Source of the DNA: an uncultured bacterium | GTDB taxonomy: Bacteria > Macinerneyibacteriota > Macinerneyibacteria > Macinerneyibacteriales > CAYRFE01 | Reading direction: 5' to 3' | Length of the DNA: 64,000 nucleotides | NCBI GenBank assembly: GCA_964423645.1 | Contig: CAYRFE010000004.1 | Span: forward strand, 27,227-91,226 | In this document: in pieces, positions 1 through 64,000 of the stretch | Position numbering within the stretch: position 1 is the first letter of the stretch | How the letters are laid out: every line of letters starts with the position of its first letter | Notes under the pieces: generated by a model | What the model was told of the DNA's origin: nothing | The model's input: only the letters and a program-made list of their open reading frames with translations | Database searches by the model: none | Made by a program: the position numbers and the translations under genes

Positions 1-1285
1 ATATACGATCTTTTTCAAAAGTCAGTTTATGAAGTTTATTAATCGAGTAAAATACGTACGCATTATTCTGATAGATATAAAAAGAGTTACTTGAAAATTC
101 AGGAAGATCGTTATTTTCAAGACGAATGGTATCCCATTGAAAATTAGAGAATTGCAAAACATTGACAACCCTGTCAGTCGAGGTCGGATCGAAAAATATC
201 CATCTTTGAAATGTGGCATCCCAATAAACAAATGAATTTTTGGAAATTTGTGAAGGAGTACCCAATAATGACTGTTTTACCCATTTTTTCTTGTCAACCT
301 TATACAACTCATTAAGATCCGTAAAGATATAAAAAAATGTCCCGTTTGTAAATACATGTCTCCAGTCAACAGGCTGATCGAAAAGCTGATCAATAGATGT
401 TGAATACTGTACGGTTACCGCTTGATCTTCAGAAGAAGACTGCTGACCAAGTTGAAACCCTTTGAGCTTTAAAATACAATATTTCGCTACGGAAAAGCGT
501 TCTTCAATAATGCATGCATCTAAAACCTTTTCAATGACAGCCACTTTTCGATTCAGATCTATTTTCATACCAGAATTCAAAAAATCATCAATGTCTGCTA
601 TTGTTACTCCGCTTTTAAACACAATATCATAGGGCTTATATGATTCCGAATTTTTAAAATAAGTGTCCCAAATTGAGCGATCGAATGAATCGAAAAATAT
701 ATTTTCTGCGATGCTCATTCGCTGAAGAACATTCTCGATACGGGCCATTTGACTCAGCATTTCATTCGTTTGTCCGCTCAGGCGATAATAATATACCCAA
801 TATTCCATACCGGGCAATGTATCAGAAGCATATGTTGAAACAAATTCTTTAAGCTCTTTTTCATATCGAAGAGAAAACAATACTCGTACATACAAGTCGG
901 TGTTTTCTTGCGAGGGATCCGCCTCGACTTGCGCTTTCACATATTCATATGCTTTTGCAAACTGTTGTTGAATAAGATAAATTTCAATAATTTTTTTCCG
1001 GGCATCATGTCGAATACTGCTTTGGGGGAATTCGGTATGTAATCGCTCAAAATAATACAGCGCTTCGTTGAATTTGCTCTGTTCAAAACTTATTAACCCA
1101 TGGAGATATAATACATCATCATGGAGCCAGTTTTGTGATTTTTTGGAAAGAATGCTGTCACACTTTTTACGGGCTACCTCATATTGCTTCTTCTCATATG
1201 CGCGACGTGCATTATAGAACGTATTATAGTATCCGCATCCTGCAAAAAACAGTATACACCATGCGACAATCATCCAATTTTTCAT
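1..1285 (-). CDS. Hypothetical TPR-like lipoprotein, partial (3' end beyond window start)
   Basis: My translation of the minus strand from the ATG at 1285 gives about 428 codons with no stop to position 1. N-terminus is [20 protein letters not shown] (lipobox FAGC). This ORF is missing from the ORF track because it runs off the window edge. It lies 3 nt downstream of the metK stop, so it is probably co-transcribed. Confidence 0.5.
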
Positions 1286-2460
1286 AAATTTTTTATAATC
1301 TCCTGAATTAAATCCGTTTTTTCCCAACTAAAATCAGGTTCATTCCTACCGAAATGACCATATGCCGCGGTTTTTTTATAGATCGGTCGTTTGAGATCGA
1401 GACGCTCGATGATTGCTGCCGGTCGAAAATCAAAAGCTTTTTGTATTGCGGCAGTCACTTTTTCATCCGAATATTTACCGGTGCCGAATTGATCGACCAT
1501 GAGGGATACCGGATGTGCAACTCCGATGGCATATGCCACTTGAATCTCGACCATCTTTGCTAATCCTGCGGCTACAATATTCTTAGCCACATAGCGTGCG
1601 GCGTACGCTGCCGAACGGTCCACTTTTGAAGGATCTTTACCCGAAAAACACCCGCCGCCATGGGGAGCCATCCCGCCGTATGTATCGACGATAATTTTTC
1701 TTCCCGTAAGACCTGTATCAGCTTTGGGTCCCCCTTCAACAAACAACCCCGTCGGATTTACTAAAAATTTAACGTCATCATATGTAACATGGTGCGTGTC
1801 AAATTCTTCTTTCAAAACCGGCATGATGACATAATCGATAATACCTTTACGCAAATCATCATACGATATGTCGGGACAATGCTGTGATGAGACCACGACC
1901 GTGTCAATTCGTTCTGCTTTATAACCGTTATAATCTACCGTGACTTGTGTCTTTCCATCAGGACGAAGCCAAGGTAATGTTTTATTTTTTCGAACCTCGG
2001 CAAGTTTTTGTGCCAACTGGTGGGCAATATAGATCGGTATTGGCATCAATGCAGGGGTTTCATCATCGGCATACCCGAACATGAGCCCTTGATCGCCGGC
2101 ACCTTGCTCAAGTCGTGATTCACGGTTTACTCCCATAGCAATGTCCGGTGATTGCTCGTCGATTGATGTCAAAACAGCCGACGTATTATAATCAAACCCA
2201 TAGATTGCATCAGTATAACCAATTCGTTTGATCGTCTCACGTACGGTCTTAGGAATATCAACATAAGCTTCCGTGGTAATTTCACCTGACACCATGGTCA
2301 AACCGGTGGTGACTAACGTCTCACACGCAACATGTGCTTCCGCATCTTGCATTAAAATAGCATCCAAAATAGAATCAGATATCTGATCAGCTACTTTATC
2401 CGGATGCCCTTCAGTGACCGATTCAGACGTGAATAAATACGTACCTTGCGATTTTTTCAT
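1282..2460 (-). CDS. metK: S-adenosylmethionine synthetase
   Basis: [19 protein letters not shown] and further MetK signature blocks. I set the start at the ATG at 2460 ([10 protein letters not shown]), which has a GGAGGA RBS 6 nt upstream. The ORF-track N-terminal extension looks like an artifact. Confidence 0.95.
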
Positions 2461-2473
2461 ATATCCTCCGTTA

Positions 2474-3457
2474 TCAATGTGTATATTCGCTATGAGCCCC
2501 AATATTAATATTTTTTTTAACGCCACTCACAACTGCATATTCTCCAATGATGCAATCCTCAGCGACCGAATCACGTACCAGGGCATGTTCATAAATAATA
2601 CTGTTCGAAATGACCGTACCCGTTATCGTCACATTATCCGCTACACCCACATACGGGCCGACAACAGATCGCGACAAAGATATATTCTTGCCCATGACAA
2701 CCGGCTCAATAACAAGAGAATCACCGATTATATGCACACCCTTCTCGCCCTGAGTTGACAACAAAAATCGATTTGTCGCAAGCAAAGTTTCAAATGTGCC
2801 ACAATCAAACCAATTCTCAACCTTATGTACCGTCATTTTTTCACCGATTTCAACGCACCGATTGAGAGCGTCAGTTATTTGATACTCTCCTTTTGTAGTT
2901 ATATTATTGTCGATTATATAATGAATCGCTTCAAAAAGACGTGCGCAACTTTTAATATAATACACTCCTATTAACGCAAGATCGGTAGGTGGGTTTTGTG
3001 GTTTCTCAATTAAGCGAGTAATGAATTCCCCCTTCATTTCAACCACTCCGAATCTGCGCGGATCGTCAACGGATTTTACGCCGAGGGATGATGTCGGTTG
3101 TGACGTGAACGCACGGGCATCGATATCAACTAACGTATCACCTAAAAGGATGAAGAGTTCAGTATCGACTGAAATATACTTTTCTGCCATCAATACCGCA
3201 TGTCCCAGGCCAAGCATCTCTTTTTGTTCAATGAATGTAATGTGTACGCCGGGATATGATTTTTTGACCCACTCGATAAGAACTTCTTTTTTATATCCGA
3301 CTATGATGAATATTTCTTCGGGAGCACTGGTTAATACCGTATCGATTATATGCCCGATTATCGGTTTCCCCGCTACCTCCAGCATAGCTTTCGGGCGTGT
3401 GTGCGTGTGTGGACGAAGGCGTGTTCCGATGCCTGCTGCGGGAATTATAACTTTCAT
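2474..3457 (-). CDS. Sugar-phosphate nucleotidyltransferase with C-terminal left-handed beta-helix (RmlA/GlmU/GCD1-like)
   Basis: N-terminal [16 protein letters not shown]...KPIIGHIID is the NTP_transferase G-x-G-T-R motif. C-terminal hexapeptide repeats (IGxxxxIGxxAxV). Only 13 nt separate it from metK. Confidence 0.8.
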
Positions 3458-3480
3458 AAAAAAACCTCCCGTTGTGAACC

Positions 3481-4362
3481 CTACACAAGAATTTTAACCG
3501 ACTGGGGACAGATCTCAATATCCACACGACGTTTTTCCTTGACCGTTAAATCACCATCGACTTGCCCGCGTGATTCTTTCGTAATTAAACTTACGCGTGG
3601 TACTTGATAATATTCAACATCAGCAGTATTGATATGGTTCCCGCGAAGAACGTCAAGTGCATAAGAAATTGATTTTAAAACACCTTTTTCTTTAAAGATG
3701 CATACATCAAGCAACCCGTCATCCATTTTCGCAAGCGGGGTCATACTGTATTTGCCGCCATAAAATGCCGCATTTCCAACGACAACAAAATAGCCGACAC
3801 GATGAGGTGTGCCGTCACGAAAATCGATATAGATCGGTTCCGGTTTATAGGTAAATAAAGTGGAAAATCCTGCAAGTACATAGGCGTACCGCCCGATTAT
3901 TTTCTTTAATGCGGTATCAACTTTACTGATCGTATGTGCATCAAAGCCGTAACTGACCATCAGTCCGAAATAGACATCACCGAATTTTCCGACATCATAT
4001 GCCTTTGGACGAGCAAATGTAGTAAGATAATATGCCGCTTCAAACGGATTCATGGGAATATCAAGTTCAGCGGCGAGAACGTTTGAGGTTCCGACAGGTA
4101 TAATACCGATTGGAATATCAGTGTGAATTAATTCATTAATGGCAAGATTAACGGTACCGTCACCGCCGCACGTAAACACCATATCACAATGCTCTTTTGC
4201 CTCATGCAATGCTTTCAAGATTTCATCTTTTTTACGTACGAGACTGAGGTCGACCGCATACCCGTTACTGGCAATAATATACATCACTTTCGGGAGATAC
4301 TCCTCGAGAATTCGTTGCCCTGAGTCGGGATTTGCAATGAGCTTTATCAGCTTTTTTTTCAT
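3481..4362 (-). CDS. Diacylglycerol-kinase catalytic-domain lipid kinase (YegS/DgkB/sphingosine-ceramide kinase superfamily)
   Basis: CGGDGTVNLAINEL and GTSNVLA motifs match DAGK_cat. About 290 aa, typical for the family. Confidence 0.8.
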   Translation of the reverse strand: MKKKLIKLIANPDSGQRILEEYLPKVMYIIASNGYAVDLSLVRKKDEILKALHEAKEHCDMVFTCGGDGTVNLAINELIHTDIPIGIIPVGTSNVLAAELDIPMNPFEAAYYLTTFARPKAYDVGKFGDVYFGLMVSYGFDAHTISKVDTALKKIIGRYAYVLAGFSTLFTYKPEPIYIDFRDGTPHRVGYFVVVGNAAFYGGKYSMTPLAKMDDGLLDVCIFKEKGVLKSISYALDVLRGNHINTADVEYYQVPRVSLITKESRGQVDGDLTVKEKRRVDIEICPQSVKILV

Positions 4363-4365
4363 GGC

Positions 4366-5586
4366 TTAAATAAGCCCGATCGTTTTCCCCGCTTTGATTA
4401 TTTTTCCCAACGCAAGCTCAAGTTGAGGACGGGTGTGCGTTGCCATATAACTTGTGCGGATAAGTCCTTGACCCTTTGGCACTGCAGGAGAAACCGTCGG
4501 ATTGACAAATATATTATCATCTTGAAGAATTTTCCACATTTTAAACGTATCAATATCATCGCCGACAATTATCGGTATAATCGGAGTCTCCGCGTGTCCG
4601 ACATTGAATCCGGCCTTTTTCAAACCGTTCAGCATAAAATTGGTATTGTCCCATAATTTGGTAATCAATTCCGGTTCGCGTTCCATAACATCAAGCGCAC
4701 CCATTACAGAACCGGCAGAACCCGGAGGCAACGACGCGCTGAAGATCAACGAACGTGCTTTATGTTTCACAAAATCGATTATTCTCGCATCTCCCGCAAC
4801 AAAACCACCGACTGAAGCCAATGATTTTGAGAATGTGCCGATGACCAAATCGACCTCATTCGCCAGATTAAAATGCTTTGCGGTTCCTCCCCCGTCTTTG
4901 CCCAATACACCCAAAGAATGTGCATCATCGACGATCACACGTGCTCCGTATTTTTTTGCAAGACTTACTATTTCAGGAAGCTTGGCAATATCGCCGTCCA
5001 TCGAGAATATACCGTCGGTAATGATAACCTTCGGATCATCTTTATGTGTTTTTAATACTTTTTCCAGATGATTCATATCTGCATGATTGTAGCGAACCAT
5101 TTTCCCGTACGACATACGTATACCGTCTAAAATACTCGCATGATCAAGTTTGTCGGTGATAACAACGTCTTCTTTTTGACTGGCTATGGCAGAAATGCCC
5201 CCAAGATTCGCCTGATACCCTGTTGCGAACACAAGAGCAGCTTCTTTTCCCGCTAATTTTGCCAAACGTGCCTCAAGCTCTATATGGATATCAAGTGTAC
5301 CATTTAGAAAACGAGAACCGGCACATCCTGTACCGTACTTTTCGATCGCGTCCTGAGCAGCTTTTTTCACATACGGGTGATTGGTCAAACCCAAATAGCT
5401 GTTGGAACCCAACATCAGCACCCGTTTCCCGTTCATGGTGACCTCTGAATCCTGGTCGGACTCAATAATTCTAAAGTAAGGATAAAATCCCGATGCTCGC
5501 GCACGGTCTGCTTCGTTCTCAATATATGCTTTTTCAAAAATATCCATGTCTGTTTCCCCCTCTATCGTTTTATTGTGCTCATTCAT
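4366..5586 (-). CDS. Alpha-oxoamine synthase, serine palmitoyltransferase-like (class II aminotransferase; Kbl/BioF family)
   Basis: PLP-lysine block GTFSKSLASVGGFVAG, FSASLPP, FATGYQANLG and GTGCAGSRFLNGT. By recall these blocks are closer to bacterial SPT than to E. coli Kbl (GTLGKALGG) or BioF. Confidence 0.75.
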   Translation of the reverse strand: MNEHNKTIEGETDMDIFEKAYIENEADRARASGFYPYFRIIESDQDSEVTMNGKRVLMLGSNSYLGLTNHPYVKKAAQDAIEKYGTGCAGSRFLNGTLDIHIELEARLAKLAGKEAALVFATGYQANLGGISAIASQKEDVVITDKLDHASILDGIRMSYGKMVRYNHADMNHLEKVLKTHKDDPKVIITDGIFSMDGDIAKLPEIVSLAKKYGARVIVDDAHSLGVLGKDGGGTAKHFNLANEVDLVIGTFSKSLASVGGFVAGDARIIDFVKHKARSLIFSASLPPGSAGSVMGALDVMEREPELITKLWDNTNFMLNGLKKAGFNVGHAETPIIPIIVGDDIDTFKMWKILQDDNIFVNPTVSPAVPKGQGLIRTSYMATHTRPQLELALGKIIKAGKTIGLI

Positions 5587-5713
5587 TGTATAAGGTTTTT
5601 ATAAAAGTGCAAGTATTTTTATCATGCTTATATCGTTTGTTTTTAATCACATGGACTTTCATTTTTGCTTTTTCACCTACAAACCGATTATCCCCGCATC
5701 TCTTAGTTTTTAG

Positions 5714-5743
5714 GAATAAAAAATCCCCGAAATCTACTCGGGG
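5714..5743 (-). terminator. Rho-independent terminator after the TolC-like gene
   Basis: Hairpin ccccga-aatctac-tcgggg at 5725-5743 with an A-run at 5717-5723 (a T-run on the minus strand). Confidence 0.5.
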
Positions 5744-5778
5744 ATCGAAAGGCAAACACATTGCTCGTCAACCGCTCT

Positions 5779-7119
5779 TTATAACTCTACGTCCATTCCG
5801 ACCGTTTTCAACAAATTATACCAACTCAGATAATAGGCATATTTTGCATTAAGATAATCAACACGTGCTTGTGCATGCTCACGCAAAGCCTCGATTGATG
5901 CCGCATCATCGCTCATACCGAGATCATATTGTTTTAACAAGCGGTCTCGCTTGCTTTCTTTGAGATTCATATCGGTCGTTTTATATTCGAAATAATTCTT
6001 TGATTCGATAAATGAAAAATATTTATCTTTTACGATTCGCTCCAGTGCAAGTGATTTATTGGCAGTCTTGTCGATCTCATATAAATACGCGATCTTGCTT
6101 GATAACACTCCCGGAGTGGTAAGGTCCCCTGTCAACAAAGAACCCGTTACCGTATATCCTTTGCCGGCATCTTCATCACTCGGACGCTCCTGAATCCCGT
6201 AATATGATGCACTTGCCGATGAATAGAGCCATCCTGACAGACTCAGGGAAAAACCGTACTCAAAATCATCATCATTCATATCAGAAAAACTTTCACCTGC
6301 ATAATTATACTTCACATATACGCTTAATTTCGGCCATTTCGCCAATTTATCTGCCCAATAACCATATTTTGCCGCACGATATGTATTCACTTGATTTTTG
6401 TATTCATAACTATTGTCTTTTGCATAGGCCAGATACTCGTCGATACTTTTCGGGGTTGTCTCTGAAAAATTAAAATCCTCCAAGACATTAAAATCTTTCT
6501 TCAGGTAATTCCGGAATGATAATCGCTCGATCTCATAATCATTTTTTGCTTTTGCAGTATTATATTCGGCCAATTTGTAGTATGACTCGTTCTCTAACAA
6601 GCCCTCACGACTTATCCGCCCAAGTTCAAAAAGTTTTTGTGCTTTTTCCCATTGCTTCTGCGCACTTTGAAGCTCATACTCCCAAACATTAATCATTTCT
6701 TGTTTTTTCAATACCGCAAAATATCTACTGATGGTATCAATTACGACATTTTTTTCGGTTTCAGAGAATTTCTGTCGTGCGGCACGCCATGAATAATAAC
6801 CGGAAAGATAATCAAACACTTCACGCCCGTTATAGAAAACCGGCTGTGACAATGTCAATGAACGGGAATATGATTCACTCATAACACCGCTCATATCTTC
6901 AGCTTCAAGATATTTATAACTGAGCGTCGCATCGGGAAGCATTCCCAATAAACCGTTGTTATGTTGAATAAACGCGATCTTCTCCCGATATTTCTCGACC
7001 TTATATTCGGTATTTGTCTCCAAAGAGATATCGATCGCTTCTTTTAGTGTAAGTGCGTGCGAAGTTGTAAAAAGAATCATAGCGGTTATTACAAATAAAA
7101 AACCGGATCGTTTCATCAT
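5779..7119 (-). CDS. TolC-like outer membrane efflux protein (OEP family)
   Basis: Signal peptide followed by LTLKEAIDISLETN, a typical OEP start. About 445 aa with a duplicated coiled-coil/beta architecture. No adjacent pump genes. Confidence 0.65.
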   Translation of the reverse strand: MMKRSGFLFVITAMILFTTSHALTLKEAIDISLETNTEYKVEKYREKIAFIQHNNGLLGMLPDATLSYKYLEAEDMSGVMSESYSRSLTLSQPVFYNGREVFDYLSGYYSWRAARQKFSETEKNVVIDTISRYFAVLKKQEMINVWEYELQSAQKQWEKAQKLFELGRISREGLLENESYYKLAEYNTAKAKNDYEIERLSFRNYLKKDFNVLEDFNFSETTPKSIDEYLAYAKDNSYEYKNQVNTYRAAKYGYWADKLAKWPKLSVYVKYNYAGESFSDMNDDDFEYGFSLSLSGWLYSSASASYYGIQERPSDEDAGKGYTVTGSLLTGDLTTPGVLSSKIAYLYEIDKTANKSLALERIVKDKYFSFIESKNYFEYKTTDMNLKESKRDRLLKQYDLGMSDDAASIEALREHAQARVDYLNAKYAYYLSWYNLLKTVGMDVEL

Positions 7120-7272
7120 ATCACCTTCCGTTATAGTTAATCATACATACGCCCCATATCTCTTTTTGTTGCATATATGACACGAATCATACCGCATTTG
7201 TTTCAGTGAATATATACCTTTTACGCAAAAATAACAACGTACAAACGTACATTTACACTACAAAGCAAGAAT

Positions 7273-7653
7273 CTATTTCTTTCCGACACATGTTTCGCAA
7301 ATACCCGTGAAGTACAATACATGTCGTGTTATTTCAAAATGATAGTGTCGCTCGAGATCTTTTACCGTGTCATGAAGTGTACACGGCCCAAGAGGTATAA
7401 AGGTATGACAGTGACTGCAATGAAAAAAATGAGTGTGCTCGCCATTCAAGGGATAATAATATCGCAATGTGCCTTCTCGTTCACAGTGATAGGTAAATGC
7501 TTCAATAAGTCCGTTCTTTTCAAAATACGCGAGCGCACGATACACGGTGACGCGATCAGACCCGCTGCCGCCGTGTTCAAAAACATCATTCGCGGTCACA
7601 GGTTTATCTGCATCATTAATATAACGAAGTAATATCTTTCGAATACGCGTCAT
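7273..7653 (-). CDS. zur: Fur-family metalloregulator, probably Zur
   Basis: Fur-family size, with HCSHCH and C-x2-C metal site motifs. It is the last gene of the znuACB operon. Confidence 0.75.
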   Translation of the reverse strand: MTRIRKILLRYINDADKPVTANDVFEHGGSGSDRVTVYRALAYFEKNGLIEAFTYHCEREGTLRYYYPLNGEHTHFFHCSHCHTFIPLGPCTLHDTVKDLERHYHFEITRHVLYFTGICETCVGKK

Positions 7654-8450
7654 CGCAACACTCGCCCTGCAATAAAAGCGATCACAAATAAAATGAAATT
7701 GACTGCTACAATTGCCGCCCCGGTCGGGAGATTGAACAGTGCAGAAATTACAATGCCGGAAAACACCGCTACGACCGACACAAATACTGCCGTCATTGCC
7801 GCTTTTTTAAAACTATGTGCGATTTGAAGTGCCGTCACTGCAGGGAAAATAAGCAAACTGGAAATCAATAACGTCCCTACCACACGAATACCGACTACGA
7901 TTGTGCATGCAGCAAGTACTACCAACACTTTCTGCAACAAACCGACGCGTATTCCCGATACACGTGCGAAATCTTCATCGTAGGTAAGTGAAAACAGATC
8001 GTGATAATAATACCATAATACTGCCACTGTGAATATCGATATTCCCGCAGCCCATACCACTTCTGATGTTGTTACGGAGATAATACTCCCAAAAAGATAA
8101 CTGAAAAGATCAACGTTGAACCCGCCCGACAAACTCGCCGCCAGCACTCCGACCGCGATCGCAAGTGTCGACACCATCGCGATAGCCGTATCACCGTAGA
8201 CAACCTTTGCATCCGCCAAGCGATAGATCCACAATGATGCCGCTATCGTAAAAGGAATTGCAAAATATAACGGTGCAACACCCAAAACCATTGCGATACC
8301 GATTGACGCAAATGCCGAATGCGCGAGTCCGTCTCCAAGCATCGAAAAACGTCGCAAAACTAAAAATAGTCCGAGAATCGCGGTGCTTACACCGATAAAC
8401 ATTCCCGCGATCAATGCCCGTTGCATGAATCCATAGGTAAAAATATCCAT
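7650..8450 (-). CDS. znuB: Zinc/manganese ABC transporter permease
   Basis: Polytopic membrane protein of ABC-3 family type. Sits in operon with znuC and znuA. Confidence 0.85.
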   Translation of the reverse strand: MDIFTYGFMQRALIAGMFIGVSTAILGLFLVLRRFSMLGDGLAHSAFASIGIAMVLGVAPLYFAIPFTIAASLWIYRLADAKVVYGDTAIAMVSTLAIAVGVLAASLSGGFNVDLFSYLFGSIISVTTSEVVWAAGISIFTVAVLWYYYHDLFSLTYDEDFARVSGIRVGLLQKVLVVLAACTIVVGIRVVGTLLISSLLIFPAVTALQIAHSFKKAAMTAVFVSVVAVFSGIVISALFNLPTGAAIVAVNFILFVIAFIAGRVLR

Positions 8451-9172
8451 TACACACCTCTCTTACTATGATGCGAATGGTTAAAATAGTGTTCTTTTTG
8501 TTGTGAAAAATAATCCTCCATAGACCCGTAATAAAGTAACGTTCTGTCTAAATACAACACCGAGCGTGCATAATAACGAATAGCCGACACATCATGAGTG
8601 ACCATAATGACGGTAATATGGTGTTCACTGTTGAGAGCGGCTATTGTTTTATAAAAACACTCCCGTGTGTGCGGATCAAGTGCGGCTGTCGGTTCATCCA
8701 ACACCAAAAGAGACGGATTACTGACCAATGCTCGTGCAAGATGCACGCGCTGTTGCTGTCCACCCGACAACAATCCGACGCGTTTATGTGCAAGATCGTG
8801 AATCTCCAGAATATGCAGAATTTCTTCAACCTGCTCCTTATCCGAACTGTCGTAGACGCGACGTTTTTCAAGTCCTGACGCGACCACCTCCCGCACTGAT
8901 GCAGGAAATAACGGATCGACTGACGTTGATTTCTGCGGCAAATACCCGATACAATCAAAACATGTGCCATACTGCTCACTTTCGTTGAAAACGATCGTGC
9001 CTTCAAAAGGCATCAATAATCCGACGATAGTTTTGATAAGCGTGGTCTTTCCCGACCCGTTCGGGCCTGCAACCGCTAAAAAGTCGCCACGCGAAATGAC
9101 ACAATTAATATCATTCAATACCGCCTCAGCGCCGTAGCGGACAGATACATTTCGAACCGTAATATGCGACAT
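8450..9172 (-). CDS. znuC: Zinc ABC transporter ATP-binding protein
   Basis: Walker A GPNGSGKTT, ABC signature LSGGQQQRV, Walker B LLVLDEP. Confidence 0.9.
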   Translation of the reverse strand: MSHITVRNVSVRYGAEAVLNDINCVISRGDFLAVAGPNGSGKTTLIKTIVGLLMPFEGTIVFNESEQYGTCFDCIGYLPQKSTSVDPLFPASVREVVASGLEKRRVYDSSDKEQVEEILHILEIHDLAHKRVGLLSGGQQQRVHLARALVSNPSLLVLDEPTAALDPHTRECFYKTIAALNSEHHITVIMVTHDVSAIRYYARSVLYLDRTLLYYGSMEDYFSQQKEHYFNHSHHSKRGV

Positions 9173-9175
9173 ACA

Positions 9176-10120
9176 TCACCTGAGCGCTTTCAGAAGTTTG
9201 TCAAGATTGGCTTCCATTATCTCGGTGTAATGAACTCCTTTGAGAAATTCATCTTTACTCACATTGTGTACGCCGTGCAATAAAACAAGTGATGCGCCGG
9301 TCTCTTTTTTAATCACTTCAGCGATCCTCGGTTGTGTCAGTTCTTCATAGAAAACAGTTGTTTGTCCGGTTTTTTTCATTAAGGATATCATTTCTTTTAT
9401 AGCGGCCGGTGTCGGTTCTGCATTGGGAGAAAACCCTTTATACGGAGACACATGATCAAGTTTGTATCTCTGTGCAAAATAACCGAATGCAAAATGCCCC
9501 GCGTAAATAACTGTGCGATGACGAAGTGTTGCCAATTCCTTTTCGCACCGAGTATGTAGCTCCATAATATCTGCTTGCACTATCTCCGCATTACGAATAT
9601 ACGTCATCGCATTCTTCGGATCTTTTTGCACGTATGCATTGACAATAGTATCGACCATTTGTGCGGCAAATATCGGATCGAGCCATATATGAGGATCTTT
9701 CGTGTGACTTTTTTCTTCATCATGTTGATCATGCTCGTCAGCATCATCGTGGTGATGGTCGCCGTCACTATCCATCAGATCTATTCCCTTTGAAGTATCA
9801 ACGATGATCGCAGACGATTTCGGTAGAGAGGCACGCACTTTTTCAGCCCACGGTTCCATATATTTTCCGGTATAAATAAAAAGTGATGCATCGGCAATTG
9901 TCTTGATATCCATCGGTGTCGGCTCAAATGAATGTACCTCTACTCCGGGCGGGATTATCATCGTCACGTCTGCTACATCCCCGGCGATAGTCCGTGCAAA
10001 ATCATACAAGACATAGTTGGTAGTGACAATTTTCATGCGTCCTGTGTCTTCTTTTTTTCCTGCACACGCACTGAATAATACCAGAAGCACCGCAATAACA
10101 ATAACACGTATATAATTCAT
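9176..10120 (-). CDS. znuA: Zinc ABC transporter substrate-binding lipoprotein with His/Asp-rich loop
   Basis: Lipoprotein signal LLVLFSAC. His-rich loop DSDGDHHHDDADEHDQHDEEKSH, typical of ZnuA. TroA-like fold. Confidence 0.85.
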   Translation of the reverse strand: MNYIRVIVIAVLLVLFSACAGKKEDTGRMKIVTTNYVLYDFARTIAGDVADVTMIIPPGVEVHSFEPTPMDIKTIADASLFIYTGKYMEPWAEKVRASLPKSSAIIVDTSKGIDLMDSDGDHHHDDADEHDQHDEEKSHTKDPHIWLDPIFAAQMVDTIVNAYVQKDPKNAMTYIRNAEIVQADIMELHTRCEKELATLRHRTVIYAGHFAFGYFAQRYKLDHVSPYKGFSPNAEPTPAAIKEMISLMKKTGQTTVFYEELTQPRIAEVIKKETGASLVLLHGVHNVSKDEFLKGVHYTEIMEANLDKLLKALR

Positions 10121-10142
10121 ATTATTCCTCCTCGTTATAACT

Positions 10143-10171
10143 ATTGTATATGATACGCCTCATTTTTGCAA
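10143..10171 (-). promoter_or_regulatory. Putative sigma70 promoter of the znuACB-zur operon
   Basis: On the minus strand: TTGCAA (10166-10171), 17 nt, TACAAT (10143-10148). This is followed by a GTTATAAC palindrome and then a GGAGGA RBS before the znuA ATG. Confidence 0.35.
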
Positions 10172-10206
10172 GTCTTTTGCATTTTACAGTTCATGTCCTC
10201 ATAACA

Positions 10207-10235
10207 TTGACAACAAAACAACCGTTTGCTATACT
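10207..10235 (+). promoter_or_regulatory. Putative sigma70 promoter for the divergent phosphatase/radical SAM operon
   Basis: TTGACA (10207-10212), 17 nt spacer, TATACT (10230-10235). The ATG at 10278 follows. Confidence 0.35.
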
Positions 10236-10277
10236 CATTATTCAAATCACGGAAACAATAATCCGCAGAAAGGTATC

Positions 10278-10826
10278 ATGCATCAGAATCCTGAAAGACA
10301 ACACCGTATCATCCGACTCATTCGCCACTTTCCGGTGCGCTATTCGTTCCGCCCGTTGTTGCGAGGCACAGAGCTTGAACAGGCGATGAAAGACTACGAT
10401 ACACCTGAGCTTTTGGATGTTCCAACGGCAATTCCCACCTATTCGTGTATCGGAACATTATATTCGAGTGACCTCAACCGCGCACGTATCACCGCTGAAC
10501 TTCTTTTTAAACAAAAACCGATCACTGATCCGCGCCTTCGCGAATTTGTGTTTGAGCCGGTATTACCGCCATCATGGAAACTGCCGGGGTGGCTTTGGGG
10601 AGTACTCGGACGCTACTGTGCGTCAAAAAAGAAGAATGAATCGTTTCGTACACCGATCATAGAATTTCTTGAAGAACTGCTTGCGACAAACACTGACGCG
10701 ACGATCGTCTGCCACGGCTATGTGATGTATATACTGCAAAAAGAGCTGTTGCGCCGCGGATTTTCGGGGAAAAGATTCCTTACGCCGAAACATGCAAAGC
10801 CGTATATTTTTACCAGGAGAAATTAA
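10278..10826 (+). CDS. Histidine phosphatase family protein (phosphoglycerate mutase-like)
   Basis: LIRH near the N-terminus and IVCHGYVMY near the C-terminus fit the RHG...HG catalytic pattern of the histidine phosphatase superfamily. Its stop overlaps the ATG of the next gene. Confidence 0.45.
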   Translation: MHQNPERQHRIIRLIRHFPVRYSFRPLLRGTELEQAMKDYDTPELLDVPTAIPTYSCIGTLYSSDLNRARITAELLFKQKPITDPRLREFVFEPVLPPSWKLPGWLWGVLGRYCASKKKNESFRTPIIEFLEELLATNTDATIVCHGYVMYILQKELLRRGFSGKRFLTPKHAKPYIFTRRN

Positions 10827-11857
10827 TGAAATCACTTTTTTTCATGCTCAACACGACCGCGTGTAATAACAGCTGTGCTCATTGTTATGTACCGCAACAC
10901 CGAAACAAAAGGTTCAAAACAACACAAGAAATTATCGCTATCTTTGAGATACTATCACGCCTTCGTGAAAAACCGTTACATGCAGAAAATATCACATTGT
11001 ACTTCCATGATGAGCCGACGTTACATCCCGACATTTTACACATTCTCAACCTTGTACAACAGTATAATTTTTCCTATGTACGCGGACTCATGACCAACGG
11101 ATCGGGAATTGCGCTGCGCCCCAACGGGACAACTATTGCAAAAGAAATTTATACCCTTGGCACTACAATGGCATGTATGTCTTTTTTTGGCAATGAACAA
11201 GAACATGACATGTTCGCAGGCAGGAAGGGCGCATATAACAACCTAATAACAGCTATTCATATCTGCAAAAAAATCGGTTTCGCTATTCATATCAATCTTT
11301 TTATTACACCGCAAAACTTACTGTCATTATCAAAAACAGAGCACTTCTTACGAGGAATTAGTGATTCTTTCAATTTCTCCGTTTACGCGCACACTGATCG
11401 CACTGATAAAAACGCCTCAATTCTTCTACAATCACATCACAAAGAATATTTACATACACTTGATTACAATATTGAAAATCCAAGATTACAACTTAAAACA
11501 CAAAAAGAATGGTTTGATATGGTTGAATCAAATGAATGTATGATGCCCTATTTAGGCACTTCTGAAGAAGAACTCGCGTCCGAAGTCACCGATTTTATTG
11601 AGTTTGACAACAAATTATATGATAGTTCAAATATTTTCACATCAAGTTTTATTCATTCGAATCTTTATGAACCGGACTTAGCTCAAAAAATTACAAATAA
11701 TCATACATCCGAGGGAACTCGTACATATAATGAATTACTGAAAGAATTTCCCAAAAAAGGTGCTGATTTTATGAAGGCATATCTTGATATGCAAGACAAT
11801 TCGTTATGGACTTTTTGGAATTTGATTGATCGATACTTCTATTATAGAACTAAATAA
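10826..11857 (+). CDS. Radical SAM protein
   Basis: N-terminal C-x3-C-x2-C (CNNSCAHC), the radical SAM 4Fe-4S motif. Translationally coupled to the phosphatase upstream. Confidence 0.75.
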   Translation: MKSLFFMLNTTACNNSCAHCYVPQHRNKRFKTTQEIIAIFEILSRLREKPLHAENITLYFHDEPTLHPDILHILNLVQQYNFSYVRGLMTNGSGIALRPNGTTIAKEIYTLGTTMACMSFFGNEQEHDMFAGRKGAYNNLITAIHICKKIGFAIHINLFITPQNLLSLSKTEHFLRGISDSFNFSVYAHTDRTDKNASILLQSHHKEYLHTLDYNIENPRLQLKTQKEWFDMVESNECMMPYLGTSEEELASEVTDFIEFDNKLYDSSNIFTSSFIHSNLYEPDLAQKITNNHTSEGTRTYNELLKEFPKKGADFMKAYLDMQDNSLWTFWNLIDRYFYYRTK

Positions 11858-11864
11858 ATAGGCT

Positions 11865-12539
11865 TTAAGACAACTTGAATTTTGCTGCTATTTTATCAAA
11901 CAAATCCGGGTATAACACACGTATACAATCAGGGCAAATCCCGTGTGAGATATCCTCGCCGACTAATTGATACAATTCAGGTGATATATCAATCCACAGA
12001 TTTTTTTCATACTTTGCTTTTTTGCAATTTGAACACACTACAAGAAACGATCTTTTATCCGACGGATAATTTTTCACAGTTGCCTTTAAAAGTCCGATAA
12101 GACTATCAACACTGCCTGTAACTTCGCTTTCTCGTCCTAAATCAATCACAATTCCGCGAATTCGAGCAGGTTTATTGTTTGATAACTTTTCAATCACTGT
12201 TCCCCGATCCATATACCAGCGATACTCCCCCGTTTCCGTTTTGATCCGGTAATCCACCTGATACAGGTCCGTCTCACCTTTCAACACCACCATCATGGCA
12301 TTCATCGTGTAAGCGAAATCATCGGGATGAAGTAAGTCAGTGAATACTTCATATCCTTTATCCTTAAAATCAGCCGGATCATACCCAAGCATAGTAACTT
12401 TCAATTCATTAAAAACGACTTTATTTGTGACAACATCCCATTCCCACCATGCAAAAGGAGAGTTCTTTAGCAACGTAACGGAATCAAAATATGTGCTCAT
12501 AAAACCTCCTATAGTACTCTTTGAAACAACTCTCTGCAT
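11865..12539 (-). CDS. PAS domain protein with C-terminal 4-Cys (CxxC...HGICPDC) module
   Basis: PAS fold (FAWWEWDVVTNKVVF...HPDDF...YRIKTETGEYRWY). C-terminus is VCSNCKKAKYEKNLWIDISPELYQLVGEDISHGICPDCIRVLYPDL. This is homologous to the C-terminus of the hybrid kinase at 30471-33170. Confidence 0.7.
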   Translation of the reverse strand: MQRVVSKSTIGGFMSTYFDSVTLLKNSPFAWWEWDVVTNKVVFNELKVTMLGYDPADFKDKGYEVFTDLLHPDDFAYTMNAMMVVLKGETDLYQVDYRIKTETGEYRWYMDRGTVIEKLSNNKPARIRGIVIDLGRESEVTGSVDSLIGLLKATVKNYPSDKRSFLVVCSNCKKAKYEKNLWIDISPELYQLVGEDISHGICPDCIRVLYPDLFDKIAAKFKLS

Positions 12540-12580
12540 AGTAACATCTCCCGTTATCTATGTAAAGAAAATGTTATACC

Positions 12581-12682
12581 ATATTCGAGCTGATGGTAGT
12601 GATCCGATTCAAGACGATTCCATTCATAATTTGAATTCATACGATCCGTTTCATCCGCAGATTACGCTGATTTTCACAGATT
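12581..12682. repeat. 102-bp direct repeat, copy 1 (4 mismatches vs copy 2)
   Basis: Sequence atattcgagctgatggtagtgatccgattcaagacgattccattcataatttgaattcatacgatcc...cacagatt. It lies immediately 3' of the methyltransferase stop. Read on the minus strand it encodes a duplicated 28-codon N-terminal stub, MNSNYEWNRLESDHYHQLEYGITFSLHR. Confidence 0.85.
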
Positions 12683-13460
12683 ACTGTTTTTCACCGATAA
12701 AAATCATATGTTCAGAGATTTCAGCAATTGCTCGATCCGCAGATGTTTGAGTAATAATCTTTTCCCATGCATTTCGTTTTATCGGATCGTTTAAAGCATT
12801 TGTTGCTTCTTGTAATCCTGATGATAATCCTTCACAACCGGCAATGTCAATTGTTTTCAATCCGCACGATTCGACTTCGGCAATCAATCTTTCAACAGTA
12901 AAAAAATGCCACCGTTCGCCGCGCACAATATTCTCACCTTTTTGTATCAACGATATTCTTTCTTCATCGAGTAATTGGTCACTTGCCTGTTTCATAACTG
13001 TTCGTAACATTGCATAATACCCCATGACACCGAGAATAATTACTCCGTCTTTTTTGGTCACTCGGACTATTTCGGATAAGGCTTGCAACCTTTGTTGTTT
13101 GTCGGCAATGCATGATAGCGGTCCGCCAAGACACAATGTTGCGTCGAATTTATGAGATTCAAATCGCGACATATCACGGATATCACCCTGAACGGCATCA
13201 GTCAACTTATTGTGTACATCCGGTGATTCAAGCGCAAATTTTTGTTTTGCGAGAATAATGTTTTCTTTTGAAATATCCAAAAGTGTTACATCATAGCCTT
13301 TTCTGCACAAATCAAGCGAATATCTACCGGGACCTCCTCCTGCATCAAGTATCTTCCCTGTTTTCGGAAGATATTTATTCAGGTAATGCCACGTAACGAT
13401 ATATTCAAGCTGATGGTAGTAATCCGATTCAAGACGATTCCATTCATAATTTGAATTCAT
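12681..13460 (-). CDS. Class I SAM-dependent methyltransferase
   Basis: ILDAGGGPGRYSLDLCRKGYDVTLLDIS (motif I) and VIILGVMGY. Its first 60 nt and 5'UTR are duplicated just after its stop (see repeat features). Confidence 0.8.
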   Translation of the reverse strand: MNSNYEWNRLESDYYHQLEYIVTWHYLNKYLPKTGKILDAGGGPGRYSLDLCRKGYDVTLLDISKENIILAKQKFALESPDVHNKLTDAVQGDIRDMSRFESHKFDATLCLGGPLSCIADKQQRLQALSEIVRVTKKDGVIILGVMGYYAMLRTVMKQASDQLLDEERISLIQKGENIVRGERWHFFTVERLIAEVESCGLKTIDIAGCEGLSSGLQEATNALNDPIKRNAWEKIITQTSADRAIAEISEHMIFIGEKQ

Positions 13461-13502
13461 ACGATCCCTTTCATCCGCAGATTACGCTGATTTTCACAGA
13501 TT
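13401..13502. repeat. 102-bp direct repeat, copy 2
   Basis: Near-identical to 12581-12682. Covers the first 20 codons and 42 nt of 5'UTR of the methyltransferase. Confidence 0.85.
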
Positions 13503-13874
13503 TAAAACCAACCTTTTATATTCTAACGACACTCCCCCGAAATTAATAAGAAGCGCACGATTAAACCCGGACGCCTTTAGATAATTAATAACTTGCGCCT
13601 CTTCGTTACCGGAAAGCATTGCAATAGCTTTCAACTCGACTATTACAGAGGTAAAACAAATAAAATCCGCTTTATAATACGTTTTCATTGGTTTGCCACG
13701 GTAAGATAGTGATAGTTCTTTTTCTCGAACATAAGGAATACCTTGTATAATGAATTCTTCTTCCAATGCTTCCTGATACACAGCTTCAAGGAAACCATGT
13801 CCGAGTTCACGATGCACGCGCATCGCTGCACCTATAATAGCATACGTTTCTTTGTCGTTATAATCAGCGTTCAT
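13494..13874 (-). CDS. GxxExxY family protein (PD-(D/E)XK-like)
   Basis: YAIIGAAMRVHRELGHGFLEAVYQEALEEEF is the GxxExxY family signature. About 125 aa. Confidence 0.75.
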   Translation of the reverse strand: MNADYNDKETYAIIGAAMRVHRELGHGFLEAVYQEALEEEFIIQGIPYVREKELSLSYRGKPMKTYYKADFICFTSVIVELKAIAMLSGNEEAQVINYLKASGFNRALLINFGGVSLEYKRLVLNL

Positions 13875-13898
13875 CTGCGTTAATCTGCGGATAAAAAG

Positions 13899-14861
13899 TT
13901 ATTTCAAATGCTTCTTCGCCCATTCCGCTGTTTTCAATATGCCTTCGTCAAGGTCGATCTTCGGCTCAAACTGTAGTATTTCCCGCGCTTTTTCGATCGA
14001 CGGGATACGCAAGTCGATATCCGCTGAAAGGTCCGGTTTGAAATAGATCTTCGACTTTGAATCCAACACGCGACATATCGTCTGTGCAAGCCCGTAAATA
14101 GTGATGATCGCACGCGGATTACCGATATTGAAGGTCTCGCCTATAGCGTTCTTGTTCTCAAGACATGCCAAAAGCCCGTCTACGAAATCGTCGACAAAAC
14201 ACCATGCACGAATACGGCTTCCGTCTCCGTAAATATTGATATCTTTATTCTGTAATGCATTGTTAATAAATATCTGAATCGCGCCCTCACCTGTTTGCCC
14301 GGGGCCGTAGACATTGAACGGACGCACGCTCACGGTAGGAAGTTTGAACTCTTTGTTGTAGGCCATGGTGAGATGCTCACCCGCAAGTTTGCTCACCGCA
14401 TAGGTCCAACGTGCTTCACCGGCCGTACCGGCCACGGTGCTGTCGGTCTCGGCTGATTTATATGCCATACTTCCGAATACTTCTGATGTGGAAAAATCAA
14501 TGAATCTATCCTTAATACCATTTTCCTTAGCCGCCTCAAGCGCATGTGCAGTACCGATCATATTCACCCGCATCGTTTTGGTCGGATGCACGATAACAGT
14601 ATCAATACCCGCGATCGCCGCCGCATGGATCACGATATCGGCACCCTTCATCGCGTTTTTCAAAGACTCATACTCAAGCACATCACCTTTTACGGCAGTA
14701 AGATTTTTATGATGTGCATACTTGCTGTCACTCAACGTATCACGGTGAAAATTATCATATGCGACTATCTCATTGCCTTCGATCAACTTTTCTATCACTT
14801 TGTTTGCAATAAATCCTGCACCGCCCGTAATAAAAATGCGCTTGCCCTTTATCATATCCAA
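13899..14861 (-). CDS. NAD-dependent sugar epimerase/dehydratase (SDR)
   Basis: [10 protein letters not shown] Rossmann motif, YAVSK (YxxxK) and TSEVFG. The probable start is MIKGKRIF, 2 codons into the track ORF. Confidence 0.85.
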
Positions 14862-14866
14862 CCCCC

Positions 14867-16096
14867 TTATTTGCTTTCGCTGTCGTTATATTTATCAAAG
14901 ATCCGCACTTGTGTCTGTTCTCCGGTCGTATTATAAATAACTTTCAATTCATCGTAGGTATACGGACGTGTGAACTTAAGATAAAAACTTTTCGGCACAA
15001 GATTCATGTTCGAAAGGATCTTGAACAACCAGCGAAGTTTCTCAAACGTCTGCTTATACGTCTTGTAGTCAAGAAACGTTTTCTTCGGCGCGTTCATCGT
15101 TGCGTCAAATTCCTCGTCGATAAATCCGAGACGTTTTTTCACCTCGTCGAGAATGTCTTTATCAAACGGTTTCGGTTCTTTAATTTTCACAAGCGCTTCA
15201 TCACGCGTCATCTGACCGGAGCGAATAAGTGCAGAAAATTCGCAAAACCGCAGATCGATATTGAATTTCAACGGCAGATAATAATTGTTGGCAAAATATG
15301 CCGTGCGATTCTCCATGTGATGCCCGCCGTACCACTGCCAACCCAGCTCGGATGAAAGGAACTTCTTGACCTCTTCTTTGTTGTAATCAAGATAGTACAA
15401 CGGACGAATTTTTTTGATACCGTCGAATGTGATCCACTTCAGCCAACGCGTGATCCAGAGATTGGGAAGCGTTTTTATCGGCAGAGAGCCGAATTTTTTC
15501 TGAATACCTGCAATATACTTCGCATCCATATAAAACCAACCGACGGGAGAGATCCCTTCGGTGCGGAACGAATGCCCTTCGAAAATGTATTTGATACCGT
15601 ATTTTTTGGCGGCAAGATAATGTGTGGTGGCAAGCGCAATGTCGGCAGGCGTGTCTATTTCGGGTACGGACGCCTTCATGAAGGATTTAAAAATGTCGTT
15701 ATATTCTTTGTTGTCCACGACATGCGTGTAGAGGTCGATACCGAGTTTTTTGGTCACCGCGTAAATATTCTCCACAGCGATCTTTGAATCCCATGTATTG
15801 TCGAAATGCACGGCAAGCGGACGTAATCCCAACACTTCTTTTGCGTAATACATCAGATACGACGAATCACAGCCGCCGCTTACGCCGATCACGATATCGT
15901 ATTTTTTACGCTTGCTTTCTTTTTTGATCTTTTCGGCCAAGGCGACAAGATACTGTGTGCCTTCATCGCCGGTGGGATATTCTTTATCGAGCTGTTCGAT
16001 CTGCCGGCAGTAGTTGCAAACTCCTTCTTCGTCAAAACTGATGTTCGGGATCCGTTCGTCGTAAATACATCGGTTGCATACCTGCATGGCGGTCAT
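14867..16096 (-). CDS. N-acetyl sugar amidotransferase, WbuX-type (PP-loop ATPase)
   Basis: N-terminal Cys cluster CNRC...CNYCRQ. PP-loop SGGCDSSY. WbuX/LPS-AsnB-like family; it normally pairs with the HisH/HisF-like genes at 17272-18808. Confidence 0.75.
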
Positions 16097-16201
16097 TCCT
16101 TTCGCGGTGTGATTCTACCTTCATTATCGGTAAAACGAGTAATTCCTGAAGGTTCGTACAAGTATACAACATAAATTACGTCTCTTCACGCATTTTTTTT
16201 A

Positions 16202-16795
16202 TTAAGAAAATGGATTCTCCTCGTCGTCCTGCCACCGGGCAGGATTATTGATGATGTATTCACGAATGCGGTTGAGATCGGATTCATCGCGAATGATGTG
16301 TTCGTAATAATTGCGTTGCCATAATCGCGTATTAAATCGTTTCCATTGTAATTCATTTACACCGCGTACATATAATAACGTCGTCAACGATTTGTATTCA
16401 CCAACAATTTTGCCCAATGTTACCGTAGGGGCAATCCCTTGTGGTTGCCCATGTAATTGTGATAATTCATTTTCATTACCCTCGAGGGCGCCCACAAGAG
16501 GCGCCCCTACGGTGGATTCGATTTCATGAATATACAAAATTCCGTGGAAATGATTCGGCATGATCACGAATTCATCCAATTCAACCGATGGATAATGATC
16601 GGGGATCTCCAACCAACATCGTTCAACCATTTTCCCCGCGTCGTTCAATACCATCTCGCCGTCGATGATATCGCCGAATAGGCATTCCCGATTGTGCGCG
16701 CAAACGGTCACAAAATACACCCCTGCCGAGGAATAATCATACTCTTTCAGGCGGAGAGAATGACGGTGGAATTTATTTTTAAATAGCAAGATCAC
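16202..16795 (-). CDS. REP-associated tyrosine transposase / IS200-IS605 TnpA-like HUH (Y1) transposase
   Basis: HUH motif VIMPNHFHGILYI. Catalytic Tyr region WQRNYYEHIIRDESDLNRIREYIINNPARW. About 197 aa, as in RAYTs. Confidence 0.75.
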   Translation of the reverse strand: MILLFKNKFHRHSLRLKEYDYSSAGVYFVTVCAHNRECLFGDIIDGEMVLNDAGKMVERCWLEIPDHYPSVELDEFVIMPNHFHGILYIHEIESTVGAPLVGALEGNENELSQLHGQPQGIAPTVTLGKIVGEYKSLTTLLYVRGVNELQWKRFNTRLWQRNYYEHIIRDESDLNRIREYIINNPARWQDDEENPFS

Positions 16796-16864
16796 ATCTT
16801 TTCATCCAGAACCATAACAATTTCCCAAAATAAAAGCTTAGATTTATATTACTGAATGTTCTTG

Positions 16865-17176
16865 TTAACCTATCCAATCTTTGGAATAAACCTTTCCATT
16901 TACAAAAGTTATATAAATTATTTTTATCTTTAGACCCAATTTTGTTCCCGCACTTTTATATGTCCAATATTCAAACGTTCCAAAGCTTTTTGTCGTTGTC
17001 TCTCCAACTTCATCAGGTTTTCGACCGATTATTTCAATAACTTTTTCTTTAGTCATTCCTATATCAATCTTATCATAATTTTTTTTCGTGATTTTAAATA
17101 CTGCACCATAAATATTCAATGAATCAATTAACAATATTAATACAACCACGACTCTAATAATGTTTCTTTTTGTCAT
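16865..17176 (-). CDS. Small secreted protein (possibly BamE/SmpA-OmlA-like)
   Basis: Signal peptide, then GMTKEKVIEIIGRKPDE. Very AT-rich codon usage. Confidence 0.4.
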   Translation of the reverse strand: MTKRNIIRVVVVLILLIDSLNIYGAVFKITKKNYDKIDIGMTKEKVIEIIGRKPDEVGETTTKSFGTFEYWTYKSAGTKLGLKIKIIYITFVNGKVYSKDWIG

Positions 17177-17271
17177 AATGCTTCTCCTTGAATAATAAAA
17201 TCACAACCATTATCTGCCACCTATCCTCCCACCAATACAACATTGCCCGACCAACACAAAAAAAAACTTCC

Positions 17272-18033
17272 TCACGGCACCAATCTCTTCAATTCCTCCT
17301 GTAAGGGGAAATTGATAAGCACCGATCGGATCCGTCCCTGGTAGATGAACAAACTTCCCGCCGCCACGGCGGATGCTTTGCCTTCCTGCACGACCTTGGC
17401 GATATCAGCATATTCACCTGCGCCGCCCAGTGCGATCACGGGTATATTCACCGCATCGGTGACCATTCGCACAAGTTCGCAATCATACCCGTCCATCATG
17501 CCGTCGCGGTCGATGCTGTTGAGAAGGATCTCTCCTGCGCCGAGTTCTTCCATCTTTTTCGCATACGTAACAGGATCTTCCCCCGTATTCTTCGTGCCGT
17601 GCCGAGTGAATACTTTGTAACCGCCGAACATTGTTTTTTTCACGTCGATGGATGCGATGATGCTCTGATTACCAAAAATTCGCGCCGCTTCTGAGACAAA
17701 CGCGGGATTTTCGTATGCATAAGAATTCACCGCCACTTTCTCCACCCCCAGTTTGAATATCGTGCGTATATCGTCGATAGAACGGATCGCACCGCTGTAC
17801 GCCATCGGCATAAAACACTCGCTTGTGATCTCTTCGATAAGCGCGAAGGGCGGTTTACGCCCGTCAACAGTAGCAGTAATATCGGCGATTATGAGTTCAT
17901 CGACTTCTTTTTCGTTATAAATTTTGATGGCATTCACCGGATCACCGATATAATTGAGTTTCTTGAATTGTATGGATTTGACCAAACGACCATCCTGTAC
18001 AAGTAAACACGGCATCACACGAGTTTTCAGCAT
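17272..18033 (-). CDS. Imidazole glycerol phosphate synthase cyclase subunit-like, WbuZ-type (HisF family)
   Basis: HisF-like TIM barrel (RVMPCLLVQDGRLVK...DELIIADITAT...GGAGEYAD). Glycan-cluster context rather than a his operon. Confidence 0.85.
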   Translation of the reverse strand: MLKTRVMPCLLVQDGRLVKSIQFKKLNYIGDPVNAIKIYNEKEVDELIIADITATVDGRKPPFALIEEITSECFMPMAYSGAIRSIDDIRTIFKLGVEKVAVNSYAYENPAFVSEAARIFGNQSIIASIDVKKTMFGGYKVFTRHGTKNTGEDPVTYAKKMEELGAGEILLNSIDRDGMMDGYDCELVRMVTDAVNIPVIALGGAGEYADIAKVVQEGKASAVAAGSLFIYQGRIRSVLINFPLQEELKRLVP

Positions 18034-18060
18034 TGAGATCCCTTTAATTCATACGTATGA

Positions 18061-18150
18061 TGTGTGCCCACCCCGTACCCCTCCCGTAATGATCGGGATG
18101 GGTTTTTGTAATTATAGTGTGGGGACGTTGTCCCCACACCCCTGATAAAA
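18061..18150. repeat. REP/MITE-like element copy (partial, inverted orientation)
   Basis: tgtgcccaccccgtacccctcccgtaatgatcgggatggg ... tgtggggacgttgtccccacacccc. Palindromic G/C-run hairpins matching the 29957-30120 element. Confidence 0.6.
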
Positions 18151-18193
18151 TATTCATGACAATACATATTTTCACTATTCCATCTATTCACAA

Positions 18194-18808
18194 TTAAAGC
18201 TCCGCGAAGTTTTTAAGTAACTTCATGCCGAATTTGTGACTTTTTTCAGGATGAAACTGCGCTCCGTAGATATTACCGCGCTCTACTGCCGAAGTAAAGG
18301 CATAGCCGTATTCGGTCTTACATAATGAGTCGCTGTCATCGGTACATACCACATGAAACGAATGCACAAAATAATAACGCGGTTCATCATACATATCGGC
18401 AAACAACTTACTCTCTTTGCATATCTCCACCGTATTCCATCCCATATGCGGAATACGCAGTTTCGCATTTTCTCCGGTGAACGCAAACCGCTTTGTTTCA
18501 CCTTTGATCCACCCTAAGCCGGGAAGTGTACCTTCTTCGCTTCTTTCGGTAAGTAACTGCATCCCAAGGCAAATACCGAGTGTGGGTGTTTTTTCCGCAA
18601 GAACTTTTTCGCGTAATACGGGGATAAGCTTCATCTCATTAAGATTTTTCATGGCATTATCAAATGCTCCTACGCCGGGTAAAATCAACTTATCCGCCGT
18701 CATGATCTCGTCATGCGAAGAAGCAATTTTTACGGCAACTCCCACTTTTTTAAACATGTTTTGAATTGATTTCAAATTACCCATACCGTAATCGACAATC
18801 ACGATCAT
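18194..18808 (-). CDS. Glutamine amidotransferase subunit, WbuY-type (HisH family)
   Basis: Class I GATase: GICLGMQLL catalytic Cys, with HPE at the C-terminus. Confidence 0.85.
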   Translation of the reverse strand: MIVIVDYGMGNLKSIQNMFKKVGVAVKIASSHDEIMTADKLILPGVGAFDNAMKNLNEMKLIPVLREKVLAEKTPTLGICLGMQLLTERSEEGTLPGLGWIKGETKRFAFTGENAKLRIPHMGWNTVEICKESKLFADMYDEPRYYFVHSFHVVCTDDSDSLCKTEYGYAFTSAVERGNIYGAQFHPEKSHKFGMKLLKNFAEL

Positions 18809-19356
18809 TCTGTTTCACCGTGATCCCTATATCGTAATATTTTCGCCGGCACTCCTGCCGCTACTGCAAAAGGCGGAATATCATGCGTCACTACCGCACC
18901 TGCGCCTATAATTGCACCTTCACCGATGGTCACACCCGGCAAAATGATCGTCCCGACACCGATGTCGCTACCGTCGCCGATCACCACCGGTTTGAAGTCC
19001 AACGGATTATGCATGACGGGCTTGGTAATATCTCCCGCGTCTTCATGAACCGAAGTAAGAATTTTCACATGAGGACCGATGCCTACTCCCTTTCCGATAG
19101 TAATAGTTCCGGCGCTATGGAAAAAACATCCTTGCCCGATCCATGTATGATCACCAATATGCATTTCATTTTTGTAATATCCTTTCAGGACAGTACCATG
19201 ACCGATATAAATATTGTTCCCGAGCATAAGCGTCTCAGGGTGAAACACCAGCACTCCCGGCTCGATCACAACATTGTCACCGATTGTTTTAAACTGTTCC
19301 CGAGTAAATTCACCCGTTCCGTGAGATTGAAATTTCTTTATACTTGAAAAATCCAT
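18805..19356 (-). CDS. Sugar N/O-acetyltransferase, left-handed beta-helix (hexapeptide) family
   Basis: Repeated [LIV]G-x4 hexapeptides (IGDGSDIGVGTIILPGVTIGEGAIIGAGAVV). Confidence 0.8.
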   Translation of the reverse strand: MDFSSIKKFQSHGTGEFTREQFKTIGDNVVIEPGVLVFHPETLMLGNNIYIGHGTVLKGYYKNEMHIGDHTWIGQGCFFHSAGTITIGKGVGIGPHVKILTSVHEDAGDITKPVMHNPLDFKPVVIGDGSDIGVGTIILPGVTIGEGAIIGAGAVVTHDIPPFAVAAGVPAKILRYRDHGETE

Positions 19357-19360
19357 ACCA

Positions 19361-20461
19361 TCACCCTATCATTTTCAAAAGCGCCGCTGCAACAAAATGC
19401 GCATCGTCTTCACTGACGTGATTTCCCATCGGCAATGCAAGACCATGTTTATACGCACGGTATGCTCCGGGACAATCGCTCTCTTTATAACCGTATTTTT
19501 CTTTGTAATAGGTCAATGCATTCAGTGCATACGCACCGTAATTGGTCTCGATTCCGTTTTCTTTTAATCGTACAATCAGCGCATCGCGGTCAACCGTATC
19601 CGGCAAAACCACATGATATGTCTGATATACATGTACACGATCATTATATTCACGGGGAAGAACAATCTCTTCGTTTTGTGATAGATCTTGCGTATAGATC
19701 GATGCAATTCGCCGACGATATGCATTAAGCTCATTGGTTGCGTATAACTGCGCACAACCCAATGCCGCTTGAATATCAGTTAACCGATAATTCAATCCTG
19801 CATATACAAAATCAATTTTACCGTCATGAGCGACTATTCCATGATTACGAAGCGATCTCACTTTATCGGCACGATCATCGTCATCAGTGACCACAAACCC
19901 GCCTTCTCCGGTAGTGATCGCCTTACGCGGGTGAAGACTGTAACATCCCATATTCCCGGTCGTGCCGGTTTTTTTACCTCGATATACTGCGCCGAATGCA
20001 CATGCTGAATCATCAATGACAATAAGACCGTGACGTTTGGCGATTGCATGAATAGTATCATTATCTGCCGATTGACCGAATTCATGCACCGGTATAATAG
20101 CTTTGGTAAACGGAGTTATCTGTCCTTCGATGAGATCCTCATGCAGACAACAATCATCGACTCGAATATCAACAAGTCGCACGGTCGCACCGGTTATTTC
20201 AACCACATTTGCAGTCGCAGGAAACGTAAACGCCGGCACGATCACTTCATCGCCGGCACCGATTCCATATGTCATAAGGGCTAAATGTAATGCGGCAGTC
20301 GCAGAAGATACGGCGATCGCATGACGCGTTCCCAAATACGCGGCGGCTTCTTCTTCCAATCGTTTCGCAAACACACCCTGCACCAGATTGCCTGATTCAA
20401 GGACTGTTTTTACATCATCGAACGCTTGTTCCGGTATCCATGGTTTACTGAGTTTTATCAT
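19361..20461 (-). CDS. DegT/DnrJ/EryC1/StrS family PLP-dependent sugar aminotransferase
   Basis: MIKLSKPWIPEQAFDDVKTVLESGNLVQG; CYSLHPRKAITTGEGG region around the Lys. Confidence 0.9.
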   Translation of the reverse strand: MIKLSKPWIPEQAFDDVKTVLESGNLVQGVFAKRLEEEAAAYLGTRHAIAVSSATAALHLALMTYGIGAGDEVIVPAFTFPATANVVEITGATVRLVDIRVDDCCLHEDLIEGQITPFTKAIIPVHEFGQSADNDTIHAIAKRHGLIVIDDSACAFGAVYRGKKTGTTGNMGCYSLHPRKAITTGEGGFVVTDDDDRADKVRSLRNHGIVAHDGKIDFVYAGLNYRLTDIQAALGCAQLYATNELNAYRRRIASIYTQDLSQNEEIVLPREYNDRVHVYQTYHVVLPDTVDRDALIVRLKENGIETNYGAYALNALTYYKEKYGYKESDCPGAYRAYKHGLALPMGNHVSEDDAHFVAAALLKMIG

Positions 20462-20498
20462 ACTTTACGTTCCTTTTCATACCCCTCATTACACACCA

Positions 20499-20726
20499 TT
20501 ATTCATCATCGCCGTGGGTTTTAGAATCTTTATCCAAATATGCACACACTCCGAGAAACAGTGCGACCAATACAAGTTTTACAATCCAATGCGGATTATA
20601 ATTTTCTAAAGAAACATCTATTAGCCCAATAATAATAAATACTATTGCTAACCCAATTACTGCCGCAATGACAATCAATACTGTTCTGAGTGTCGGACTG
20701 ATTTTACGCATCGCCATCGCCACCAC
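20499..20726 (-). CDS. Small membrane protein, hypothetical
   Basis: 75 aa with two hydrophobic helices. Sits between the aminotransferase and the glycosyltransferase. Confidence 0.35.
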   Translation of the reverse strand: MVAMAMRKISPTLRTVLIVIAAVIGLAIVFIIIGLIDVSLENYNPHWIVKLVLVALFLGVCAYLDKDSKTHGDDE

Positions 20727-20746
20727 TCCCGTTTCGGTATTACAAA

Positions 20747-22129
20747 TTACAAATGCTGATACATATCCATTATTTTTTGTATAACAACGTGTATATCATG
20801 ATTTCTCGCAACATACTCCCGCCCGTTTTTCCCGATCTGCGGTAATGCATCTCGATTATCCAAGGCCCACTTGATTTTTTCTTTCACCGTATCGGGGTTG
20901 GCGGAAATGACCGGAAGTCCGTAGGGATATTTGCTTCGCATATAATCGGTCACCCACGTGATAACCGGCTTCCCCATTGACATGGATTCGATGGTCAGCA
21001 GACCATAGGTACCGCAATGTAATTCATCGACGATCAGGTCGGCCTTGGCATACCACTGCTTGGCCTCTTCATGCGCCATGCCCTGAATGAATTTAAAATC
21101 AATCGCATATGATTTGCTTAAAGATTGTATCGCATCAACGATATATTTCGTTCCTTTTATTTCCGGCGATGTGGGCGCGTGCACGATAAGAAACGGTTTG
21201 TTTTTCTTGACCGGGACCGGAGCCTCAGGATAGTTATCCATATTCACCGCAGCTTGTATGAAATAAATATTCGGATAATAATCCCGCACATATTCATACA
21301 ATTCCCAATCGGGTGAAATACAATGCGATACATATTTCGAACGAAATTCAAGCGCTCGTTTGATCGAATCTTCATTATCAACTTTTACCTTTGCATACGG
21401 ATTGTTCATTCGTTGCGCCTTCGATAATAAACGAATTTCACTGCCCCAATAATGATTCACCACTTTCTTGCCCAGATCTTTCAATAACACAAGATCGGAA
21501 TAATCCAATGTCAACGTTGTTCCGAAATGGAAATGAAACACATCGTAATTGGGGATCAATTTATCTGCCATCTGAGCGGCATGCAGTTGCTTTTCCTGAG
21601 GTGTAGAAAATTGGGCCAAATCAAGTACAAGATCAGAATGAAATTTGAGATAATTCGGATAATAACACACCGTCTCAGCGTGCCATCCGTTCTGTTTCAA
21701 TGCTTGGGTAATGGTATTCATCTGATTGGCAATTTCATACGTACCGCTTAACACGCGAAATTTCTCGTTTCGAAGAAAATATTCTTTCTCAGCATAAGCA
21801 ACAATTTCTTTTTGTTCAGGTGTTTTTGCGAATCTCATTAAGTTAAAAATGCAATCTAATTTTTTAAATTTATCAATTTTATCATAAACTATATATGCTA
21901 AGTTATACCACGAATCAAAATGATCTGGGGTAATAGATATAGCCTTTTCAAGTAATATTTTTGCATCGTAAAATTTTCCTTCGGAAATTAATAATACTGC
22001 CCGCATCGACAATATATCTGAATCATTCTCCATATCACCGTTATATGCATTTAATGCGGTATATGCATCAGCAACCTTGCCCTGTTCAAGTAATGATTCA
22101 ATTAATGCTTGTAATTCTTGTTTATTCAT
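20747..22129 (-). CDS. TPR-repeat plus GT-B-type glycosyltransferase-like protein
   Basis: N-terminal TPR repeats. The C-terminal half has a GT4-like EIKGTKY...GKPVI block. I set the start at the ATG MNKQELQ (22129) because the track start is TTG. Confidence 0.55.
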   Translation of the reverse strand: MNKQELQALIESLLEQGKVADAYTALNAYNGDMENDSDILSMRAVLLISEGKFYDAKILLEKAISITPDHFDSWYNLAYIVYDKIDKFKKLDCIFNLMRFAKTPEQKEIVAYAEKEYFLRNEKFRVLSGTYEIANQMNTITQALKQNGWHAETVCYYPNYLKFHSDLVLDLAQFSTPQEKQLHAAQMADKLIPNYDVFHFHFGTTLTLDYSDLVLLKDLGKKVVNHYWGSEIRLLSKAQRMNNPYAKVKVDNEDSIKRALEFRSKYVSHCISPDWELYEYVRDYYPNIYFIQAAVNMDNYPEAPVPVKKNKPFLIVHAPTSPEIKGTKYIVDAIQSLSKSYAIDFKFIQGMAHEEAKQWYAKADLIVDELHCGTYGLLTIESMSMGKPVITWVTDYMRSKYPYGLPVISANPDTVKEKIKWALDNRDALPQIGKNGREYVARNHDIHVVIQKIMDMYQHL

Positions 22130-22282
22130 AGATAAAATTATACCTGATATATACACGTACCGCAATATCAAATATATACCGAATCGAACCGATACTATTC
22201 AAATTTTTATGTTGTTTCAAAAATAAACCTGACCTATAATGATTCGCGACACATACGGCATCAACGAGAGGAAAAGTAGTGT

Positions 22283-22888
22283 ATGCACATTATGCAAATT
22301 TTATTCATATCATTTTTCATTCCGCTAAGCGGTAATTTTTTATCCCCGGTCATATTCGATGACCTCGGAGAAAACTATTATTTCTACAACGAAGCCTATG
22401 AAAAAGTGACGATCCGTTATGTGGCCGACAGCACTACCGCACATCCGCTCAACGCCAATGCCGATAAATTGATACGAAGTATTCTCGCCGAATCCGGCAT
22501 TTTTTCCGCCTATATCTCAAGCACCAAAAGAACCTTTCGTGAACAAGCGGAAATCATGAAAGAGGTCAGCGACGCCAATTTACGTGCTTGGTACGGCGAA
22601 GAAGCCGCCCTCGCAGTACGAAAGTACGATGTGCCGACACTTGAGCAGTGGCTGAAAGATAACAAACCGAAAATCAGCCGGCATATCCCGGGATATGCGC
22701 TCGATGTGATTATCGTCGGTGGTGACACACTCGATACGCCCCAAAACAACAAAAATCGCGATGCATATGACGCTGTGATCAGCAAATTGATACCGATCAA
22801 AAGCTTTGGCGTGCGATACTATTTGCGCGAAAATAACGGGGTTGAACATACAGAATTTATATTTCCCGTGACGAATATTGTTGAATGA
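22283..22888 (+). CDS. Hypothetical protein with LAS/M15-type metallopeptidase motif (D-Ala-D-Ala carboxypeptidase-like)
   Basis: ISRHIPGYALDV matches S-x-H-x2-G-x-A-x-D of the VanY/M15 family. There is a later EH. N-terminal hydrophobic segment. RBS GAGAGGAAAAG. Confidence 0.4.
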   Translation: MHIMQILFISFFIPLSGNFLSPVIFDDLGENYYFYNEAYEKVTIRYVADSTTAHPLNANADKLIRSILAESGIFSAYISSTKRTFREQAEIMKEVSDANLRAWYGEEAALAVRKYDVPTLEQWLKDNKPKISRHIPGYALDVIIVGGDTLDTPQNNKNRDAYDAVISKLIPIKSFGVRYYLRENNGVEHTEFIFPVTNIVE

Positions 22889-22925
22889 GCTACCCCGCAG
22901 CGAACTACGGAGTATCAGCATTGTG

Positions 22926-23008
22926 CGCCCACAACCCCTCCCGTGAAAATCGGGAGGGGTTTAATTGTTATATAATGGGGGAGTTCGTCCCCATACCCCT
23001 ATTTAGAA
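22926..23008. repeat. REP/MITE-like element copy (3' half, inverted)
   Basis: cccacaacccctcccgtgaaaatcgggaggggtt...gggggagttcgtccccatacccctatttag. This is the reverse complement of 30005-30090. Confidence 0.65.
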
Positions 23009-23031
23009 AAAAAGGAGGTCATTCGACCTCC
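23006..23031 (-). terminator. Rho-independent terminator after tdh
   Basis: Hairpin ggaggtc-attc-gacctcc (23014-23031) preceded by A8 on the plus strand, which is a T-run on the minus strand. Confidence 0.55.
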
Positions 23032-23055
23032 TTGGATAATGACCGAGGTCAATAC

Positions 23056-24012
23056 TTATTTGATCCCAAGCTTTTCTTTCAAACGCAGCAACATATCCGT
23101 CGTCATGGTCGCAAGCGAATATTTGGGACTAAATCCCCATTCTTCACGTGCTGCAGACGTATCAAGTGAATCTGGCCACGAATCAGCTATGCCCTGACGC
23201 ACCGGATCGACCGAATAGGACATGGCAAATTCAGGAATATGTTTTTTTAATTCGGCAGCGATCATCTCAGGATCAAAACTCATCGCGGTAACATTGAAGG
23301 CATTACGATGTTTAAGTTTTGCAGGAGCCGCTTCCATTAAATGAACTATCGCATTCAGAGCATCAGGCATATACATCATATCCATAAATGTACCTGCGCC
23401 TATATAACTTGTATATTTTTTCTGTTTGAGTGCTTCATAGTAGATCTCAACCGCATAATCCGTTGTACCTCCACCCGGGGGCGCGACATACGAAATTAGT
23501 CCGGGAAAACGTACTCCGCGCGTATCAACATTAAATCGTTTGAAGTAATAATCACACAACAATTCCCCGGCAGTTTTGGTCACACCGTACATCGTTGATG
23601 GGCGTTGGATCGTATCTTGCGGGGTATTTTCTTTCGGAGTGCCCGGTCCGAATGCTCCGATAGAACTTGGTGTGAAAAATGCACATCCGTATTCGCGAGC
23701 AACTTCGAGCGCATTGAAAAGTCCGTCCATATTGATGCGCCATGCTAACTGTGGTTTACGCTCTGCAACAGCGGAAAGAAGTGCCGCCATATGAATAACA
23801 GTATCAATCTCATTACGTTTGACGATATCGGCAAACATATCCATGTTCATGACATCAAGAAACTCAAATGGCCCCCCCTGCACAACCGGACTGTCTTTAT
23901 CAAAACGGACATCGGTGGCTACAACATTCGCTTCGCCGTATAATTGACGCAAAAAAGGAACCAATTCAGAACCAATTTGACCAAATGCACCGGTAACAAG
24001 AATTTTCTTCAT
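23056..24012 (-). CDS. tdh: L-threonine 3-dehydrogenase, SDR/UDP-galactose-4-epimerase-like type
   Basis: By recall this matches the Flavobacterium frigidimaris SDR-type TDH across its length: GAFGQIGSEL, TPKENTPQ, PPGGGTTDYAVEI, AMSFDP, KKHIPEF, IADSWPDSLDTSAAREEW. Confidence 0.75.
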   Translation of the reverse strand: MKKILVTGAFGQIGSELVPFLRQLYGEANVVATDVRFDKDSPVVQGGPFEFLDVMNMDMFADIVKRNEIDTVIHMAALLSAVAERKPQLAWRINMDGLFNALEVAREYGCAFFTPSSIGAFGPGTPKENTPQDTIQRPSTMYGVTKTAGELLCDYYFKRFNVDTRGVRFPGLISYVAPPGGGTTDYAVEIYYEALKQKKYTSYIGAGTFMDMMYMPDALNAIVHLMEAAPAKLKHRNAFNVTAMSFDPEMIAAELKKHIPEFAMSYSVDPVRQGIADSWPDSLDTSAAREEWGFSPKYSLATMTTDMLLRLKEKLGIK

Positions 24013-24036
24013 ACATCCTCCTCGTTATCTCAATAT

Positions 24037-24432
24037 CTATCCCAGAAAACTCACAGATATCCCATTGTTTCTCAAAATAACTGCGGTTATGCCTTCAGCA
24101 CCGCACGAAGGACTCCCCGCCTTTAATATTGCTTCGCGAATACCCAGCATACGACAAATTCGCAATGTCTCTTCTGCACCGTGATAAAATTCCCGTGAAA
24201 CGTCTTTTTTTGTACTCCTCGTCAGAACACACGCAGTCTGCGATAAGACAGCCGCTTCGGTAAAATTCTCAATATCTGCCGGTTCACGAGGCGTAGACAA
24301 ACCACCCAACTGTTCCGGGCACACAGGAACGTAGTCGCCGTGGCTTCTCAACTCATTGCAGGTATTTTTCTCACTACCATCATAGCGAGTGCGCAAGCCA
24401 AGAAGACATGCGCTGACAAGGATCAAACTCAT
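24037..24432 (-). CDS. DUF523 family protein
   Basis: ILVSACLLGLRTRYDGS...VPVCPE is the DUF523 signature. Confidence 0.65.
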   Translation of the reverse strand: MSLILVSACLLGLRTRYDGSEKNTCNELRSHGDYVPVCPEQLGGLSTPREPADIENFTEAAVLSQTACVLTRSTKKDVSREFYHGAEETLRICRMLGIREAILKAGSPSCGAEGITAVILRNNGISVSFLG

Positions 24433-25004
24433 GGTTCTTTTTTTACCAACTTTATTTTAATCTTTGGTTTCCCGTCATCACCTTTTCCGACACTGACCTT
24501 GACTTTCATATCTTTTCCGGCTTGTTCTTTTGCCTTATCAATTTGTTTTGAGATCATATCGAGATATTTTTCTTTTTTACTGTCGGTATCAACAAGCTTG
24601 TCCAGAACTTGACTAAGTTGATTTTTGAGTTTTACATCCATACCGCTTTTTTTGGTCTGCGTTGCATTCGTTTTTGATGTTGTATCTCCGGCTGACAGAA
24701 AGGTACCCGGCTTCAAAAAAAGGGCTTCACTGATCTGTCGCTCGTAAATCCCCTGCTTTGCGCGATATTTATAGACCGACGACTCATAATTAAATTTGAT
24801 TTGAACTGTAGCAAGTTCAATATTATCAGATATTTGTTTTATTTCACGCTCGATGACGTTTTGTAATTCACGAATCTCACGCACAGCCTGAGGCAGCCGC
24901 GGCGGGGGTAAAAAATACATGTCTCGAATAAGATCCTCTATTGTTTTGATATCACGTTCGAGTTTGACAAGATGCCCCATGGTAAGTTTATACGATTCAG
25001 CCAT
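24429..25004 (-). CDS. Hypothetical coiled-coil protein with Lys-rich tail
   Basis: Heptad-rich sequence. C-terminal KVKVSVGKGDDGKPKIKIKLVKKEP. Overlaps the DUF523 gene by 4 nt. Confidence 0.45.
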   Translation of the reverse strand: MAESYKLTMGHLVKLERDIKTIEDLIRDMYFLPPPRLPQAVREIRELQNVIEREIKQISDNIELATVQIKFNYESSVYKYRAKQGIYERQISEALFLKPGTFLSAGDTTSKTNATQTKKSGMDVKLKNQLSQVLDKLVDTDSKKEKYLDMISKQIDKAKEQAGKDMKVKVSVGKGDDGKPKIKIKLVKKEP

Positions 25005-25022
25005 AACCCTCTATCGCTTCTT

Positions 25023-26087
25023 CTAATTTTTTTTACCGCATTGCGGGCAAAACACATCACCGGCATCAATAGTAGCTCCACATGATGCACATGTTTTTTG
25101 TGCAAGATTAGCACCGCATTTCGGGCAAAAACGGGAATGAGCAGTGATCATCGCATGACACGAAGGACATGATTCCATTTCCTCGCGAATGATCATAGGC
25201 TTACCGCATTTCGGACAATATTTACTTCCGGCTGCTATCTTTTCATTACAATGAGAACATAATACGACCCCTTCAGAAACAACATATTCCGCTCCGTACA
25301 TCATGCCGGGAAGAAGCATGCCAAGTCCGGCACCGATTCCCAGGGGTAAAACAGTCTCTTCGTTGCTCTTTTTATGTGCGGACGGTGAAAATGATTGTTC
25401 TTCGGTATGTTCAGAAGTATCATCGAGCATTTGCTGGATTTCGTCGGGGATACTGATATTCGTCACCTGATATTCGCGCAATTCAACACCATGTTTTTTT
25501 AAAAATTCGGCTGCAAACGGTAACACCGTATCTGATATACGAACAAATGAGTCTGAGACGGTTGCAAGGTCTTTGACGGCCAACCCGATATTCTCAGCAC
25601 ATAATGAACCCAAGATATCGCGAATAAAATTTTCCGCCTCACGTGTTGTATATAATCGATGTGCCAATACCAATGTGTTGACAAAAACTAACGGTTGAAC
25701 TATGCGTAATCCGTAACTACCGAAAGCCCGAACCGGTATTGCTCCAAATCGGGTATCTCTGACCATGCCCGGGGTTTTCGTACCCCATTTCTTCTCTTTC
25801 AAAGGAGTCACGTTTATAAATATGACCTGTATCTTCATTTCACGTTCAGCAGGATTCACGTTGTGAATTTTGGAATAAACAGGCAGTGTTCCGGGAGAAA
25901 GTATATAATTTCCGGGACCGAACATATCATGCACTTTACCGTTTGCATATATCATAGCTCGTTGATGCGAGGCCACCGAAAGCGATGCACCACTTTGGAT
26001 ACGTGACGCTGTATCTTCAGGCACACAAGCAACTATTTCTTTTTCTTCCGGATCATTAAATCCAACAGCCCCCAGTATATCCGACAT
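25023..26087 (-). CDS. Protein with three C-terminal zinc ribbons and an N-terminal globular (possibly SPFH/YdjI-like) domain
   Basis: C-terminus has C-x2-C...CPKCG repeated three times (CSHCNEK..CPKCGKP; CPSCHAM..CPKCGAN; CASCGAT..CPQCGKK). The SPFH assignment of the N-terminal 230 aa is tentative. Confidence 0.5.
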   Translation of the reverse strand: MSDILGAVGFNDPEEKEIVACVPEDTASRIQSGASLSVASHQRAMIYANGKVHDMFGPGNYILSPGTLPVYSKIHNVNPAEREMKIQVIFINVTPLKEKKWGTKTPGMVRDTRFGAIPVRAFGSYGLRIVQPLVFVNTLVLAHRLYTTREAENFIRDILGSLCAENIGLAVKDLATVSDSFVRISDTVLPFAAEFLKKHGVELREYQVTNISIPDEIQQMLDDTSEHTEEQSFSPSAHKKSNEETVLPLGIGAGLGMLLPGMMYGAEYVVSEGVVLCSHCNEKIAAGSKYCPKCGKPMIIREEMESCPSCHAMITAHSRFCPKCGANLAQKTCASCGATIDAGDVFCPQCGKKN

Positions 26088-26598
26088 ATGACAAACTCCT
26101 TACTGCACTGCGGCATTGATACATGATGGTTCGTGAGCACCGTCCACCTATCGTAATCCCACAGGAAACCGTTTCTGCACTAAGTAAATACTACATCCGT
26201 TGTCGTCATTATAAAGCATTGCGTTTGTTTTCGCAAGAATTTTTAAGTTTCGAGCGAATATCGCCGGATGAGGTCATTGCAAAATTCGATCTTCATAATA
26301 ATGTTATATGTGTGTCAACAAAATCCCATTCGGAGTCCTTTGTAAAATTCAGTTTCCCCGATATTTTCGTGTCTCGTCAAAATGAATATACTGTCAAAGA
26401 ACCCCACTGCTTAACACGTGAATCTTCTCCCGATTTTTGTTTTCACAAGAATGAATCAACGTTTCAAGCCGCTGCAAGTCTGTAGGGAAAAAACATACTC
26501 CTTTTGCAACAATCCGCATTTATTAGCCGTGGCTATTAACGGTCACACGTATTCTGTTTTCATCGCGAGTATCGGCCTTTCGAAGTTGAAAAAGCGCA

Positions 26599-27552
26599 TC
26601 AATCACTTTTAATGTTTTTTTCGGAAAGACCGTATCGCTCATTCGGCTCAACATTACCCTTCGGTTCAATATGCACGATCACGTCGTACACATCTGGTAA
26701 ACAATTTTTGATCGCGTGTTCAACACTTTTTGCAATTTCGTGTGCATGGATAACCGTCATCATTCCATCAACTTCAATATCAATATCAACCACCAAAGAA
26801 TTAGCCATTTTACGAACACGAGCACGATGCGGGTTTGACGCTCCCGGAACATCCGAAACGGCATCAAAAATGGTATCATATACCGCTGTATCATCAAGTC
26901 CGTCCATAAGCTCGTTCTTTGTCTCAAGAAAAATTCCGACCGCACTTTTCATGATCCATAATCCCAAAACAATCGCAACAGTCAAATCAATATACGGTGT
27001 TCCTGTCACTCGGGTCATCACGACACCAACGAGAACGCTCGATGAGATAAGAATATCGTTTCGCATGTTTTTCGCATTTGCGTTTAACATAGAACTGCTG
27101 TGTCGTTTGCCGATTCGAAACTGGTACCATGCCAGTAATAATTTTCCTATTATAGATGCGAGAGTGACAAATAATGCCAGTGTCGTAGGAATTACAAGCG
27201 GTTCTTTCGAGGTAATTTTGTGTACGGCAGATAAAATTAATTGCACCCCGGCAAAAAAAATGATAAAGGACAATACTTTTGTAGCGATCGTCTCGGCCCT
27301 TCCGTGTCCGTAGGGATGATTTTTGTCAGGGGGTTGCGCAATGATTTTTGCTGCCACTAAAGTGACGACCGATACCAAAACATCCGTGGTCGAATCTATA
27401 CCGTCACCGATAACGGCAAAACTTCCCGAAATAAAACCGGCAACAATCTTTGTGCATGCAAGAAACGCATTGCCTACAATACTGACCCAAGATGCGGTAA
27501 TAATTGCATGTGTGCGCGTATCAACAGGTGTGGTATTCATTGATATCACCAA
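26599..27552 (-). CDS. Cation diffusion facilitator family transporter
   Basis: TM domain with IAGFISGSFAVIGDGIDSTTD, HGHGRAET, and a C-terminal cytoplasmic domain (HIEPKG). Confidence 0.85.
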   Translation of the reverse strand: MVISMNTTPVDTRTHAIITASWVSIVGNAFLACTKIVAGFISGSFAVIGDGIDSTTDVLVSVVTLVAAKIIAQPPDKNHPYGHGRAETIATKVLSFIIFFAGVQLILSAVHKITSKEPLVIPTTLALFVTLASIIGKLLLAWYQFRIGKRHSSSMLNANAKNMRNDILISSSVLVGVVMTRVTGTPYIDLTVAIVLGLWIMKSAVGIFLETKNELMDGLDDTAVYDTIFDAVSDVPGASNPHRARVRKMANSLVVDIDIEVDGMMTVIHAHEIAKSVEHAIKNCLPDVYDVIVHIEPKGNVEPNERYGLSEKNIKSD

Positions 27553-27998
27553 TTCACGGCGATCTTCAACACGACCTTATGAACCGTGTGATCCACTGCA
27601 AGCGGTGCATGTGCATCACCCGGGAAAAATACCGCTGCCATACCCGGCACAAGACCAAACCACGTTTCGGGAGCATCATTAAAAAGGATAAGATCTTTCT
27701 CTTCGTTGTAATTCATTTTCTCCACAAGACACCGTTCCATCGGCTTCCATCCGATATAATCTTCACCTTCAATCACAATCTGTACGTCAATAAAACGACG
27801 ATGCGCTTCAAGCACCGCATTATGCATACCTTTTCCCTGTTCTCTGCTCACTGATGCATACATCAACTCTTCAGCAATATTAAATTTCCCGTCCGCTAAT
27901 TCGTGCAGATCAGTGCGTTTAAGAAATTCATATGCATATTGGATCCCGGGATGCAACCGAGTATAGCGACGTAAATTCTCACAACTTTCCAGTATCAT
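27546..27998 (-). CDS. YhcH/YjgK/YiaL family protein (DUF386)
   Basis: 150 aa cupin-like protein with NIAEELMYASVSREQGKGMHNAVLEAHRRFIDVQIVIEGED. Confidence 0.7.
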   Translation of the reverse strand: MILESCENLRRYTRLHPGIQYAYEFLKRTDLHELADGKFNIAEELMYASVSREQGKGMHNAVLEAHRRFIDVQIVIEGEDYIGWKPMERCLVEKMNYNEEKDLILFNDAPETWFGLVPGMAAVFFPGDAHAPLAVDHTVHKVVLKIAVNW

Positions 27999-28777
27999 CG
28001 TAAACCTCCCAAAAAAGGCCCAATATTTTTCATAACGATTAAGGCCCCTGTTAAAAATAATATGATCGATGCGATTTTTTTAAACATGTGTTCGTTCAAA
28101 TGATGATGTAAAATCATTCCAAGCACCATACCGACAAGCGCAAACGGCATAAGTATCACTACGGTATTCAAGGTAGTCGTCGTATAGAATCCGAATGAAA
28201 TATAGGTAACAAGTCGCACAAAACTCATAATAAAAAAAATCCCGAGAAGCGACGCACGAAACTCCGCCTTGGTAAACCCGATGCTTTTGAAATAAAATAC
28301 AAGCGGCGGACCGCTCATATTGAACAAGCCGCCCATAAGCCCCGACACTATACCGAATAACGCGATATACCACTTGCTGTAGACCAAATGCACGTTCTGT
28401 TTTTCTTCAAAAAGAAAGTAATACACCGCGACGGTGATGATCACTGCCGCCAAAAGAAGCAACATCCACGGCTGCGATGAAAATCGCAAAAGCCACGTGC
28501 CAATCACTAATGCAGGTACGATAAAAAACAAAAATACAGCCGTTTTTGACATGTTGATCTTTTTAAAATCCTTCATGGAAATAATAATCTCTGTTGGCAA
28601 ACATAACAGTAAAAACACCGGTACGAACAATTGAATGTCGCCAAAAAGCAATGCCCATAACGATACTGAGATCAATCCCGAGCCGAATCCCAGAGCGGCA
28701 TACATCGCCTGCCCCAACAACACGATGAATCCGCCGATAATAATCATCATCAGACCATGTACCAATGCGTTTTCCAT
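27995..28777 (-). CDS. Sulfite exporter TauE/SafE family membrane protein
   Basis: Polytopic protein with two GxGGG-like half repeats (GFGSGLISV / GLMGGLFNMSGPPL). I set the start at MENALVHG (ATG 28777, RBS AGGAG), which avoids an overlap with birA. Confidence 0.7.
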   Translation of the reverse strand: MENALVHGLMMIIIGGFIVLLGQAMYAALGFGSGLISVSLWALLFGDIQLFVPVFLLLCLPTEIIISMKDFKKINMSKTAVFLFFIVPALVIGTWLLRFSSQPWMLLLLAAVIITVAVYYFLFEEKQNVHLVYSKWYIALFGIVSGLMGGLFNMSGPPLVFYFKSIGFTKAEFRASLLGIFFIMSFVRLVTYISFGFYTTTTLNTVVILMPFALVGMVLGMILHHHLNEHMFKKIASIILFLTGALIVMKNIGPFLGGLR

Positions 28778-28784
28778 ACCGCTC

Positions 28785-29480
28785 CTATTCCAATTCACCC
28801 AATGAATATCGGCATAGTTTTTTATCATCATCTCGTTCCAGTACCAATGAAAAATCATCCGCAACTTCTCGAATAATTCCTTTTATCTCTTCGCCGTGAA
28901 TGATCAATTTGCGGGTCTGATTTTTACCCCAAAGATATGAATTGATATATGTTCGAACCTGTTCGTGATCAAACGAATGTGTGTGTATCTCTTGCACAAT
29001 ATCGTGAAGAATAGTGTGAATATTAAATGTCTTTTCAGGAAAAAGTTGCCGAAGCGATACTGCGGTATCGGGAATATCATTTCGCACATTTATGCCTACT
29101 CCGGTAATAATGATTGACTCGCTACCGCACGTCTGCATTGTTGAAAGAATACCCGACAACTTACGCATATTGATATACATATCATTCGGCCACTTAATGA
29201 ACAGATCAGATATTCTCAAAGTCGTTTTTAGCCAATGATGAACGATTGAAGCAATATAAAGAGGATATGCCGCATTTTCTTTTGTATTACCTGAAATTTT
29301 TTGCGCAATACTAAAATATACTCCACCCGGGAGCGAACTCCATTCACGACTATATCGCCCTTTTCCTGCAGTTTGCTGCAAAGCGGCAACACACAAAGGG
29401 AGGTCATATCCGCCTTCTTGCAGTAATCTTTTTGCATACGTATTGGTAGAATCCACGGAGTGCAATACGATCGTATGCAT
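28785..29480 (-). CDS. birA: Biotin--[acetyl-CoA-carboxylase] ligase
   Basis: TAGKGRYSREWSSLPGGVYFS and KWPNDMYI blocks. I chose the start at MHTIVLHSVDSTNTYAK (29480), next to the thioesterase stop. Confidence 0.8.
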   Translation of the reverse strand: MHTIVLHSVDSTNTYAKRLLQEGGYDLPLCVAALQQTAGKGRYSREWSSLPGGVYFSIAQKISGNTKENAAYPLYIASIVHHWLKTTLRISDLFIKWPNDMYINMRKLSGILSTMQTCGSESIIITGVGINVRNDIPDTAVSLRQLFPEKTFNIHTILHDIVQEIHTHSFDHEQVRTYINSYLWGKNQTRKLIIHGEEIKGIIREVADDFSLVLERDDDKKLCRYSLGELE

Positions 29481-29481
29481 T

Positions 29482-29892
29482 TTAATCGGTTTCCACGGTG
29501 CAAGAATGAGACAGTTTTTCAAAATACTCATCAGGAATTCTGCAGATCTTATTCGAGTGATTCATGAAGGCATGTAACGTATAACCCTTTGCGATCAGCA
29601 CCGCCTCGCGTGTGACAGTATAATCAAATCGCATACGCACTTTTGTCAGTTGTGTTACTTCGGTGGAAATTGTAAGAAGATCATCATATACGGCATGATT
29701 TTTGTATTCGCAATGAGCTTCGAGCACCGGAAGAAAGATCCCGTGCTCTTCAAGTTTGCGATAGGTGAATGCGGTATGACGAAAATATTCGTTTCGCCCG
29801 ATCTCGAATAACCGCAGGTAATTCCCGTTGTAGAGAAATCCCATCGTATCGGTATCACCGTATATTACTCTATAATTCGTTGAACGTATCAT
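29482..29892 (-). CDS. Acyl-CoA thioesterase, YbgC/4HBT family
   Basis: YRVIYGDTDTMGFLYNGNYLRLFE hotdog-fold signature. Confidence 0.75.
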   Translation of the reverse strand: MIRSTNYRVIYGDTDTMGFLYNGNYLRLFEIGRNEYFRHTAFTYRKLEEHGIFLPVLEAHCEYKNHAVYDDLLTISTEVTQLTKVRMRFDYTVTREAVLIAKGYTLHAFMNHSNKICRIPDEYFEKLSHSCTVETD

Positions 29893-29956
29893 ACGCGCGG
29901 ATTATACGCCGATTTGCACTGACGGTCAAATGTAATCGGAAAAATAAGTAAAAATC

Positions 29957-30120
29957 GAGACCTTTGCGAAATTCGAAATTTTTTTATTTTTCTGTTTTTC
30001 CTAAATAGGGGTGTGGGGACGAAGTCACCACCATATAACAAGTTAAGCCCCTCACGATTTTTCACGGGAGGGGTTTGGGGTGGGCACAACTTGTAAAAAT
30101 TGTACTTTCGCAAAGCTCTC
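29957..30120. mobile_element. Full-length MITE/REP-like element with terminal inverted repeats
   Basis: Left TIR gagacctttgcgaaattcgaaa, right TIR tgtactttcgcaaagctctc. Internal palindromes ggggtgtggggacgaagtcaccacc and cccctcacgatttttcacgggagggg, followed by G4-like gggaggggtttggggtggg. Homologous copies at 18061, 22926, 33892, 39294, 53501 and 57958. Confidence 0.65.
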
Positions 30121-30470
30121 TGATCGGGGATGGGCATCGTCGATTGGATTCCCGTTTTCACGAAAACGACACACAATTTAAATAACAGAACATCAAAAAA
30201 TCATCTGCTGAAACAACAGAAGGTGTCATTATAGGGCTTGACCCGATGATCCGGTGGTTATTATGAAATGCACCCGGATTCCCGTTAGAATGTATCCTCG
30301 TGAAAACGGAGACGGGAATGACACATCATATGGTTTTTTTATCAAGACAAAAGTTCGACACGGTTTTTAAAAATTCCTCTCAATCGTGAAGTGATCCACA
30401 TCTCCATACACAGCGAGAAATTGAACCTGTTGAGTTTTAATACTCTCCTTTCAAATTCCGTCTTTATATC

Positions 30471-33170
30471 TCATCCGTTATTCAGCAGATCATCATACAT
30501 CTTTTTACGGCAATCCGGACATATACTATGACTGAATTGTGCATCAGTATGTGTCTCTATATACCCCTCAACGCTTTTCCAGCCGTCTTTATCATGCACT
30601 TTTTTACAACCTGCACAAATATGTATGAACCCGCTAAGCGCTTTTGTGAGTGACGTGGTCAATTGTTCACTCATTGCGGCTCGTTCACGCTCAGCATCTT
30701 CCCGCAATGCAATCTCGTGCTGAATTTGACAATTGAGCGCGTGTAAAACGGCAAGCGTGCGCACACGTGCCAACAATTCATCCTTATCGAACGGTTTTAC
30801 CAGATAATCGTTTGCACCCGCTTTTAAACCGTTCACAATATCCTGCGGTTGATTTTTTGCAGTCAACATCAGAATGGGCATATCCATAAGAGAAAATTTT
30901 TCACGGATCTTGATCGCTACCTCATACCCCGACATTTTGGGCATCATTACGTCTAATAGGACAATATCAGGCACTGTCTCTTCTATTATTTTAAGGGCAT
31001 CAGGCCCATTCTCGGCTTTCAACACCGTATACCGAGCAAATACAAGATGATTGAGCAATACTTGCAAATTTACCGGATCATCATCAACAATGAGAACCGT
31101 TGATTGGGTCAGATCGCCTTGCGAATACTCAATGACACTATTTGTTGTGACGACATGAGGTTTGATCGCATGCTTCACGATCGGAATAGCATCTCCTGTA
31201 ATTTGCACAATGGACTTTTCATTGTATAACGGTAATGAGAACGAAAATGTTGAACCTTTCCCAACCTCAGACTCGACACGAATCGTACCGCGATGAAGCT
31301 CAATCAGTTTTTTAGTGATTGCCAACCCGATACCGGAACCGCCTGATCCCAATGTCTGAGCATTGGAAGCTTGCTCAAACGGCATGAATATACGCTCAAA
31401 TTGTTCGTGCGGGATACCAATCCCGGTATCGGTAATATGCACAACGCACATCCCCTCTTCAACTTCTGCGGTAACAACGACTCGCCCCTCTTCAGTATAT
31501 TTGATCGCATTTCCTATCAAATTGAGTAATATTTGTTGCAATCTGTCTTCATCCGCATAAACAAGGGGAAGGGCGCGTGAAATATCATTTACTAATGTAA
31601 TATTTTTCCCGGATTTCAAATGACCCGATATCTGAATAACCATGTCAACGATATCGTATACGATCAACGGTTTCTGATTGAGACTGATGTTTCTGTTCTT
31701 TAAATGCGAAAAATCTAAAATATCATTGATGAGATTCGTGAGTCTTTTTCCGCTGCCGATGATCATCATGAGATTATGTTTGGCTTGTTCCGTTAATACG
31801 CCTGCAACACCGTCATAAAGTGATTGTGCGATACCGATGATCCCGTTGAGCGGTGTACGCAACTCATGAGACGTATTTGCCATAAATTCATCTTTTAAAT
31901 GATCGAGAGCAACCAATTTTTCCGAGAACAATTCTACTTGGACAAATGCATTTGAGATACGTAACGACATTACATATGACTGGAACATAATGAATAAGAA
32001 AAACCCTACGGGAATAAGATATGCGGTCATAATGACCTGATGTGAATACAGGATATCATTTACTATCGTTGCTGCTAAAAATAAAAAACCCAAGAGCATG
32101 ACCTTTGCACTTTCCTGGCGATGTATGCTGGCTCGTATTAGAATGATAATTATATATATTGCAACGAGTACATCAAGCACTTCATACAACGGTAAAGTAT
32201 AAATATAAACTTTCGCGGGGAAAAACATTACAACTGAGACAAACAGAACTCCCATGATGACAAAGCCTTTGGTGATCGCAGGAAAATCTTCTTTAGGGAA
32301 CAATGAACATAAAAACAATAAAAACACCGGCAATACCATGTAATGGGGAATATAATCAAGTTTGACTAAAAATTCCCATCCGGCGTTGGGATAAATTATA
32401 TTAAGGAATCGCTCTCCATTTACTAATGAAAATAACGCAAATAAGAAACAGGTCAAACTAAAATACAATGTTGAAATATCTTTTTTTCGAAAAATATACA
32501 AACTGAAGTGATAAAAACCCATGAGAAGAAGTCCGCCGATTATGAACAGGTCAAACGCCAATCGTTTTGCAGTCGCCGTAAGCATCATCTGTTCGTTTCC
32601 TATTTCCATGATTCCTTCAATACCGCCGCGTACATGGGAAAAATTTGAAATTTGTAAGATAATATCAAATTCTTGTGCATTGGAAGGAAGAGCGGACATT
32701 TTATTCAACAAAAGGGGTTTCGCGGTACGGGGTGAGGCGGATACCACACCGTTCGTAATTATTGCTTCGCCATTGACCCATAAACGATACGAGGTTAAAG
32801 CGAACGGCATAAATACCATCAACCGTTCGGACGGCTTTTTTAAACGTACCCGCAAACGCATTGTCGCATATCCGTCGCCGGGTAATCGTTTATCACCAAT
32901 TTTTACGGCATTCCATGTCCCCGGCAACGTGATATATCCTGTTTGATTGTGCGTCGAGTTTGAAAAATCCTTCGGCTCCAACAGTTGATTCCAGTAGAAT
33001 TCCCATTCCCCGTTCAACGGAGCAATACCGTCGGTTATAAAATCCCATTGTGAAAGGTCTAACTCACCGGATTTCGATTGTATATAATTTTCTTTCACGG
33101 AACCGATTCTACATGACGTCATCAATACAATAACAATTCCGACGATTCCAATGAAAAATAACCGACGCAT
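30471..33170 (-). CDS. Hybrid sensor histidine kinase/response regulator with 7TMR-DISM sensor and C-terminal 4-Cys module
   Basis: Signal plus extracellular domain, then a 7-TM block (7TMR-DISM type). H-box HELRTPLNGIIG, HATPase G-boxes (GIGIP..GGSGIGL), REC domain (IVDDDPVN...DVMMPKMSG...KPF). C-terminus ICAGCKKVHDKDGWKSVEGYIETHTDAQFSHSICPDCRKKMYDDL. Confidence 0.85.
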   Translation of the reverse strand: MRRLFFIGIVGIVIVLMTSCRIGSVKENYIQSKSGELDLSQWDFITDGIAPLNGEWEFYWNQLLEPKDFSNSTHNQTGYITLPGTWNAVKIGDKRLPGDGYATMRLRVRLKKPSERLMVFMPFALTSYRLWVNGEAIITNGVVSASPRTAKPLLLNKMSALPSNAQEFDIILQISNFSHVRGGIEGIMEIGNEQMMLTATAKRLAFDLFIIGGLLLMGFYHFSLYIFRKKDISTLYFSLTCFLFALFSLVNGERFLNIIYPNAGWEFLVKLDYIPHYMVLPVFLLFLCSLFPKEDFPAITKGFVIMGVLFVSVVMFFPAKVYIYTLPLYEVLDVLVAIYIIIILIRASIHRQESAKVMLLGFLFLAATIVNDILYSHQVIMTAYLIPVGFFLFIMFQSYVMSLRISNAFVQVELFSEKLVALDHLKDEFMANTSHELRTPLNGIIGIAQSLYDGVAGVLTEQAKHNLMMIIGSGKRLTNLINDILDFSHLKNRNISLNQKPLIVYDIVDMVIQISGHLKSGKNITLVNDISRALPLVYADEDRLQQILLNLIGNAIKYTEEGRVVVTAEVEEGMCVVHITDTGIGIPHEQFERIFMPFEQASNAQTLGSGGSGIGLAITKKLIELHRGTIRVESEVGKGSTFSFSLPLYNEKSIVQITGDAIPIVKHAIKPHVVTTNSVIEYSQGDLTQSTVLIVDDDPVNLQVLLNHLVFARYTVLKAENGPDALKIIEETVPDIVLLDVMMPKMSGYEVAIKIREKFSLMDMPILMLTAKNQPQDIVNGLKAGANDYLVKPFDKDELLARVRTLAVLHALNCQIQHEIALREDAERERAAMSEQLTTSLTKALSGFIHICAGCKKVHDKDGWKSVEGYIETHTDAQFSHSICPDCRKKMYDDLLNNG

Positions 33171-33187
33171 GCGAATGCTCCTTTGTG

Positions 33188-33421
33188 TTATATACCTGGA
33201 AATGAATCAACATACTGAATTGTAAAATCAGGGAATGAATCGACGATTTGTATTTTATAATCCGGAAAAGAGGTCACTTCTTCCCACTTTCCTATCGAAT
33301 CCGGGAATGAACTCACCATCTGAACGCGTAGGTCGGGAAAAGAGGTCACGACCTGAACTTTGAAATCGGGAAAAGAATCAACAAACTGAATTTTCCCGTA
33401 GATACGTGATACATCTGCCAT
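33188..33421 (-). CDS. Mini-protein of six or seven tandem 11-residue repeats (x-[IV]-Q-x-V-[DST]-SFPD-x)
   Basis: MADVSRIYGKIQFVDSFPDFKVQVVTSFPDLRVQMVSSFPDSIGKWEEVTSFPDYKIQIVDSFPDFTIQYVDSFPGI. Its stop is 18 nt upstream of the kinase ATG. Confidence 0.5.
   Translation of the reverse strand: MADVSRIYGKIQFVDSFPDFKVQVVTSFPDLRVQMVSSFPDSIGKWEEVTSFPDYKIQIVDSFPDFTIQYVDSFPGI
33190..33400. repeat. In-frame 33-nt tandem repeat array (coding)
   Basis: Units such as cgggaaaagaggtcacgacctgaactttgaaat recur six or seven times and underlie the 11-aa protein repeats. Confidence 0.7.
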
Positions 33422-33436
33422 AGTTTTCCCCCCTTT

Positions 33437-33790
33437 CTATTCAATCGTTACTGTTACGGTACAATCGCTGAACGGGTCGCCTCGAAAATATTGCAGTATT
33501 TTTATTGTTGTGCTCCCCGCTGCACATGCTTCGAAACGAAATAAGCCTTGCTCTTCATCGGCACCGCACATCCCCGCCTCGATCGCTTCGGGATGCATAT
33601 AATGAGAGTCATTATCTTTTAAACACATTATTGCGGGATCCGCTATTTCATATCCAATGGTAAACCCAACGGATGCATGGGTTGAATAACTGCAGATAAG
33701 AAGATCGGAAATGTGCAACAAAACACTTCGATCGGTGTGCCCTGGGGCGCTGATACACCCTGAAATATCCACAAAAGAAACCTTTTTCAC
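33437..33790 (-). CDS. Chagasin-like (I42 family) putative cysteine-peptidase inhibitor
   Basis: GMCGADEEQGLFRFEACAAGSTTIKILQYFRGDP aligns to the chagasin core GAGGTEHFHVTVKAAGTHAVNLTYMRPW. About 117 aa. Recall-based. Confidence 0.4.
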   Translation of the reverse strand: MKKVSFVDISGCISAPGHTDRSVLLHISDLLICSYSTHASVGFTIGYEIADPAIMCLKDNDSHYMHPEAIEAGMCGADEEQGLFRFEACAAGSTTIKILQYFRGDPFSDCTVTVTIE

Positions 33791-33891
33791 ACAAATCCTC
33801 CTATAGAATCATGATTTTTGAATCCCCCACATCGTAGTATAAACACTTTGATTTTTTTTTCAAGAATAATTTTCGAAACGCAAACATTATA

Positions 33892-34105
33892 GAAACCTTT
33901 GCGAAAATCAAAATATCTTAATGACGATCATTTCCCAAATACGGACGTGAGGATACAGTCATCATTTAGACCTTTGCAAAATTCAAAATTTCCTAAGTAT
34001 CTTTACTTTCTATAAAGGGGGTACACAAATTCAAAATTTGGTAGTTTTGCAAAGGTCTTCAACAGGCGATCAAAATATGCGAGAACTTTGTCCCCGCACC
34101 CCTTT
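33892..34105. repeat. Compound REP/MITE-like element (two left ends, one right end, G-rich tail)
   Basis: aaacctttgcgaaaatcaaaat; tagacctttgcaaaattcaaaattt; inverted aaattcaaaatttggtagttttgcaaaggtc; ctttgtccccgcacccc. Confidence 0.6.
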
Positions 34106-34183
34106 TGTTTCAAATCCCTCGCAATGTAAATGAACAAACCCCATAGCATGTGCTATGGGGCTGTTTTAAAAAAACGTCCTTAA

Positions 34184-35323
34184 TCACTGCATCTCATTAC
34201 AAATATATACGGTATTCGACCCCTCGATCAGTGTTTCATCCTCACCGAATGCAGCACTTGCAATTACATAAAAAGTGGTATTTCTTGTAAATAACTGCAC
34301 TTGAATACGTGTATCGAGAAACGGCATCTCAATTCTTTTTACATACTGCCCGCTTGTTTTATCAAAAACATCAATGTACGGATGCTCAACACCAGGAACC
34401 TTTCCCCATGTTCTTTTTTTGTAACTTTGTGTATAAGAAATATACCCGCCAGAAGCTCTAACTACGTATATATACTTTTCTGTTACGCAAAAATCAGACA
34501 CGGTTAATGCCCCGACAGGTTGCACCGATCCGTCAGCGATCTTTATCTGTTTTGCACACAACACAGAATTAAGCGGGTCATTATTTTTAATTTCCATGAG
34601 CGGGACAAGCGAAAAGTCGTACACACGAAGTTCATACCTGTCTTCACCTTCTTGAAACGCCAGGTACAGACGTGTTGTATCCTGTCGCATGACATTGGCA
34701 TTGTACCCATAGAGCTTTACTCGCTCTTCCTGTGTTTCAGTTTTCAGATCAGTCGGAATTCCATTTATGATCTTCCCTTCTTTATCAGTACGAACCGCAT
34801 AATATGGTACGGTCGGAGCAAACACATACCCGTCAGGAGCGTAGGCGACATGCGACGGTCCCCGATAAAGCTGAAACTCCCCTTGGAGCAAAACACTATC
34901 CTGATGTTTGAGCTGTGTATCAAAAACTTCCAATGTTCGCTTCATGCCATCCAATACTACCACAGAATTATCGACAAATCCAAAATAAGGGATCCAACTA
35001 CTGAACTCACCTGGACCCTTACCTTCTTTTTTGATCATTACAACTTGCTCATTTAAGCCTGCGTCATACATTCGCAATGATTCTTTTCTTGTTTTTGCAT
35101 GAGCAGTACCCAGAAGCACATCTCCTGTGAGCGCGTTCACTGCCCCCATATACAAATACTCGGAATCGGCAAGTGTCCTTGATGTAACGACTGAAAGCTT
35201 AGTCACATTTTTTGCATTAATGGTATTCTGAACATAAATTACGCCGTTTCTCTCATTCGATGTATAATTCTTTGAACATCCAAATAGCATAAGCACACAT
35301 GTAACCATGAGTGATACTCTCAT
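34184..35323 (-). CDS. Lipoprotein, GKGPGEF-motif beta-propeller-like family (paralog 1)
   Basis: Lipobox LMLFGCS. EGKGPGEFSSW motif (NHL/6-bladed propeller-like). Paralogous to 35392-36519 and 39516-40538. Confidence 0.55.
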   Translation of the reverse strand: MRVSLMVTCVLMLFGCSKNYTSNERNGVIYVQNTINAKNVTKLSVVTSRTLADSEYLYMGAVNALTGDVLLGTAHAKTRKESLRMYDAGLNEQVVMIKKEGKGPGEFSSWIPYFGFVDNSVVVLDGMKRTLEVFDTQLKHQDSVLLQGEFQLYRGPSHVAYAPDGYVFAPTVPYYAVRTDKEGKIINGIPTDLKTETQEERVKLYGYNANVMRQDTTRLYLAFQEGEDRYELRVYDFSLVPLMEIKNNDPLNSVLCAKQIKIADGSVQPVGALTVSDFCVTEKYIYVVRASGGYISYTQSYKKRTWGKVPGVEHPYIDVFDKTSGQYVKRIEMPFLDTRIQVQLFTRNTTFYVIASAAFGEDETLIEGSNTVYICNEMQ

Positions 35324-35391
35324 ACGCCACTCCTACAATTTAAACACACATCATCCTCGCTATACACAGACGCTGAGCTCCCTTCATTTAT

Positions 35392-36519
35392 TTACAAACG
35401 AACCCCTTTTTCATACAAAGGATTCTTCAATACCGCGATGGCAAAATTTCTTGTTTGATTCTCGGCACGTTTCTTATTCATGAGTAAGTAGGTAGTTGGG
35501 CTCATATCCGCGATCTGAATTATGATATTGTCATGTGTCACACCAAGGATCTTCACAAAACCTCGTATACCGTTCAATTGCGTACAGATGATCTGTGCGG
35601 TCTGTCGCTTTGTCTTTCTATCAAAAGCTCGGATATCCACATCCACCACTCTGTATTCGAATGGTTTTCCATCCGTCGGCGTCGATGCTTTCTCATATCC
35701 TCCGCCAAAAGATGTATAGATATAGTTCTCATCAAAAGCGATACCTCCGATCACCCGATCTCCGACTTGAGTGATCGCACCGTTATAATTATACCATGAA
35801 CATTCCTTGTAGTCACTCGTGGATTTTAACGAATACGTTTGAATCACGTTGAGATCAATATCATATTGCTCAAGGGTAAACGGTCTGTTGTAATACCCCA
35901 AGAATAAACTTTTTTCAAACGGATCGTAAGATAATACACCGCCTTGGAAGGGATCACCGTCTTGGGGTACTTCTTTCTGAAGTACTTCATATGCCTGACT
36001 TTCGCTAACAGATAACCGAGTAAGATCGTATTTGAGCAATTTCACGCCAAACTTACCGTTGATATACATAAACGCATCATTGATCGTCACCGACATAGGG
36101 ACACCGATTTCATCATTTAATGCGATATCGTCAATGTGCTTCCCTTCAATTGAATAGAGAACAAGTTTATTTTGTGCATTGTCATAAATAACAATACGGT
36201 CATTCGCGATCGTAATGGCCATATGTGACTGAATTTCACCCGGCCCCTTTCCGTTTGCAATAGAGATTTGTCGAATTGTCTTTCCGCTAAGATCGGCAAA
36301 ACAAAATCCGCCGCTGTTCGTCAGTATTTGAGGATATATGACTGTTCCGTTGTAATAATTTACTGCAGACATCGCATAGCTGGTGGAAAATGATTCCGGC
36401 TCCCATACTGTAACGATTGGTGCATCAAGACTTGTGTGTGTTTTTGAACAACTCCACGTCAGGGCAACTATCATGATCAGAACAACAAGACCGAATCTCA
36501 CACTCCCTACATGTTTCAT
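35392..36519 (-). CDS. Lipoprotein, GKGPGE-motif beta-propeller-like family (paralog 2)
   Basis: Lipobox ALTWSCS. ANGKGPGEIQSH motif. Similar length to paralog 1. Confidence 0.55.
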   Translation of the reverse strand: MKHVGSVRFGLVVLIMIVALTWSCSKTHTSLDAPIVTVWEPESFSTSYAMSAVNYYNGTVIYPQILTNSGGFCFADLSGKTIRQISIANGKGPGEIQSHMAITIANDRIVIYDNAQNKLVLYSIEGKHIDDIALNDEIGVPMSVTINDAFMYINGKFGVKLLKYDLTRLSVSESQAYEVLQKEVPQDGDPFQGGVLSYDPFEKSLFLGYYNRPFTLEQYDIDLNVIQTYSLKSTSDYKECSWYNYNGAITQVGDRVIGGIAFDENYIYTSFGGGYEKASTPTDGKPFEYRVVDVDIRAFDRKTKRQTAQIICTQLNGIRGFVKILGVTHDNIIIQIADMSPTTYLLMNKKRAENQTRNFAIAVLKNPLYEKGVRL

Positions 36520-36776
36520 GCGTCCTCCTCATTCATCTATTTGACTCTCATTTCACCATTTTTGTTTCAATTTTTATTTGAACCCTTTGCGACACTACCG
36601 TTCTGGATATCATTTCCCGACCCGCGGCCCTTTTCTCACGACAAAGAAACAGTGGATAAGGTGTATTTTTCAAAGTTCTCCGTGTGAAATCCTAAAGGAA
36701 CGTCCCCTTCCTGTGTATCGCCCACTATTGTTACAGGTTAAGGGGACGTCGAGACCGCGATATTCACCGAATGAGA

Positions 36777-36920
36777 CTATCGTTCAGGCGATGGCAACAC
36801 TGATACAATGGTCTGCTCCGATTGGCTGGCCTGCGGTTTGTTCTTCGATGCAGACTCACCTTTTCCCGCACATCCTACGATCATGACAGAGATCATCAAA
36901 ACGAATACTAGTTTTTTCAT
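36777..36920 (-). CDS. Small lipoprotein (47 aa), not in the ORF track
   Basis: RBS AAAGGAGAAAATAT then ATG. MKKLVFVLMISVMIVGCAGKGESASKNKPQASQSEQTIVSVLPSPER. Lipobox IVGCAG. I translated it by hand from the minus strand. Confidence 0.4.
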   Translation of the reverse strand: MKKLVFVLMISVMIVGCAGKGESASKNKPQASQSEQTIVSVLPSPER

Positions 36921-36974
36921 ATATTTTCTCCTTTTTATGAAGATAATCCGCAGGCTCTATCTGCGGATCGACCT

Positions 36975-37400
36975 TCATCGACGGTCAATGTATATACGAA
37001 CGTGAGTTCCGTCACTTGATGTAACATTGACCAAATCCTCATCAATCTCATCAATACTTTCAGAAAGCCCTGCCAACAGCGTTGAAATATCGATTCCCTC
37101 TCTCTCGATCTGAATTGCTGCATCTTTCGGCATCATCGAGAGTGCAAGATGTGCAAGTTTTAAAGGGACCGCTACGCGTACTTTATCACCGTCATCAGCA
37201 TCGACTTCTATTCGAAGTTTTCCCTTCATATTCTTTTGCACAACAGGATCAATTTTCTTTACGCGCGCAGCCCCGTTTGAATAATCTCCGTTACCGGACT
37301 GTCTCGAGGATGCCCCCACTGCTTGCAGTAAACGTTCCGCTTGCTCGGGAGTGATTTTACCGTTTTCCAACATTTCAAGTATTTTTGCTTTTTCATCCAT
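36975..37400 (-). CDS. SHOCT-like domain protein
   Basis: N-terminal KILEMLENGKITPEQAERLLQAV amphipathic SHOCT-like motif. 141 aa. Confidence 0.5.
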   Translation of the reverse strand: MDEKAKILEMLENGKITPEQAERLLQAVGASSRQSGNGDYSNGAARVKKIDPVVQKNMKGKLRIEVDADDGDKVRVAVPLKLAHLALSMMPKDAAIQIEREGIDISTLLAGLSESIDEIDEDLVNVTSSDGTHVRIYIDRR

Positions 37401-37411
37401 GATGAACCTCC

Positions 37412-37846
37412 TTATAAACGTACGCTGACCGTTACATTGTCGCGACTCATGACATCAACTTCCACCGTTTCACATAATCCGATCAACGGATATTTTTTGA
37501 CGCATAAATAAACATTGGCACAAAGCCATGTGATCGGTTTGAACCAAAAATATTTCACGTACACATCTTTTGATTTTACGTATACACCGGAAAACACCTT
37601 TTTTTCATAGGGATGCACGCCTAAAACAAATAGAATATAGAAAAGCAAACTGATACCGAGATATGCAATGAACACCCAATGGAATACTCCGTCAATTCGA
37701 GTATTGATAAGATACAAAAGATACCATAACAACCCGGTTGCAATGAACAAAATAATCGTCGGTATAGCTTTTTTCACTACAATTCCTTTTATCGCCCAAT
37801 ACACGAAACTTACTGCAAAAAAGAGAATTATCATCCACATAATCAT
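37412..37846 (-). CDS. Membrane protein, hypothetical (4 TM)
   Basis: Hydrophobic helices MIILFFAVSFVYWAI, IILFIATGLLWYLLYLI, FIAYLGISLLFYILFVLG. Overlaps the upstream gene by 4 nt. Confidence 0.45.
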   Translation of the reverse strand: MIMWMIILFFAVSFVYWAIKGIVVKKAIPTIILFIATGLLWYLLYLINTRIDGVFHWVFIAYLGISLLFYILFVLGVHPYEKKVFSGVYVKSKDVYVKYFWFKPITWLCANVYLCVKKYPLIGLCETVEVDVMSRDNVTVSVRL

Positions 37847-38727
37847 GCCTTCACCGCTTTAATAAGTTTTTCGCCCTCTTCGGGTGTGATTTTACCACTG
37901 TCGATCATGTCAACTATGCGTTGTACATGCTTTTTGGTACTATCAACTTCAACTTCAATATCACTATTATTTTCGTGAGAGAACATTTTAACAGGATTAA
38001 ATTTCATAGACTTCAGCAAACTTTTAATCACGATTTTATCATCGGGATATTCACCCGATACATTGGTATCACCGCTGAGTGATTGGATAAACAATTGTGA
38101 ATCACCGGTATACGCAAGTATTTTTAAAGTGACATCACCTGACATGCTCTTGATCACGCCGTCTGTTGACAAATGAAGCGCTCCATTAATATTGCAATCC
38201 CCCGAATAACTGTTAAGTTCTAAGCCGGTCATTGTACCGCCGTTAATGATTATGTCTCCGCTGTATGAATTTAATCTCAATGCACCGTCCAATGTACCGA
38301 TCGTGACATCACCGCTGTATGCCTCCAACTTGAATCCTTCTGTAGTCATTCTGTCGACGATCATATCACCACTGTATGTTTTGCAATTACCGCTGAATTT
38401 AAGGTCATTGGCCGCTAAATCTCCTGCATAGGTCACTACCGAGCCGTCAAAGATAAGCGCTTCAGGGTAACGAATGACTACATCAGCGTTATCACCTGAT
38501 TTCCCCGGAGAGAGAATTATTATTCCAAACTTTTTTTCACGTTTATTTTCACGGATCTTCAATACGGTATTTTCCAATGACACATCAAAAATGTCATCCG
38601 CCGCATTTTTACGAAGTCCGGGAAATTCAATTTCAATATCTTTCCTGTCTTCAGCTTTAAATGTCAGATCACCGCTTTTTAATGAAATATCTAACGTGAG
38701 TCTTTCACCTGAATATTCAAAAATCAT
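37843..38727 (-). CDS. DUF4097 (toastrack/LiaG-YvlB-like) protein with C-terminal SHOCT-like motif
   Basis: Repetitive SGD beta-strand units (YSGDVTIGT, YSGDIIINGG, YSGDCNING, MSGDVTLK, LSGDTNVSG). C-terminal MIDSGKITPEEGEKLIKAV. Confidence 0.7.
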   Translation of the reverse strand: MIFEYSGERLTLDISLKSGDLTFKAEDRKDIEIEFPGLRKNAADDIFDVSLENTVLKIRENKREKKFGIIILSPGKSGDNADVVIRYPEALIFDGSVVTYAGDLAANDLKFSGNCKTYSGDMIVDRMTTEGFKLEAYSGDVTIGTLDGALRLNSYSGDIIINGGTMTGLELNSYSGDCNINGALHLSTDGVIKSMSGDVTLKILAYTGDSQLFIQSLSGDTNVSGEYPDDKIVIKSLLKSMKFNPVKMFSHENNSDIEVEVDSTKKHVQRIVDMIDSGKITPEEGEKLIKAVKA

Positions 38728-39119
38728 ACAGAACCTCCTTTTTTATTGATTCGGTCCATTGCATCCTCAAATGTGATTTTCCCTTCATTAAGCATATCAA
38801 GCACCTCATTAGCATCTTCAATCTCAATCGTATCTTCATCATTGACCCCCAATGATACTTTCGCTTTTTTCAAAAGATTTTTCACTTTCGGGTATGAACA
38901 ATTTAAAAGTTTTTCAACTTGCTTGATGCTACCCTCCGCATATAAAAACACTTTTATAAAACGAAGCGTTTCTTCGTCAAGATGAGCAGGACTACAATTG
39001 TGAAAATGCCCCGAAACACTGGAATCACATTGAAGACAATGAAATTGTGTGATTTCGACTTCTCCTCCGCACAACGGACACTTTGTTGCCATATCCATAT
39101 CATCAACTCCCTTCTTCAT
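38724..39119 (-). CDS. DUF2089-type zinc-ribbon/HTH protein with C-terminal SHOCT-like motif
   Basis: CPLCGGEVEITQFHCLQCDSSVSGHF zinc ribbon. HTH-like middle region. C-terminal EVLDMLNEGKITFEDAMDRI. Confidence 0.65.
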   Translation of the reverse strand: MKKGVDDMDMATKCPLCGGEVEITQFHCLQCDSSVSGHFHNCSPAHLDEETLRFIKVFLYAEGSIKQVEKLLNCSYPKVKNLLKKAKVSLGVNDEDTIEIEDANEVLDMLNEGKITFEDAMDRINKKGGSV

Positions 39120-39293
39120 AAGTATAGTTACATAATTTATAATGTCAAGCCTATGATATTAATTTTTTTAATATTTTTATTTATTTTATTACTTTTATTA
39201 ATACCTGCGGTCTCGTGCGTAATAACTGCCCCGCGGCTCGTCGCGTGTATACCAAAAATTATAACTAGCCTCACTTTTTATAGAGCGTGGTCT

Positions 39294-39356
39294 TCATCAC
39301 CACACCCCCTTTTAGAAAATAAAGATATTTTGGAAATTTTGAATTTTCAAAGGTCT
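39294..39356. repeat. REP/MITE-like element, left-end fragment (inverted)
   Basis: caccacaccccctttagaaaataaagatattttggaaattttgaattttcaaaggtctc is the reverse complement of the left end of the 29957 element. Confidence 0.55.
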
Positions 39357-39439
39357 CCTATACTGCCTTTGAACTTACTTAATCAATTAATCATGCATAT
39401 GGGGAACCATACAAACTTTTTTCCCCAACACCATGTATG

Positions 39440-39500
39440 ATCTCAAAATAAGAAAACAGGACGTGAAAAGGTTTGATAACTATTGATTTTTTCACGCCTT
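39440..39500 (-). terminator. Putative terminator after lipoprotein paralog 3
   Basis: Inverted repeat gacgtgaaaa...ttttcacgcc followed, on the minus strand, by the T-rich run tgttttcttatttt. Confidence 0.35.
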
Positions 39501-39515
39501 TCGCCATACCTTACT

Positions 39516-40538
39516 TTACAATCCGAAATCCACATCATACATATCTATCATGACTTTTTTGTTTTCATCTATAAATAGATGTACAATTTTACCGGGAAAA
39601 AATATAATATTTTTTGTTGTCCGCTTCACTTCAAACGGAAATTTTAACCGAGTTATTTCTTTTTTTGTATCGATATTTATACACTGCACGATAGAGCTTT
39701 CCATATCAAGTATATTCAATACTTTACCGGACCTATCAGGAAATACTTTTATTTCATTCTTGGAGAATGTTTTGATTTTTTTGATTAATTTTCCTGAAAA
39801 GTCATAAAGGTAGACCACCGAATTATCGCGATAATAATACAGCAGTTTTTTATTGGCGTCATTTTTTCTTTTCCACAGATCGGTCATATATATATACTTA
39901 TCATTAACCCCAAAACTATCAAACACCATACCATAATCATGAGTATCGTCTTTTAATTTCCACCCCGTAACTATTGGTTTAAAATTATTATCCATGATAT
40001 AGAATCGATACTTATTTTTCAAAAATGCGCCCTCGAGACCCACAAATCCGTCTTTATACTTCGATATTACCATTGGCGGAAACTGCTCTATGTTCAATGC
40101 GGAAAACAAATCGATATCGTTGTCATATACAAAAGTACCGCTGTTCTTTTTAAATACAGATAAGATCCCGCGAAAAGCATCATGAACAGCAATCTTGTCT
40201 ACTCCAATAAAAATTACATCACCCGCTACTTTAAACTCACCGGGTCCTTTCCCGGATTTACCAATTTTTCCAATCAACGTCCCGCGATAATCCCATACAT
40301 AAACATTAACCATTTGAGATGTAGCAACAATATATTCATCAGAAATTTTTAAGCGGGAAAAATGATTAAAAAAATTATCGTCGACACCTTCCAAAACAAT
40401 GCTTGTTTTATTTGTCATAATATCTTGAAATTCTTTAATATTTTTAATACGCTTTAAATTATCGTGAGTGATTTTATCTATTGAATATCCGTCAAATATT
40501 ACAAAAACCAATACTAATAGAAACAAAAAAACTTTCAT
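39516..40538 (-). CDS. Lipoprotein/secreted protein, GKGPGEF-motif family (paralog 3)
   Basis: GKSGKGPGEFKVAGDV motif. Start at ATG 40538 (MKVFLFLLVLVF) with RBS AAAGGAG. Confidence 0.55.
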   Translation of the reverse strand: MKVFLFLLVLVFVIFDGYSIDKITHDNLKRIKNIKEFQDIMTNKTSIVLEGVDDNFFNHFSRLKISDEYIVATSQMVNVYVWDYRGTLIGKIGKSGKGPGEFKVAGDVIFIGVDKIAVHDAFRGILSVFKKNSGTFVYDNDIDLFSALNIEQFPPMVISKYKDGFVGLEGAFLKNKYRFYIMDNNFKPIVTGWKLKDDTHDYGMVFDSFGVNDKYIYMTDLWKRKNDANKKLLYYYRDNSVVYLYDFSGKLIKKIKTFSKNEIKVFPDRSGKVLNILDMESSIVQCINIDTKKEITRLKFPFEVKRTTKNIIFFPGKIVHLFIDENKKVMIDMYDVDFGL

Positions 40539-41007
40539 ATTCAAACTCCTTTTAAGAAGGTGATACGCACGCGTGCCTCTCCACAATCATTTCGGAATAC
40601 CACAACCATGCAGCTCTGACCAATCACAATGCTCATTCTTATATACCTACATATCGCCTGTATCTTGCGGTCTGGTGACCATATCATCAAAAGAATTTTA
40701 TTGTGATAATCCTATATGAGCACATAATGTAGAATTATTTTTCATATCGTGCTACTTCTCCTATCAGTTTTTTAACATCCTCCTCATTGTGCAACAGACT
40801 GTTCATAGTATATATTTCTATCTGTCTGTCAACAGTAAAATGAGATATGTCTTGTTCTATATGCTTTCATAATGACAGCAATCAGCAATACTATACCACC
40901 TGACGTTACTATCTTTTTCAGCGACAATATTAGTACGCAAATTTCAATGTATGCAATCCTTCCGTATTGCACGAAAATAGATGTGGGCAAATATCAAAAA
41001 ATATTGG

Positions 41008-42465
41008 CTACGATTGTAATCTGAAAAATTCTTCAACAACCTCGCGGTCATTAAACGGTATTTCAAACCCGTCAAATATCTGTACCGTTTCGTGTCCTTT
41101 ACCGGCGATCAATACGATGTCGCCTTCTTGCGCATAGTTCAACGCTAGTGCAATCGCTTTTTTTCTATCCGGCTCAACGACATACTGTGTGCCGGACATT
41201 CCGCTTTCAACCTCACAACATATTGTTTCGGGATCTTCCGAATGCGGATCATCTGAGGTGATAACGACATAGTCGCTATAATGCTCAGCAATCTGTGCCA
41301 TGACAGGACGCTTGGTGCGGTCACGATCACCGGTGCACCCGAACACGGTTATGAGTCGTGCGGTTTTTCGCTGTTGCAACAATTCGAGCACTTTCTCAAG
41401 ACTATCCGGCGAGTGTGCATAATCAACATACACCGTGATCCCGCGAGCAGTCACTTTTTCAAGTCTTCCCGGAATACCAAGTAGCCCGAACTGGTACCGA
41501 GTTTCCGAATACCCCATCGCACGAAGCATATACCCTGCAAGCACAGCGTTTTCGGCATTATATGTCCCGGGCATTCCGGTAATTACGGTAAAATCACCGC
41601 AATCGATACATGAGTGATCGATACGTTCGTGTAGGGTATACTCATGCACGCTTTTCTCGCCGAATCCTATTTTTTTCTCACTCATTAACTCGGAAAAGAG
41701 TCTTTTTCCGTATGTATCATGACAATTGATCACTGCATATCCGTTCAGATGATCGGTAAACAACGTCTTTTTAACCGAATAATACTCTTCCATCGTATGG
41801 TGATAATCCAAATGATCGTGACTGAGATTGGTAAATCCCGCGACCGTATACCGTATTCCGTTAATTCGATGCTGCGCAAGCGCATGTGAAGACACTTCCA
41901 TAATACATATTGTGTGACCTTCACGATATTTTTCATCAAGTATCGCATAAAGCGAATAGACATCGGGAGTAGTATACATATTTCGAACCGATCGTCTGTT
42001 CTTATCATATATACCGATCGTACCAATATAACATACAGGCTCGCCACGTCGTTGCAAATATTCATATATCAAAAAAGCAGATGTAGTTTTGCCCTTTGTA
42101 CCGGTAATACCTGCAAAATACATTTTCGTTTCAACTCCGTCATAGTGTAATGAAAGAAATTGTTTTTCAAATTCATGAACCGAAGTAACATGAATCAAAG
42201 GAACGTGTTCTATCGGTTGATTCGCAACAATTGCAATGGCTCCTTTTGCACGCGCATCGGTCACAAATCTCATGCCATCATCGTGAAAACCCTGTTTTAC
42301 GACAAATAGAGAGCCGGGTTGTACCTTTCTCGAATCATCGGTTATCCCTCTGACAGTTTGCTCAGGACGTATATCGGGTGATACGGACAAAACGCTTGCA
42401 AAGGAAGCAATGTTAGTTATTTGCATAGGATTGTAATTCTTTCCGTAAAACGAATTTTGCATCAT
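41008..42465 (-). CDS. murE: UDP-N-acetylmuramoyl-L-alanyl-D-glutamate--2,6-diaminopimelate ligase
   Basis: DDSRKVQPGSLFVVKQG; GITGTKGKTT P-loop; Mur ligase middle and C-terminal domains (DYAHSPDS). The true start is probably MQITNIASF, internal to the track ORF. Confidence 0.85.
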   Translation of the reverse strand: MMQNSFYGKNYNPMQITNIASFASVLSVSPDIRPEQTVRGITDDSRKVQPGSLFVVKQGFHDDGMRFVTDARAKGAIAIVANQPIEHVPLIHVTSVHEFEKQFLSLHYDGVETKMYFAGITGTKGKTTSAFLIYEYLQRRGEPVCYIGTIGIYDKNRRSVRNMYTTPDVYSLYAILDEKYREGHTICIMEVSSHALAQHRINGIRYTVAGFTNLSHDHLDYHHTMEEYYSVKKTLFTDHLNGYAVINCHDTYGKRLFSELMSEKKIGFGEKSVHEYTLHERIDHSCIDCGDFTVITGMPGTYNAENAVLAGYMLRAMGYSETRYQFGLLGIPGRLEKVTARGITVYVDYAHSPDSLEKVLELLQQRKTARLITVFGCTGDRDRTKRPVMAQIAEHYSDYVVITSDDPHSEDPETICCEVESGMSGTQYVVEPDRKKAIALALNYAQEGDIVLIAGKGHETVQIFDGFEIPFNDREVVEEFFRLQS

Positions 42466-43792
42466 ATTTTTCGGGAATAAAGGTAATAAGACCTTTTAAT
42501 AAATCGATATATTCATTTTGCGGAAGATTATTTTTCAATAATGCAGCGGTTTTTATGGTCATATAATCGCCGTTACTGGATACTAAATACGGATATCGCT
42601 GAAAAATCTGTACCGAATATTTCACGGCAAGATCTTTTTTGGTCTGTTCAAAATATAATGTCGATAAATATAAAAGCGTTTCGGCCGCCAACAGATCCGA
42701 TACAATCGAATCGGTGCTTTCTGCGGTCATATCTTTACCGTGAAGAATTGATTTACATAGATACTCTGTCAGGTTTTCACTCTCTGCGACGACCTCTTTC
42801 ACTTTCAATCGTTCAATATATTTCACTTTATCCAACGTTGCTAAAATAAGATCAACTTCTTTAAAACTTGATGAACGAACCGAGTTGATAATATCCCGAA
42901 AATTTTTAATTGCTTCAGAATATTTTTTTTGCTCCAATGCAATACTGCCGAGGTAAAAGCGAATCTTTGGGAAATAATCCGAGAATATCAATTGATTGAG
43001 CATCTCACGAAGATAGATATTGGCCTGATCAGGTTGCTTTGCGTCACCCGTCGCAACGATATAAATACGCTCGAGTGCCATTTCCGCATAATCATGCCGT
43101 TCCCCCTCGTGCTTCGCCAAAAAATATCCCGAGTAGCGCAATACCGTACGCATATATTCCTGAACGGCTATCATATAATTTTTCAATCGCTCATGTGCAT
43201 ACCCCGAATTGAACTGAGCTTCTGCGGCAACGTTACCGGAAATATCATCCAGCATATAGCGTTCCTCCGCAAATTTTGCATACTTCTGCAAGATCTGGGT
43301 ATATTCACCTGCCGCCTGTGAGATTTTTTCCTGATGAAAATCGATGGTCATCGCATAATATAAATGTGCCAAAGGCGCGATATGAAACGTGTACCCGTAA
43401 CGATTGCTTTCTGTCGACATCATCCCATCCGCATACTGTGTATAGACACGACGGAATAACTCTGCCGCTTCATCGTTCTTTCCGGTCTCATAATATATTT
43501 TTGCCGCAAAAAAAAGAGCATCATCGGCATATCGCGAATCAGGATGTTTTTCTGCCAAGAGCATTAATTTTTGTGCTACATGCTCACCGTACACCACTTC
43601 AATTGTCCCTGATTGCATCATGGTGTTGTATTCGGTCAGATAATACCTCATGAAAACAACAATGTCTGAGCTGTCTATAAGCACGGGCTCATCCTTCGCT
43701 TTTTGAGGAACTGAAGTACTGTGAAATATTTTTCCGCACCCGCTCAACAGCAATACCGCGCCCAAGCACAATATGACAAAGCGTTTCATCAA
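42413..43792 (-). CDS. TPR-like repeat lipoprotein, hypothetical
   Basis: Lipobox LLLSGCG. Helical repeat-rich (AKIYYETGKNDEAAELFRRV). Confidence 0.5.
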   Translation of the reverse strand: MMKRFVILCLGAVLLLSGCGKIFHSTSVPQKAKDEPVLIDSSDIVVFMRYYLTEYNTMMQSGTIEVVYGEHVAQKLMLLAEKHPDSRYADDALFFAAKIYYETGKNDEAAELFRRVYTQYADGMMSTESNRYGYTFHIAPLAHLYYAMTIDFHQEKISQAAGEYTQILQKYAKFAEERYMLDDISGNVAAEAQFNSGYAHERLKNYMIAVQEYMRTVLRYSGYFLAKHEGERHDYAEMALERIYIVATGDAKQPDQANIYLREMLNQLIFSDYFPKIRFYLGSIALEQKKYSEAIKNFRDIINSVRSSSFKEVDLILATLDKVKYIERLKVKEVVAESENLTEYLCKSILHGKDMTAESTDSIVSDLLAAETLLYLSTLYFEQTKKDLAVKYSVQIFQRYPYLVSSNGDYMTIKTAALLKNNLPQNEYIDLLKGLITFIPEKYDAKFVLRKELQSYANN

Positions 43793-45477
43793 TATTCTTC
43801 TCCGATCAATATTTTACGTTTTATTTTTACTCTGCCCTCAAGCTTTTCGTAATTATCATTCACGCCATTGACCATAATTATGATATTTTTCATGGCAGGA
43901 TTTTTCCGATAGATATCAAAATATTTGCGCACAGGCAATTGAAGTTCTGTCCCCTTATAAATCTCAATGAGCTCACCTCGGCGAGGTTCGACATACACGG
44001 TGATAAACTTAAGATTTCCCGATACTTTTTCAAGCAACAGGGCGTCACCGTCTTTAATGCTTGAAAGAGGTATTTGGAAGTGCACACCGCCTTTTTTACC
44101 GGATTGATTGCCGAGCCCGGTACTGAATGCATAACCAAGATCTATCGTCTTATAATTTGTATAAACCTCTGTAGACAAATACAATTTTACAATCTCTTCA
44201 AATGAACTTTTGAACAGCGTTGCTATGGCATCCGATGAAAGAGCCTCCGAAAACACAAAAACATCATCAACGATACCATTGTATGCTTCACTCGGAAACT
44301 TGCGATCAGTAAAAAAAGTACAGAATTTCGGTTCTTTTGAAAATCCTATCTGACTGATTTTCTCCACCTCTGAATTTTTATACACAAAAACGCCCTCACC
44401 GGGTTTAAACACCACAGCAATAAACTGCCAAACACCGTCATCTGCGGTAAGTTTGGTGTTTATCTGCTTTTCACCGTTAAAAACAGCCCATACTGTTCCG
44501 TTGCGAAACACACTCCACTCAAGATTTCCGGTATTTGTACTGCATAAAAATTGTCTCTTTTTGCTGTCACGTTCGGGCTTGACCCACGCCGCGAAAGAAA
44601 ATCCTCGTGAATTTTTATGCTGATTGATCGAAGAATGCAATGTTACCGACTGCGACATCCCATTAAGATACAATCCGCTCATAGTATTTTTTCTGCCGGC
44701 AAAGTATGTCGGTTGCTCGTCCATGAATAAATCTTTCCCTGACGATGAATAGTTTTTCAAAGATTGCTCAAAAGTAAATGCTCCGATCAAAGAAGAAGGA
44801 CGCGGAGGATGATTATACTGATATGTTTCACGAATAAATTCCTCTTTCAGAGGCGTGGCATATATCCGAACTTCATCAATTATCCCGGCAAATCGCTCAC
44901 TTGTTTTACGGTGTCCGCTACCGATCAAAATATGTGTATCTGCAACAGAAAATCCTACAGAGTTTATTGTTTTTTTCTCGGTGTTTTTATATACATCAAC
45001 GGCTGTTGGCGAAAAAGCAACTGCCATAAATTGCCATTCATTCACATCAACAGAAAAACCGGTCTCATACACACCGGTACCCGTCGCAACCATCCATTTG
45101 TCACCGTCGCGAAGCAAGGACCATTCGTTTTTTCCTGTATCGGTCGAAAGAAGGTATTTTTTCCCGTCGGTAATACTCGTCGGATATACCCAAATCATGA
45201 ATGTTACTCCGGATGTATTCACATTTTGATTAATACGAACAGGAGTTGTGATAAATGATCGTGATCCGTCAAGCAGATATGCACGGCCACTCACCCCGTT
45301 TCTGTCGATCGAAGGAGTAAGCTCTGTTCCCACGGAATGATTGTTTAAACCGCCGCTGTCATCGGTATTTCCTGAAAACATATATTTCGCTAAAATCGGG
45401 TACTCAATATCCGTCACCTGTGCATAAAGCGAAACAGCAGTAAAAATTATAACCAGCACTATTCCGAATATTTTCAT
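43789..45477 (-). CDS. Secreted protein with two concanavalin A-like/LamG domains
   Basis: Signal peptide. Two repeats of the LamG_3-like pattern (LDGSRSFITTP...FMIWVYP...EWQFMAVAF / LNGMSQSVTL...FAAWVKP...VWQFIAVVF). Confidence 0.6.
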   Translation of the reverse strand: MKIFGIVLVIIFTAVSLYAQVTDIEYPILAKYMFSGNTDDSGGLNNHSVGTELTPSIDRNGVSGRAYLLDGSRSFITTPVRINQNVNTSGVTFMIWVYPTSITDGKKYLLSTDTGKNEWSLLRDGDKWMVATGTGVYETGFSVDVNEWQFMAVAFSPTAVDVYKNTEKKTINSVGFSVADTHILIGSGHRKTSERFAGIIDEVRIYATPLKEEFIRETYQYNHPPRPSSLIGAFTFEQSLKNYSSSGKDLFMDEQPTYFAGRKNTMSGLYLNGMSQSVTLHSSINQHKNSRGFSFAAWVKPERDSKKRQFLCSTNTGNLEWSVFRNGTVWAVFNGEKQINTKLTADDGVWQFIAVVFKPGEGVFVYKNSEVEKISQIGFSKEPKFCTFFTDRKFPSEAYNGIVDDVFVFSEALSSDAIATLFKSSFEEIVKLYLSTEVYTNYKTIDLGYAFSTGLGNQSGKKGGVHFQIPLSSIKDGDALLLEKVSGNLKFITVYVEPRRGELIEIYKGTELQLPVRKYFDIYRKNPAMKNIIIMVNGVNDNYEKLEGRVKIKRKILIGEEY

Positions 45478-45491
45478 ACAAAACCTCCTTA

Positions 45492-46784
45492 TTACAAACC
45501 CAATCGTGCGTAAATGGCATCTATATTGCGCACATGATATCGATAATCAAACGCATCGTTGATCTCTTTTTCGTTGAAATATTTTCTCACTTCTTCATCA
45601 TCCATCAGAATATCCTTGAATGCTCTTCCCGTCTCCCAAACTTTCATAGCATTACGTTGAACCAGTGCATATGCGTCTTCGCGGGAAACATTTTTCTGTG
45701 TCAGACATAAAAGGAAATATTGAGAAAAAACCAGACCTTGCATTTTTTCAAGATTTTTCATCATATTATCGGGATAAACAACCATGTTACCGATAACATA
45801 CGTCATACGATCGAGAATATAATCCAGCGCAATCGTTGAATCCGGCAAAATGATACGTTCAACGGACGAGTGGGAGATATCGCGTTCATGCCACAGTGCG
45901 ACATTTTCCATTGCGGCGATCGCATTTGAACGAATAAGGCGAGCAAGTCCGCAAATACGTTCACCAAGAATCGGATTACGTTTATGCGGCATCGCCGATG
46001 AACCCTTTTGTCCTTTTTTAAACGGTTCTTCAACTTCAAGAACTTCAGTCTTTTGCAATGCACGAAGTTCTGTCGCCATTTTTTCAAGTGTACACGCAGT
46101 TACCGCACATGTGTTCATGAACACCGCATAGCGATCACGTTGCACTATCTGATTGGAAACGCGCGCGTAGTCAAGTCCGAGACGACCGCATACATCCTCT
46201 TCAATATCGGGATCGATATTTGCAAATGATCCGACTGCACCGGAGATCTTCCCGACAGCAATGTCCTTACGTGCGGCTTTCATTCGTTCAAGATTACGCT
46301 TCATTTCTTCATACCATACGGCAAGTTTGAGTCCGAAGGTAATCGGTTCTGCATGAATTCCGTGGGAGCGACCTATCATAAGCGTATATTTATGTTCAAT
46401 CATGCGTTTTTTTAATGCATCAATGAGAAGCGATATATCGTCAATCAGTATATCTGATGCATCACGAAGAAGCAACGCATTGGCGGTGTCAAGCATATCA
46501 GAGGATGTCATCCCCCAATGGATAAAACGACTGTCCGGGCCTACATATTCGGCAACATTGGTTAAGAATGCAATAACGTCGTGATTCGTGGTATTCTCGA
46601 TCTCTTGTACGCGTTTTGGATCAAATGCGGCTTTTTCTCGTATAACACGAAGACTTTCATCGGGTATAACCCCTTTTTTATTCCAAGCCTCACACACGGC
46701 TATTTCTACCGCCAGCCACATTGAAAGTTTATGTTCTTCTGTCCACACTTGCCCCATTTTCTTCCGTGTATAGCGTTCTATCAT
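45492..46784 (-). CDS. purB: Adenylosuccinate lyase
   Basis: Fumarase/ASL signature GSSAMPHKRNP. N-terminal MIERYTRKKMGQVWTEEHK. Confidence 0.9.
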   Translation of the reverse strand: MIERYTRKKMGQVWTEEHKLSMWLAVEIAVCEAWNKKGVIPDESLRVIREKAAFDPKRVQEIENTTNHDVIAFLTNVAEYVGPDSRFIHWGMTSSDMLDTANALLLRDASDILIDDISLLIDALKKRMIEHKYTLMIGRSHGIHAEPITFGLKLAVWYEEMKRNLERMKAARKDIAVGKISGAVGSFANIDPDIEEDVCGRLGLDYARVSNQIVQRDRYAVFMNTCAVTACTLEKMATELRALQKTEVLEVEEPFKKGQKGSSAMPHKRNPILGERICGLARLIRSNAIAAMENVALWHERDISHSSVERIILPDSTIALDYILDRMTYVIGNMVVYPDNMMKNLEKMQGLVFSQYFLLCLTQKNVSREDAYALVQRNAMKVWETGRAFKDILMDDEEVRKYFNEKEINDAFDYRYHVRNIDAIYARLGL

Positions 46785-46910
46785 GATTTTTTCCTCCTGT
46801 GTTGTTCCTTACCGCAAGATTATAGAATACTCACAAAAAATAACAAGTAAAAACCATATATAATTATAAAATTGAAAGAACATGTCTGCAAGTTTACCGC
46901 CAGAAAACCG

Positions 46911-47771
46911 TTACGTATTCGTTTCCTGACATCGCTGATGAATTATAGTAATATCTTCAGGAAGCTTTCTGATACGAACAACATTTCCTGTTCTCGGGTG
47001 TGTGAATTTATACTCAAAACAGATCAGCCCCATCTCATCATGCGATGTGCCGTGTCCGTATTTTTTGTCTCCGAACAGAGGTGCGATACGTTTCAAAAAA
47101 TGTTGCCGTATCTGATGCGTCCTTCCGGTTTGCGGAAAGACCAGATAATAAAACAATCGGTTATACTCTCCGATAAAACGAACATACGTGAGGGCTGTTT
47201 TCGTTTTATCATTCCATTCCACGGCATCACGGATACAATATGACGATTGAAGCGCATCAACGGGATGTGTCGTTGCGATATAGCGTTTTTTCATCGCGTG
47301 TTCACGGAACATCGCATGCAGTCGTCGTTCGGTCTCTTTATCTTTTGCAAAAAACACAAGCCCCTGTGTAGGTTTATCAAGCCTGTTGATCGCGGAAGGA
47401 ACATATCCCCCCAATGAATCCGCACAGTATTCACCAACGGCCCATGATAACGAGTCGATATCCGAATATGGGGTAGGATGTACCGGCACATTCGCTTTTT
47501 TATACACCACAAAAAGCCATTTGTCATCATACGCGACATCATCTGCGGTGATATGGCATTCTACTACCTGATAAAAAGGAAGATTGACCCGTAAAAGTTC
47601 ATTCGTCACCACGCGTGTGCCATCTTTTATTCGTTTTTCCGGTTTTACTTGCCATACACTGCCTTGGTGTATCAGTTTTTGTGCCTGTAAGCATGTAAGT
47701 GATAAATTCTGTATAAGTGCATCAAGTACGGTGACGGAGTTATCCTTAATTTGAATATAATATCGTTTCAT
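46911..47771 (-). CDS. RluA-family pseudouridine synthase
   Basis: HRLDKPTQGLVFFAKDKE catalytic Asp motif. N-terminal S4-like region. Confidence 0.85.
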   Translation of the reverse strand: MKRYYIQIKDNSVTVLDALIQNLSLTCLQAQKLIHQGSVWQVKPEKRIKDGTRVVTNELLRVNLPFYQVVECHITADDVAYDDKWLFVVYKKANVPVHPTPYSDIDSLSWAVGEYCADSLGGYVPSAINRLDKPTQGLVFFAKDKETERRLHAMFREHAMKKRYIATTHPVDALQSSYCIRDAVEWNDKTKTALTYVRFIGEYNRLFYYLVFPQTGRTHQIRQHFLKRIAPLFGDKKYGHGTSHDEMGLICFEYKFTHPRTGNVVRIRKLPEDITIIHQRCQETNT

Positions 47772-48424
47772 GATTTGATAAAAACAAACCCTGCTACACC
47801 GTCACATGTGTCTATATAATCAAGTCGAAGACGCGCGGTTGTAGCGGCATCCTCTATATCATGACGGGACGCGATAAACCATGAGAACGCTTCGGTCATG
47901 CTTTTATACCGAAGAGTTCCCTCAATATGCGTTGAAGCTGATAACTTATACGCATGTGGGTCGGTGGCGGTCAGAAGAATTCGTCCGTTTGGTGACAACA
48001 CCTTTGCGCACGAGCGAAACAGCCGAACGATATCATCGGTTGAATGACAAATACCAACCGTATTTCCCATAAGCACTACTGTATCTGCACGGAGTGTGTG
48101 GGGCAAGTCGAATGCGTCAGCAAGAATATACGAATGCACTCCTCGCTCCGTTGCGATTTGCCGCATCACATTGCTTGAATCAACAGGAATGACCGTATAC
48201 TTCTTTTTCTGCAAATATCCGCTGATACGCCCCGGCCCAGCACCACAGTCTAGGATCGTGCCCCGAACATATCGAAGTAACCTTTTTTCAATTGTAAAAA
48301 ATTGGCGATACCCCGTAAAATAATATGATAAATCTTCATCAAAGGTTCCCACCGTTGATGCAATAACAAGCGGTGATCGCTCACCGTGTGCATAATCACT
48401 ATACGCGGTTTCTAGAAGAGTCAT
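47768..48424 (-). CDS. Class I SAM-dependent methyltransferase
   Basis: ILDCGAGPGRISGYL motif I, then VLLTATDP. Confidence 0.7.
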   Translation of the reverse strand: MTLLETAYSDYAHGERSPLVIASTVGTFDEDLSYYFTGYRQFFTIEKRLLRYVRGTILDCGAGPGRISGYLQKKKYTVIPVDSSNVMRQIATERGVHSYILADAFDLPHTLRADTVVLMGNTVGICHSTDDIVRLFRSCAKVLSPNGRILLTATDPHAYKLSASTHIEGTLRYKSMTEAFSWFIASRHDIEDAATTARLRLDYIDTCDGVAGFVFIKS

Positions 48425-49514
48425 ACCATTGGTCGTATTGACGAAGAAGTGCTATTTTTAAATCGGTTATATTCTGTGCGCCTTTCACTGAAACGAAGAC
48501 CGCATTCAAATCACGAAACGCAATACGCATTGAGGTCAGGTCTTCTTCGCTCAACAGATCAATCTTATTGAACACAAAAATTCGCGGTTTTTCATCAACT
48601 TTTAATTCTTTGAGCACGTCATCGACAACACCCATTTTATGAGCCAGTCCCTTACTTCCGACATCAATGACTTCAACGATCAGATCAGCATACCGAAGCT
48701 CGTCAAGCGTCGATTTAAAGGACGCCACCAATTGATGCGGAAGATTGCTAATAAATCCGACCGTATCGGAAATAAGCAGATTGCGCCCATTCGTACCGTC
48801 ATCAATGAATACGGTTCGAGTCGTTGTGTCAAGTGTAGCAAATAACTTATCTTCAATATAAAGATCTTTTTTCGAGAGTAATTTCAAAAGTGACGATTTC
48901 CCCGCATTGGTATACCCGACTATCGATACCGAATAATCGTCGTGACGATTTTTTCGTTGTGTCGTACGTACCGTTTCCAGTTTTTTTAACTTATCTTTTA
49001 AAAATGATATTTTCTTTCGTATTGCCTGACGGTCCATTTCGATCTGTTTTTCTCCGGGGCCACGGAAACCCGATCCGCCTTGTTGTTTGAAAATATGCGT
49101 CCATTGATGACGTAAGCGGGAACGCATGAATTCAAGCTCGGCAAGCTGTACTTGAAGTTTAGCCTCATTGGTGCGAGCATGGCGATCAAATATTTCAAGA
49201 ATGACTTGCTGACGGTCGATAACACTTCGACCAAACAGCTTTTCTAAATTACGTTGCTGAATCGGTGATAAACTCACATTAACGATCACCATTTTAATCT
49301 CTTTGTGTTCTTCAAGATATGCTGCGATCTCATCGCATTTACCTTTACCGAAATAGTGTGCGGCTTCTATTCGATCAGTACGCTGTGAGAACGTTTCGAT
49401 AACGTCCCCACCCCACGTATCGACAAGAGATTCTATTTCGTCTGCAAGCTCGATAGGATCATCTTGTTGTGCAATATGATTGACAATACAACACATTATT
49501 TTTTCTAATGCCAT
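48399..49514 (-). CDS. hflX: GTPase HflX
   Basis: HflX N-terminal domain, then G-domain GYTNAGKSSLL, DTVGF, NKID. Confidence 0.85.
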   Translation of the reverse strand: MALEKIMCCIVNHIAQQDDPIELADEIESLVDTWGGDVIETFSQRTDRIEAAHYFGKGKCDEIAAYLEEHKEIKMVIVNVSLSPIQQRNLEKLFGRSVIDRQQVILEIFDRHARTNEAKLQVQLAELEFMRSRLRHQWTHIFKQQGGSGFRGPGEKQIEMDRQAIRKKISFLKDKLKKLETVRTTQRKNRHDDYSVSIVGYTNAGKSSLLKLLSKKDLYIEDKLFATLDTTTRTVFIDDGTNGRNLLISDTVGFISNLPHQLVASFKSTLDELRYADLIVEVIDVGSKGLAHKMGVVDDVLKELKVDEKPRIFVFNKIDLLSEEDLTSMRIAFRDLNAVFVSVKGAQNITDLKIALLRQYDQWYDSSRNRV

Positions 49515-49530
49515 AGATATTCTCCTGACG

Positions 49531-51915
49531 TTACGTGGTCGATGCAGGCAAGCGGCGGATCATTGCGACAAACATTGAACGATACACAAACTCAAGAGAA
49601 GAAAACACAAACATTCCAAGGATAAAAAACCACATTGATGTCATCATCGCTTGCGTACTGACGACAAGTAGTAATAATACAGCGCATAGGGTGAAAAAAT
49701 TGACTAAAAGACTCTGCATAACCAACGATTTAAAATTCATCGCAATAATCGCCTTTTTAGAAGGCATCAATAAAAGGATCTTCAACGGCTCTGCCATTGC
49801 AAGCAATAATACAAACATTGAGAATAAAAATATATTGAAATGCCCGATGGCGACAACAACAGCCGTATAAAGAGGAATGATCAAATAAAAGGCACAATCT
49901 AAAAAGAATATTTGCACTATTGAATACGTCGCGTCCGGCTCAGCATAAATGCGTATCGAATACACGGTGGAACGAATTATTGATGCAATGATTGAAATCG
50001 CAATACCCGCAAACACAGGCACGATCCATGTCTTGATATTCGTCAGTGGCATGACAAATCCATTGAACGGAAGCGTGATCGCTTGCACAGAGGTGACAAG
50101 TCCCATCATCGACGAATAGATCGTCACGACCGGGATCATAAAAAAACAAGTCCACGACAAAAAAACTGTATAGTCTCTGCGTATATCCGATTTGATCTTT
50201 CGAGAAAGCAACCGTAACAACACTGCACATACCGCAAGCATGCCTATCGAAGCAAATACAGGTACAACGGAAGGCGAATAATAATACGAATCCGACGGGT
50301 TTCCGTCGACCACATGAACAGCCGCAATGCGTGTTGTATGAACCGGTACGCTAAAAAGACGTTGCGGCACACCCTCATCCTGGTCGTTGCCCTTGCCTTT
50401 CTCTTGAACTCGTAATGACATTTCAGGCAATTGAAAATTATTTTTATGAACTCTTAACGACTCATTTTCTTTCACAATGCTATAGTTGAATGCCTCACCG
50501 GTAAGAGCGCGCTCAAATGCATCATACACCGGCGTATCCAATTTTGAAGATAAAAATTGCAATATCGTCGTTGTATCGGGATGTGAATACGAATACAAAC
50601 GCACCATTTCACGAACAATTTCGTCCATCGAATTCTCTGAGATGAGTGACGCAAGCATTGAAATGACAACAGGTGCTTTCACGTATCCGTGAAAACGAGA
50701 TGCTTCATCATAGCGAGTTTGAATAGATGAGTCATTTTTCATTTTAGATTTGCTGTACGCAATATATGCGAGGTCAAAATTTGAATACTTGATAGGACCG
50801 ATCACACGACTTCCGCGAAGCCTGTCAAGACGAAATTCATAATACGATGTCCATCCTTCATCAAGCCACGGTTCATCGGTTTCATTAAATCCGATCACAC
50901 CATAAAACCATTGATGCGCAATCTCATGATCGATCGCACGCCCCATGAGTGACATACGTGACGTAACTTGAATAAGTGAGGGATATTCCATACCGCCGGC
51001 ATCAATACCGAACGAATCAAGCTCAACGATCGTCAATTCATCATATGGATAGTGACCTATCCATGAACTCAAATGCTCAAGTGCAAACCGTGCCCTTGTC
51101 ATAACAAATTCGGTTTGAGCGGCTGAAGGTGCCCGTGAACGTACATAACGGATCGGAACAGAGTTCCACGAGTTTTTCGAGATATAAAAAGACGAAGAAA
51201 AACCAAATGTACAATCATGAATACGGGTCCCTGCAAAGGCATAAAGGATTCGTTCGTTTTCGGCGAGCGTACTGATCGTTTTTAAATTCGCGACAACCGA
51301 CAATTGAGACGGTATGGATACGCGAAGTGTATAATCGCTGTAATCAGAAAAAAACTCCGTATAATATCGCGCGGGCTCGCACAACCAGGTATTTTCGGCT
51401 CGTAACACGCCAATCTTGGGGAACCATTGCGAAAACCATGTTATACCGTCAGATTCATGATATCCGTAGCGTAACACACGCTGCGGAACCCTTGCTGAAT
51501 ACTTCATGGTAATTATGTATTTTTTTTTTGCCGAAAACCCACCGGGAGCAATTATACGATAGACACTCGGATCGGTATGCTGCTCTGCTGATACAGAATC
51601 ACCGTTTACAGCAAGCGAATCCAACATAACCCCGGGATAATTAAGTGCACGGACCGTGTCTTGGAATTGGCGGGGAGCTCCCTTGATAAGCTCTGATTCT
51701 TTTTTCAATCCATTCCAATAGACATGAAATAAAATGTGGTCCGTATTAAATTCCGGCACAAAAACGACAGTTTGTAAGGCAGAGAACGACTTCCCGTCAT
51801 CTGCTATCGTTACATCTATTTCATACGACACCGTACTTTCCGCAAAGAGCGAAAAGACACAAAGCAAACTACTCGATACGGTAATTAGGAGCTTCTTTAG
51901 TAATCTGCACATCAT
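49531..51915 (-). CDS. M1-family zinc metallopeptidase fused to a C-terminal polytopic membrane domain
   Basis: Signal peptide. HEIAHQWFYG...WLDEGWTSY matches HEXXH-x18-E of gluzincins/M1. The last roughly 280 aa contain about 8 hydrophobic helices (ABC-2 permease-like). Confidence 0.65.
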   Translation of the reverse strand: MMCRLLKKLLITVSSSLLCVFSLFAESTVSYEIDVTIADDGKSFSALQTVVFVPEFNTDHILFHVYWNGLKKESELIKGAPRQFQDTVRALNYPGVMLDSLAVNGDSVSAEQHTDPSVYRIIAPGGFSAKKKYIITMKYSARVPQRVLRYGYHESDGITWFSQWFPKIGVLRAENTWLCEPARYYTEFFSDYSDYTLRVSIPSQLSVVANLKTISTLAENERILYAFAGTRIHDCTFGFSSSFYISKNSWNSVPIRYVRSRAPSAAQTEFVMTRARFALEHLSSWIGHYPYDELTIVELDSFGIDAGGMEYPSLIQVTSRMSLMGRAIDHEIAHQWFYGVIGFNETDEPWLDEGWTSYYEFRLDRLRGSRVIGPIKYSNFDLAYIAYSKSKMKNDSSIQTRYDEASRFHGYVKAPVVISMLASLISENSMDEIVREMVRLYSYSHPDTTTILQFLSSKLDTPVYDAFERALTGEAFNYSIVKENESLRVHKNNFQLPEMSLRVQEKGKGNDQDEGVPQRLFSVPVHTTRIAAVHVVDGNPSDSYYYSPSVVPVFASIGMLAVCAVLLRLLSRKIKSDIRRDYTVFLSWTCFFMIPVVTIYSSMMGLVTSVQAITLPFNGFVMPLTNIKTWIVPVFAGIAISIIASIIRSTVYSIRIYAEPDATYSIVQIFFLDCAFYLIIPLYTAVVVAIGHFNIFLFSMFVLLLAMAEPLKILLLMPSKKAIIAMNFKSLVMQSLLVNFFTLCAVLLLLVVSTQAMMTSMWFFILGMFVFSSLEFVYRSMFVAMIRRLPASTT

Positions 51916-53332
51916 GCGGATGCCCTTCTTTCAGGCTTGCAAACGTTATTTTTACAAACCGCGCTTTTTCATGAAGCTCAGCTATGGTTTTTGCCCCGCA
52001 ATAACCCATACCGGAACGAAGTCCTCCGACAAGCTGATATAATATTTCACAAACTTTTCCTTTATATGCGACACGTCCTTCAATACCTTCCGGTACGAAT
52101 TTTGATTCTTCTTGAACATCTCCCTGAAAATAACGATCCTTACTGCCCTTTTTCATCGCGCTCAATGAACCCATTCCGCGATATGTTTTATAGCTTCTCC
52201 CCTGGAAAATGATGAGTTCACCGGGGGCTTCTTCGGTCCCGGCAAGTAAATTACCTAACATGACCGTATGTGCTCCCGCGGCAAGGGCTTTTACGATATC
52301 ACCGGAAAAGCGAACACCTCCGTCGCCTATGACCGGTATACCCGCGTCAGCGGCATAGGAAACTACCTCCATGATCGCCGAAAGCTGTGGCATTCCGACT
52401 CCCGCAACAACGCGGGTCGTGCATATTGATCCCGGTCCGATACCTACTTTGAGCCCGTCTGCGCCAGCATCAATAAGTGCTTTTGCCGCTTCCTTTGTAG
52501 CAATATTTCCTGCAATAATGTCGATAGAAACGTTTTTTTTCAGATTACGAACGGTTTCAATGACATTTTTACTATGCCCGTGTGCAGTATCAACGATTAC
52601 GGTATCAACACCGGCATCGATCAGATATTGCACGCGTTTAAATGCATCATCCAATATTCCGACCGCAGCACCTGCGCGAAGTCTGCCGTGTGCATCTTTA
52701 CACGCTTGCGGAAAATCAATGTTTTTTTGAATGTCCTTTACGGTGATTAACCCCTTAAGATTGAAATCTTTGTCAACAACAAGAATTTTCTCTATGCGAT
52801 GTTCATGCAATTTTCTTTTTGCTTCTTCGATCGTAGCCCCTTCCAGAAGCGTCACAAGACGCGGAGCCGGGGTCATGATTGTCTCGATTGTTTTGGTCGG
52901 ATCTGCCGCAAAACGAAGATCACGGCTTGTGACAATACCTTTTAACTCGTTACCCACGGTTATGGGAAATCCCGAGATACCGTATCGTTTCATATTTTCA
53001 TGAGCGGTACCGATGGTATCGGTTGGTTTTAATGTGATAGGATTCGTGATCATTCCACTTTCAAAACGCTTGACTTTATCGACCTCAAGCGCTTGCTGTT
53101 CCGGCGGCATATTCTTATGTACAATGCCGATACCGCCTTCAGCCGCGACTGCTATCGCAAGCTCAGACTCGGTAACGGTATCCATCGCCGCACTGATAAT
53201 GGGAATATTAAGCGTAATGTTCCGTGTAAGTTTAGTCCGAATGTCAGCCTCGTGAGGCATCACATCGGAAGCTTGCGGTACTAATAATACGTCATCAAAA
53301 GTCAGTGCCTCGCGCTCTATTTTATTCGACAT
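51869..53332 (-). CDS. guaB: IMP dehydrogenase
   Basis: CBS pair, catalytic loop GIGPGSICTTR, GGVRFSGDIVKA. Start at MSNKIEREALTFDDVLLVP (ATG 53332, RBS GGGAGG). Confidence 0.9.
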   Translation of the reverse strand: MSNKIEREALTFDDVLLVPQASDVMPHEADIRTKLTRNITLNIPIISAAMDTVTESELAIAVAAEGGIGIVHKNMPPEQQALEVDKVKRFESGMITNPITLKPTDTIGTAHENMKRYGISGFPITVGNELKGIVTSRDLRFAADPTKTIETIMTPAPRLVTLLEGATIEEAKRKLHEHRIEKILVVDKDFNLKGLITVKDIQKNIDFPQACKDAHGRLRAGAAVGILDDAFKRVQYLIDAGVDTVIVDTAHGHSKNVIETVRNLKKNVSIDIIAGNIATKEAAKALIDAGADGLKVGIGPGSICTTRVVAGVGMPQLSAIMEVVSYAADAGIPVIGDGGVRFSGDIVKALAAGAHTVMLGNLLAGTEEAPGELIIFQGRSYKTYRGMGSLSAMKKGSKDRYFQGDVQEESKFVPEGIEGRVAYKGKVCEILYQLVGGLRSGMGYCGAKTIAELHEKARFVKITFASLKEGHPHDVQITKEAPNYRIE

Positions 53333-53356
53333 GGAAACCTCCCGGTTATAAAGAAA

Positions 53357-53429
<73 letters not shown>

Positions 53430-53500
53430 TTTGAGGTGTACTATACGAAAAAATCGCAAATTGTCAAGTAAAATGTCGAATATGCGCGAATTTATTTATC

Positions 53501-53590
53501 GAGATCTTTGCGAAATTCAAAATTACTAAATATTCTTTATTCTCTAAAAAAGAGGAGTCGGGACACAAATATTGTAGTATTTTTTTGAGA
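53501..53590. repeat. REP/MITE-like element copy (left portion)
   Basis: gagatctttgcgaaattcaaaatt...taaaaaagaggagtcgggacacaaatattgtag, homologous to 29957-30045. Confidence 0.6.
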
Positions 53591-53694
53591 TACTCCGTAG
53601 CTTGCTGTGGGTCAGTCCTTTAACCATAAAATAAAAAATTCCTCTTCTTCATTTTTTTTCTTGACATATAAGAATATGCTTATATACTTAACAC

Positions 53695-53979
53695 ATGAAG
53701 ACGAATACCGATTACATACTCTGGGCTGAAAAGCTGAAGGCGATCGCGCATCCGGTTCGTTTGGTGATCCTACATCGCCTTATGAGAGGATCTTTTACCC
53801 CGCAGGATATTATGGATGAGTTTGAAATAAGTCAGCCTGCCGTTTCACAACACATTGCGGTTATGCGTCGTTTGGGCATAATCCGTTGTAAAAAGAAAGG
53901 CATCATGATGTGTTACGGTATCGTTGACCCGGCAATAACAGAAGTATTACAAGTGGTTTTAACAGAAAAAGGAGGATAA
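53695..53979 (+). CDS. ArsR/SmtB family transcriptional regulator
   Basis: HPVRLVILHRL...ISQPAVSQHIAVMRRLGII winged HTH. Confidence 0.8.
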   Translation: MKTNTDYILWAEKLKAIAHPVRLVILHRLMRGSFTPQDIMDEFEISQPAVSQHIAVMRRLGIIRCKKKGIMMCYGIVDPAITEVLQVVLTEKGG

Positions 53980-53981
53980 CT

Positions 53982-54215
53982 ATGGCAACTATTACTATCT
54001 ATTCGACCCCGACCTGTACTTACTGCAAAATGGCGAAAAGCTATCTTTCGCAAAAGAATGTTTCTTACTCTGATTTCGACGTATCAAAAGATCAGGCAAA
54101 AGCTGAAGAAATGGTACGTAAATCCGGTCAAATGGGCGTGCCCGTCATTGACATCGACGGCAAGATCATCGTCGGCTTCAACAAACCTGAAATCGACAAA
54201 CTTCTCGGGTTGTAA
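53982..54215 (+). CDS. Glutaredoxin-like protein (NrdH/YruB type)
   Basis: ITIYSTPTCTYCKMAK CxxC active site. 77 aa thioredoxin fold. Starts 3 nt after the arsR stop. Confidence 0.75.
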   Translation: MATITIYSTPTCTYCKMAKSYLSQKNVSYSDFDVSKDQAKAEEMVRKSGQMGVPVIDIDGKIIVGFNKPEIDKLLGL

Positions 54216-54224
54216 TCATTGATA

Positions 54225-54259
54225 AGTCAGAAGTATTGTATGCTTCTGACTTTTTTTTA
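54225..54259 (+). terminator. Rho-independent terminator after the grx-like gene
   Basis: agtcagaag-tattgtatg-cttctgact followed by T8. Confidence 0.6.
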
Positions 54260-54290
54260 TCATTTTAAAGCGTATCATGCTAAAATAAAT

Positions 54291-54827
54291 TCAGATCGTA
54301 AAAGGCCATTCGCCCCAGTAAGTGATAGGATAGAATTCGGCGATCGACATCCCGACGACACGCACAGAAAAAGGTTCAAACCCATCGACCAATAATTGAA
54401 CCGCCCGAGAGGCTTGGGATATTTCCTCAAGAATTGCCAGCGTGCAGTGAGGAATCCATTGTCCGAGCTGATAATACGGCCATTTGCTCAAACTCAATTC
54501 ATCACAGCATGCGTGCACCTTTTGATTGAGCATGATCAGCGTTTCAGACATCGGCGCAGCACAAAAAACAGGGATATCAGTGACGGAAAAAACTCCGATA
54601 TGGCTGAATTTTAACTCAAACGGTTTCATTCCATTGCTTAAATCGGCAATATGGGCTTCAATTCGTTGTCGATCGGAAATTGAATTATACACCGCGAGAG
54701 TAATATGCGGAATTGCATTTTCTACAGTGTTGAGCGAGGGAATCCCCGCATCCGTAAGCCTATCCCAATAACGTTTTATGGCGTGATTGCCGTCATCGTC
54801 AAAAATAAGTTCAACCGCTATCGGCAT
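54291..54827 (-). CDS. 2H phosphoesterase superfamily protein (LigT/2'-5' RNA ligase-like)
   Basis: Two H-x-T-x motifs, IPHITLAVY and IPHCTLAIL, at the expected spacing. Confidence 0.7.
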   Translation of the reverse strand: MPIAVELIFDDDGNHAIKRYWDRLTDAGIPSLNTVENAIPHITLAVYNSISDRQRIEAHIADLSNGMKPFELKFSHIGVFSVTDIPVFCAAPMSETLIMLNQKVHACCDELSLSKWPYYQLGQWIPHCTLAILEEISQASRAVQLLVDGFEPFSVRVVGMSIAEFYPITYWGEWPFTI

Positions 54828-54830
54828 GGC

Positions 54831-55703
54831 TCATTCTTCTTCACTATAATCATCGTCGTCACTTGGTGCATCATCCGGTGTGAACCAACCGGGTGAATAA
54901 TTATACTTACCCGTTGAAAAGCTTATGCTCAGCGTATTGTCATCATACCCTTTTCGCGCAAATTCATACGAAAGACTCAGCATGTATCCTTTTATCGATA
55001 CGCTTTTACCGACAACCCACCGAGAGTCCGCGGTATACCCCACTCGCAAGGAAAGAAAATCTTTCAAATTGTATTCTACGCCACCGCTTACCTGTGAATC
55101 ATCGTCATCATATAAGTGTGCATTCACGGTCAAACCTATTTTTTCCATCGGCTTATATCCTGCGCCGATTATCATGCTCCATGGTTCAGGCGCTCCATTA
55201 ATTTCGGGTGCCATGACATTTTTCCATGTATAACCGATTGCAAGATTATCACGCGCCATCATGAGAAAACCGACATCGATACCTTCATCAACGTCACCGG
55301 CGCTCTCCTGCCAACGAAAACTAGTTCCTATGCTCAGCATTTCTCCGAAAGGTAATTGATCGAATGAACGTGAGAACGTGATAGTTTTATTATTTATATC
55401 CAGATATCTGTTTTGAATATGTGAATATGATACTCCGGCGAATGTAACATTCCACGAATAACTATGCAAATCTTTTCGATCCTGAGAAACAAAATAATTA
55501 AAATTAAAAAAACTGTTTCCCGCATAACACTTGACGATACCGGGGTATGCAGGATTGATCATGACGCTTTGATTGACCGACCACGGGTAGGCGACCGACG
55601 AACCGCCCAAGGATTCGTTGAACGCTGACCCTGATAGTGAAAGTGCGTGAATAGAAAAAGAAAAAAAGACCACAAGCACCGCGCCGACAACGTTACATTT
55701 CAT
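54831..55703 (-). CDS. Outer-membrane beta-barrel-like protein with acidic C-terminal tail, hypothetical
   Basis: Signal peptide. Alternating beta-strand pattern rich in Y/F/W. C-terminal DDAPSDDDDYSEEE. Stop is 4 nt from the LigT-like start. Confidence 0.4.
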   Translation of the reverse strand: MKCNVVGAVLVVFFSFSIHALSLSGSAFNESLGGSSVAYPWSVNQSVMINPAYPGIVKCYAGNSFFNFNYFVSQDRKDLHSYSWNVTFAGVSYSHIQNRYLDINNKTITFSRSFDQLPFGEMLSIGTSFRWQESAGDVDEGIDVGFLMMARDNLAIGYTWKNVMAPEINGAPEPWSMIIGAGYKPMEKIGLTVNAHLYDDDDSQVSGGVEYNLKDFLSLRVGYTADSRWVVGKSVSIKGYMLSLSYEFARKGYDDNTLSISFSTGKYNYSPGWFTPDDAPSDDDDYSEEE

Positions 55704-55942
55704 AATTCAACCTCCGAAAAAAACATACAACTCATTTATTACGCAAAATCCTTCATAAGTATAGCATACGTGAAGGTTTTATCAAGACAAGGTTTTTTCA
55801 AAAACGCCCTCCCGTATCTTTACCGTCTGATACTCCTTCTATCGTAACAAAGTACAGAACCTTTTGTATCTTCTACATTATCGTTTTTCACTCGTTGGTT
55901 CGCACTCGAATCACACGTAATCACAAATGTTTCGTTGTGCAA

Positions 55943-56680
55943 TTACTCATACGAGACAGAATCTAAAAATAAACCGTGAGCCGGAGCGGTCTGACCGGCA
56001 AATTGACGGCTTTTTGCCTCAAACATTGCATCGATACAGTCGGCATATCGCTCACCCCAACCGATCTCGATAAGGGTCCCCGCCATAATTCGAACCATGT
56101 TGTATAAAAACCCGTCGCCTTCAAAAATAATTTCCACACAATGTTCATTTTCGACAATTTCTGCAGTATAAATAGTGCGCATTGCTTTGTTTTTTGCCTT
56201 ATCAGACGTAAATGATGTAAAATCATGCTTCCCTAAAAATGAAAGGGCTGCGGTGCGCATATCTTCAATATTCAGTTTTTCTGCCACATGCCATGCATAA
56301 TGTCGTTCAAATACATTCGGATACTGCCCGTTATCAATGCGGTAGATATATCGTTTCCGTTTCGCATGAAGACGAGCGTGAAAATTATCCGCCATTTCTT
56401 CGGCATTAAATATCACAATATCATTGGGCAGATACGTATATGCAAACTCAAGTATCGCCTGGCATGTCACCTCGGATCTTGTCTTAAAATGTGCAACTTG
56501 CGCATATGCGTGAGCACCGGCATCAGTTCTTCCCGAACCGTGGATCTCGATCTTTTCACCCGTGCATCGCGTCAGCACCGCTTCGATTTTACCTTGTATC
56601 GTCTTATCACTGTCGCCTAAACGTTGCCACCCGCGATATTTCGTACCATCATATGAAACAGTGATCTTGATGGTTCTCAT
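55943..56680 (-). CDS. truA: tRNA pseudouridine(38-40) synthase
   Basis: MRTIKITVSYDGTKYRGWQRL and GSGRTDAGAHAYAQV catalytic Asp motif. Start at ATG 56680. Confidence 0.85.
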   Translation of the reverse strand: MRTIKITVSYDGTKYRGWQRLGDSDKTIQGKIEAVLTRCTGEKIEIHGSGRTDAGAHAYAQVAHFKTRSEVTCQAILEFAYTYLPNDIVIFNAEEMADNFHARLHAKRKRYIYRIDNGQYPNVFERHYAWHVAEKLNIEDMRTAALSFLGKHDFTSFTSDKAKNKAMRTIYTAEIVENEHCVEIIFEGDGFLYNMVRIMAGTLIEIGWGERYADCIDAMFEAKSRQFAGQTAPAHGLFLDSVSYE

Positions 56681-56681
56681 A

Positions 56682-57674
56682 TTATTTGGTCCACCGGTGT
56701 GCTTCGATTTGATATTCGTAGTAATATTTTCGCTCCTGTTCTCCGGGGCGTTTTGAACCGCCACCGATTTTGATCATTTTCCCATATATCGTCACTTTCG
56801 TCTTTTCGGGTATCTCCTCTTTGCTGTACACCACAAATTGTCCAATGTCTGTATCAACATACTGACTGAACGGATATGCCTCATTCATGGCGATCATATG
56901 TTGATTGATAAGCCCGGTGATCTCTCCCTGAAACATAACATATCGATTTTCAAGCGATGAAAATGATCCCGTGATCAATCGATATCGACGCAATATGCTG
57001 TGTGAGGGGATATAATGCATCACTTTCGGTGCCTCGTCAAGATGCCATTCAATTTCATCCTCATGCTTCTTGACTCCACGCACACGACCTCTCATTTCAT
57101 CTTTCTTTTCAGAATAACCATACATGGTCTGTATGGTCAAAAGCAAATCACCGTTCTTTTGTACGGTTCCGATTATAGAATAATCGCCGCCTTTCATATC
57201 TGAAGCATCTATTCTCGACGCATCATCGTTCACGAAAGAATGATGCCCTTCTATACGCGTACCTGTCTGATAGAGAGTAATATCAAAAGAGCCCTGCGCC
57301 GGTTCGACGCTCCATTGCCCGGTGTAATCGGGAAGAAATATCCCTTTGCATGCAACAGAACGTTTCCCGCGAAGCATTTTTCCATTGAACATCTGCTTGT
57401 TTTTCACTCCCTCGACCTGCCCCCATACGGAATCAGTTTCATCGGTAATCGTAAAAGAAAAAAAATCCTCTTTGATAATTCCTGAAAGTGACAGATCGGT
57501 GCGCCAAGAGTCATCAGACACCACGCCGTATAACTTGCCGTCAGTTTCGGTAATTTTAGCAGAAACAACCTCATCCCCGGTATCAAGTTCCAATTGATAC
57601 ACCGTCATAGCATAACCTCCCGATGTCAAAAACAAAACACACCATATGCATATCACTACGATTCGATGTTTCAT
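56682..57674 (-). CDS. Secreted/lipoprotein, hypothetical
   Basis: Start at ATG 57674 (MKHRIVVICIWCVLFLTSGGYAM). No recognisable domain. Confidence 0.45.
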   Translation of the reverse strand: MKHRIVVICIWCVLFLTSGGYAMTVYQLELDTGDEVVSAKITETDGKLYGVVSDDSWRTDLSLSGIIKEDFFSFTITDETDSVWGQVEGVKNKQMFNGKMLRGKRSVACKGIFLPDYTGQWSVEPAQGSFDITLYQTGTRIEGHHSFVNDDASRIDASDMKGGDYSIIGTVQKNGDLLLTIQTMYGYSEKKDEMRGRVRGVKKHEDEIEWHLDEAPKVMHYIPSHSILRRYRLITGSFSSLENRYVMFQGEITGLINQHMIAMNEAYPFSQYVDTDIGQFVVYSKEEIPEKTKVTIYGKMIKIGGGSKRPGEQERKYYYEYQIEAHRWTK

Positions 57675-57957
57675 ATTTACCCCCAAATTCTTATCTACGT
57701 CATTCTTCATGAAGTATACGTGTATTTGCATGCTTTTGCAAGTGTGCCTTTGTTGTATTGAACAATTTATCCGCAATGTTGTGTAAAAGAATCATTTTGC
57801 CACCCCATCATCACGGACCAAACCGACAACGAATATGTGATGACTTCCGTTTTTTTATGAAAACAGATTTTTTATCAATCCCGCAACGTTTTTCGCATCG
57901 CACAACTGCTGCATACGTCGAGTGTGAATTATATATCGCATTGTTTTATGACGTATC

Positions 57958-58065
57958 GAGCCCTTTGCGAAATTCGAATTTTTTCATTTTCTATTTTTCA
58001 TAAAGAGGAGTGTGGGGATGAAATCCACACTATATAACAATTGTTTGCTATCCCCTCTCCCCGCA
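57958..58065. repeat. REP/MITE-like element copy
   Basis: gagccctttgcgaaattcgaattttttcattttctatttttcataaagaggagtgtggggatgaaatccacactatataacaattg...cccctctccccgcac. Confidence 0.6.
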
Positions 58066-58274
58066 CTTATTTTCATGGGAGAAAGAAAATGCGGAAAAAT
58101 CAAACTTTATAAAGACCTGAAAGTTGTGAAACAATTCGTGCACCTTTTTATCATGATTCACCCAATTGCATCTTCAAGATTTTATTCACACACATTTCAT
58201 CGCGTCATATACATATTTCACATCAATTGCATTGACAACCACACTTAAAATCAGTAAACTGACCATACAAAATC

Positions 58275-59390
58275 ATGAAAAAAAACACGCCGACACCCTA
58301 CTTGAACGATTTGAATCGTTTCACATCCTTCTTCATACGCGCATGGCATGATGCCAATGCTCATGAGAATAAGAAAGACTCGTTGTCGACAAAAGATATT
58401 CGAGAGATTGCCCTTCGCGTCGAAGAACTTTCAAAAGGATTAACACGAGAACGGAATTTGATAGGAAGCCGATATATGAATGATACACAAAATCGCACGG
58501 CGTACCTTATCTATTTTTGGCAAATTTCATATATTCAAGCGCGTATCGCGCTGGAACAGCTGTCATTTAAACCTCAACATGCACTTGATCTGGGTTGTGG
58601 CCCCGGACCGGTTTCAATGGCATTGGCTGATTGTGGCGCGGATGTTGTTGCTGCAGATTACAGCAAAGATGCACTTACGATGGCGCGCGACATTGCTCAA
58701 TTTGCACATAAAAACATACGTTTTATCTCGTGGGATGCTATCAAGAATCCATTGCCTGAGGGACGTTACGATTGTATCACGATAAGTCATCTTCTTAATG
58801 AACTATGGGAAACCTCTGCACGGGTAGAGTTACGAGCTGATCTCATCGATACCGCAGGTGAATTACTGACTCCGAACGGAAGACTGATAATAATCGAACC
58901 GGCTCTTCTTGCGACTTCGCGCGAGACTCTTCAAATGCGAGATGAATTGACAAAACGCGGTTGGTTTATACAATATCCGTGTCCGGGAGAATATCCCTGC
59001 CCGGCATTGAATGCTGAAACCGGCATGTGTCATACCGCATTTTCTTATGAAAAAACGCCCTTATTAGAATCAATTATACGCAATACGAGTTTTAAAAAAG
59101 AATTTATCACAATGACATTACTTATCATAGGGCGTCATCCGATACCCCATACTCCCGCTCACGTACGCGTAGTCTCGGAAATCATGACCACGAAAAACGG
59201 TCGTTACAGGATCATTTTATGCGGGAACGGAAAACGGATATCATTATCGGTCGCTCACACTGCCACACCCTCGCTACTCGAGCAGTTTCGCTCACTTTCT
59301 CGCGGAGATCTCATCGCTATTCATAACGCTGAAATGAGGGAAAACGGCATGGGACTTATCGAAAACTCTCTAATAGAAAAAATCCAATAA
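58275..59390 (+). CDS. Class I SAM-dependent methyltransferase with Cys-rich C-terminal region (Rsm22-like?)
   Basis: ALDLGCGPGPVSMALADCGADVVAADYS motif I. Later QYPCPGEYPCPALNAETGMCH cysteine cluster. Confidence 0.55.
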   Translation: MKKNTPTPYLNDLNRFTSFFIRAWHDANAHENKKDSLSTKDIREIALRVEELSKGLTRERNLIGSRYMNDTQNRTAYLIYFWQISYIQARIALEQLSFKPQHALDLGCGPGPVSMALADCGADVVAADYSKDALTMARDIAQFAHKNIRFISWDAIKNPLPEGRYDCITISHLLNELWETSARVELRADLIDTAGELLTPNGRLIIIEPALLATSRETLQMRDELTKRGWFIQYPCPGEYPCPALNAETGMCHTAFSYEKTPLLESIIRNTSFKKEFITMTLLIIGRHPIPHTPAHVRVVSEIMTTKNGRYRIILCGNGKRISLSVAHTATPSLLEQFRSLSRGDLIAIHNAEMRENGMGLIENSLIEKIQ

Positions 59391-59441
59391 TCACGACGGC
59401 AGCACAGCATAATCATTTTATTGTATAACTACTCAAGGCTT

Positions 59442-59912
59442 TTACACGAAAGAAACGATTTTCATATCCGTCGAGTCGAATGCGGCATCACAAACTTCAG
59501 CTCTCGCCGTTACATAATAGTCGCAATGCTCTTTTTGAACAAACGAACCTATTTTCCCCAAGATATGAAACACCCCGCCTTGTGCAATGAGTGCTTCATT
59601 TTTTGTTTTCATTATGGCAAAATCTAAACGTATCGGAAATGTTCTCACGATTCCGGCCTGGAGATTGATCGGCCCGGCAATGACGCATGTACCCAATTCA
59701 AACTTTCGGGTCTTTTTTTCTTTCCCTTTTCCGGTTGTATGTTTTTCTATAAAACTGACAGTTATTGAAATTATCTGCTGGTCGCTTTTCGAATGCACGG
59801 CGACATTACCTTCAAGCCGTTTACTGTCTTTGGGTATCTCAAGCGGAATTTCAAGCTCAATCGTAACTCCGTGTATACCTAAAAATGTTTTGACCTTTTT
59901 TAAAATCGACAT
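59442..59912 (-). CDS. SpoOM-like family protein (tentative)
   Basis: N-terminal MSILKKVKTFLGIHGVTIELEIPLEIPKDSKRLEGNVAVHSKSDQQI resembles the Spo0M N-terminal pattern. Confidence 0.35.
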   Translation of the reverse strand: MSILKKVKTFLGIHGVTIELEIPLEIPKDSKRLEGNVAVHSKSDQQIISITVSFIEKHTTGKGKEKKTRKFELGTCVIAGPINLQAGIVRTFPIRLDFAIMKTKNEALIAQGGVFHILGKIGSFVQKEHCDYYVTARAEVCDAAFDSTDMKIVSFV

Positions 59913-60021
59913 TGATATTCCTCCTTGCAGAACGGCATATACAATACCAGATTACCGCAAAAAATCAAGTCGTCGACCTGAGAAAATGCCGTGCATACGA
60001 ATACAAATATTTGCAATACAA

Positions 60022-60210
60022 TTATAATAAAAAACCCGAAGCTTCGTAAGGAACTTTTTTACGCAACAACAAAACAGACCCGTTATCATCAGCAACGGAA
60101 CCGTTATCAGCATCCCGTATATGCGTATAGACGAACAACGCGACAAATAATACCGCACATACCGTAAGAACAACTCCTGCAAAAATTATAAACTTTTTCA
60201 TGATATCCAC
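60022..60210 (-). CDS. Small membrane protein, hypothetical
   Basis: 62 aa with one TM helix (FIIFAGVVLTVCAVLFVALFVY). Confidence 0.3.
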   Translation of the reverse strand: MDIMKKFIIFAGVVLTVCAVLFVALFVYTHIRDADNGSVADDNGSVLLLRKKVPYEASGFLL

Positions 60211-60269
60211 CTCTTATTAAGAATAAGACATCACATACGGTTAAAAAGTTTCAATTCACATTCATTCGC

Positions 60270-60977
60270 TTAATCGACGTTTCGCAAAATGTGCACAAGT
60301 AATCCCTGCATATTGAACATGGCATGGATAAGTATCGCGATGATCATGGAATTATATTTTTCTCGAAAATATCCCGCACACCATCCGAGGACCGTCGTCA
60401 CTACGATAATCTGTACCACAAAAAGCATACTTGCACCGGTTTTTATCAATCCGACATGCATCAATCCGAACACGATACCGCTTAAGATAACAGGCCATGT
60501 TATACGCGTACCGAAAAATGGCACCGAATACTTTTTAAGCGGAGCTAACATTGTTTGCAACAAACCACGCACAAGAAATTCTTCTGCGATACTCGCCCAG
60601 ATCACCACAAACAGCAGTATCTGCCATGATTGCATGGTTTGAAACACAAAATGCTCCGATTTACCGTTGTGTTCATAGCCCAGAGCGGTAGTTATCGCCA
60701 TAAAAAGCATCACTGAGATCGTGACCATGAGAAAAGACCACAAAAATGCTTTCACGGCGGACAAAAATGATATTGAAACATTACGTAATGGCCAAATATC
60801 TTTACGACGTAATACCCATGCACAGAAAACTGTCAATACAAGCATTGATGTGTGTAACCAAAAAGTAGAAGGAATATACGGAACATGTATACCGGAAACC
60901 ATTGTGATTATCATCGATGCCGCAAATATTCCTAAGGTTAACACGAATGCCGAAACAATTCTCATAAGAGTTGACAT
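60270..60977 (-). CDS. CPBP family intramembrane glutamic endopeptidase (CAAX protease/Abi)
   Basis: Motifs EEFLVRG, FGLMH, HAMFN in the expected order within a polytopic membrane protein. Confidence 0.75.
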   Translation of the reverse strand: MSTLMRIVSAFVLTLGIFAASMIITMVSGIHVPYIPSTFWLHTSMLVLTVFCAWVLRRKDIWPLRNVSISFLSAVKAFLWSFLMVTISVMLFMAITTALGYEHNGKSEHFVFQTMQSWQILLFVVIWASIAEEFLVRGLLQTMLAPLKKYSVPFFGTRITWPVILSGIVFGLMHVGLIKTGASMLFVVQIIVVTTVLGWCAGYFREKYNSMIIAILIHAMFNMQGLLVHILRNVD

Positions 60978-61079
60978 GATTACCTCCTAAAACAGTAGTA
61001 TAGTTCACGACTCTTGTTTGTCAACATGATGTTTGTTTTTTTCTATTGAAATTTCTTATTCTGCCGATACAATACATAT

Positions 61080-62048
61080 ATGAGGAATACTTTTATACAT
61101 TCTTTCACACTCATAGCGTTTTTCATGCTCATGAGTTGTGCCAAAGCAAATGACGACATCACGAATCCCGATGTATTGACAACGTTTCGCCCTGTCACTC
61201 AATGGGCAGTGGTGGTCGGCTCCCAAAGCACGCATATTCAAAACCCGCAATCACTTCACATCACTGCGCAGAACGAGGTGTACATTGCCGATTTCGCCAA
61301 TGACCGCATACAGGTTTTCGGTGTAACCGGAGCATATGTGCGAACGATCGGAAGCAGAGGAAGTGATATCGGTCAGATGATCGGGCCTCGCGGAGTTGCC
61401 GTTGACTCGTTAGGCAATATTCTTGTGTCCGATTACGGTAATGGTCGTGTGTTATTTTTTGCTAAAACATCTTCAGGTTTTGAGAATACGCTCACTTTTA
61501 CTGCTTTTAACGGCACAACCCTAAATCAACCTTACGGGGTAGCCACGTATGAAGAATTTGTACCCCAAATATCGGGTGATTTTTATATTGTCGATACCGG
61601 TAACTCCCGTTTGGTACGCTGTGATCGAGCCGGAACATTTATATGGACCTACGGAACCGACGGGGCGGGAACAACACAGTTACATCTTCCAACCGATGTA
61701 GGTGTAACGGCAAACGGACAATATATCTATGTATCCGATACCGGTAATAATCGTATCGTCCAAATTGACAGAAACGGCACACGTATAACTTCTTGGGCAG
61801 ACGGTGGCGAATCACATGTCGATCTTAACGGCAATGTCGGGATACATGTAGATTATGCAGGGAATATTTATGTGGCAGATCAGTATAACCATCGAATCAT
61901 TAAGTATACGTCCACCGGCACTGTTTTGGGTTATTATGTGTTCGCATCGACGGTCTATCCTGTTGATATCGTATCTGATCATCGCGGAAATGTGTATGTG
62001 GCAGATTTTGTCAATTCAACAGTTCATATTCTTGCTGAATATCATTGA
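61080..62048 (+). CDS. NHL-repeat lipoprotein
   Basis: Lipobox LMSCAK. Six NHL repeats (YIADFANDRIQVF, LVSDYGNGRVLFF, YIVDTGNSRLVRC, YVSDTGNNRIVQI, YVADQYNHRIIKY, YVADFVNSTVHIL). Confidence 0.8.
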   Translation: MRNTFIHSFTLIAFFMLMSCAKANDDITNPDVLTTFRPVTQWAVVVGSQSTHIQNPQSLHITAQNEVYIADFANDRIQVFGVTGAYVRTIGSRGSDIGQMIGPRGVAVDSLGNILVSDYGNGRVLFFAKTSSGFENTLTFTAFNGTTLNQPYGVATYEEFVPQISGDFYIVDTGNSRLVRCDRAGTFIWTYGTDGAGTTQLHLPTDVGVTANGQYIYVSDTGNNRIVQIDRNGTRITSWADGGESHVDLNGNVGIHVDYAGNIYVADQYNHRIIKYTSTGTVLGYYVFASTVYPVDIVSDHRGNVYVADFVNSTVHILAEYH

Positions 62049-62058
62049 AAGGACTGCT

Positions 62059-62517
62059 ATGAAAACCATACAAGAACTCAAACGCGAACTCGAAACTCAT
62101 CCTCAGGAATATGCTTTTTACAGGGCTCTCGCCGATGCATATGTTGATAACAATGAGATCACTGAAGCGATTGATGTTTTTGAACGATATTTGACGATGA
62201 ATTCCGACCATTCAGAAGTATACAACAACCTCGGTTCGTTGTATTTTGTGATCAAGGATATCGTGAAAGCAGAGCAATATTTCATAGACGGTTTGCAAAA
62301 AGATCCTTCCAATCTTGATATTATCTGCAACTTACGAGATATTTACGCACAGGTCGGCAGATTGGATGCGTCATTGGGCATGATCGAACGATATGCTGAA
62401 CTCACCAAAGACCCGTTGGTCTTCAAAGAACTTGCCGAAACCTATAAAAAATTCGGCAACTATCCCAAAATGCTTGAAATGGAGCAAAAATACTACCTGT
62501 TCGCCGAGAAGGCATAG
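62059..62517 (+). CDS. TPR-repeat protein
   Basis: Start at ATG 62059 with RBS GAAAGGA. TPR-like helices (AFYRALADAYVDNNEITEAIDVFERYL). Confidence 0.6.
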   Translation: MKTIQELKRELETHPQEYAFYRALADAYVDNNEITEAIDVFERYLTMNSDHSEVYNNLGSLYFVIKDIVKAEQYFIDGLQKDPSNLDIICNLRDIYAQVGRLDASLGMIERYAELTKDPLVFKELAETYKKFGNYPKMLEMEQKYYLFAEKA

Positions 62518-62520
62518 ATA

Positions 62521-63945
62521 ATGGATCCGCTCATATCAGCATGTCTTATAGTTAAAAACGAAGAAAAAAACCTATCCCGATGCCTTCATTCGATTGTTGA
62601 TAAAGTCGATGAAATAATTGTGGTTGATACCGGCTCATCCGACAGTACAGTAGCATGTGCTAAAATATTTACCGATAAAGTCTACTATTTCCCGTGGATC
62701 AACGACTTCAGTGCAGCTCGCAATGAAAGCCTTGCATATGCACAATACGATTGGGTATTTGTCATTGACGCAGATGAAGTGCTCGATTCAACGTGTAATT
62801 TACAACAACTGATACGTGACAATCCTCATGCAACCGCCTTTACATTAAAAGAAATTGATGTCACCCCCGATAGTGAACCGGTAAGCATAAGCGTGAGCAG
62901 TGAGAGATTGTTTTTACGAAAAAACGCTCGGTATGATGCGTTAGTGCACAACGCTCTCACGCTTCAAAAACCGCTTGTCGTCCATCACGACTCTGTGTTG
63001 TACCATTACGGTTATAATATGAGTGATGCGGAACTTATAACCAAATACGAGCCGCGATTGCCCTTACTGGAAGAACGATGCAGATGTTACCCGTCTTTTG
63101 AGTCGGACTATTACCTTGCAAGTACCTATTTGATACTCAAGCGGTATAATGATGCATACGCTGTGTTTGAAAAAATAACGAAAAAGTATCCTCGCTTCGA
63201 ACGTCAAGAAAATATCAGAACAGGAATAAACATATGTTTTTTGGATTTTGTTTTGAATAATCCCGATAAAGGTTATTCCCGCGCAAGTCACTTTTTCGAA
63301 GCGACCAATCGACCGATTTTTTTATTTTTCAAAGGGATATTCGCTTCCAAAATCGGAAAATATACCGAATCAGAATCAGACCTGTCATTGGTCACTCCCG
63401 ATGATGATTTCCTTTCAATACCTGACCATCGACGATTGATCGCCTATGCACGAGGGATTAATGCGTTCTTCTGTAATAATATTGAGAGAGCACAACACTA
63501 TTTCAACGAATACATCGCGTCACATTCACCGGGAGAAGGACAATTGCTCGCAACAGCCGACACGTATGTCGCTATCAATCGGACTGATCTGCTCGAGTCC
63601 CTTGCGTCTGATCTTGAAAAATGTGAGCAGCCGCATGCTTGGGCGTTACGTGCCTTATATGCGGAAAAATCCGGAGATCTGCCCGGCGCGGTTCAATGGT
63701 ATAATCGTGCACTTGCGCACACCCCGAAGAGTGCGCTCTATAACGCATTGGGTGTGGTTCTTTTTCGTCTTAAGGATACTGAAAGAGCCGTTGAAATAAT
63801 AAAAAAGGCAGTTACGTGTTCACCTGTTGATATGCGTGCATTTGACAATCTCATGCTTATTTACAAAGATGTGCTCCACGATGAAACAAATTACGTCTAC
63901 TGGGAAGCGCAACGAAACACAATGAAAGGCACACATACCGTATGA
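62521..63945 (+). CDS. Family 2 glycosyltransferase with C-terminal TPR repeats
   Basis: ISACLIVKNEEKNLSRCLHS...VVDTGSSDST...DADEV is a GT2 (SpsA-like) N-terminus. TPR-like C-terminus. Confidence 0.8.
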   Translation: MDPLISACLIVKNEEKNLSRCLHSIVDKVDEIIVVDTGSSDSTVACAKIFTDKVYYFPWINDFSAARNESLAYAQYDWVFVIDADEVLDSTCNLQQLIRDNPHATAFTLKEIDVTPDSEPVSISVSSERLFLRKNARYDALVHNALTLQKPLVVHHDSVLYHYGYNMSDAELITKYEPRLPLLEERCRCYPSFESDYYLASTYLILKRYNDAYAVFEKITKKYPRFERQENIRTGINICFLDFVLNNPDKGYSRASHFFEATNRPIFLFFKGIFASKIGKYTESESDLSLVTPDDDFLSIPDHRRLIAYARGINAFFCNNIERAQHYFNEYIASHSPGEGQLLATADTYVAINRTDLLESLASDLEKCEQPHAWALRALYAEKSGDLPGAVQWYNRALAHTPKSALYNALGVVLFRLKDTERAVEIIKKAVTCSPVDMRAFDNLMLIYKDVLHDETNYVYWEAQRNTMKGTHTV

Positions 63946-64000
63946 AACATGAAGAAAAATTGCGAAACTTGACCGATGCTTTAAAAAACAAAGATTTCGA
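63942..64000 (+). CDS. Start of next gene, partial (hypothetical)
   Basis: ATGA overlap with the GT2 stop. MKHEEKLRNLTDALKNKDF runs off the window. Confidence 0.3.
   Translation, partial: MKHEEKLRNLTDALKNKDF

Follow-up and report, generated by a model that had tools for sequence, protein, structure and literature searches.

An spt-led operon with a conserved candidate sphingolipid kinase in an uncultured bacterium

RESULTS

Organization of the operon

The window, defined as the whole 64,000-nt stretch that was analysed, begins with five minus-strand genes that constitute a single operon (positions 1–5612) in the order spt, lipid kinase, nucleotidyltransferase (NTase), metK and TPR lipoprotein (Table 1). 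An earlier note, made from these letters alone, had described five packed genes separated by gaps of 3–23 nt. All five were present, and the junctions read from the sequence were 3 nt (spt/kinase), 23 nt with GGGAGG before the NTase start (kinase/NTase), 13 nt with GGAGG before the metK start (NTase/metK) and −4 nt (metK/lipoprotein). The last of these is an ATGA overlap.

Table 1. Features of the operon and its upstream flank
Feature	Position	Strand	Details
TPR lipoprotein, 5′ part	1–1285	−	Translation, lipobox FFAGC; extends beyond window start
metK, S-adenosylmethionine synthetase	1282–2460	−	392 aa; TIGR01034 582 bits (cut-off 309)
Sugar-1-phosphate nucleotidylyltransferase-like protein (NTase)	2474–3457	−	327 aa; NTP_transferase and short beta-helix-like tail
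DAGK_cat/YegS_C lipid kinase	3481–4362	−	293 aa, GGDGT motif; starts 3 nt past spt stop
spt, serine palmitoyltransferase-like alpha-oxoamine synthase	4366–5547	−	393 aa; NCBIfam, PDB, motifs, NJ tree
Operon 5′ leader	5548–5612	−	SD-like GAGGGGG (5562–5556) and tentative promoter
Tentative promoter	TTGCAC 5612–5607, TACAAT 5590–5585	−	16-nt spacer; sequence reading
Intrinsic-terminator-like hairpin and T-run	5722–5746	−	10-pair stem, 5 GC, then TTTTATT

The synthase most likely starts at position 5547 and not at 5586. The ATG at 5547 is the gene call in public assemblies and has GAGGGGG 8 nt upstream, while the ATG at 5586 falls within the −10-like TACAAT; the 406-aa ORF that begins there is probably unused. 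The promoter is tentative, since its −35 element matched at only three of six positions and the site was absent from the list produced by the consensus promoter scan. Further upstream, a strong terminator-like hairpin ends a TolC-like gene and marks the 5′ boundary of the operon.

Identity of the synthase

To NCBIfam models, the synthase scored highest against NF047600 (SerpalmtaseCFB) with 575 bits, which falls short of the equivalog cut-off of 640, followed by gly_Cac_T_rel (434), Kbl (412) and BioF (390). The best PDB match was 3a2b, the SPT of Sphingobacterium, at 464 bits, and the second was a BioF/Kbl enzyme at 335. The motifs quoted in the earlier note, GTFSKS..GGFVAG and FSASLPP, were both found, the latter being one of a set of Spt motifs that also comprises GSNSYLGLT, GTGCAGSRFLNGT and GTFSKSLASVGGF. 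At two sites the synthase has GTFSKS and GTGCAGSRF where Kbl-type enzymes have GTLGKA and FGMASVRF, respectively. Of the PLP- and L-serine-contacting residues described for Sphingobacterium multivorum SPT (PMC10196870), all are retained except for a single change, Met271 to Ile. In the S. multivorum enzyme Met271 makes a main-chain contact.

In a neighbour-joining (NJ) tree, the synthase was placed inside the Spt clade with the enzymes of Sphingobacterium, Mucilaginibacter and Bacteroides, and the E. coli enzymes Kbl and BioF branched well away from it. Its BLOSUM distances were 0.37–0.40 to Spt of other phyla; Kbl and BioF were more distant, at 0.65 and 0.75, respectively. At the level of sequence, the scores, motifs and tree placement bear out the SPT-like assignment and show the synthase to be the serine palmitoyltransferase type found in bacterial ceramide synthesis, not a Kbl or BioF.

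The lipid kinase

The kinase contains the Pfam domains DAGK_cat (87 bits) and YegS_C (77 bits) together with GGDGT, in agreement with its original description as a YegS/DgkB-type lipid kinase. It matched TIGR00147 at 128.7 bits (cut-off 118.65). As the kinase found next to Spt in Bacteroides also belongs to TIGR00147, this label is uninformative on substrate. The AF2 model (pLDDT 92.6) resembled both DgkB-like kinases and SphK1 with TM values of about 0.8, the closest structures being DgkB-like; the modelled fold cannot tell DAG from sphingoid substrates.

Across 5.8 billion clustered proteins, the orthologous group of the kinase consisted of 12 clusters with at least 64% identity, and the next sequences were at 38%. 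Identity between lineages was 63–76%, on par with Spt and MetK. Generic DAGK-family kinases were 35–38% identical to the window kinase, and the nearest of them showed no linkage to spt. The Bacteroidales Spt-adjacent kinases were only 28–30% identical and fell in a separate clade. On all 12 recovered contigs with a visible upstream gene, that gene was spt, and the kinase is probably translationally coupled to it. Given this strongly conserved linkage, the sphingoid- or ceramide-phosphate route suggested in the earlier note is a reasonable inference from gene context, and the kinase would most likely be a sphingoid-base or ceramide kinase.

Nucleotidyltransferase, MetK and lipoprotein

The NTase matched Pfam NTP_transferase at 110 bits and aligned over its full length to TIGR01208 (rmlA_long), although at 221 bits it was under the cut-off of 320. 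The best PDB match was of the ST0452 type (81 bits). For the LbH tail proposed in the earlier note, no significant Pfam hexapeptide match was obtained, and the support comes from the full-length rmlA_long alignment and weak LbH matches in orthologues. The protein belongs to a large and widespread family: at E<1e-30 it matched 584 cluster representatives, whose identities fall smoothly from 56% to 35% and leave no gap that would mark a specialized clade. Among 80 other spt loci no such NTase was found, save for a single unrelated neighbour. The N-terminal motif and best matches indicate ordinary sugar-1-phosphate substrates.

All three S-AdoMet synthetase Pfam domains were found in MetK, which looks like an ordinary housekeeping enzyme. 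The lipoprotein has a full length of 720 aa on the parent contig (L084, 14263–16425). Its N-terminal TPR repeats resemble BamD/YbgF, with weak matches to TPR, YfiO and YbgF. The earlier assignment of both genes to the operon was correct.

Conservation of gene order

The order spt-kinase-NTase-metK(-TPR lipoprotein) was found on all 12 other recovered contigs, which represent three sub-lineages, with the kinase directly after spt, the two genes either overlapping or at most 3 nt apart. Nine contigs contained all five genes, and the remaining three (L090, L093 and L104) contained part of the block; in L090, spt is cut at the contig end. The lipoprotein kept its place in the nine loci that reach past metK, with 25–27% identity across lineages. 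The spt-kinase-NTase-metK block stayed intact while the upstream context changed three times. Such a recurring gene order is more than chance. In sister lineages, plsX is located just downstream of the block. The nearest named relative of the window organism is Candidatus Mcinerneyibacterium aminivorans.

One relative with a 72% identical Spt has bCerS-CerR-spt and lacks the kinase, NTase and MetK, indicating that the kinase-NTase-MetK block is unnecessary for ceramide synthesis.

Ceramide partner genes

In the sister lineages, a bCerS-like GNAT acyltransferase gene (370 aa) and a CerR-like SDR reductase gene (329 aa) are found immediately 5′ of spt, the pair being preceded by a gene for a small 4-TM protein. 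The GNAT and/or SDR gene flanks the spt homologue in 46 of the 80 loci, drawn from many phyla and including Sphingobacterium, Pedobacter and Mucilaginibacter, and also in most kinase-bearing sister loci. A search for ceramide synthase and reductase homologues in the window organism likewise recovered both (P0146 and its neighbours), approximately 55–60 kb from spt. These were recorded on a contig of 160,004 bp, and since the window's contig is also 160,004 bp, the pair and the operon are very probably on one contig.

DISCUSSION

Comparison with known systems

Bacterial dihydrosphingosine and ceramide kinases have already been characterized (PMC9045371, PMC10331486). In B. fragilis, the adjacency of Spt (BF2461) to a putative sphinganine kinase (BF2462) has been known since 2013 (PMC3712910), and in P. 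gingivalis, dhSphK1 (PG1348) phosphorylates dihydrosphingosine (PMC9045371). The B. fragilis pair resembles the window in that a CFB-type Spt (53–62% identical) adjoins a DAGK_cat/YegS_C kinase within TIGR00147. However, the Bacteroidales kinase gene is transcribed divergently from spt, whereas the window kinase lies 3′ of spt in the same direction, and the Bacteroidales spt loci are without the NTase and MetK. The two kinases are not orthologous, and their low identity and separate clades suggest that the spt-kinase association probably arose independently in Bacteroidales and in the window lineage.

In Caulobacter crescentus, CC_1152–CC_1168 includes spt, bcerS, cerR, the ceramide kinase CpgB and the predicted nucleotidyltransferases CC_1161, CC_1153 and CC_1152, for which NDP-activated intermediates have been proposed (PMC11324152). 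CpgB has an LCB5 domain and makes ceramide-1-phosphate (PMC9393093, PMC10331486). An LCB5/DAGK-type kinase and nucleotidyltransferase-like genes thus also occur there in one sphingolipid locus with ceramide core genes. In contrast to the window system, the Caulobacter Spt is of the proteobacterial type (PMC9386255), with an ACP and an acyl-CoA synthetase as partners that are both missing here; its nucleotidyltransferases are CDP-DAG-synthase-like, CofC-like and LicD/Gtp2-like rather than RmlA-like, and its locus has no MetK.

Spt-bCerS-CerR clusters occur in a variety of anaerobes (Stankeviciute et al. 2022, cited in PMC11087976), and a study of Black Sea MAGs reported Spt-like, bCerS and CerR genes in about 40 phyla (PMC11334938). 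The core triad is the same as in the window lineage, where it is contiguous in sister lineages, and a separation of spt from bCerS/CerR like that in the window genome has been reported for Cloacimonadota and Bacteroidota. The text of PMC11334938 does not contain 'kinase', 'nucleotidyl' or 'operon' and does not name Mcinerneyibacteriota; neither there nor in Stankeviciute et al. 2022, as cited in PMC11087976, is there mention of a kinase, NTase or metK operon, all of which the window has. With precedents for both the spt-kinase and the kinase-nucleotidyltransferase combination, the window operon is not a new kind of system, and the noteworthiness first attached to it was overstated.

Proposed function of the operon

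Based on gene content and synteny, we consider it probable that this is an spt-led sphingolipid operon with a lineage-specific lipid kinase that phosphorylates a sphingoid base or ceramide. Spt would convert serine and acyl-CoA to 3-ketosphinganine, from which bCerS and CerR, a pair that would have moved some 55–60 kb off spt in this genome, would produce dihydroceramide. The kinase, a predicted soluble two-domain enzyme of the DAGK/SphK fold, may be a lineage-level recruit from generic YegS/DgkB-type lipid kinases and would most likely phosphorylate dihydrosphingosine or dihydroceramide at the C1 hydroxyl. This step could be the first in building a phospho-head-group or could set the level of free long-chain base; there is a proposal to this effect for BF2462/dhSphK1 and a demonstration for CpgB. 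The NTase may form an NDP-sugar or other NDP-activated phospho-alcohol and MetK SAM. Both would be co-transcribed in an order kept across the lineage, and both come from broad, housekeeping-type families; they may supply head-group synthesis or merely share the promoter.

A fuller version, which we regard as unlikely, is a complete head-group pathway. Here the NTase would use an NTP to activate either the ceramide-1-phosphate or dihydrosphingosine-1-phosphate made by the kinase or the phosphate of a sugar or alcohol. Together with possible SAM-dependent modification, this would give a new, lineage-specific phosphosphingolipid head group. The invariant order in three sub-lineages, with the block moving as a unit, is consistent with this. 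GT-A-type nucleotidyltransferases activate many phospho-alcohols, as in LicC, IspD, TarI and CofC. In Caulobacter, formation of CPG2 requires nucleotidyltransferase-like genes, and an NDP-activated ceramide has been proposed (PMC11324152). The cluster, however, has no glycosyl-, phosphoglycosyl- or CDP-alcohol-type transferase and no methyltransferase, and the breadth of the NTase family, its absence from other spt loci, its apparent sugar-1-phosphate substrates and the housekeeping character of MetK all argue against such a pathway. The nucleotide-activated head-group chemistry envisaged in the earlier note was not supported beyond synteny within the lineage, the sole support for a head-group role of either the NTase or MetK.

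It is likewise improbable that the operon is a coincidental one for membrane biogenesis, with a general DAG/glycerolipid kinase of the DgkB/YegS type and housekeeping NTase and MetK sharing a strong promoter with spt. The passing of only the generic YegS/BmrU model TIGR00147, the DgkB-like structures and generic kinases as nearest neighbours, the close Spt relative without the block and the nearby plsX would all fit such an arrangement. Against this, the TIGR00147 model also takes in the Bacteroides Spt-adjacent kinase, the kinase clusters are few, with every context-visible member directly after spt, and the kinase-spt linkage has outlived three upstream rearrangements.

That the synthase is instead a Kbl (2-amino-3-ketobutyrate CoA ligase) working with the Tdh at 23056–24012, or a bifunctional BioF/Kbl, is very improbable. 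In favour of this reading, the Tdh, correctly called in the earlier note, is genuine (SDR-type; 7ol1, 459 bits) and has no adjacent kbl, no second alpha-oxoamine synthase was found within the 64-kb window, and the Kbl and BioF models still reach about 390–410 bits. Against it, the Spt models and structure are ahead by 130–160 bits, the motifs and clade are of the Spt type, bCerS and CerR adjoin spt in sister lineages, and the Tdh gene, 17.5 kb from spt, has unrelated surroundings. E. coli Kbl and BioF share the PLP-dependent alpha-oxoamine synthase fold and catalytic lysine position with the synthase.

Under the favoured reading, that of a sphingolipid operon with its own lipid kinase, the locus would point to a phosphorylated sphingolipid in this lineage, a lead that is open to testing.

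Operon layout and gene boundaries

As the earlier note had described, five minus-strand genes are packed closely together at the start of the window (Table). The first three junctions, read from the sequence, measure 3 nt, 23 nt (GGGAGG) and 13 nt (GGAGG), and at the fourth the genes overlap by ATGA. The end of the synthase gene had been placed at 5586, which overshoots by 39 nt: public assemblies start spt at the ATG at 5547, GAGGGGG lies 8 nt 5' of that ATG, and the alternative ATG at 5586 falls within a -10-like TACAAT. The window belongs to a 160,004-bp metagenomic contig (L084; ENA ERZ27262924 k141_91876), on which the closing lipoprotein reaches 720 aa (14263-16425). Weak BamD/YfiO and YbgF-like TPR matches were confined to its N-terminus, and the ~500 remaining residues had no family match. 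The position of this lipoprotein was kept in all lineages despite only 25-27% identity. An Rfam scan detected neither a SAM riboswitch nor any further RNA element within the operon; its sole match was a tRNA at 53357-53429.

Table. Features of the window and of two loci from other contigs
Feature	Coordinates	Strand	Basis or remark
Alpha-oxoamine synthase (spt)	4366-5547	-	Sequence, domain searches
DAGK_cat/YegS_C kinase	3481-4362	-	Sequence, domain searches
NTP_transferase protein (NTase)	2474-3457	-	Sequence, domain searches
metK	1282-2460	-	Sequence, profile searches
Lipoprotein, N-terminal TPR repeats	start 1285, continues past window edge	-	Sequence
Terminator-like hairpin, strong	5746-5722	-	Closes upstream TolC-like gene
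ZnuA, ZnuC, ZnuB, Fur/Zur-family regulator (zinc-uptake unit), then TolC-like outer-membrane protein	5779-10120	-	Directly upstream of operon
Sugar-modification or polysaccharide cluster	13899-22171	-	Gene content
SDR-type L-threonine 3-dehydrogenase (Tdh)	23056-24012	-	PDB 7ol1, 459 bits
Three paralogous-looking six-bladed beta-propeller proteins (DUF5128/NHL)	35392-36519, 39516-40586, 61080-62048		
Loci cited for the four-TM protein and DUF1232 observation	L001 5481-5900; L086 9613-10008, 12070-12435		Predicted TM segments

Identity of the synthase

The earlier note had read the synthase as SPT-like, and this was borne out by profile and structure scores, motifs and tree position. Pfam Aminotran_1_2 matched at 205 bits, indicating the PLP-dependent alpha-oxoamine synthase fold. 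The top NCBIfam match was NF047600 (SerpalmtaseCFB) at 575.4 bits, with a lead of 140 bits but below the model's cut-off of 640, which is tuned to the CFB group; lower scores were obtained for a BioF/Kbl-related subfamily (434), Kbl (412), BioF (390), ALAS (275) and CqsA (220). Among solved structures, Sphingobacterium multivorum SPT scored 464 bits, followed by a BioF/Kbl enzyme at 335 bits.

The motifs GSNSYLGLT, GTGCAGSRFLNGT, GTFSKSLASVGGF and FSASLPP follow the Spt pattern and not that of E. coli Kbl or BioF; E. coli Kbl carries GTLGKALGGASGG and FGMASVRFICGT at the sites of the Spt-type motifs. The segment GTFSKSLASVGGF aligned to Lys244 of S. multivorum SPT, the Schiff-base lysine within the G-T-F-S-K-S motif, which has been termed SPT-characteristic (PMC10196870). 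The residues contacting PLP and L-serine were then compared by ungapped alignment to 3a2b and by multiple alignment. Asn52, Ala79-Gly80-Ser81, Phe83, His138, Ser185, Asp210, His213, Thr241, Ser243, Lys244 and Phe272-Ser273-Ala274 of S. multivorum SPT are identical in the synthase. The only contact that differs is Met271, replaced by Ile, and in S. multivorum SPT this residue touches the substrate via its main chain (PMC10196870).

In a neighbour-joining (distance) tree of 86 sequences, comprising 83 spt homologues from the fetched loci with E. coli Kbl and BioF as the only outgroups, the synthase fell inside a clade with Sphingobacterium, Mucilaginibacter, Pedobacter and Bacteroides, and the two E. 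coli enzymes fell outside. Of the families proposed earlier for such a phylogeny (SPT, Kbl, BioF, ALAS and CqsA), the tree covered the first three. The synthase is assigned as an Spt, predicted to turn serine plus long-chain acyl-CoA or acyl-ACP into 3-ketosphinganine.

The alternative raised earlier was that the synthase is the Kbl partner of the threonine dehydrogenase in the same window. The Tdh call itself was correct, as the protein is a genuine SDR-type enzyme, and no kbl adjoins tdh; nor was a second alpha-oxoamine synthase found within the 64-kb window. Beyond the window, the genome may have a kbl of its own. The pairing is contradicted by the Kbl models, which scored below their cut-offs and below the Spt score (NF005394, 411.7 against 460; TIGR01822, 336.8 against 493), by the Spt-type motifs, and by the location of Tdh 17.5 kb from the synthase among unrelated neighbours. 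Next to tdh lie a 2-thiouracil-desulfurase-like gene (24037-24432) and a gene for a 201-aa protein without assigned function. Readings of the synthase as BioF, ALAS or CqsA were rejected on profile scores (390, 275 and 220 against 575 for Spt), and a cysteate-C-fatty acyltransferase (28eh) on its 270 bits against 464 for the Spt structure; motifs and tree are in line with this.

A lipid kinase linked to spt

The second gene encodes a member of the DAGK_cat/YegS-BmrU (COG1597, LCB5) superfamily, with matches to Pfam DAGK_cat (87 bits) and YegS_C (77 bits) and the nucleotide-binding motif GGDGT at residues 66-70. The AF2 model (pLDDT 92.6) has the two-domain fold, with TM scores of 0.80-0.84 to DgkB-like kinases and human SphK1; the fold search could not tell DAG and sphingoid substrates apart.

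Among 5.8 billion clustered proteins, the kinase orthologous group comprised 12 clusters of at least 64% identity, after which identity dropped sharply to 38%, and the proteins below this gap are generic DAGK-family kinases. On all 12 recovered contigs, which represent three sub-lineages and include one of Candidatus Mcinerneyibacterium aminivorans, spt lies immediately 5' of the kinase gene with a junction of at most 3 nt or an overlap, and the NTase gene and then metK lie 3' of it. A kinase-centred metagenome scan gave six loci only, from one lineage throughout. Neither of the two nearest outgroup kinases examined adjoins spt. The nearest (38% identity; contig L094, 6345-9981) lies between a GT4 glycosyltransferase and MlaE/MlaD, without spt, a context that is different and lipid-related.

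The spt-kinase-NTase-metK block is constant and its upstream neighbour varies: bCerS-CerR in two sub-lineages, the TolC-like gene in the window, and methyltransferase/gidAB genes in a 92%-identical sister species. The last of these was found on L104 (JGI 3300020048, Ga0207193_1002024), which shares its source sample with one copy of the window genome and whose Spt is 92% identical. Because this contig retains the block behind changed upstream genes (yidC-trmE-gidA-gidB-methyltransferase), the block has moved as a unit.

The suggestion that the kinase is a sphingoid- or ceramide-phosphate enzyme was upheld in part. The constant linkage to spt speaks for it, but the kinase is not orthologous to the Spt-adjacent kinase of Bacteroidales, and generic kinases are closer. 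The most likely substrate would be dihydrosphingosine or dihydroceramide. It had also been proposed that grouping with YegS/BmrU proteins of unrelated function would count against such a role. The kinase does pass the generic model TIGR00147 (128.7 against a cut-off of 118.65), with generic kinases as its nearest relatives. However, the Bacteroidales Spt-adjacent kinase also passes TIGR00147, so that the 'YegS/BmrU' label is no argument against a sphingoid substrate.

Partners of the ceramide pathway

In sister lineages with Spt proteins 77% and 69% identical to that of the window, the operon is preceded by genes for a four-TM protein, a 370-aa GNAT protein and a 329-aa SDR. The latter two correspond to the bCerS-like and CerR-like genes, the label 'bCerS-like' being based on GNAT matches, conserved adjacency and secondary citations. 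In most sister loci with the kinase they immediately precede spt, and they are upstream in 8 of the 12 kinase contigs, the upstream context being different or missing elsewhere. Within this lineage, the four-TM protein (131-139 aa, without family match) is always encoded directly 5' of the bCerS-like gene with a slight overlap (sister loci L001 and L086). More widely, one or both of these GNAT and SDR genes flank spt homologues in 46 of 80 loci, drawn from many phyla with known sphingolipid producers included; the loci come from a scan of genome contigs with at least 600 candidate stretches, the closest among the matches listed being 62% identical. The Spt-bCerS-CerR arrangement has already been described (PMC11087976, PMC11334938).

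No bCerS or CerR was detected within the window by tblastn, but the organism's own GNAT homologue (P0146) and a neighbouring SDR were found elsewhere. P0146 is recorded on a 160,004-bp contig, the same size as the parent contig of the window, and a 155,722-bp JGI contig carries it beside the small membrane protein, the SDR and a DUF1232 protein, the last coming after the CerR-like gene. Very probably, bCerS-CerR is on the window's own contig. We infer that this genome encodes the whole core ceramide pathway; collinearity would put bCerS-CerR ~55-60 kb from spt. Two SDR genes in the window were considered as the missing CerR and rejected: Tdh, which is a true L-threonine dehydrogenase, and the SDR at 13899-14861. 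Neither gave a tblastn match to the CerR-like protein.

Two other loci showed different arrangements. On L105 (1222-6859), from a relative whose Spt is 72% identical, bCerS-CerR-spt is followed by two convergent FA_hydroxylase genes, without kinase-NTase-metK, which suggests another tailoring of the sphingolipid, by hydroxylation. On the Chloroflexi contig L061 (9093-11182), the spt homologue is immediately preceded by a classical adh_short SDR gene and has no bCerS-like or CerR-like gene within 10 kb; this SDR-spt pair may be a eukaryote-like KDS-reductase arrangement.

The nucleotidyltransferase and MetK

Pfam PF00483 matched residues 2-233 of the NTase at 110 bits, and the N-terminal G-x-G-T-R-x-x-P-x-T-x-x-x-P-K loop of sugar-1-phosphate nucleotidylyltransferases is present. 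The best model, TIGR01208 (rmlA_long), covered residues 2-315 at 220.9 bits (cut-off 320.25); no NCBIfam equivalog cut-off, which would point to a specific substrate, was reached, the other models being further below theirs. PDB matches were weak, all at or below 81 bits. An LbH tail had been noted earlier; the window NTase gave no significant Pfam hexapeptide match, and its orthologues gave weak LbH_EIF2B and GMPPB_C matches. An exhaustive search recovered 584 cluster representatives at E<1e-30, proteins of ~325-335 aa forming a large family in which identities decrease gradually from 56% to 35%, in contrast to the isolated kinase group. Profile searches showed that MetK is canonical and that an NTase homologue is near spt in 1 of the 80 loci (L061, 6.6 kb away). 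This homologue was dismissed as an spt partner, because an unrelated operon with TetR and MacB-type exporter genes separates the two.

The proposal that the NTase provides nucleotide-activated head-group chemistry therefore found little backing. Since the NTase is rare at other spt loci, its family is broad, MetK is canonical and L105 lacks the block, synteny within the lineage is the one line of support for a head-group role of the NTase and SAM. No transferase able to use an NDP-activated intermediate is encoded in the cluster. An undescribed phosphosphingolipid route of a candidate phylum, in which the kinase would yield a sphingoid or ceramide 1-phosphate and the RmlA-like NTase (with or without MetK) would supply or form a nucleotide-activated precursor of a new head group, is regarded as improbable.

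Elsewhere in the window, the sugar-modification or polysaccharide cluster encodes an epimerase/dehydratase, an Asn-synthase/PP-loop-like protein, a HisF-like and HisH-like pair, an LbH acetyltransferase, a DegT aminotransferase and a TPR-GT1 fusion, and is split by an IS200-like transposase remnant (16202-16795). This cluster could use NDP-sugars. The second half of the window encodes several TPR proteins, among them a GT2-TPR fusion (62521-63945).

Relation to known systems

Spt-like, bCerS and CerR genes are reported from ~40 phyla (PMC11334938), kinases acting on dihydrosphingosine or ceramide have been characterised from bacteria (PMC9045371, PMC10331486), and adjacency of Spt and kinase is known in Bacteroides (PMC3712910). 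In three Bacteroidales loci, the DAGK-type kinase gene divergently adjoins spt, as in the BF2461-BF2462 arrangement of PMC3712910. The window kinase shares 28-30% identity (80-107 bits) with this kinase and falls in a separate clade, whereas it is 35-38% identical to generic DAGK-family kinases. We conclude that recruitment of a DAGK-fold kinase to spt probably happened separately in this lineage and in Bacteroidales, the comparison covering the Bacteroidales kinase only. With Caulobacter CpgB, the window kinase has the LCB5/DAGK superfamily in common (PMC9393093). The Caulobacter CPG2 pathway, which requires nucleotidyltransferase-like genes and for which NDP-activated intermediates have been proposed (PMC11324152), is a precedent for the head-group idea. 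No description was found in the literature of an spt-kinase pair that is co-directional and tightly joined and whose kinase is non-orthologous, of a fixed union of such a pair with metK and an RmlA-like NTase, or of its presence in a Mcinerneyibacteriota-related lineage.

For sphingolipids of bacteria, knowledge of head-group pathways is limited to a few organisms (Bacteroides, Sphingomonads and Caulobacter). Metagenomics now predicts that dozens of phyla include sphingolipid producers, most of whose lipids are unknown. If the kinase step alone is true, the operon would be a new member of a known theme, of modest importance. The genes form a compact, clonable construct (spt and kinase, with or without the NTase, plus the bCerS and CerR genes of that contig). 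Such a construct bears on whether sphingoid bases or ceramide are substrates of a third, independently recruited DAGK-fold kinase, on whether an RmlA-type nucleotidyltransferase has a part in building sphingolipid head groups, and on the lipid made by an uncultured Mcinerneyibacteriota-related lineage of anoxic habitats.

Follow-up and report, generated by a model that had tools for sequence, protein, structure and literature searches.

A widespread C-terminal Cys4 module of bacterial sensors and response regulators most resembles the Fur dimerisation domain

Two otherwise unrelated signalling proteins encoded in the window (the whole 64 kb stretch of DNA analysed here) end in the same small module, and profile searches place this module in what is, judged by its sequence, a very large and uncurated bacterial domain family of ~50 residues. 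The module most resembles the dimerisation domain of the Fur/PerR/Zur proteins and lies at the C-terminal end of sensors and regulators, behind a predicted coiled coil. We hold, with slightly less than even confidence, that a Zn(Cys)4-clamped dimeric module ending a registered coiled coil would act as a non-enzymatic output, probably by binding a shared cellular partner.

The first of the two proteins is a 224-aa PAS protein (11865..12539, minus strand), whose gene is found on five metagenome contigs and whose sole significant Pfam family is PAS_3 (E 3e-18; PF08447, 66.3 bits at residues 48-131, 12147..12398, minus strand). Its module spans residues 165-213 (FLVVCSNCKK...SHGICPDCIRVLYPDL; 11901..12047, minus strand) and was located by motif scan, by hidden Markov model (HMM) and in an AlphaFold2 (AF2) model. 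The second is a 7TMR-DISM hybrid histidine kinase of 899 aa (30471..33170), identified from its open reading frame and Pfam matches. All of its features lie on the minus strand: a 7TMR-DISM_7TM membrane sensor region at residues 205-402 (31965..32558; PF07695, E 3.4e-28), a HisKA phospho-acceptor domain at 426-491 (31698..31895; PF00512, E 3e-17), a HATPase_c catalytic domain at 540-649 (31224..31553; PF02518, E 2.4e-31) and a receiver (REC) domain at 692-804 (30759..31097; PF00072, E 2.6e-30). C-terminal to REC, a linker at residues 824-846 (30633..30701), modelled by AF2 as a helix (residues 2-24 of a 77-aa model, pLDDT 82-96 there), leads into the module at residues 848-895 (FIHICAGCKK...SHSICPDCRKKMYDDL; 30486..30629), which was again found by motif scan, HMM and AF2.

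The PAS protein has the C-terminal tail ...VCSNCKKAKYEKNLWIDISPELYQLVGEDISHGICPDCIRVLYPDL... and the hybrid kinase ...ICAGCKKVHDKDGWKSVEGYIETHTDAQFSHSICPDCRKKMYDDL..., with the common pattern C-x2-C-K-K...W...S-H-x-I-C-P-D-C...Y. Compared by BLASTP, the tails are 33% identical across 52 residues (E 1e-11), whereas no similarity was found between the remaining 163 residues of the PAS protein and 848 residues of the hybrid kinase (best E 0.23), which bears out the original prediction of a shared C-terminal four-Cys module on two unrelated signalling proteins. A profile check gave the same answer: an HMM built from 58 family members, with the window sequences left out, scored 69.5 bits (E 7e-21) on the hybrid-kinase tail and 43.8 bits (E 8e-13) on the PAS-protein tail. 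A six-frame motif scan of the window found exactly these two copies of the module, and in the six-frame translation the same HMM returned nothing at E<=10 beyond the two tails. The hybrid-kinase tail is present and almost unchanged in the four orthologues of that protein, at 65-100% identity, and is under clear purifying selection. Since CxxC motifs are short and frequent, and the two tails have only ~17 identical residues, one might think of a chance or low-complexity likeness between two Cys-rich ends. The pairwise and HMM E-values, the 18,796 family members found at E<=1e-10 and a tail that hardly changes between kinases of 65% overall identity leave that explanation with a probability close to nil; the shared tail is real and far beyond chance.

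To estimate the size of the family, 1.84 billion representative proteins (representatives being defined at 50% identity) were searched with a profile drawn from five tails. The search returned 24,179 representatives at E<=1e-3, those at E<=1e-10 being the 18,796 cited above, so the similarity reaches well past the two proteins in which it was first noticed. A strict back-translated pattern confirmed at least 584 module loci in GTDB species genomes, from Thermodesulfobacteriota, Acidobacteriota, Nitrospirota, Chloroflexota, Planctomycetota (Scalindua), Bacteroidota, Ignavibacteriota, Spirochaetota, Myxococcota, Gemmatimonadota, Verrucomicrobiota, Latescibacterota and Calditrichota, and between phyla the module is 50-60% identical across ~50 residues. 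Module genes also occur in tandem (L070:242-6690, L029:426-6192, L080:497-6216, L041:3931-6198 and L073:3214-8602), with three consecutive copies in one Ignavibacteriota metagenome-assembled genome (MAG) and, in Bacteroidota MAGs, paired paralogues of ~880-920 aa, an arrangement that indicates local paralogue expansion.

The first reading of the DNA could attach no family name to the module, and the databases do not supply one: Pfam, NCBIfam and PDB sequence searches gave no well-characterised family. In scans of the window tails, canonical members and the consensus, no Pfam or NCBIfam model reached threshold, and the sub-threshold matches (zf-C4pol, DUF3039, DZR_2 and anti-sigma-F Fin) had E-values of 0.01-0.6. 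Besides sensor domains, no Pfam family was common to the full-length members of either of two samples (141 and 77 proteins), and fragments that cover hardly anything beyond the tail have no precomputed Pfam domain. Members are named at source ‘hypothetical protein’, ‘PAS S-box’, ‘response regulator, partial’ or ‘sensor with HAMP domain protein, partial’. Full-text literature searches, motif strings included, found no description of the module; most subscription journals lay outside their scope, and an earlier account is possible.

Over 235 distinct copies, the positions conserved in at least 90% read L-x-G-x2-P-I-C-x2-C-K-x2-R-x-D-x-G-x-W-x3-E-x-Y-x8-F-S-H-x2-C-P-x-C, with the residues C, C, W, H, C and C invariant in 60-sequence alignments. 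A median of 17 residues separates the last Cys from the C terminus, and in all 85 copies examined at genome loci the module ends 8-39 residues from the C terminus. Measured against this consensus, both window copies are divergent family members. All six of the invariant residues are present in both, as the original prediction of a conserved spacing of four Cys plus a His would have it; the spacing itself is only nearly the same, since the span from Cys1 to Cys4 is 37 residues in the PAS protein, as in 158 of 161 family copies, and 36 in the hybrid kinase, whose module has a one-residue deletion before the Trp. The near-invariant Pro that precedes Cys1 is missing from both: the hybrid kinase reads L-S-G-F-I-H-I-C, with His in place of Pro, and the PAS protein K-R-S-F-L-V-V-C. 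The PAS-protein module further carries the substitutions R8K, G12N and F29I at conserved positions.

AF2 models of the window tails, computed with a 60-sequence alignment as input, predict a fold with confidence. For the hybrid-kinase tail with its linker (pLDDT 89.3), a long helix leads into a Cys knuckle, after which come a beta-hairpin and a short helix, and the second Cys pair (C-P-x-C) opens the last helix. The PAS-protein tail modelled alone (pLDDT 87.1, pTM 0.70) has the elements E5-8, E14-16, E20-22, H26-35, E36-39, H42-48 and H50-60. Treble-clef and zinc-ribbon fingers (LIM, RING, PHD, DZR and similar) are among the nearest known folds. A treble clef has an N-terminal knuckle, a beta-hairpin and its last two ligands in the first turn of a helix, an order that the predicted knuckle, hairpin and second Cys pair may follow; because the second pair is predicted at the helix N-terminus, the module looks more like a treble clef than like the classical zinc ribbon with its two hairpins. 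The small zinc ribbon that the first reading named as one option thus comes with this caveat, while the four-Cys (+His) module itself is borne out. Among classical zinc ribbons, PF13240, PF13248 and DZR (PF12773) gave no match at gathering score, and DZR_2 reached 13.8-15.3 bits against a cut-off of 27. Fold searches with the AlphaFold module models returned no significant neighbour. Going by the invariant cysteines, their fixed span and the predicted fold, the module would bind zinc through its Cys4 site.

The closest relative that we found is the dimerisation domain of Fur, PerR and Zur, a resemblance that had not been suggested beforehand and that could reflect distant kinship or structural convergence. 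Using hhalign, a module profile built without the window sequences was aligned with the C-terminal domains of 10 real Fur-family proteins from seven phyla, giving Prob 94.3% and P 9.5e-8 over 45 columns that span both Cys pairs. When all non-Cys Fur columns were shuffled, the score fell from 36.9 to 13.6 +/- 3.7 (maximum 29.4), and when the inter-Cys columns alone were shuffled it fell to 21.2 +/- 3.1 (maximum 31.4); in neither control did any of the 60 shuffles reach the real score. Since none of these 120 Cys-preserving shuffles matched it, the likeness is more than two CxxC motifs at a similar distance. A PDB sequence-profile search with the module returned nothing significant, with PerR/Fur chains at the top (E 0.15-0.67); as the HMM-level search gives PerR only E 0.15, the Fur link comes from one profile-profile method and its controls.

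Both the module and the Fur (PF01475) C-terminal domain comprise ~50 residues with a CxxC...CxxC arrangement in which the first Cys of each pair follows a hydrophobic residue; they share the contexts (I/V)-C-x-x-C-(G/K)-K-(I/V)-x-D and G-(I/V)-C-x-x-C, and the same order of elements (strand, knuckle, strand, helix, strand, second pair). In PerR of GAS, ~52 residues (98-149) form the dimerisation domain, in which Cys104, Cys107, Cys144 and Cys147 hold zinc as a zinc finger that is apart from the regulatory site (PMC3931707). The module probably shares this fold and zinc clamp, and would dimerise. It is nevertheless not a member of the Fur family. Its proteins lack the N-terminal winged-helix DNA-binding domain of Fur, the two window proteins having PAS_3 or 7TMR-DISM/HisKA/HATPase_c/REC upstream instead, and no FUR Pfam match was found in the window proteins or among the 141 and 77 sampled family members. 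Fur has a His-rich regulatory site, H-x-H-H-x-x-C; before Cys1 the module consensus reads L-S-G-L-L-P-I-C where Fur sequences read H-H-H. The Cys span also differs, at 37 residues in the module and 41-44 in the Fur family.

Upstream, a predicted coiled-coil linker of heptad-quantised length joins the module to its sensor or REC domain. From the end of REC to Cys1 we counted 16 residues (twice), 23 (three times), 30 (five times), 31 (twice), 37 (three times) and 44, that is, steps of seven; between the PAS ‘DIT’ motif and Cys1, 55 of 58 cases have 35 residues and one has 28. The strongly hydrophobic linker positions are -21/-20, -17, -13, -10, -7 and -4/-3, with a dominant period of 3.4-3.5 residues. 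The window copies depart from these rules. The REC-to-Cys1 distance in the hybrid kinase is 42, outside the 16+7n series, with a linker that AF2 predicts as helical, while the PAS-protein linker contains Gly and Pro (...NYPSDKRS...) and lacks the canonical DIT motif. In known sensor kinases and cyclases, register-quantised coiled coils pass signals to dimeric outputs. The module linker is like the signalling helix of these systems (PAS-HisKA, HAMP-GGDEF, cyclases) in being hydrophobic at a/d positions and heptad-quantised, counted from the DIT motif or the REC end; those systems end in a kinase DHp bundle or a cyclase, whereas here the helix would end in a 50-residue Cys4 module.

Partner domains were counted in the best-scoring 150 representatives and at 80 loci, a sample that favours canonical members. 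PAS families lie upstream of the module in 42-57 of 141 and 19-31 of 77 proteins (two independent samples), and REC in 14 and 15 of them, respectively; further upstream partners are GAF, HAMP, MASE6/MASE3, Cache, CHASE, PocR, Reg_prop/Y_Y_Y, SBP_bac_3 and TPR. The module is thus portable across scaffolds, as had been proposed from its two copies in the window, and the suggested look at domain partners found, in these samples, sensor or receiver domains upstream. Two stand-alone short versions (P0001 and P0003) have an uninformative context, and some such versions are probably truncated gene calls. None of 232 module members has a histidine-kinase core, and 26 have REC. A histidine kinase is encoded within two genes of REC-module proteins in 8 of 11 cases, compared with 11 of 64 for members without REC, so that REC-module proteins resemble ordinary response regulators.

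Against this background the hybrid kinase of the window is unusual in joining histidine kinase, REC and module in a single chain. Among the best 120 homologues of this kinase the module occurs only in its four close orthologues. In the other 116 listed homologues the common core of 7TMR-DISM, HK and REC is joined by SpoIIE, GGDEF, nucleotide cyclase, His_kinase, extra HATPase, Hpt or PAS domains (domain order being deduced from Pfam lists). The module thus appears to occupy an effector slot. From position alone, the module would be the C-terminal output end of sensors and regulators.

Position also bears on a different reading, in which the Cys4(+His) site, holding Zn, Fe or Fe-S, is an input that senses redox state or metal in the manner of RsrA, Hsp33 or rubredoxin-type domains. 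Such a role would suit the four invariant Cys with an invariant His, the C-P-x-C at a helix N-terminus and the abundance of the module in anaerobes, Thermodesulfobacteriota among them; the window also has genes for zinc uptake and efflux close by, possibly by coincidence. The spacing, too, equals the C-x2-C-x29-C-P-x-C of rubredoxin. A direct comparison, however, aligned rubredoxin (PF00301) over 7 columns at Prob 2%, and no rubredoxin match came from Pfam, even at E<=10, or from PDB. The ZAS anti-sigma motif, H-x3-C-x2-C, likewise does not fit, as the module has H-x2-C-x2-C, a predicted beta-hairpin fold and no zf-HC2 match at E<=10. The module always follows receivers (REC, module, C terminus), the Cys4 zinc finger in the dimerisation domain of Fur/PerR stands apart from the regulatory site, and with a sensing role there would be no output in thousands of PAS-only and REC-only proteins. 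We consider a redox or metal sensor improbable.

The kinship with Fur raises another possibility, that the module is a passive dimerisation clamp which locks the end of the coiled coil while signalling proceeds through PAS or REC, for example by titration or heterodimerising. Its closest relative is after all a dimerisation domain, and Fur-type dimerisation domains are not themselves effectors, which counts against an output. Neighbourhood clustering across the 80 module loci found no recurrent non-signalling neighbour gene, and hence no partner gene, as a clamp would lead one to expect. Some proteins (P0013, P0004, P0005 and P0008) have two modules per chain: in P0013 the layout is REC, coiled coil, module, a 23-residue spacer and a second module, as if the two paired with each other, and in P0004 and P0005 a unit of membrane segment plus module occurs twice. 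Tandem modules in one chain fit a self-pairing module. Dimerisation would, however, already be supplied by the coiled coil, and the homologues of the window kinase bear enzymatic effector domains in place of the module. A clamp also does not account for the conservation of K, R, D, G, W, E, Y, F, S, H and P, each at 90% or more in the 235 copies; such non-ligand positions are much more conserved than in the ten aligned Fur-family domains. We regard a purely passive clamp as unlikely, if somewhat less so than a sensor.

Most response-regulator outputs bind DNA, and the module might be a dimeric zinc finger that binds DNA or RNA, comparable to ANTAR, which would make its proteins regulators of transcription or of RNA. 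In the module, basic pairs follow each Cys pair (C-K-K-I-R and C-x-K-K), and in the AF2 model the second Cys pair opens a helix, as in treble-clef DNA binders. There is also a precedent in HalOD2, an archaeal response-regulator output confined to a few halobacteria, in which REC and a helical segment are followed by a C-terminal two-CXXC domain predicted to bind zinc and DNA or RNA (Galperin et al. 2018, PMC5847659). The order of REC, helix and C-terminal two-CXXC domain is that of the module, but the two are set apart by their descriptions: the CXXC motifs of HalOD2 are 20-25 residues apart, and HHpred assigned it to PF13240 zinc_ribbon_2 at 96% (PMC5847659), a family to which the module has no match at E<=10. 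The net charge of the module is acidic (mean -1.9, range -6 to +3), the would-be recognition residues are near-identical in paralogues and across phyla, unlike those of specific DNA-binder families, no recurrent target gene adjoins the 80 loci, and no Pfam DNA-binding family was matched in the 141 and 77 members. Nucleic-acid binding accordingly seems to us quite unlikely, its standing falling between those of the clamp and the sensor.

We therefore return to a non-enzymatic, partner-binding output as the reading we prefer. In this model a Fur-type Zn(Cys)4 domain would have been recruited as the output end of one-component sensors and response regulators, with a parallel coiled-coil ‘signalling helix’ in fixed heptad register connecting PAS, GAF, HAMP or REC to the module. 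An upstream signal, whether a ligand or phosphorylation, would shift or rotate the linker helix, and this movement would alter the packing of the two modules in the homodimer and the surface that they expose. The module is too small for an enzyme and has no enzyme features, which argues against catalysis. Its near-identical surface in paralogues and across phyla, together with the lack of a linked partner gene at 80 loci, makes one shared, conserved target most likely, and its acidic net charge makes a protein a likelier target than a nucleic acid.

A bolder version of this reading, which we find possible but doubtful, is that the module marks a major new output class, in which many sensors and regulators, often several per genome, would converge through a near-identical Zn-clamped tail on one hub. 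That hub might be, for instance, the machinery of transcription or of translation, or some other housekeeping complex, and would be reached by direct contact between proteins; in its logic, such many-to-one wiring would be like that of chemoreceptor arrays or c-di-GMP networks.

Thousands of ‘PAS-only’ sensors and ‘output-less’ response regulators, notably in sulfate reducers, Acidobacteria, Nitrospirota, Bacteroidota and spirochaetes, now appear in annotation as hypothetical or ‘sensory box’ proteins whose mode of action is not known, and the module is the one feature common to them. It bears on an old puzzle, that of sensors without a recognisable output, and its linker rule is unusually clean. 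With it one gains a signature to search for, a structural hypothesis in which a Fur-type Zn(Cys)4 dimer ends a registered coiled coil, and an experimental handle on a common partner. Should there be one conserved partner, much bacterial signalling wiring that is now unexplained would become interpretable; and if the proposed relationship is true, the Fur dimerisation domain has been reused outside metalloregulators.

The surroundings of the two genes offer several further observations. About 1.7 kb from the PAS-protein gene lies a ZnuABC-type zinc uptake operon (ZnuA, 9176-10120; ABC ATPase, 8450-9172; presumed permease, 7650-8450), and a CDF zinc efflux transporter (Cation_efflux and ZT_dimer) is encoded at 26599-27552; the presence of zinc homeostasis genes near a putative zinc-module protein may be a coincidence. 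On the strand opposite the 7650-8450 open reading frame, a loose Cys/His-rich match, CYNCRPGREIEQCRNYNAGKHRYDRHKYCRHC, occurs at 7704-7799 (plus strand); the family HMM rules it out as a member, and it probably reflects a spurious frame. A His_Phos_1 phosphatase-like gene (10278-10826, plus strand) abuts a radical SAM gene of 343 aa (10826-11857, plus strand), and this pair converges on the PAS-protein gene with 7 bp between the gene ends, an arrangement found on the two contigs shown of the five. Beyond a methyltransferase gene that adjoins the PAS-protein gene, and before a sugar epimerase/dehydratase cluster, lies a PDDEXK_3-family (GxxExxY) gene at 13494-13874 (minus strand) that is unrelated to the module. 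At gathering threshold, Rfam matches the window at a single place, a tRNA gene at 53357-53429 (minus strand). Directly upstream of the hybrid kinase and on the same strand are two small open reading frames of 77 and 117 aa (33188-33790, minus strand) with no Pfam match; they are present on all three kinase-bearing contigs, and co-transcription with the kinase is possible.

What the first reader, a model, noticed from the sequence alone, without database searches (positions are those of the whole stretch)
12539..13502. 102-bp direct repeat exactly brackets a methyltransferase gene and creates a leader-peptide stub upstream of the PAS gene
Copy 2 (13401-13502) holds the methyltransferase 5'UTR and first 20 codons. 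Copy 1 (12581-12682) begins right at the methyltransferase stop and differs by 4 mismatches. On the minus strand copy 1 retains the ATG and encodes a 28-codon stub (MNSNYEWNRLESDHYHQLEYGITFSLHR, then stop). That stub ends 27 nt before the PAS gene RBS. This looks like a recombination or cassette-insertion scar. It may place the PAS gene under the duplicated upstream signals, or make its expression depend on translation of the stub.
Basis: seen in the sequence. Interest (0 to 1): 0.5.

Follow-up and report, generated by a model that had tools for sequence, protein, structure and literature searches.

The report
Duplicated gene-start scar beside methyltransferase
A real 102-base direct repeat flanks a methyltransferase gene, but it is an ordinary recombination scar (a leftover copy of the gene's start fused to one arm of a small palindromic element) that makes the gene easy to lose, not a regulatory leader for the neighbouring PAS gene.

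Summary
The repeat is real: 12581-12682 and 13401-13502, 102 nt, 3 mismatches (not 4). It is identical in a second assembly. A third, k=31 assembly breaks exactly 30 nt into the repeat, so it is not an artefact.

Each copy consists of:
- a 37-nt right arm of an inverted-repeat cassette that encloses the adjacent GxxExxY (PDDEXK_3) gene;
- 5 nt of spacer;
- the first 20 codons of the methyltransferase. These match the family consensus, so the 28-codon "stub" is a gene fragment, not a designed leader peptide.

The closest relative (PAS 93%, epimerase 98% identical) has one copy of the element with the same stub junction and no methyltransferase. That is the product expected from recombination between the two copies. 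The 820-bp methyltransferase segment is therefore a presence/absence polymorphism bounded by the repeat, at the mosaic edge of a glycan gene cluster.

The regulatory idea is not supported. PAS starts at 12500 and has a strong SD. A promoter-like TTTACA-17-TGnTAYTAT, conserved in three lineages, lies downstream of the stub, whose stop codon falls in the promoter spacer. No RNA structure exceeds shuffled controls, and the stub is not conserved as a peptide.

Side result: the 28-nt arm motif is a dispersed palindromic element resembling 23S rRNA intervening sequences. Overall this is ordinary, of low-to-moderate interest.

The parts
13401..13502 (-). R2: repeat copy at the true methyltransferase start. 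Contents: right arm of the GxxExxY cassette, 5 nt, ATG and codons 1-20.
12581..12682 (-). R1: duplicated copy directly behind the methyltransferase stop codon. Contents: a solo right arm, a weakened SD, ATG and 20 methyltransferase codons.
12681..13460 (-). Intact class I SAM-dependent methyltransferase, 259 aa. Together with one repeat copy it forms the 820-bp segment that is absent in the closest relative.
12554..12640 (-). 28-codon stub ORF: 20 codons of methyltransferase 5' end plus 8 out-of-context codons. It is a pseudogene fragment.
13466..13502 (-). Right arm RA2 (AATCTGTGAAAATCAGCGTAATCTGCGGATGAAAGGG) of the inverted-repeat cassette. It overlaps the GxxExxY stop codon and the methyltransferase SD.
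12646..12682 (-). Solo right arm RA1, the copy within R1.
13862..13898 (-). Left arm LA (CTTTTTATCCGCAGATTAACGCAGATGAACGCTGATT), built of CGCAGAT-type units and containing the GxxExxY start codon. It pairs with RA2 at -40.3 kcal/mol, against -13.4 +/- 3.4 for shuffles.
13494..13874 (-). GxxExxY / PDDEXK_3 ORF in the loop of the cassette. It is under purifying selection: 35 nt differences but only 5 aa differences versus L013.
12538..12566 (-). Sigma-70-like promoter for PAS (TTTACA, 17 nt, TG-n-TACTAT), conserved in L002 and L003. The stub stop codon (12556-12554) lies inside its spacer.
11865..12500 (-). PAS_3 protein gene with corrected start (211 aa). GGAGG at 12509-12505.
13899..14861 (-). 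NAD-dependent epimerase/dehydratase, the last gene of the glycan-modification cluster. A compositional and mosaic boundary lies at its stop codon.

Best explanation
R1 is a non-functional duplication scar.

Anatomy (shown): an inverted-repeat cassette carrying a GxxExxY nuclease-family gene sits between the epimerase gene and the methyltransferase gene. Its right arm ends 5 nt before the methyltransferase ATG.

Origin (inferred): a 102-nt piece (right arm, SD and the first 20 codons) became duplicated directly behind the methyltransferase stop codon. This happened either by tandem duplication of the 820-bp [arm + gene] unit followed by deletion of the second gene body, or by template switching at the base of the palindrome. 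It occurred before the window lineage split from its closest sampled relative.

Consequence: the two direct copies make the 820-bp methyltransferase segment prone to loss (and, by homologous exchange between strains, to regain) through ordinary homologous recombination. The closest relative has exactly the predicted one-copy, methyltransferase-less allele (shown). That it arose by R2 x R1 recombination is inferred.

The stub does nothing for PAS. PAS has its own conserved promoter and strong SD downstream of the stub.
For: - The repeat is real and reproducible.
- The first 20 codons match the methyltransferase family consensus.
- L012 and L002 come from one sample and overlap by exactly 30 nt. 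Joined, they read epimerase, decayed cassette, single R, identical stub/tail junction (GAATAT|GGTATAAC), PAS, with no methyltransferase.
- No methyltransferase homolog between 54% and 100% identity exists in 5.8 billion proteins, although that sample's PAS and epimerase are present.
- The left edge of R coincides with the inner edge of the cassette's right arm.
- R1 versus R2 shows 3 differences; R1 versus L002-R shows 7. By my own binomial estimate (3 of 10, p about 0.17) these are not distinguishable, so the data are compatible with a duplication near the time of the split.
- The PAS promoter and SD lie downstream of the stub and are conserved in three lineages.
- There is no structure above shuffles.
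- The stub carries non-conservative changes in L002.
Against: - The direction of change (loss in the relative versus gain in the window) is not proven. Only one close relative with the right-hand side is available.
- R1 and R2 are, if anything, more alike (97%) than the window and L002 are (about 93%). This could mean a younger duplication, gene conversion, or an imported allele.
- The L012-L002 join rests on a k-1 overlap at a graph branch.
- A non-tandem 102-nt duplication is mechanistically unusual, and the tandem route needs an extra deletion.
- The locus is a recombination mosaic, so simple tree reasoning is unsafe.
- Promoter assignment is by consensus and conservation only.
Confidence: 0.62

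Rival explanations
1. Allele-joining or import. The stub allele (arm-stub-tail-PAS, as in L002) arose first, by a simple internal deletion of the methyltransferase. The window's structure was then built when an intact [GxxExxY-arm-methyltransferase] allele from another lineage was joined to it. The conserved arm may have served as the short homology, if the donor had an arm behind the methyltransferase.
For: - Two old allele classes, intact cassette (window, L013, L014) versus decayed REP-filled cassette (L002/L012, L003), do not follow the epimerase or PAS similarities.
- R1 begins with the arm-consensus TAATCTGTG, whereas R2 has AAATCTGTG.
- R1 and R2 differ by only 3%.
- GC3 and similarity boundaries lie at the epimerase stop.
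Against: - There is no evidence for an arm downstream of the methyltransferase in any donor.
- No other arm copy occurs in the 64-kb window.
- No clean breakpoint was found in the epimerase gene (post hoc p = 0.04).
- The model needs two alleles in one cell plus a crossover on about 30 nt of homology.
Confidence: 0.22
2. Active cassette mobilisation. The arms are sites for a dedicated enzyme, either the GxxExxY PD-(D/E)XK protein or the nearby RAYT-like Y1 transposase. This enzyme excises or inserts the methyltransferase segment, or copies arm-plus-flank segments.
For: - The arm is a dispersed element conserved at 26 of 28 positions, found in genomes of 36-53% GC and in several copies per genome.
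- The GxxExxY ORF is under purifying selection.
- The arm relationship is preserved with different unit sequences in another copy.
- The edge of R coincides with the arm edge.
- A RAYT-like gene lies 2.7 kb away.
Against: - There is no evidence of excision products.
- The repeat extends 65 nt beyond the arm into ordinary coding sequence, which site-specific systems do not produce.
- The RAYT gene is not flanked by arms.
- The methyltransferase segment has only direct arms, not an inverted pair.
- No mobility of these cassettes has been demonstrated, and the mechanism for rRNA IVS elements is unknown (PMC4990558).
Confidence: 0.08
3. Regulatory leader. The stub is a translated upstream ORF whose translation, or the duplicated upstream signals, control PAS expression.
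For: - The stub ORF is intact in both the window and L002, with 28 codons and the same stop.
- No terminator is predicted between the methyltransferase and PAS, so read-through transcripts would carry it.
Against: - The stub lies upstream of the conserved PAS promoter.
- There is no alternative-hairpin structure, z about 0.
- Its SD is weak, -3.3 kcal/mol against -10.9 for PAS.
- Changes between the window and L002 are 2 non-synonymous to 1 synonymous, including K at the invariant E19.
- L003 has no stub but keeps the promoter and PAS.
Confidence: 0.05
4. Assembly artefact: a collapsed, duplicated or chimeric join of strain variants.
For: The source is metagenomic, and strain variants with and without the segment exist.
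Against: - The structure is identical in separate records.
- The copies differ at 3 sites, and k=141 exceeds the repeat length.
- A k=31 unitig ends exactly k-1 into the repeat, as expected for a true two-copy repeat.
- Junction k-mers cannot be invented by de Bruijn assemblers (established knowledge).
Confidence: 0.03

Closest known systems
Deletion/duplication polymorphisms bounded by short direct repeats, formed by homologous recombination between repeats and leaving gene-fragment scars
   Same: Two near-identical direct copies flank a dispensable segment. One copy is the true gene start and the other a truncated fragment. A close relative carries the one-copy allele lacking the segment.
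   Different: The left edge of the repeat coincides with the arm of a palindromic cassette. The copy sits exactly at the stop codon, so the gene stays intact.
Bacterial 23S rRNA intervening sequences (IVS) with an S23p/four-helix-bundle ORF, e.g. Coxiella burnetii and Leptospira (PMC4990558)
   Same: Terminal inverted repeats form a long stem. A small ORF of about 125 aa lies in the loop. Tandem heptamer-based repeats (GACAGAT in Coxiella; CGCAGAT/CACAGAT here) sit at or just before the ORF start. The ORF has a poor or absent SD. The ORF decays in some strains. Distribution is sporadic and apparently horizontally spread.
   Different: Here the cassette lies between protein-coding genes, not in rRNA. 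The ORF is a GxxExxY PD-(D/E)XK protein, not S23p, and is under purifying selection. RNase III processing is untested. ORF-less nested-palindrome derivatives are dispersed in intergenic regions.
REP/REPIN elements with RAYT (REP-associated tyrosine transposase)
   Same: Dispersed intergenic palindromic repeats. A RAYT-like Y1 transposase gene lies 2.7 kb away. REP-like hairpins fill the decayed cassette in relatives.
   Different: The arms are 30-37-nt arrays of 9-10-nt units separated by 75-400 nt, not 20-40-nt hairpins. The arms do not flank the RAYT gene in the window.
Leader peptides / upstream ORF attenuators (trpL-type)
   Same: A short ORF with its own ATG lies upstream of a gene on the same strand.
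   Different: There are no alternative hairpins or terminator. It lies upstream of the gene's promoter, is derived from another gene's 5' end, and is not conserved as a peptide.
Integron gene cassettes and transposon target-site duplications
   Same: A single gene is bracketed by direct repeats.
   Different: There is no integrase or transposase between or beside the repeats. The repeat is 102 nt long and contains coding sequence, so it is neither an attC site nor a 2-15-bp target duplication.

Membership tests
Direct-repeat-bounded segmental duplication / gene-fragment scar | Two direct copies far more similar than chance, reproducible in independent data | tested here: met
   The copies match at 99 of 102 positions. 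The structure is identical in an ENA contig. A k=31 unitig ends at k-1 inside the repeat.
Direct-repeat-bounded segmental duplication / gene-fragment scar | One copy is the true gene start and the other a truncated fragment of the same gene | tested here: met
   Codons 1-20 carry the family-invariant residues E6, W7, R9, L10 and E19. Homology stops at codon 20 in R1.
Direct-repeat-bounded segmental duplication / gene-fragment scar | Related genomes show the one-copy allele lacking the intervening segment | tested here: met
   L012+L002 have a single R, the same junction and no methyltransferase. Only one such relative is available.
Leader peptide / attenuator | The short ORF lies on the regulated gene's mRNA, between the transcription start and the gene | tested here: not met
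   A conserved promoter-like site at 12566-12538 lies downstream of the stub. This is a prediction, not a mapped 5' end.
Leader peptide / attenuator | Alternative RNA hairpins or a terminator coupled to ORF translation | tested here: not met
   Folding z-scores range from +0.19 to -0.28. No terminator-like sites were found. Rfam gave no match.
Leader peptide / attenuator | Peptide or ORF conserved among relatives | tested here: not met
   L002 has the changes H14R and E19K. L003 has no significant similarity, z = 0.95.
IVS-like palindromic cassette (23S rRNA intervening-sequence type) | Terminal inverted repeats forming a long stem around the element | tested here: met
   The LA.RA duplex is -40.3 kcal/mol, against -13.4 +/- 3.4 for shuffles. 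The stem is conserved in L013. Complementary arms with different unit sequence occur in L034.
IVS-like palindromic cassette (23S rRNA intervening-sequence type) | Small ORF in the loop, preceded by tandem heptamer-type repeats | tested here: met
   The GxxExxY ORF of 126 aa matches PF13366 at E = 1e-36 and TIGR04256 at 2e-39. CGCAGAT units overlap its ATG. Compare PMC4990558. The ORF family differs from S23p.
IVS-like palindromic cassette (23S rRNA intervening-sequence type) | Inserted in a 23S rRNA helix and excised from the transcript by RNase III | tested here: not met
   The cassette lies between the epimerase and methyltransferase genes. RNase III cleavage is not testable here. So it works like an IVS in architecture but is not a member in the strict rRNA sense.
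REP/REPIN-RAYT system | The repeats flank the RAYT gene as inverted pairs and recur throughout the genome | tested here: not met
   The RAYT-like gene at 16202-16795 scores 66 bits against NF047646, below the cutoff of 80. Its flanks lack the arms. The arms occur only at this locus within the 64 kb.
Integron cassette / transposon target-site duplication | An integrase or transposase adjacent, with attC-type or short (2-15 bp) repeats | tested here: not met
   Neighbouring genes are ZnuABC, histidine phosphatase, radical SAM, PAS, methyltransferase, GxxExxY and glycan enzymes. The repeat is 102 nt long and contains coding sequence.

The most novel reading that the evidence does not exclude
GxxExxY palindromic cassettes (IVS-like elements outside rRNA) may be active selfish elements. 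Their highly conserved arms, found at 26 of 28 fixed positions in genomes of 36-53% GC, would act as portable recombination or cleavage sites. On this reading the arm-plus-flank duplication seen here is a by-product of their activity, giving cassette-like gain and loss of adjacent genes at the borders of glycan clusters.
Probability: 0.1. Interest if true: 0.6.

Novelty: new member of a known kind. Interest (0 to 1): 0.27.

Why it matters
The repeat itself matters little. It documents how a surface-glycan-associated methyltransferase can be lost or regained between closely related strains by plain homologous recombination. It also warns annotators that the 28-codon ORF and the long PAS start at 12539 are spurious.

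The more useful by-product concerns the GxxExxY (PDDEXK_3) gene. It sits in the loop of a long inverted repeat with the same architecture as 23S rRNA intervening sequences. ORF-less derivatives of that element are dispersed in many unrelated genomes. The origin and mobility of IVS elements remain unexplained (PMC4990558), so non-rRNA copies with an ORF under purifying selection give a tractable place to test whether the encoded nuclease-family protein acts on the arms.

Tried and rejected
- **Metagenome scan, repeat's coding part:** 0 hits.
- **GTDB species genomes via PAS:** only relatives at 54% identity or less, with unrelated context. The window's species is absent.
- **Source names for the organism:** none on record.
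- **Rfam on 11800-14100:** no match.
- **RNA folding of R1, R2 and the stub-to-PAS interval:** no better than shuffles.
- **Stub remnant in the 71% relative L003:** not significant, z = 0.95. The tail is not derived from the methyltransferase body.
- **Recombination breakpoint in the epimerase gene:** the window is L012-like over most of the gene and mixed in the last 300 nt or so. There is no clean switch.
- **Next PAS homolog (L036, 58%):** unrelated context.
- **RAYT flanks:** no arms.
- **"MNADY" in ORF-less elements as evidence of GxxExxY deletion derivatives:** rejected. Those codons are simply the arm units read in frame.
- **A 10-nt arm-like match inside the methyltransferase 3' end (12735-12744):** judged to be ordinary coding sequence, because the region aligns with homologs.
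- **Literature on GxxExxY/PDDEXK_3:** only a superfamily table entry, "unknown, multiple transfers".
Full report
**Observation.** The window holds a 102-nt direct repeat, R1 at 12581-12682 and R2 at 13401-13502, with a start-to-start spacing of 820 nt. The copies differ at three positions, 12587, 12601 and 12648, not four. All genes here are on the minus strand:
- epimerase/dehydratase, 13899-14861
- GxxExxY/PDDEXK_3 protein, 13494-13874
- class I SAM methyltransferase, 12681-13460
- 28-codon ORF, 12554-12640
- PAS_3 protein

R2 contains 42 nt upstream of the methyltransferase ATG plus codons 1-20.

**Not an artefact.** An ENA MEGAHIT contig (k141, 35 kb) is 100% identical over 12.8 kb and has both copies with the same three mismatches. 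A Logan contig (k=31) from run SRR7760390 is 100% identical over 2127 nt. It stops exactly at position 30 of R2, which is k-1 bases into the repeat. A de Bruijn unitig does this when it enters a sequence that has two different predecessors in the reads.

**What the repeat is made of.**
- The last 60 nt are true methyltransferase coding sequence. In an alignment with eleven homologs of 44-52% identity, the first 20 residues match the family consensus (..EWNRL..D.YH.LE.), including the invariant E6, W7, R9, L10 and E19. The stub is therefore a 5' gene fragment.
- The first 37 nt (AATCTGTGAAAATCAGCGTAATCTGCGGATGAAAGGG) form the right arm of an inverted repeat. The left arm lies at 13898-13862 (CTTTTTATCCGCAGATTAACGCAGATGAACGCTGATT), on the other side of the GxxExxY ORF, and contains that ORF's start codon.
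- The two arms pair at -40.3 kcal/mol, against -13.4 +/- 3.4 for shuffled arms, best shuffle -28.
- The stem includes the methyltransferase's weak SD-like AAAGGG. The arm ends 5 nt before the methyltransferase ATG.

**The arm is a dispersed element.** The 28-nt core TCTGTGAAAATCAGCGNNATCTGCGGAT has 19 exact matches in JGI and ENA metagenome contigs of 36-53% GC, with several copies on contigs of one project.
- 12 of 15 distinct loci carry an inverted CGCAGAT-type array upstream of the motif. Most of these also have outer (CACAGAG)n and/or (CTCTGTG)n arrays, giving an ORF-less nested palindrome: (CACAGAG)n, (CGCAGAT)3, a core of about 75 nt, (ATCTGCG)3, (CTCTGTG)n. The ten elements folded had energies of -67 to -115 kcal/mol, and they lie between ordinary genes.
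- GxxExxY homologs in L013, L031 and L034 have the same arm-ORF-arm layout. In one L034 copy the units are CACAGAC on the left and GTCTGTG on the right, different in sequence but still complementary.
- The GxxExxY ORF is under purifying selection: 35 nt differences but only 5 of 127 residues differ between the window and L013. It has no SD.
- This is the architecture reported for the Coxiella 23S rRNA intervening sequence: a terminal inverted-repeat stem, a small ORF in the loop, tandem GACAGAT heptamers before the ORF start, and a poor SD (PMC4990558). Here the element lies between protein genes and carries a different ORF family. Rfam has nothing for it.

**Relatives.** The methyltransferase has no homolog between 54% and 100% identity in the 5.8-billion-protein set. 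PAS has homologs at 93% (L002) and 71% (L003). The epimerase has homologs at 98% (L012), 94% (L013), 93% (L014) and 91% (L003, L015).
- **L012 and L002** come from the same run, and the last 30 nt of L012 equal the first 30 nt of L002. Joined, they read:
  1. epimerase;
  2. left arm, interrupted by a 50-nt hairpin;
  3. seven GxxExxY-like codons;
  4. three REP-like hairpins;
  5. decayed GxxExxY 3' end;
  6. a single R;
  7. the same junction GAATAT|GGTATAAC;
  8. tail, then PAS.

  There is no methyltransferase.
- **L003** has a collinear hairpin-filled spacer, a degenerate arm, 40 unrelated nt and the tail. It has no significant stub.
- **L013 and L014** have an intact or interrupted GxxExxY after the epimerase. 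L013's contig ends 34 nt into the arm.
- **Mosaic locus.** The intact-cassette and decayed-cassette alleles do not follow epimerase or PAS similarity. The window is L012-like over most of the epimerase gene (107 versus 34 informative sites) yet has the L013-type cassette. GC3 drops from 0.51-0.55 in WbuX and the epimerase to 0.32-0.38 in GxxExxY, methyltransferase and PAS. The repeat therefore sits at a recombination-prone border of a glycan gene cluster.

**History.** The one-copy allele in L002 is exactly what recombination between R2 and R1 would leave. Because the stub derives from the gene, the gene predates it.
- The simplest route is a duplication of arm plus 5' end behind the gene, followed by repeat-mediated deletion in the L002 lineage. 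The duplication could arise by tandem duplication of the 820-bp unit and later deletion, or by template switching at the palindrome.
- R1 and R2 differ at 3 sites and R1 and L002-R at 7. My own binomial estimate, 3 of 10, gives p about 0.17. The counts therefore neither require nor exclude gene conversion or a younger origin.
- The alternative is that the window joins an intact allele to a stub allele at an arm. This cannot be excluded.
- Either way it is a recombination scar.

**Regulation.**
- PAS homologs are about 211 aa. The upstream ATG at 12539 is ATA in L002. The ATG at 12500 has GGAGG, with anti-SD pairing of -10.9 kcal/mol.
- A promoter-like TTTACA, 17 nt, TG-n-TA(C/T)TAT is conserved in the window, L002 and L003, at 12566-12538 in the window. 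The stub stop codon lies in its spacer, so the stub is upstream of the likely transcription start.
- R has no promoter-like site on the gene strand, and no terminator-like site occurs in the region.
- Folding of R1, R2 and the stub-to-PAS interval is indistinguishable from shuffles.
- The stub's SD-like sequence is weakened in R1, from AAGGG to AACGG, -3.3 kcal/mol. L002's stub carries R14 and K19, the latter at an invariant position.
- The leader-peptide idea is therefore not supported.

**Verdict.** The scar interpretation is supported and the regulatory interpretation is not. The repeat is an ordinary kind of structure. The adjacent IVS-like GxxExxY cassette and its dispersed derivatives are the more interesting by-product.

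Noticed in passing
window 13466-13898; L017-L035: The GxxExxY gene sits in the loop of a long inverted repeat built of 9-10-nt CGCAGAT-type units. ORF-less nested palindromes with the same arms, flanked by (CACAGAG)n/(CTCTGTG)n outer arms, are dispersed in unrelated metagenome contigs of 36-53% GC. The architecture parallels 23S rRNA intervening sequences.
   Followed up: partly
window 29954-30020, 33889-33922, 33964-34030, 53498-53564, 57955-58021: A second repeat family (ATCGAGACCTTTGCGAAATTCGAAATTT...), with five copies at 61-85% identity in intergenic positions. In L014 the GxxExxY ORF is interrupted after about codon 78 by a similar sequence (GAGACTTTTGCAAAAT...), which suggests a mobile element end.
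   Followed up: no
window 30146-30252; L002 1-130; L003 3000-3170; L015 2740-2830: REP-like hairpins (GGATTCCCG..TTC.CGGGAATGAC and GTCATTATCGGGCTTGACCCGATAATCC) recur in the window, in the decayed-cassette spacers of relatives, and in a different genome from the same sample.
   Followed up: no
window 16202-16795: A RAYT-like Y1 transposase gene (NF047646, 66 bits, below the cutoff of 80) is embedded in the glycan cluster between WbuZ and WbuX. Relatives L012, L013 and L014 carry different genes at this position, and L003 has a homolog of only 57% identity. This is another variable slot.
   Followed up: partly
window 12500-12539: The longest PAS ORF (224 aa, ATG 12539) is probably mis-started. 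Homologs are 211 aa, the ATG is ATA in L002, and the -10 box of the conserved promoter overlaps it. The real start is ATG 12500.
   Followed up: yes
window 13875-13900: The GxxExxY ORF has no SD (anti-SD pairing +0.3 kcal/mol), and its ATG lies inside the left arm, 24 nt after the epimerase stop. It is nevertheless under purifying selection, so its translation mechanism (coupling, or processing of the stem) is unexplained.
   Followed up: no
window 10826-11857 versus L002 1038-1799: The gene downstream of PAS also varies. The window has a convergent radical SAM gene (343 aa), whereas the 93% relative has an unrelated co-directional 253-aa gene without Pfam hits. The flanking histidine phosphatase and ZnuABC genes are conserved.
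   Followed up: no
window 13899 (epimerase stop): There is a sharp compositional boundary. GC3 is 0.51-0.55 for WbuX and the epimerase, against 0.32-0.38 for GxxExxY, methyltransferase and PAS. L003 shares WbuX at 96% aa but PAS at only 71%. This is consistent with horizontal exchange of the glycan cluster up to this point.
   Followed up: partly
window 11865-12050: The PAS protein family (about 210 aa, widespread in Spirochaetota, Bacteroidota, Desulfobacterota and others) ends in a Cys-rich CxxC...CxxC segment with no Pfam match. It may be a small metal-binding output domain.
   Followed up: no

Follow-up and report, generated by a model that had tools for sequence, protein, structure and literature searches.

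Organization of the wbu locus

Within the 64-kb stretch of DNA that was analysed as a whole (hereafter the window), the interval between the genes wbuZ and wbuX of an acetamidino-modification unit is occupied by a gene for a 103-residue protein and by a RAYT-like gene of the Y1 HUH type, and all genes from wbuY through wbuX share the minus strand. Taken from wbuY to wbuX, the features are the following:

18194-18808, minus strand: wbuY, encoding a hisH-like glutamine amidotransferase subunit (Pfam GATase; TIGR01855, 254.6 bits)
18034-18193, strand not applicable: wbuY-wbuZ spacer of 160 nt with a double-hairpin repeat of ~85 nt (18063-18143), recognized from further copies in the window and from relatives
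17272-18033, minus strand: wbuZ, encoding a hisF-like acetamidino-modification cyclase subunit (NF038364 and TIGR03572)
16772-17267, minus strand: variable AT-rich cassette slot, delimited by homology breakpoints against relatives and by low GC
16865-17176, minus strand: cargo gene for a 103-residue protein that has a membrane helix at its N terminus and a single BLIP/BamE-like (DUF3862) domain (Pfam, AlphaFold, Foldseek)
16202-16795, minus strand: RAYT (TnpA_REP-like) Y1 HUH gene, 197 codons, with HUH motif H82-F-H84 and putative catalytic tyrosine Y180
16422-16513, minus strand: in-frame 'double-foot' REP hairpin inside the RAYT gene (GTAGGGGC...GCCCCTAC; inverted repeats I17 and I18)
16097-16201, minus strand: RAYT 3' flank up to the wbuX start, with unbroken BLAST alignments to relatives
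14867-16096, minus strand: wbuX, encoding a PP-loop N-acetyl sugar amidotransferase (TIGR03573, 247 bits; cut-off 203.2)

A preliminary description of this DNA had named the genes as WbuY, WbuZ, WbuX, RAYT and a small gene, and these calls were right: WbuZ scores 357.6 bits against the AglZ/HisF2 model NF038364 (cut-off 310) and 305.5 bits against TIGR03572 (cut-off 299.7), and the products of wbuY, wbuZ and wbuX each exceed their NCBIfam cut-offs, their mutual adjacency being only loose because the unit is interrupted. The best named relatives of WbuX are from Zixibacteria (73-75% identity), and the taxonomic setting used here is based solely on the best WbuX matches and the common gene order. 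An Rfam scan of the window returned one tRNA and nothing else.

The double-hairpin repeat of the wbuY-wbuZ spacer has extra copies at 22925-23012 and 30007-30088 of the window. In the sister MAG and in contig L032, wbuY and wbuZ abut or overlap, and in L114 a spacer with a different inner sequence is present; the 160-nt spacer is a lineage-specific addition. The ~85-nt repeats were also considered as candidate REPs of the RAYT and were rejected, since they have no GTAG foot and do not flank the gene.

The RAYT gene and its in-frame REP hairpin

The RAYT protein scores above threshold against Pfam Y1_Tnp (29.8; cut-off 23) and below the cut-off against NCBIfam REP_Tyr_transpos (66.4; cut-off 80), the latter match being divided into two parts by the insert in the middle of the protein. 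In an alignment of 22 sequences, the HUH histidines H82 and H84 are invariant, and Y180, which aligns with Y115 of E. coli TnpA_REP (4ER8), is kept in 90% or more of them. Among solved structures, 4ER8 is also the closest, with a match limited to the C-terminal helix region (E = 0.045). Both HUH and Tyr are intact in four of five lineages (L118 being left out of the residue check); the RAYT of the sister MAG is frameshifted with Tyr replaced by Cys, and this lineage is also the only one with an empty slot. The gene is single-copy in the window, no near-identical RAYT was found elsewhere among 5.8 billion proteins (the nearest other protein being at most 61% identical), and a metagenome scan with the RAYT returned distant relatives only (at most 55% identity) and no added alleles of the locus.

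The REP hairpin (predicted DNA fold, -25.2 kcal/mol) sits in the hypervariable middle of the RAYT gene (~16322-16533). Throughout the RAYT family, GTA-GGG-GCN codons occur in 55 of 59 cases, and the REP 8-mer, often paired and flanking the gene, is found 238 times against 12 expected; the RAYTs of relatives carry other in-frame REP variants. Within the window, copies of GTAGGGGC and GCCCCTAC occur only inside the RAYT gene, and no extragenic copy was found. RAYTs of subclass 2.4 have been described (Quentin et al. 2018, BMC Genomics 19:475, PMC6006769) as carrying, between the HUH and Tyr motifs, an in-frame REP that has GTAG as its foot and G-C pairs at the base of its stem, and by its sequence features the present RAYT belongs to this published subclass. 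Novelty of the in-frame GTAGGGGC hairpin, which had been entertained, was dropped because that description already contains it.

Composition and content of the slot

The slot begins ~5-8 nt beyond the stop codon of wbuZ and ends near RAYT codon 8, homology with relatives ending at 17264-17271 and restarting at 16747-16784. Segment 16800-17270 has a GC content of 0.297 compared with a window mean of 0.416 (s.d. 0.037; z = -3.2) and is among the lowest 0.2% of segments of this size. The low GC is limited to the gene for the 103-residue protein (GC 0.276, GC3 0.21) and its flanks, whereas the RAYT gene (GC 0.441, GC3 0.475) has a neighbour-like, host-like composition. Low GC is a mark of the cargo and not of the transposase: the AT-rich stretch noted earlier is borne out by these values, while its designation as an 'AT-rich RAYT island' fits the small gene and not the RAYT. 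When both ends of the AT-rich segment and of the RAYT were searched for repeats, direct (target-site duplications included) or inverted, and for hairpin structures, only short matches at chance level turned up; no terminal hairpins were seen in the RAYT flanks, and the cassette borders exhibit neither a GTAG-footed hairpin nor any other common motif.

The cargo protein matches Pfam families DUF3862 (E = 1.4e-5, 25.5 bits; cut-off 25) and BamE (E = 1.6e-4). Its AlphaFold model (pLDDT 86.9) comprises helix H4-23 followed by two helices and four strands, that is, the alpha-alpha-beta4 domain after a signal or anchor sequence that characterizes BLIP/BamE-like (DUF3862) small envelope proteins, and the top Foldseek matches of the model are 3D4E, BamE and BLIP. 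About 80 homologues were found, all of them distant (best 54% identity), and none that is close among 5.8 billion proteins.

The filled slots are ~0.5 kb long and hold, depending on the lineage, the BLIP/BamE-fold protein (window), a 162-residue protein, a WG-repeat lipoprotein or HEPN_AbiU2, so that four unrelated cargos or none are encountered across five lineages. L114, L032/L118 and L033 have other contents, and the sister MAG (L004 with L026) has an empty slot. In every filled slot the cargo has a GC content of 0.28-0.31, compared with 0.40-0.50 for the flanks. PADLOC and PHROGs gave no useful matches for the cargos and the RAYT, two cargos for which phage matches were sought had none, and no donor sequences for the cargos were found.

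The non-coding flanks of the cargos measure -4 to 95 nt, those on the 3' side -4, 3, 23 and 69 nt. In L114 the stop codon of the cargo overlaps the RAYT ATG, and the cargos of relatives abut or overlap the RAYT start codon. Since, in addition, the genes are co-oriented and no terminator-like site was found on the coding strand between the genes of the wbuZ-wbuX interval, transcriptional read-through from wbuZ to wbuX is plausible, and the cargo is probably co-transcribed with the operon; a polar effect of the insertion, considered earlier, is not supported.

Comparison with relatives and outgroups

In four outgroup loci from Zixibacteria, hisF and wbuX overlap or are separated by 8-14 nt, and both the RAYT and the small gene are absent; therefore, the two genes represent an insertion into an ancestrally contiguous hisH-hisF-wbuX block. 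Among ~20 more distant genomes, wbuX lies ~25-95 nt after wbuZ in eight and before wbuY in five, the wbu unit is split or inverted at a few loci, and none has a RAYT between wbuZ and wbuX. The expectation that the unit is normally contiguous thus largely holds.

Quite a different picture emerges within the clade. Our sample consists of five lineages, all represented by metagenome contigs, some of which are very short (1.5 kb for L033), and each of the six related contig sets that were found, which comprise L114, L032, L118, L033, L004 with L026/L116, L115 and L119, has a RAYT between hisF and wbuX. The other genes on each of these contigs are collinear with the window; in all cases, variation is located directly at the RAYT start and at no other junction of the cluster. 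The RAYT 3' flank aligns without interruption to the sister composite, L032, L114 and L033 (79-87% identity overall), and no cargo was found in the 105-nt RAYT-wbuX gap of the sampled lineages. An AT-rich upstream segment was seen at none of 30 loci across the RAYT family. Separate assemblies of this organism, from ENA and from Logan, show an arrangement identical to that of the window, and an exact-protein look-up likewise returned matches from this organism only.

Comparison of syntenic loci, proposed earlier as a way to recognize a native arrangement, did not reveal the same two genes at similar GC in any relative. A recent insertion had been suggested, and this stands insofar as both genes are additions relative to the outgroups; it fails for a single recent island, the RAYT being present in all related contigs. 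Likewise, the RAYT had been taken for a cargo gene, and the roles turn out to be reversed: the RAYT stays constant, and what varies is the AT-rich gene upstream of it.

Selection on the RAYT and exchange of alleles

Compared with relatives, the catalytic cores of the RAYT exhibit dN/dS values of 0.05-0.2 at dS of ~0.5-2 and are under purifying selection. Their synonymous divergence is on a par with that of the flanking genes, the resulting age estimate being rough given nearly saturated synonymous sites and RAYT alleles that are not orthologous in the strict sense.

Contigs L118 and L032 are 98-100% identical over the wbuZ end, the cargo and wbuX, but only 17-80% identical across ~730 nt covering the RAYT, with the N core being 63% identical. 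The breakpoints of this divergent patch fall within conserved sequence, as expected from homologous recombination. Furthermore, the cargo is accompanied by the first 8-16 codons of the RAYT (the same in L118 and L032 and different in the others), and the types of the RAYT middle reassort relative to the types of cargo. RAYT alleles have been swapped between near-identical strains.

Origin of the variable slot

We favour, with a probability of roughly 0.55, the reading that the RAYT is a long-resident, constant anchor and that the slot upstream of it varies by homologous recombination at a permissive site; only the slot, and not the RAYT, looks recently inserted. A subclass 2.4 RAYT would have entered the hisF|wbuX junction in an ancestor of the clade, and a RAYT would have persisted at this site since then, intact and under purifying selection. 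Its insertion may have uncoupled hisF from wbuX, opening a permissive gap within a transcribed operon in which foreign AT-rich genes could have landed through rare illegitimate events. Cassettes and RAYT alleles would nowadays be reshuffled among strains by homologous recombination anchored in the wbuZ 3' end, the conserved RAYT codons ~9-20 and wbuX.

Two observations concern the notion of a permissive gap. The RAYT-wbuX gap should be equally permissive, yet it is free of cargo; and the first arrival of the cargos, with their tiny flanks and with neither donors nor phage matches, is left unexplained.

One may alternatively think of capture catalysed by the RAYT itself, with the Y1 HUH enzyme cutting single-stranded DNA and rejoining it near the 5' end of its own gene and thereby inserting or exchanging cassettes, analogous to an integron platform. 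The slot is found at the RAYT start and never at other cluster junctions, the enzyme is subject to purifying selection and has kept HUH and Tyr in four of five lineages (residues of L118 unchecked), the sole lineage with an empty slot has the frameshifted, Tyr-to-Cys RAYT, and in some E. coli strains a toxin-antitoxin operon replaces the tnpA_REP locus (PMC6006769). However, the cassette borders lack a GTAG-footed hairpin or common motif, the right-hand breakpoint falls within the RAYT coding sequence, the L118/L032 patch resembles ordinary homologous recombination, the AT-rich upstream segment is absent from all 30 RAYT loci of the wider family, and the cognate REP has no extragenic copy in the 64 kb. 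We thus consider such catalysis unlikely. Slightly more doubtful still is the broader proposal that a domesticated RAYT anchors a site of single-gene exchange, perhaps via REP-like single-stranded DNA, and promotes the 5' capture and swapping of low-GC envelope and defence genes.

Independent insertions, in which composite units of a passenger and a Y1 transposase (IS200/IS605-type) repeatedly hit the wbuZ-wbuX target, would account for RAYT alleles being far more divergent than their flanks (63% identity for the N core compared with 98-100%) and for the first 8-16 codons going with the cargo. This scenario is improbable, considering that (i) BLAST alignments with four relatives continue without a break from the C-terminal core of the RAYT across its 3' flank into wbuX, (ii) L118 and L032 share a cargo but differ in the rest of the RAYT, (iii) neither subterminal hairpin ends nor a second copy in the window were seen, and (iv) no near-identical RAYT exists elsewhere among the 5.8 billion proteins. 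A single AT-rich island, recently acquired and carrying the small gene together with the RAYT as cargo, would agree with the outgroups lacking both genes and with the strong AT bias of the small gene; it is very hard to reconcile with the host-like composition of the RAYT, with its occurrence in the sister MAG, where the small gene is missing, and next to different cargos in other relatives, and with RAYT cores as diverged at synonymous sites as the flanking genes. Finally, a chimeric metagenome contig, conceivable because several related contigs end at or near the slot, is the least credible explanation, as the separate ENA and Logan assemblies agree, the sister junction is covered by an independent JGI contig in addition to an exact overlap of 55 nt, and L032 and L114 span the whole region.

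It is an open question which role RAYTs play in their hosts apart from the spread of REPINs, and the present RAYT, with no REPs nearby and under purifying selection, lies beside the sole hotspot of gene content in a surface-glycan operon. If the link between RAYT and slot is causal, the locus offers a tractable natural system for a host-level role of a Y1 HUH enzyme in gene capture, and the exchange-site proposal, if true, would assign an integron-like function to a RAYT that lies in an expressed glycan operon. Without a causal link, a single insertion of a selfish gene would have opened a permissive site that turned into a strain-variable micro-island in a glycosylation locus. In either case, the logic of annotation is corrected, in that low GC flags the cargo rather than the transposase.

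Comparison with known systems

As in hisH2-hisF2-wbpG and wbuY-wbuZ-wbuX units, the three family models are matched and the order hisH-hisF-wbuX is kept; unlike in these, ~1.2 kb of unrelated genes and the 160-nt repeat-bearing spacer interrupt the unit. The target of the acetamidino unit may be flagellin rather than O-antigen, because the unit of the Zixibacteria outgroup adjoins flagellar genes.

With integron arrays and flexible islets the slot shares single, promoterless, co-oriented genes of low GC at a fixed site adjoining a recombinase-like gene, and cargos that include an Abi-type gene (HEPN_AbiU2) and envelope proteins. In contrast to integrons, the neighbouring enzyme is a Y1 HUH protein and not a tyrosine recombinase; the slot is bordered by wbuZ and the RAYT, with no IntI adjacent to it, and there is no room for attC-like sites because the cassette flanks measure only -4 to 95 nt. 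IS200/IS605 elements are recognized by multiple near-identical copies and subterminal hairpin ends, and here one copy without such ends is present in the window.

The E. coli REPtron consists of tnpA_REP flanked by REPs (Ton-Hoang et al. 2012, cited in PMC6006769), and in some strains other genes, e.g., a toxin-antitoxin operon, replace the tnpA_REP locus (PMC6006769). The present RAYT is likewise a single-copy, domesticated Y1 enzyme. It differs from E. coli TnpA_REP in that sequence similarity is very low, in that E. coli TnpA_REP has no in-frame REP, and in that the E. coli locus is intergenic whereas the one described here is part of an operon.

Closest is RAYT subclass 2.4 (PMC6006769), with which our RAYT shares HUH, the C-terminal Tyr, the GTAG foot, three G-C pairs at the stem base, the in-frame 'double-foot' REP between HUH and Tyr, the single-copy state and a family that extends across phyla. 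A hallmark of the subclass is REPs that flank the gene and are scattered over the genome, whereas here the 64 kb hold no extragenic copy; and the RAYT of this locus runs co-directionally inside a biosynthetic operon beside a variable slot, a feature absent from the description of the subclass.

Gene Order, Base Composition and Ancestral State of the Locus

All relevant genes at the locus are on the minus strand and are listed here in order of transcription.

Features of the wbu locus (window positions)
19361-20461, minus: DegT-family aminotransferase, first in transcription order
18805-19356, minus: hexapeptide acetyltransferase, second
18194-18808, minus: wbuY (hisH-like), followed by a 160-nt spacer (18034-18193)
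17272-18033, minus: wbuZ (hisF-like); NF038364, 357.6 bits (cut-off 310); TIGR03572, 305.5 (cut-off 299.7)
16865-17176, minus: 103-aa reading frame (cargo), between wbuZ and the RAYT gene
16202-16795, minus: 197-aa Y1 HUH reading frame (RAYT, REP-associated tyrosine transposase-like); Pfam Y1_Tnp, 29.8 (cut-off 23)
14867-16096, minus: wbuX; TIGR03573, 247 (cut-off 203.2)
13899-14861, minus: SDR epimerase/dehydratase, downstream of wbuX
13494-13874, minus: GxxExxY/PD-(D/E)XK protein, after the epimerase/dehydratase
12681-13460, minus: methyltransferase, last of the series

The preliminary description had proposed that a recent, AT-rich RAYT island splits a WbuX/WbuY/WbuZ acetamidino-sugar cassette, and the family-model matches of WbuZ, WbuX and the 197-aa protein confirm its gene calls. 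Against NCBIfam REP_Tyr_transpos the latter scores 66.4, under the cut-off of 80, with a match in two pieces; its HUH motif comprises H82 and H84, and its Y180 corresponds in alignment to Y115, the catalytic residue of E. coli TnpA_REP (structure 4ER8). The AT-rich stretch is likewise real: the GC content at 16800-17270 is 0.297 versus a window mean of 0.416 (s.d. 0.037 for windows of the same size; z = -3.2), which is among the lowest 0.2% of windows. However, it is the 103-aa gene (GC 0.276, GC3 0.21) and its flanks that are low in GC, whereas the RAYT gene (GC 0.441, GC3 0.475) lies within the GC3 range of its neighbours (0.37-0.56), so that an ‘AT-rich RAYT island’ merges two differing compositions.

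The nearest named relatives of WbuX are from Zixibacteria (73-75% identity). In the four Zixibacteria loci (L027, L028, L029 and L031), acetyltransferase, hisH, hisF and wbuX form a tightly packed block in which hisF and wbuX overlap or have 8-14 nt between them, with neither a RAYT nor a small gene at this junction in any of the four. A comparison of ∼20 genomes at greater distance showed wbuX immediately after wbuZ in 8 and before wbuY in 5; a RAYT match was lacking from the locus in all of them. These outgroups thus indicate that the contiguous hisF-wbuX arrangement is ancestral and that the window carries additions, in keeping with the proposed interruption between wbuZ and wbuX. In the same Zixibacteria loci (positions 1-2400 of each), an HDOD gene and fliD/fliS/flgN/flgM immediately precede the block, which suggests flagellin, and not O-antigen, as a possible target of the acetamidino sugar. 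In the window organism, gene calling over ∼10 kb to each side of the cassette yielded no flagellar gene.

A Resident RAYT next to a Variable Slot

Six related contig sets were recovered, with flanking proteins 80-98% identical to those of the window; sampling covers only five lineages, all metagenome-derived and in part as short contigs, and taxonomy is inferred from WbuX matches and gene order. A RAYT is found at the wbuZ-wbuX junction in every relative, and the other genes of each contig align collinearly with the window. Directly upstream of the RAYT lies a slot (window 16772-17267) that starts ∼5-8 nt past the stop codon of wbuZ and extends to around codon 8 of the RAYT gene; depending on the lineage, it holds one of four unrelated low-GC genes or nothing.

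Slot content in relatives
Sister MAG (GCA_964539615; contigs L004 and L026): empty, 58 nt from wbuZ to RAYT; wbuY and wbuZ overlap
L114, closest relative (Logan SRR9164852): 162-aa unknown gene, GC 0.284, stop codon overlapping the RAYT ATG
L032 and L118 (Logan SRR29340344 and SRR28465793): 376-aa WG_beta_rep lipoprotein gene, GC 0.31
L033 (Logan SRR13051710): 198-aa HEPN_AbiU2 gene, GC 0.31

The two sister MAG contigs share an exact 55-nt overlap through which they were joined; the junction of the wbuZ end with the RAYT is confirmed by JGI contig L116. Contigs L115 and L119 start within the RAYT 3' end and run on into wbuX.

Seven contigs from separate assemblies terminate at the borders of the islet (slot plus RAYT): L026/L116/L117, L033 and L118 start 42-85 nt before the wbuZ stop, and L115 and L119 start 72-84 nt before the RAYT stop. 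Such ends would be expected if several coexisting variants break the assembly graph in those samples. ENA sample ERZ27262927 contains both a window-type and a sister-type locus.

Comparison of the N- and C-terminal RAYT cores with those of relatives yields dN/dS values of 0.05-0.2, and synonymous divergence (0.5-2, with sites near saturation) resembles that of flanking genes (0.9-2), which argues that the window RAYT is neither recent nor decaying. The sister MAG gene (L026 71-681; the same in L116 and L117) is frameshifted (-1) at a run of five A residues (A5) around codon 17, and its Y180 is replaced by Cys. These data contradict the idea that one recent island brought in the RAYT as cargo: the RAYT is an old resident, and what varies between lineages is the AT-rich cassette slot upstream of it.

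RAYT homologues number >8000 and span many phyla; those at other loci are at most 61% identical. Some appear to lie co-directionally within type I restriction-modification operons, the hsd identities being putative and based on N-terminal sequences only: between hsdS and hsdR, overlapping their stop and start codons (L045 3114-3713, L069 4959-5570), or between hsdM and hsdR (L074 4932-5636).

Origin of the Slot

L118 and L032 are 98-100% identical over the wbuZ end, the entire cargo gene and most of wbuX, but only 17-80% identical over ∼730 nt from about RAYT codon 17 to ∼100 nt into wbuX; their RAYT N cores share just 63% identity. The middle of the RAYT gene (∼16322-16533) is unalignable between relatives and occurs as three types, one in the window, a second in L114, L033 and L118, and a third in L032 and the sister MAG, which are reassorted relative to the cargo types. 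RAYT alleles are also more diverse than their flanks. The L118/L032 patch and the reassortment thus indicate that homologous exchange between strains operates across the islet.

We favour, with a probability of roughly 0.55, a scenario in which insertion of the RAYT would have created a permissive gap, cargos would have arrived there through rare illegitimate events, and homologous recombination would have reshuffled them. It is tempting to ascribe cargo capture to the RAYT itself, since the slot abuts it in all cases and the sole empty slot accompanies the disabled RAYT of the sister MAG. This appears improbable, however, considering that no border motifs of the slot were found, that the L118/L032 patch resembles homologous recombination, and that AT-rich upstream DNA is present at 0 of 30 other loci of the family.

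The Cargo Protein and Its Expression

No close relative of the 103-aa protein exists among 5.8 billion proteins; an exhaustive HMMER search yielded ∼80 distant homologues (best 54% identity), which share a signal/anchor sequence followed by a KENYDKI-GMT...NGKV domain. The AlphaFold model (pLDDT 86.9) exhibits a membrane helix and an alpha-alpha-beta4 domain, with 3D4E, BamE and BLIP as top structural matches. The product is a real small envelope protein. In the wbuZ-wbuX interval, a consensus scan of the coding strand detected no terminator-like site, cargos in relatives lie -4 to 27 nt from neighbouring genes, and read-through of the co-oriented genes from wbuZ to wbuX is plausible.

Other Repeats and a Second Variable Region

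The wbuY-wbuZ spacer (absent in the sister MAG and L032) contains a ∼85-nt repeat of two G+C-rich hairpins (CCCCTCCCG...CGGGAGGGG and GTGTGGGGAC...GTCCCCACAC), with further intergenic copies at 22925-23012 and 30007-30088 (inverted) and a partial one near 58008-58075; the L114 spacer has a differing inner sequence that includes GTAGGGGC. An intergenic motif in which ATCGAGACCTTTGCGAAATTCGAAATTT precedes an AT-rich stretch occurs at 29954-29987, 33889-33922, 33964-33997, 53498-53531 and 57955-57988, and inverted at 39305-39347, at times joined to the hairpin repeat. It has no Rfam match and may be a promoter-type element of the window lineage.

A 102-nt direct repeat (12581-12682 and 13401-13502; 97% identical) brackets the methyltransferase gene, the first 23 codons of which are duplicated downstream. 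In tblastn searches of the sister-type contigs L115 and L116, neither this gene nor the GxxExxY gene gave a match; L116 carries a PAS_3 gene downstream of the epimerase, the two being separated by 376 nt. The region looks like a second variable slot.

In-Frame REP Sequences

The RAYT middle harbours an in-frame DNA palindrome, GTAGGGGC...GCCCCTAC, at 16422-16513. No extragenic copies of this REP were found within the 64-kb window, and the window's own repeats lack the GTAG foot. Relatives carry different in-frame variants, e.g., the perfect 12-bp hairpin GTAGGGGTTCAAGATTTTGAACCCCTAC (peptide VGVQDFEPL). In a set of 80 metagenome loci, GTA-GGG-GCN codons specify the VGA motif in 55 of 59 cases, and the 8-mer occurs 238 times versus 12 expected, frequently as pairs flanking the gene. 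In distant family members (L051/L053, L083, L035, L088/L102/L109), the in-frame region has grown into tandem peptide repeats (e.g., GRPDAG x5-6, NHSPKQ x4, SEVAGEALANQDFSQ x3-4), the copy number of which varies between near-identical contigs. Insertion of a REP in frame into the tnpA_REP gene, between HuH and Y, has been described for subclass 2.4 (Quentin et al. 2018, PMC6006769); the in-frame REP of the present family is this same feature and hence already known rather than new.
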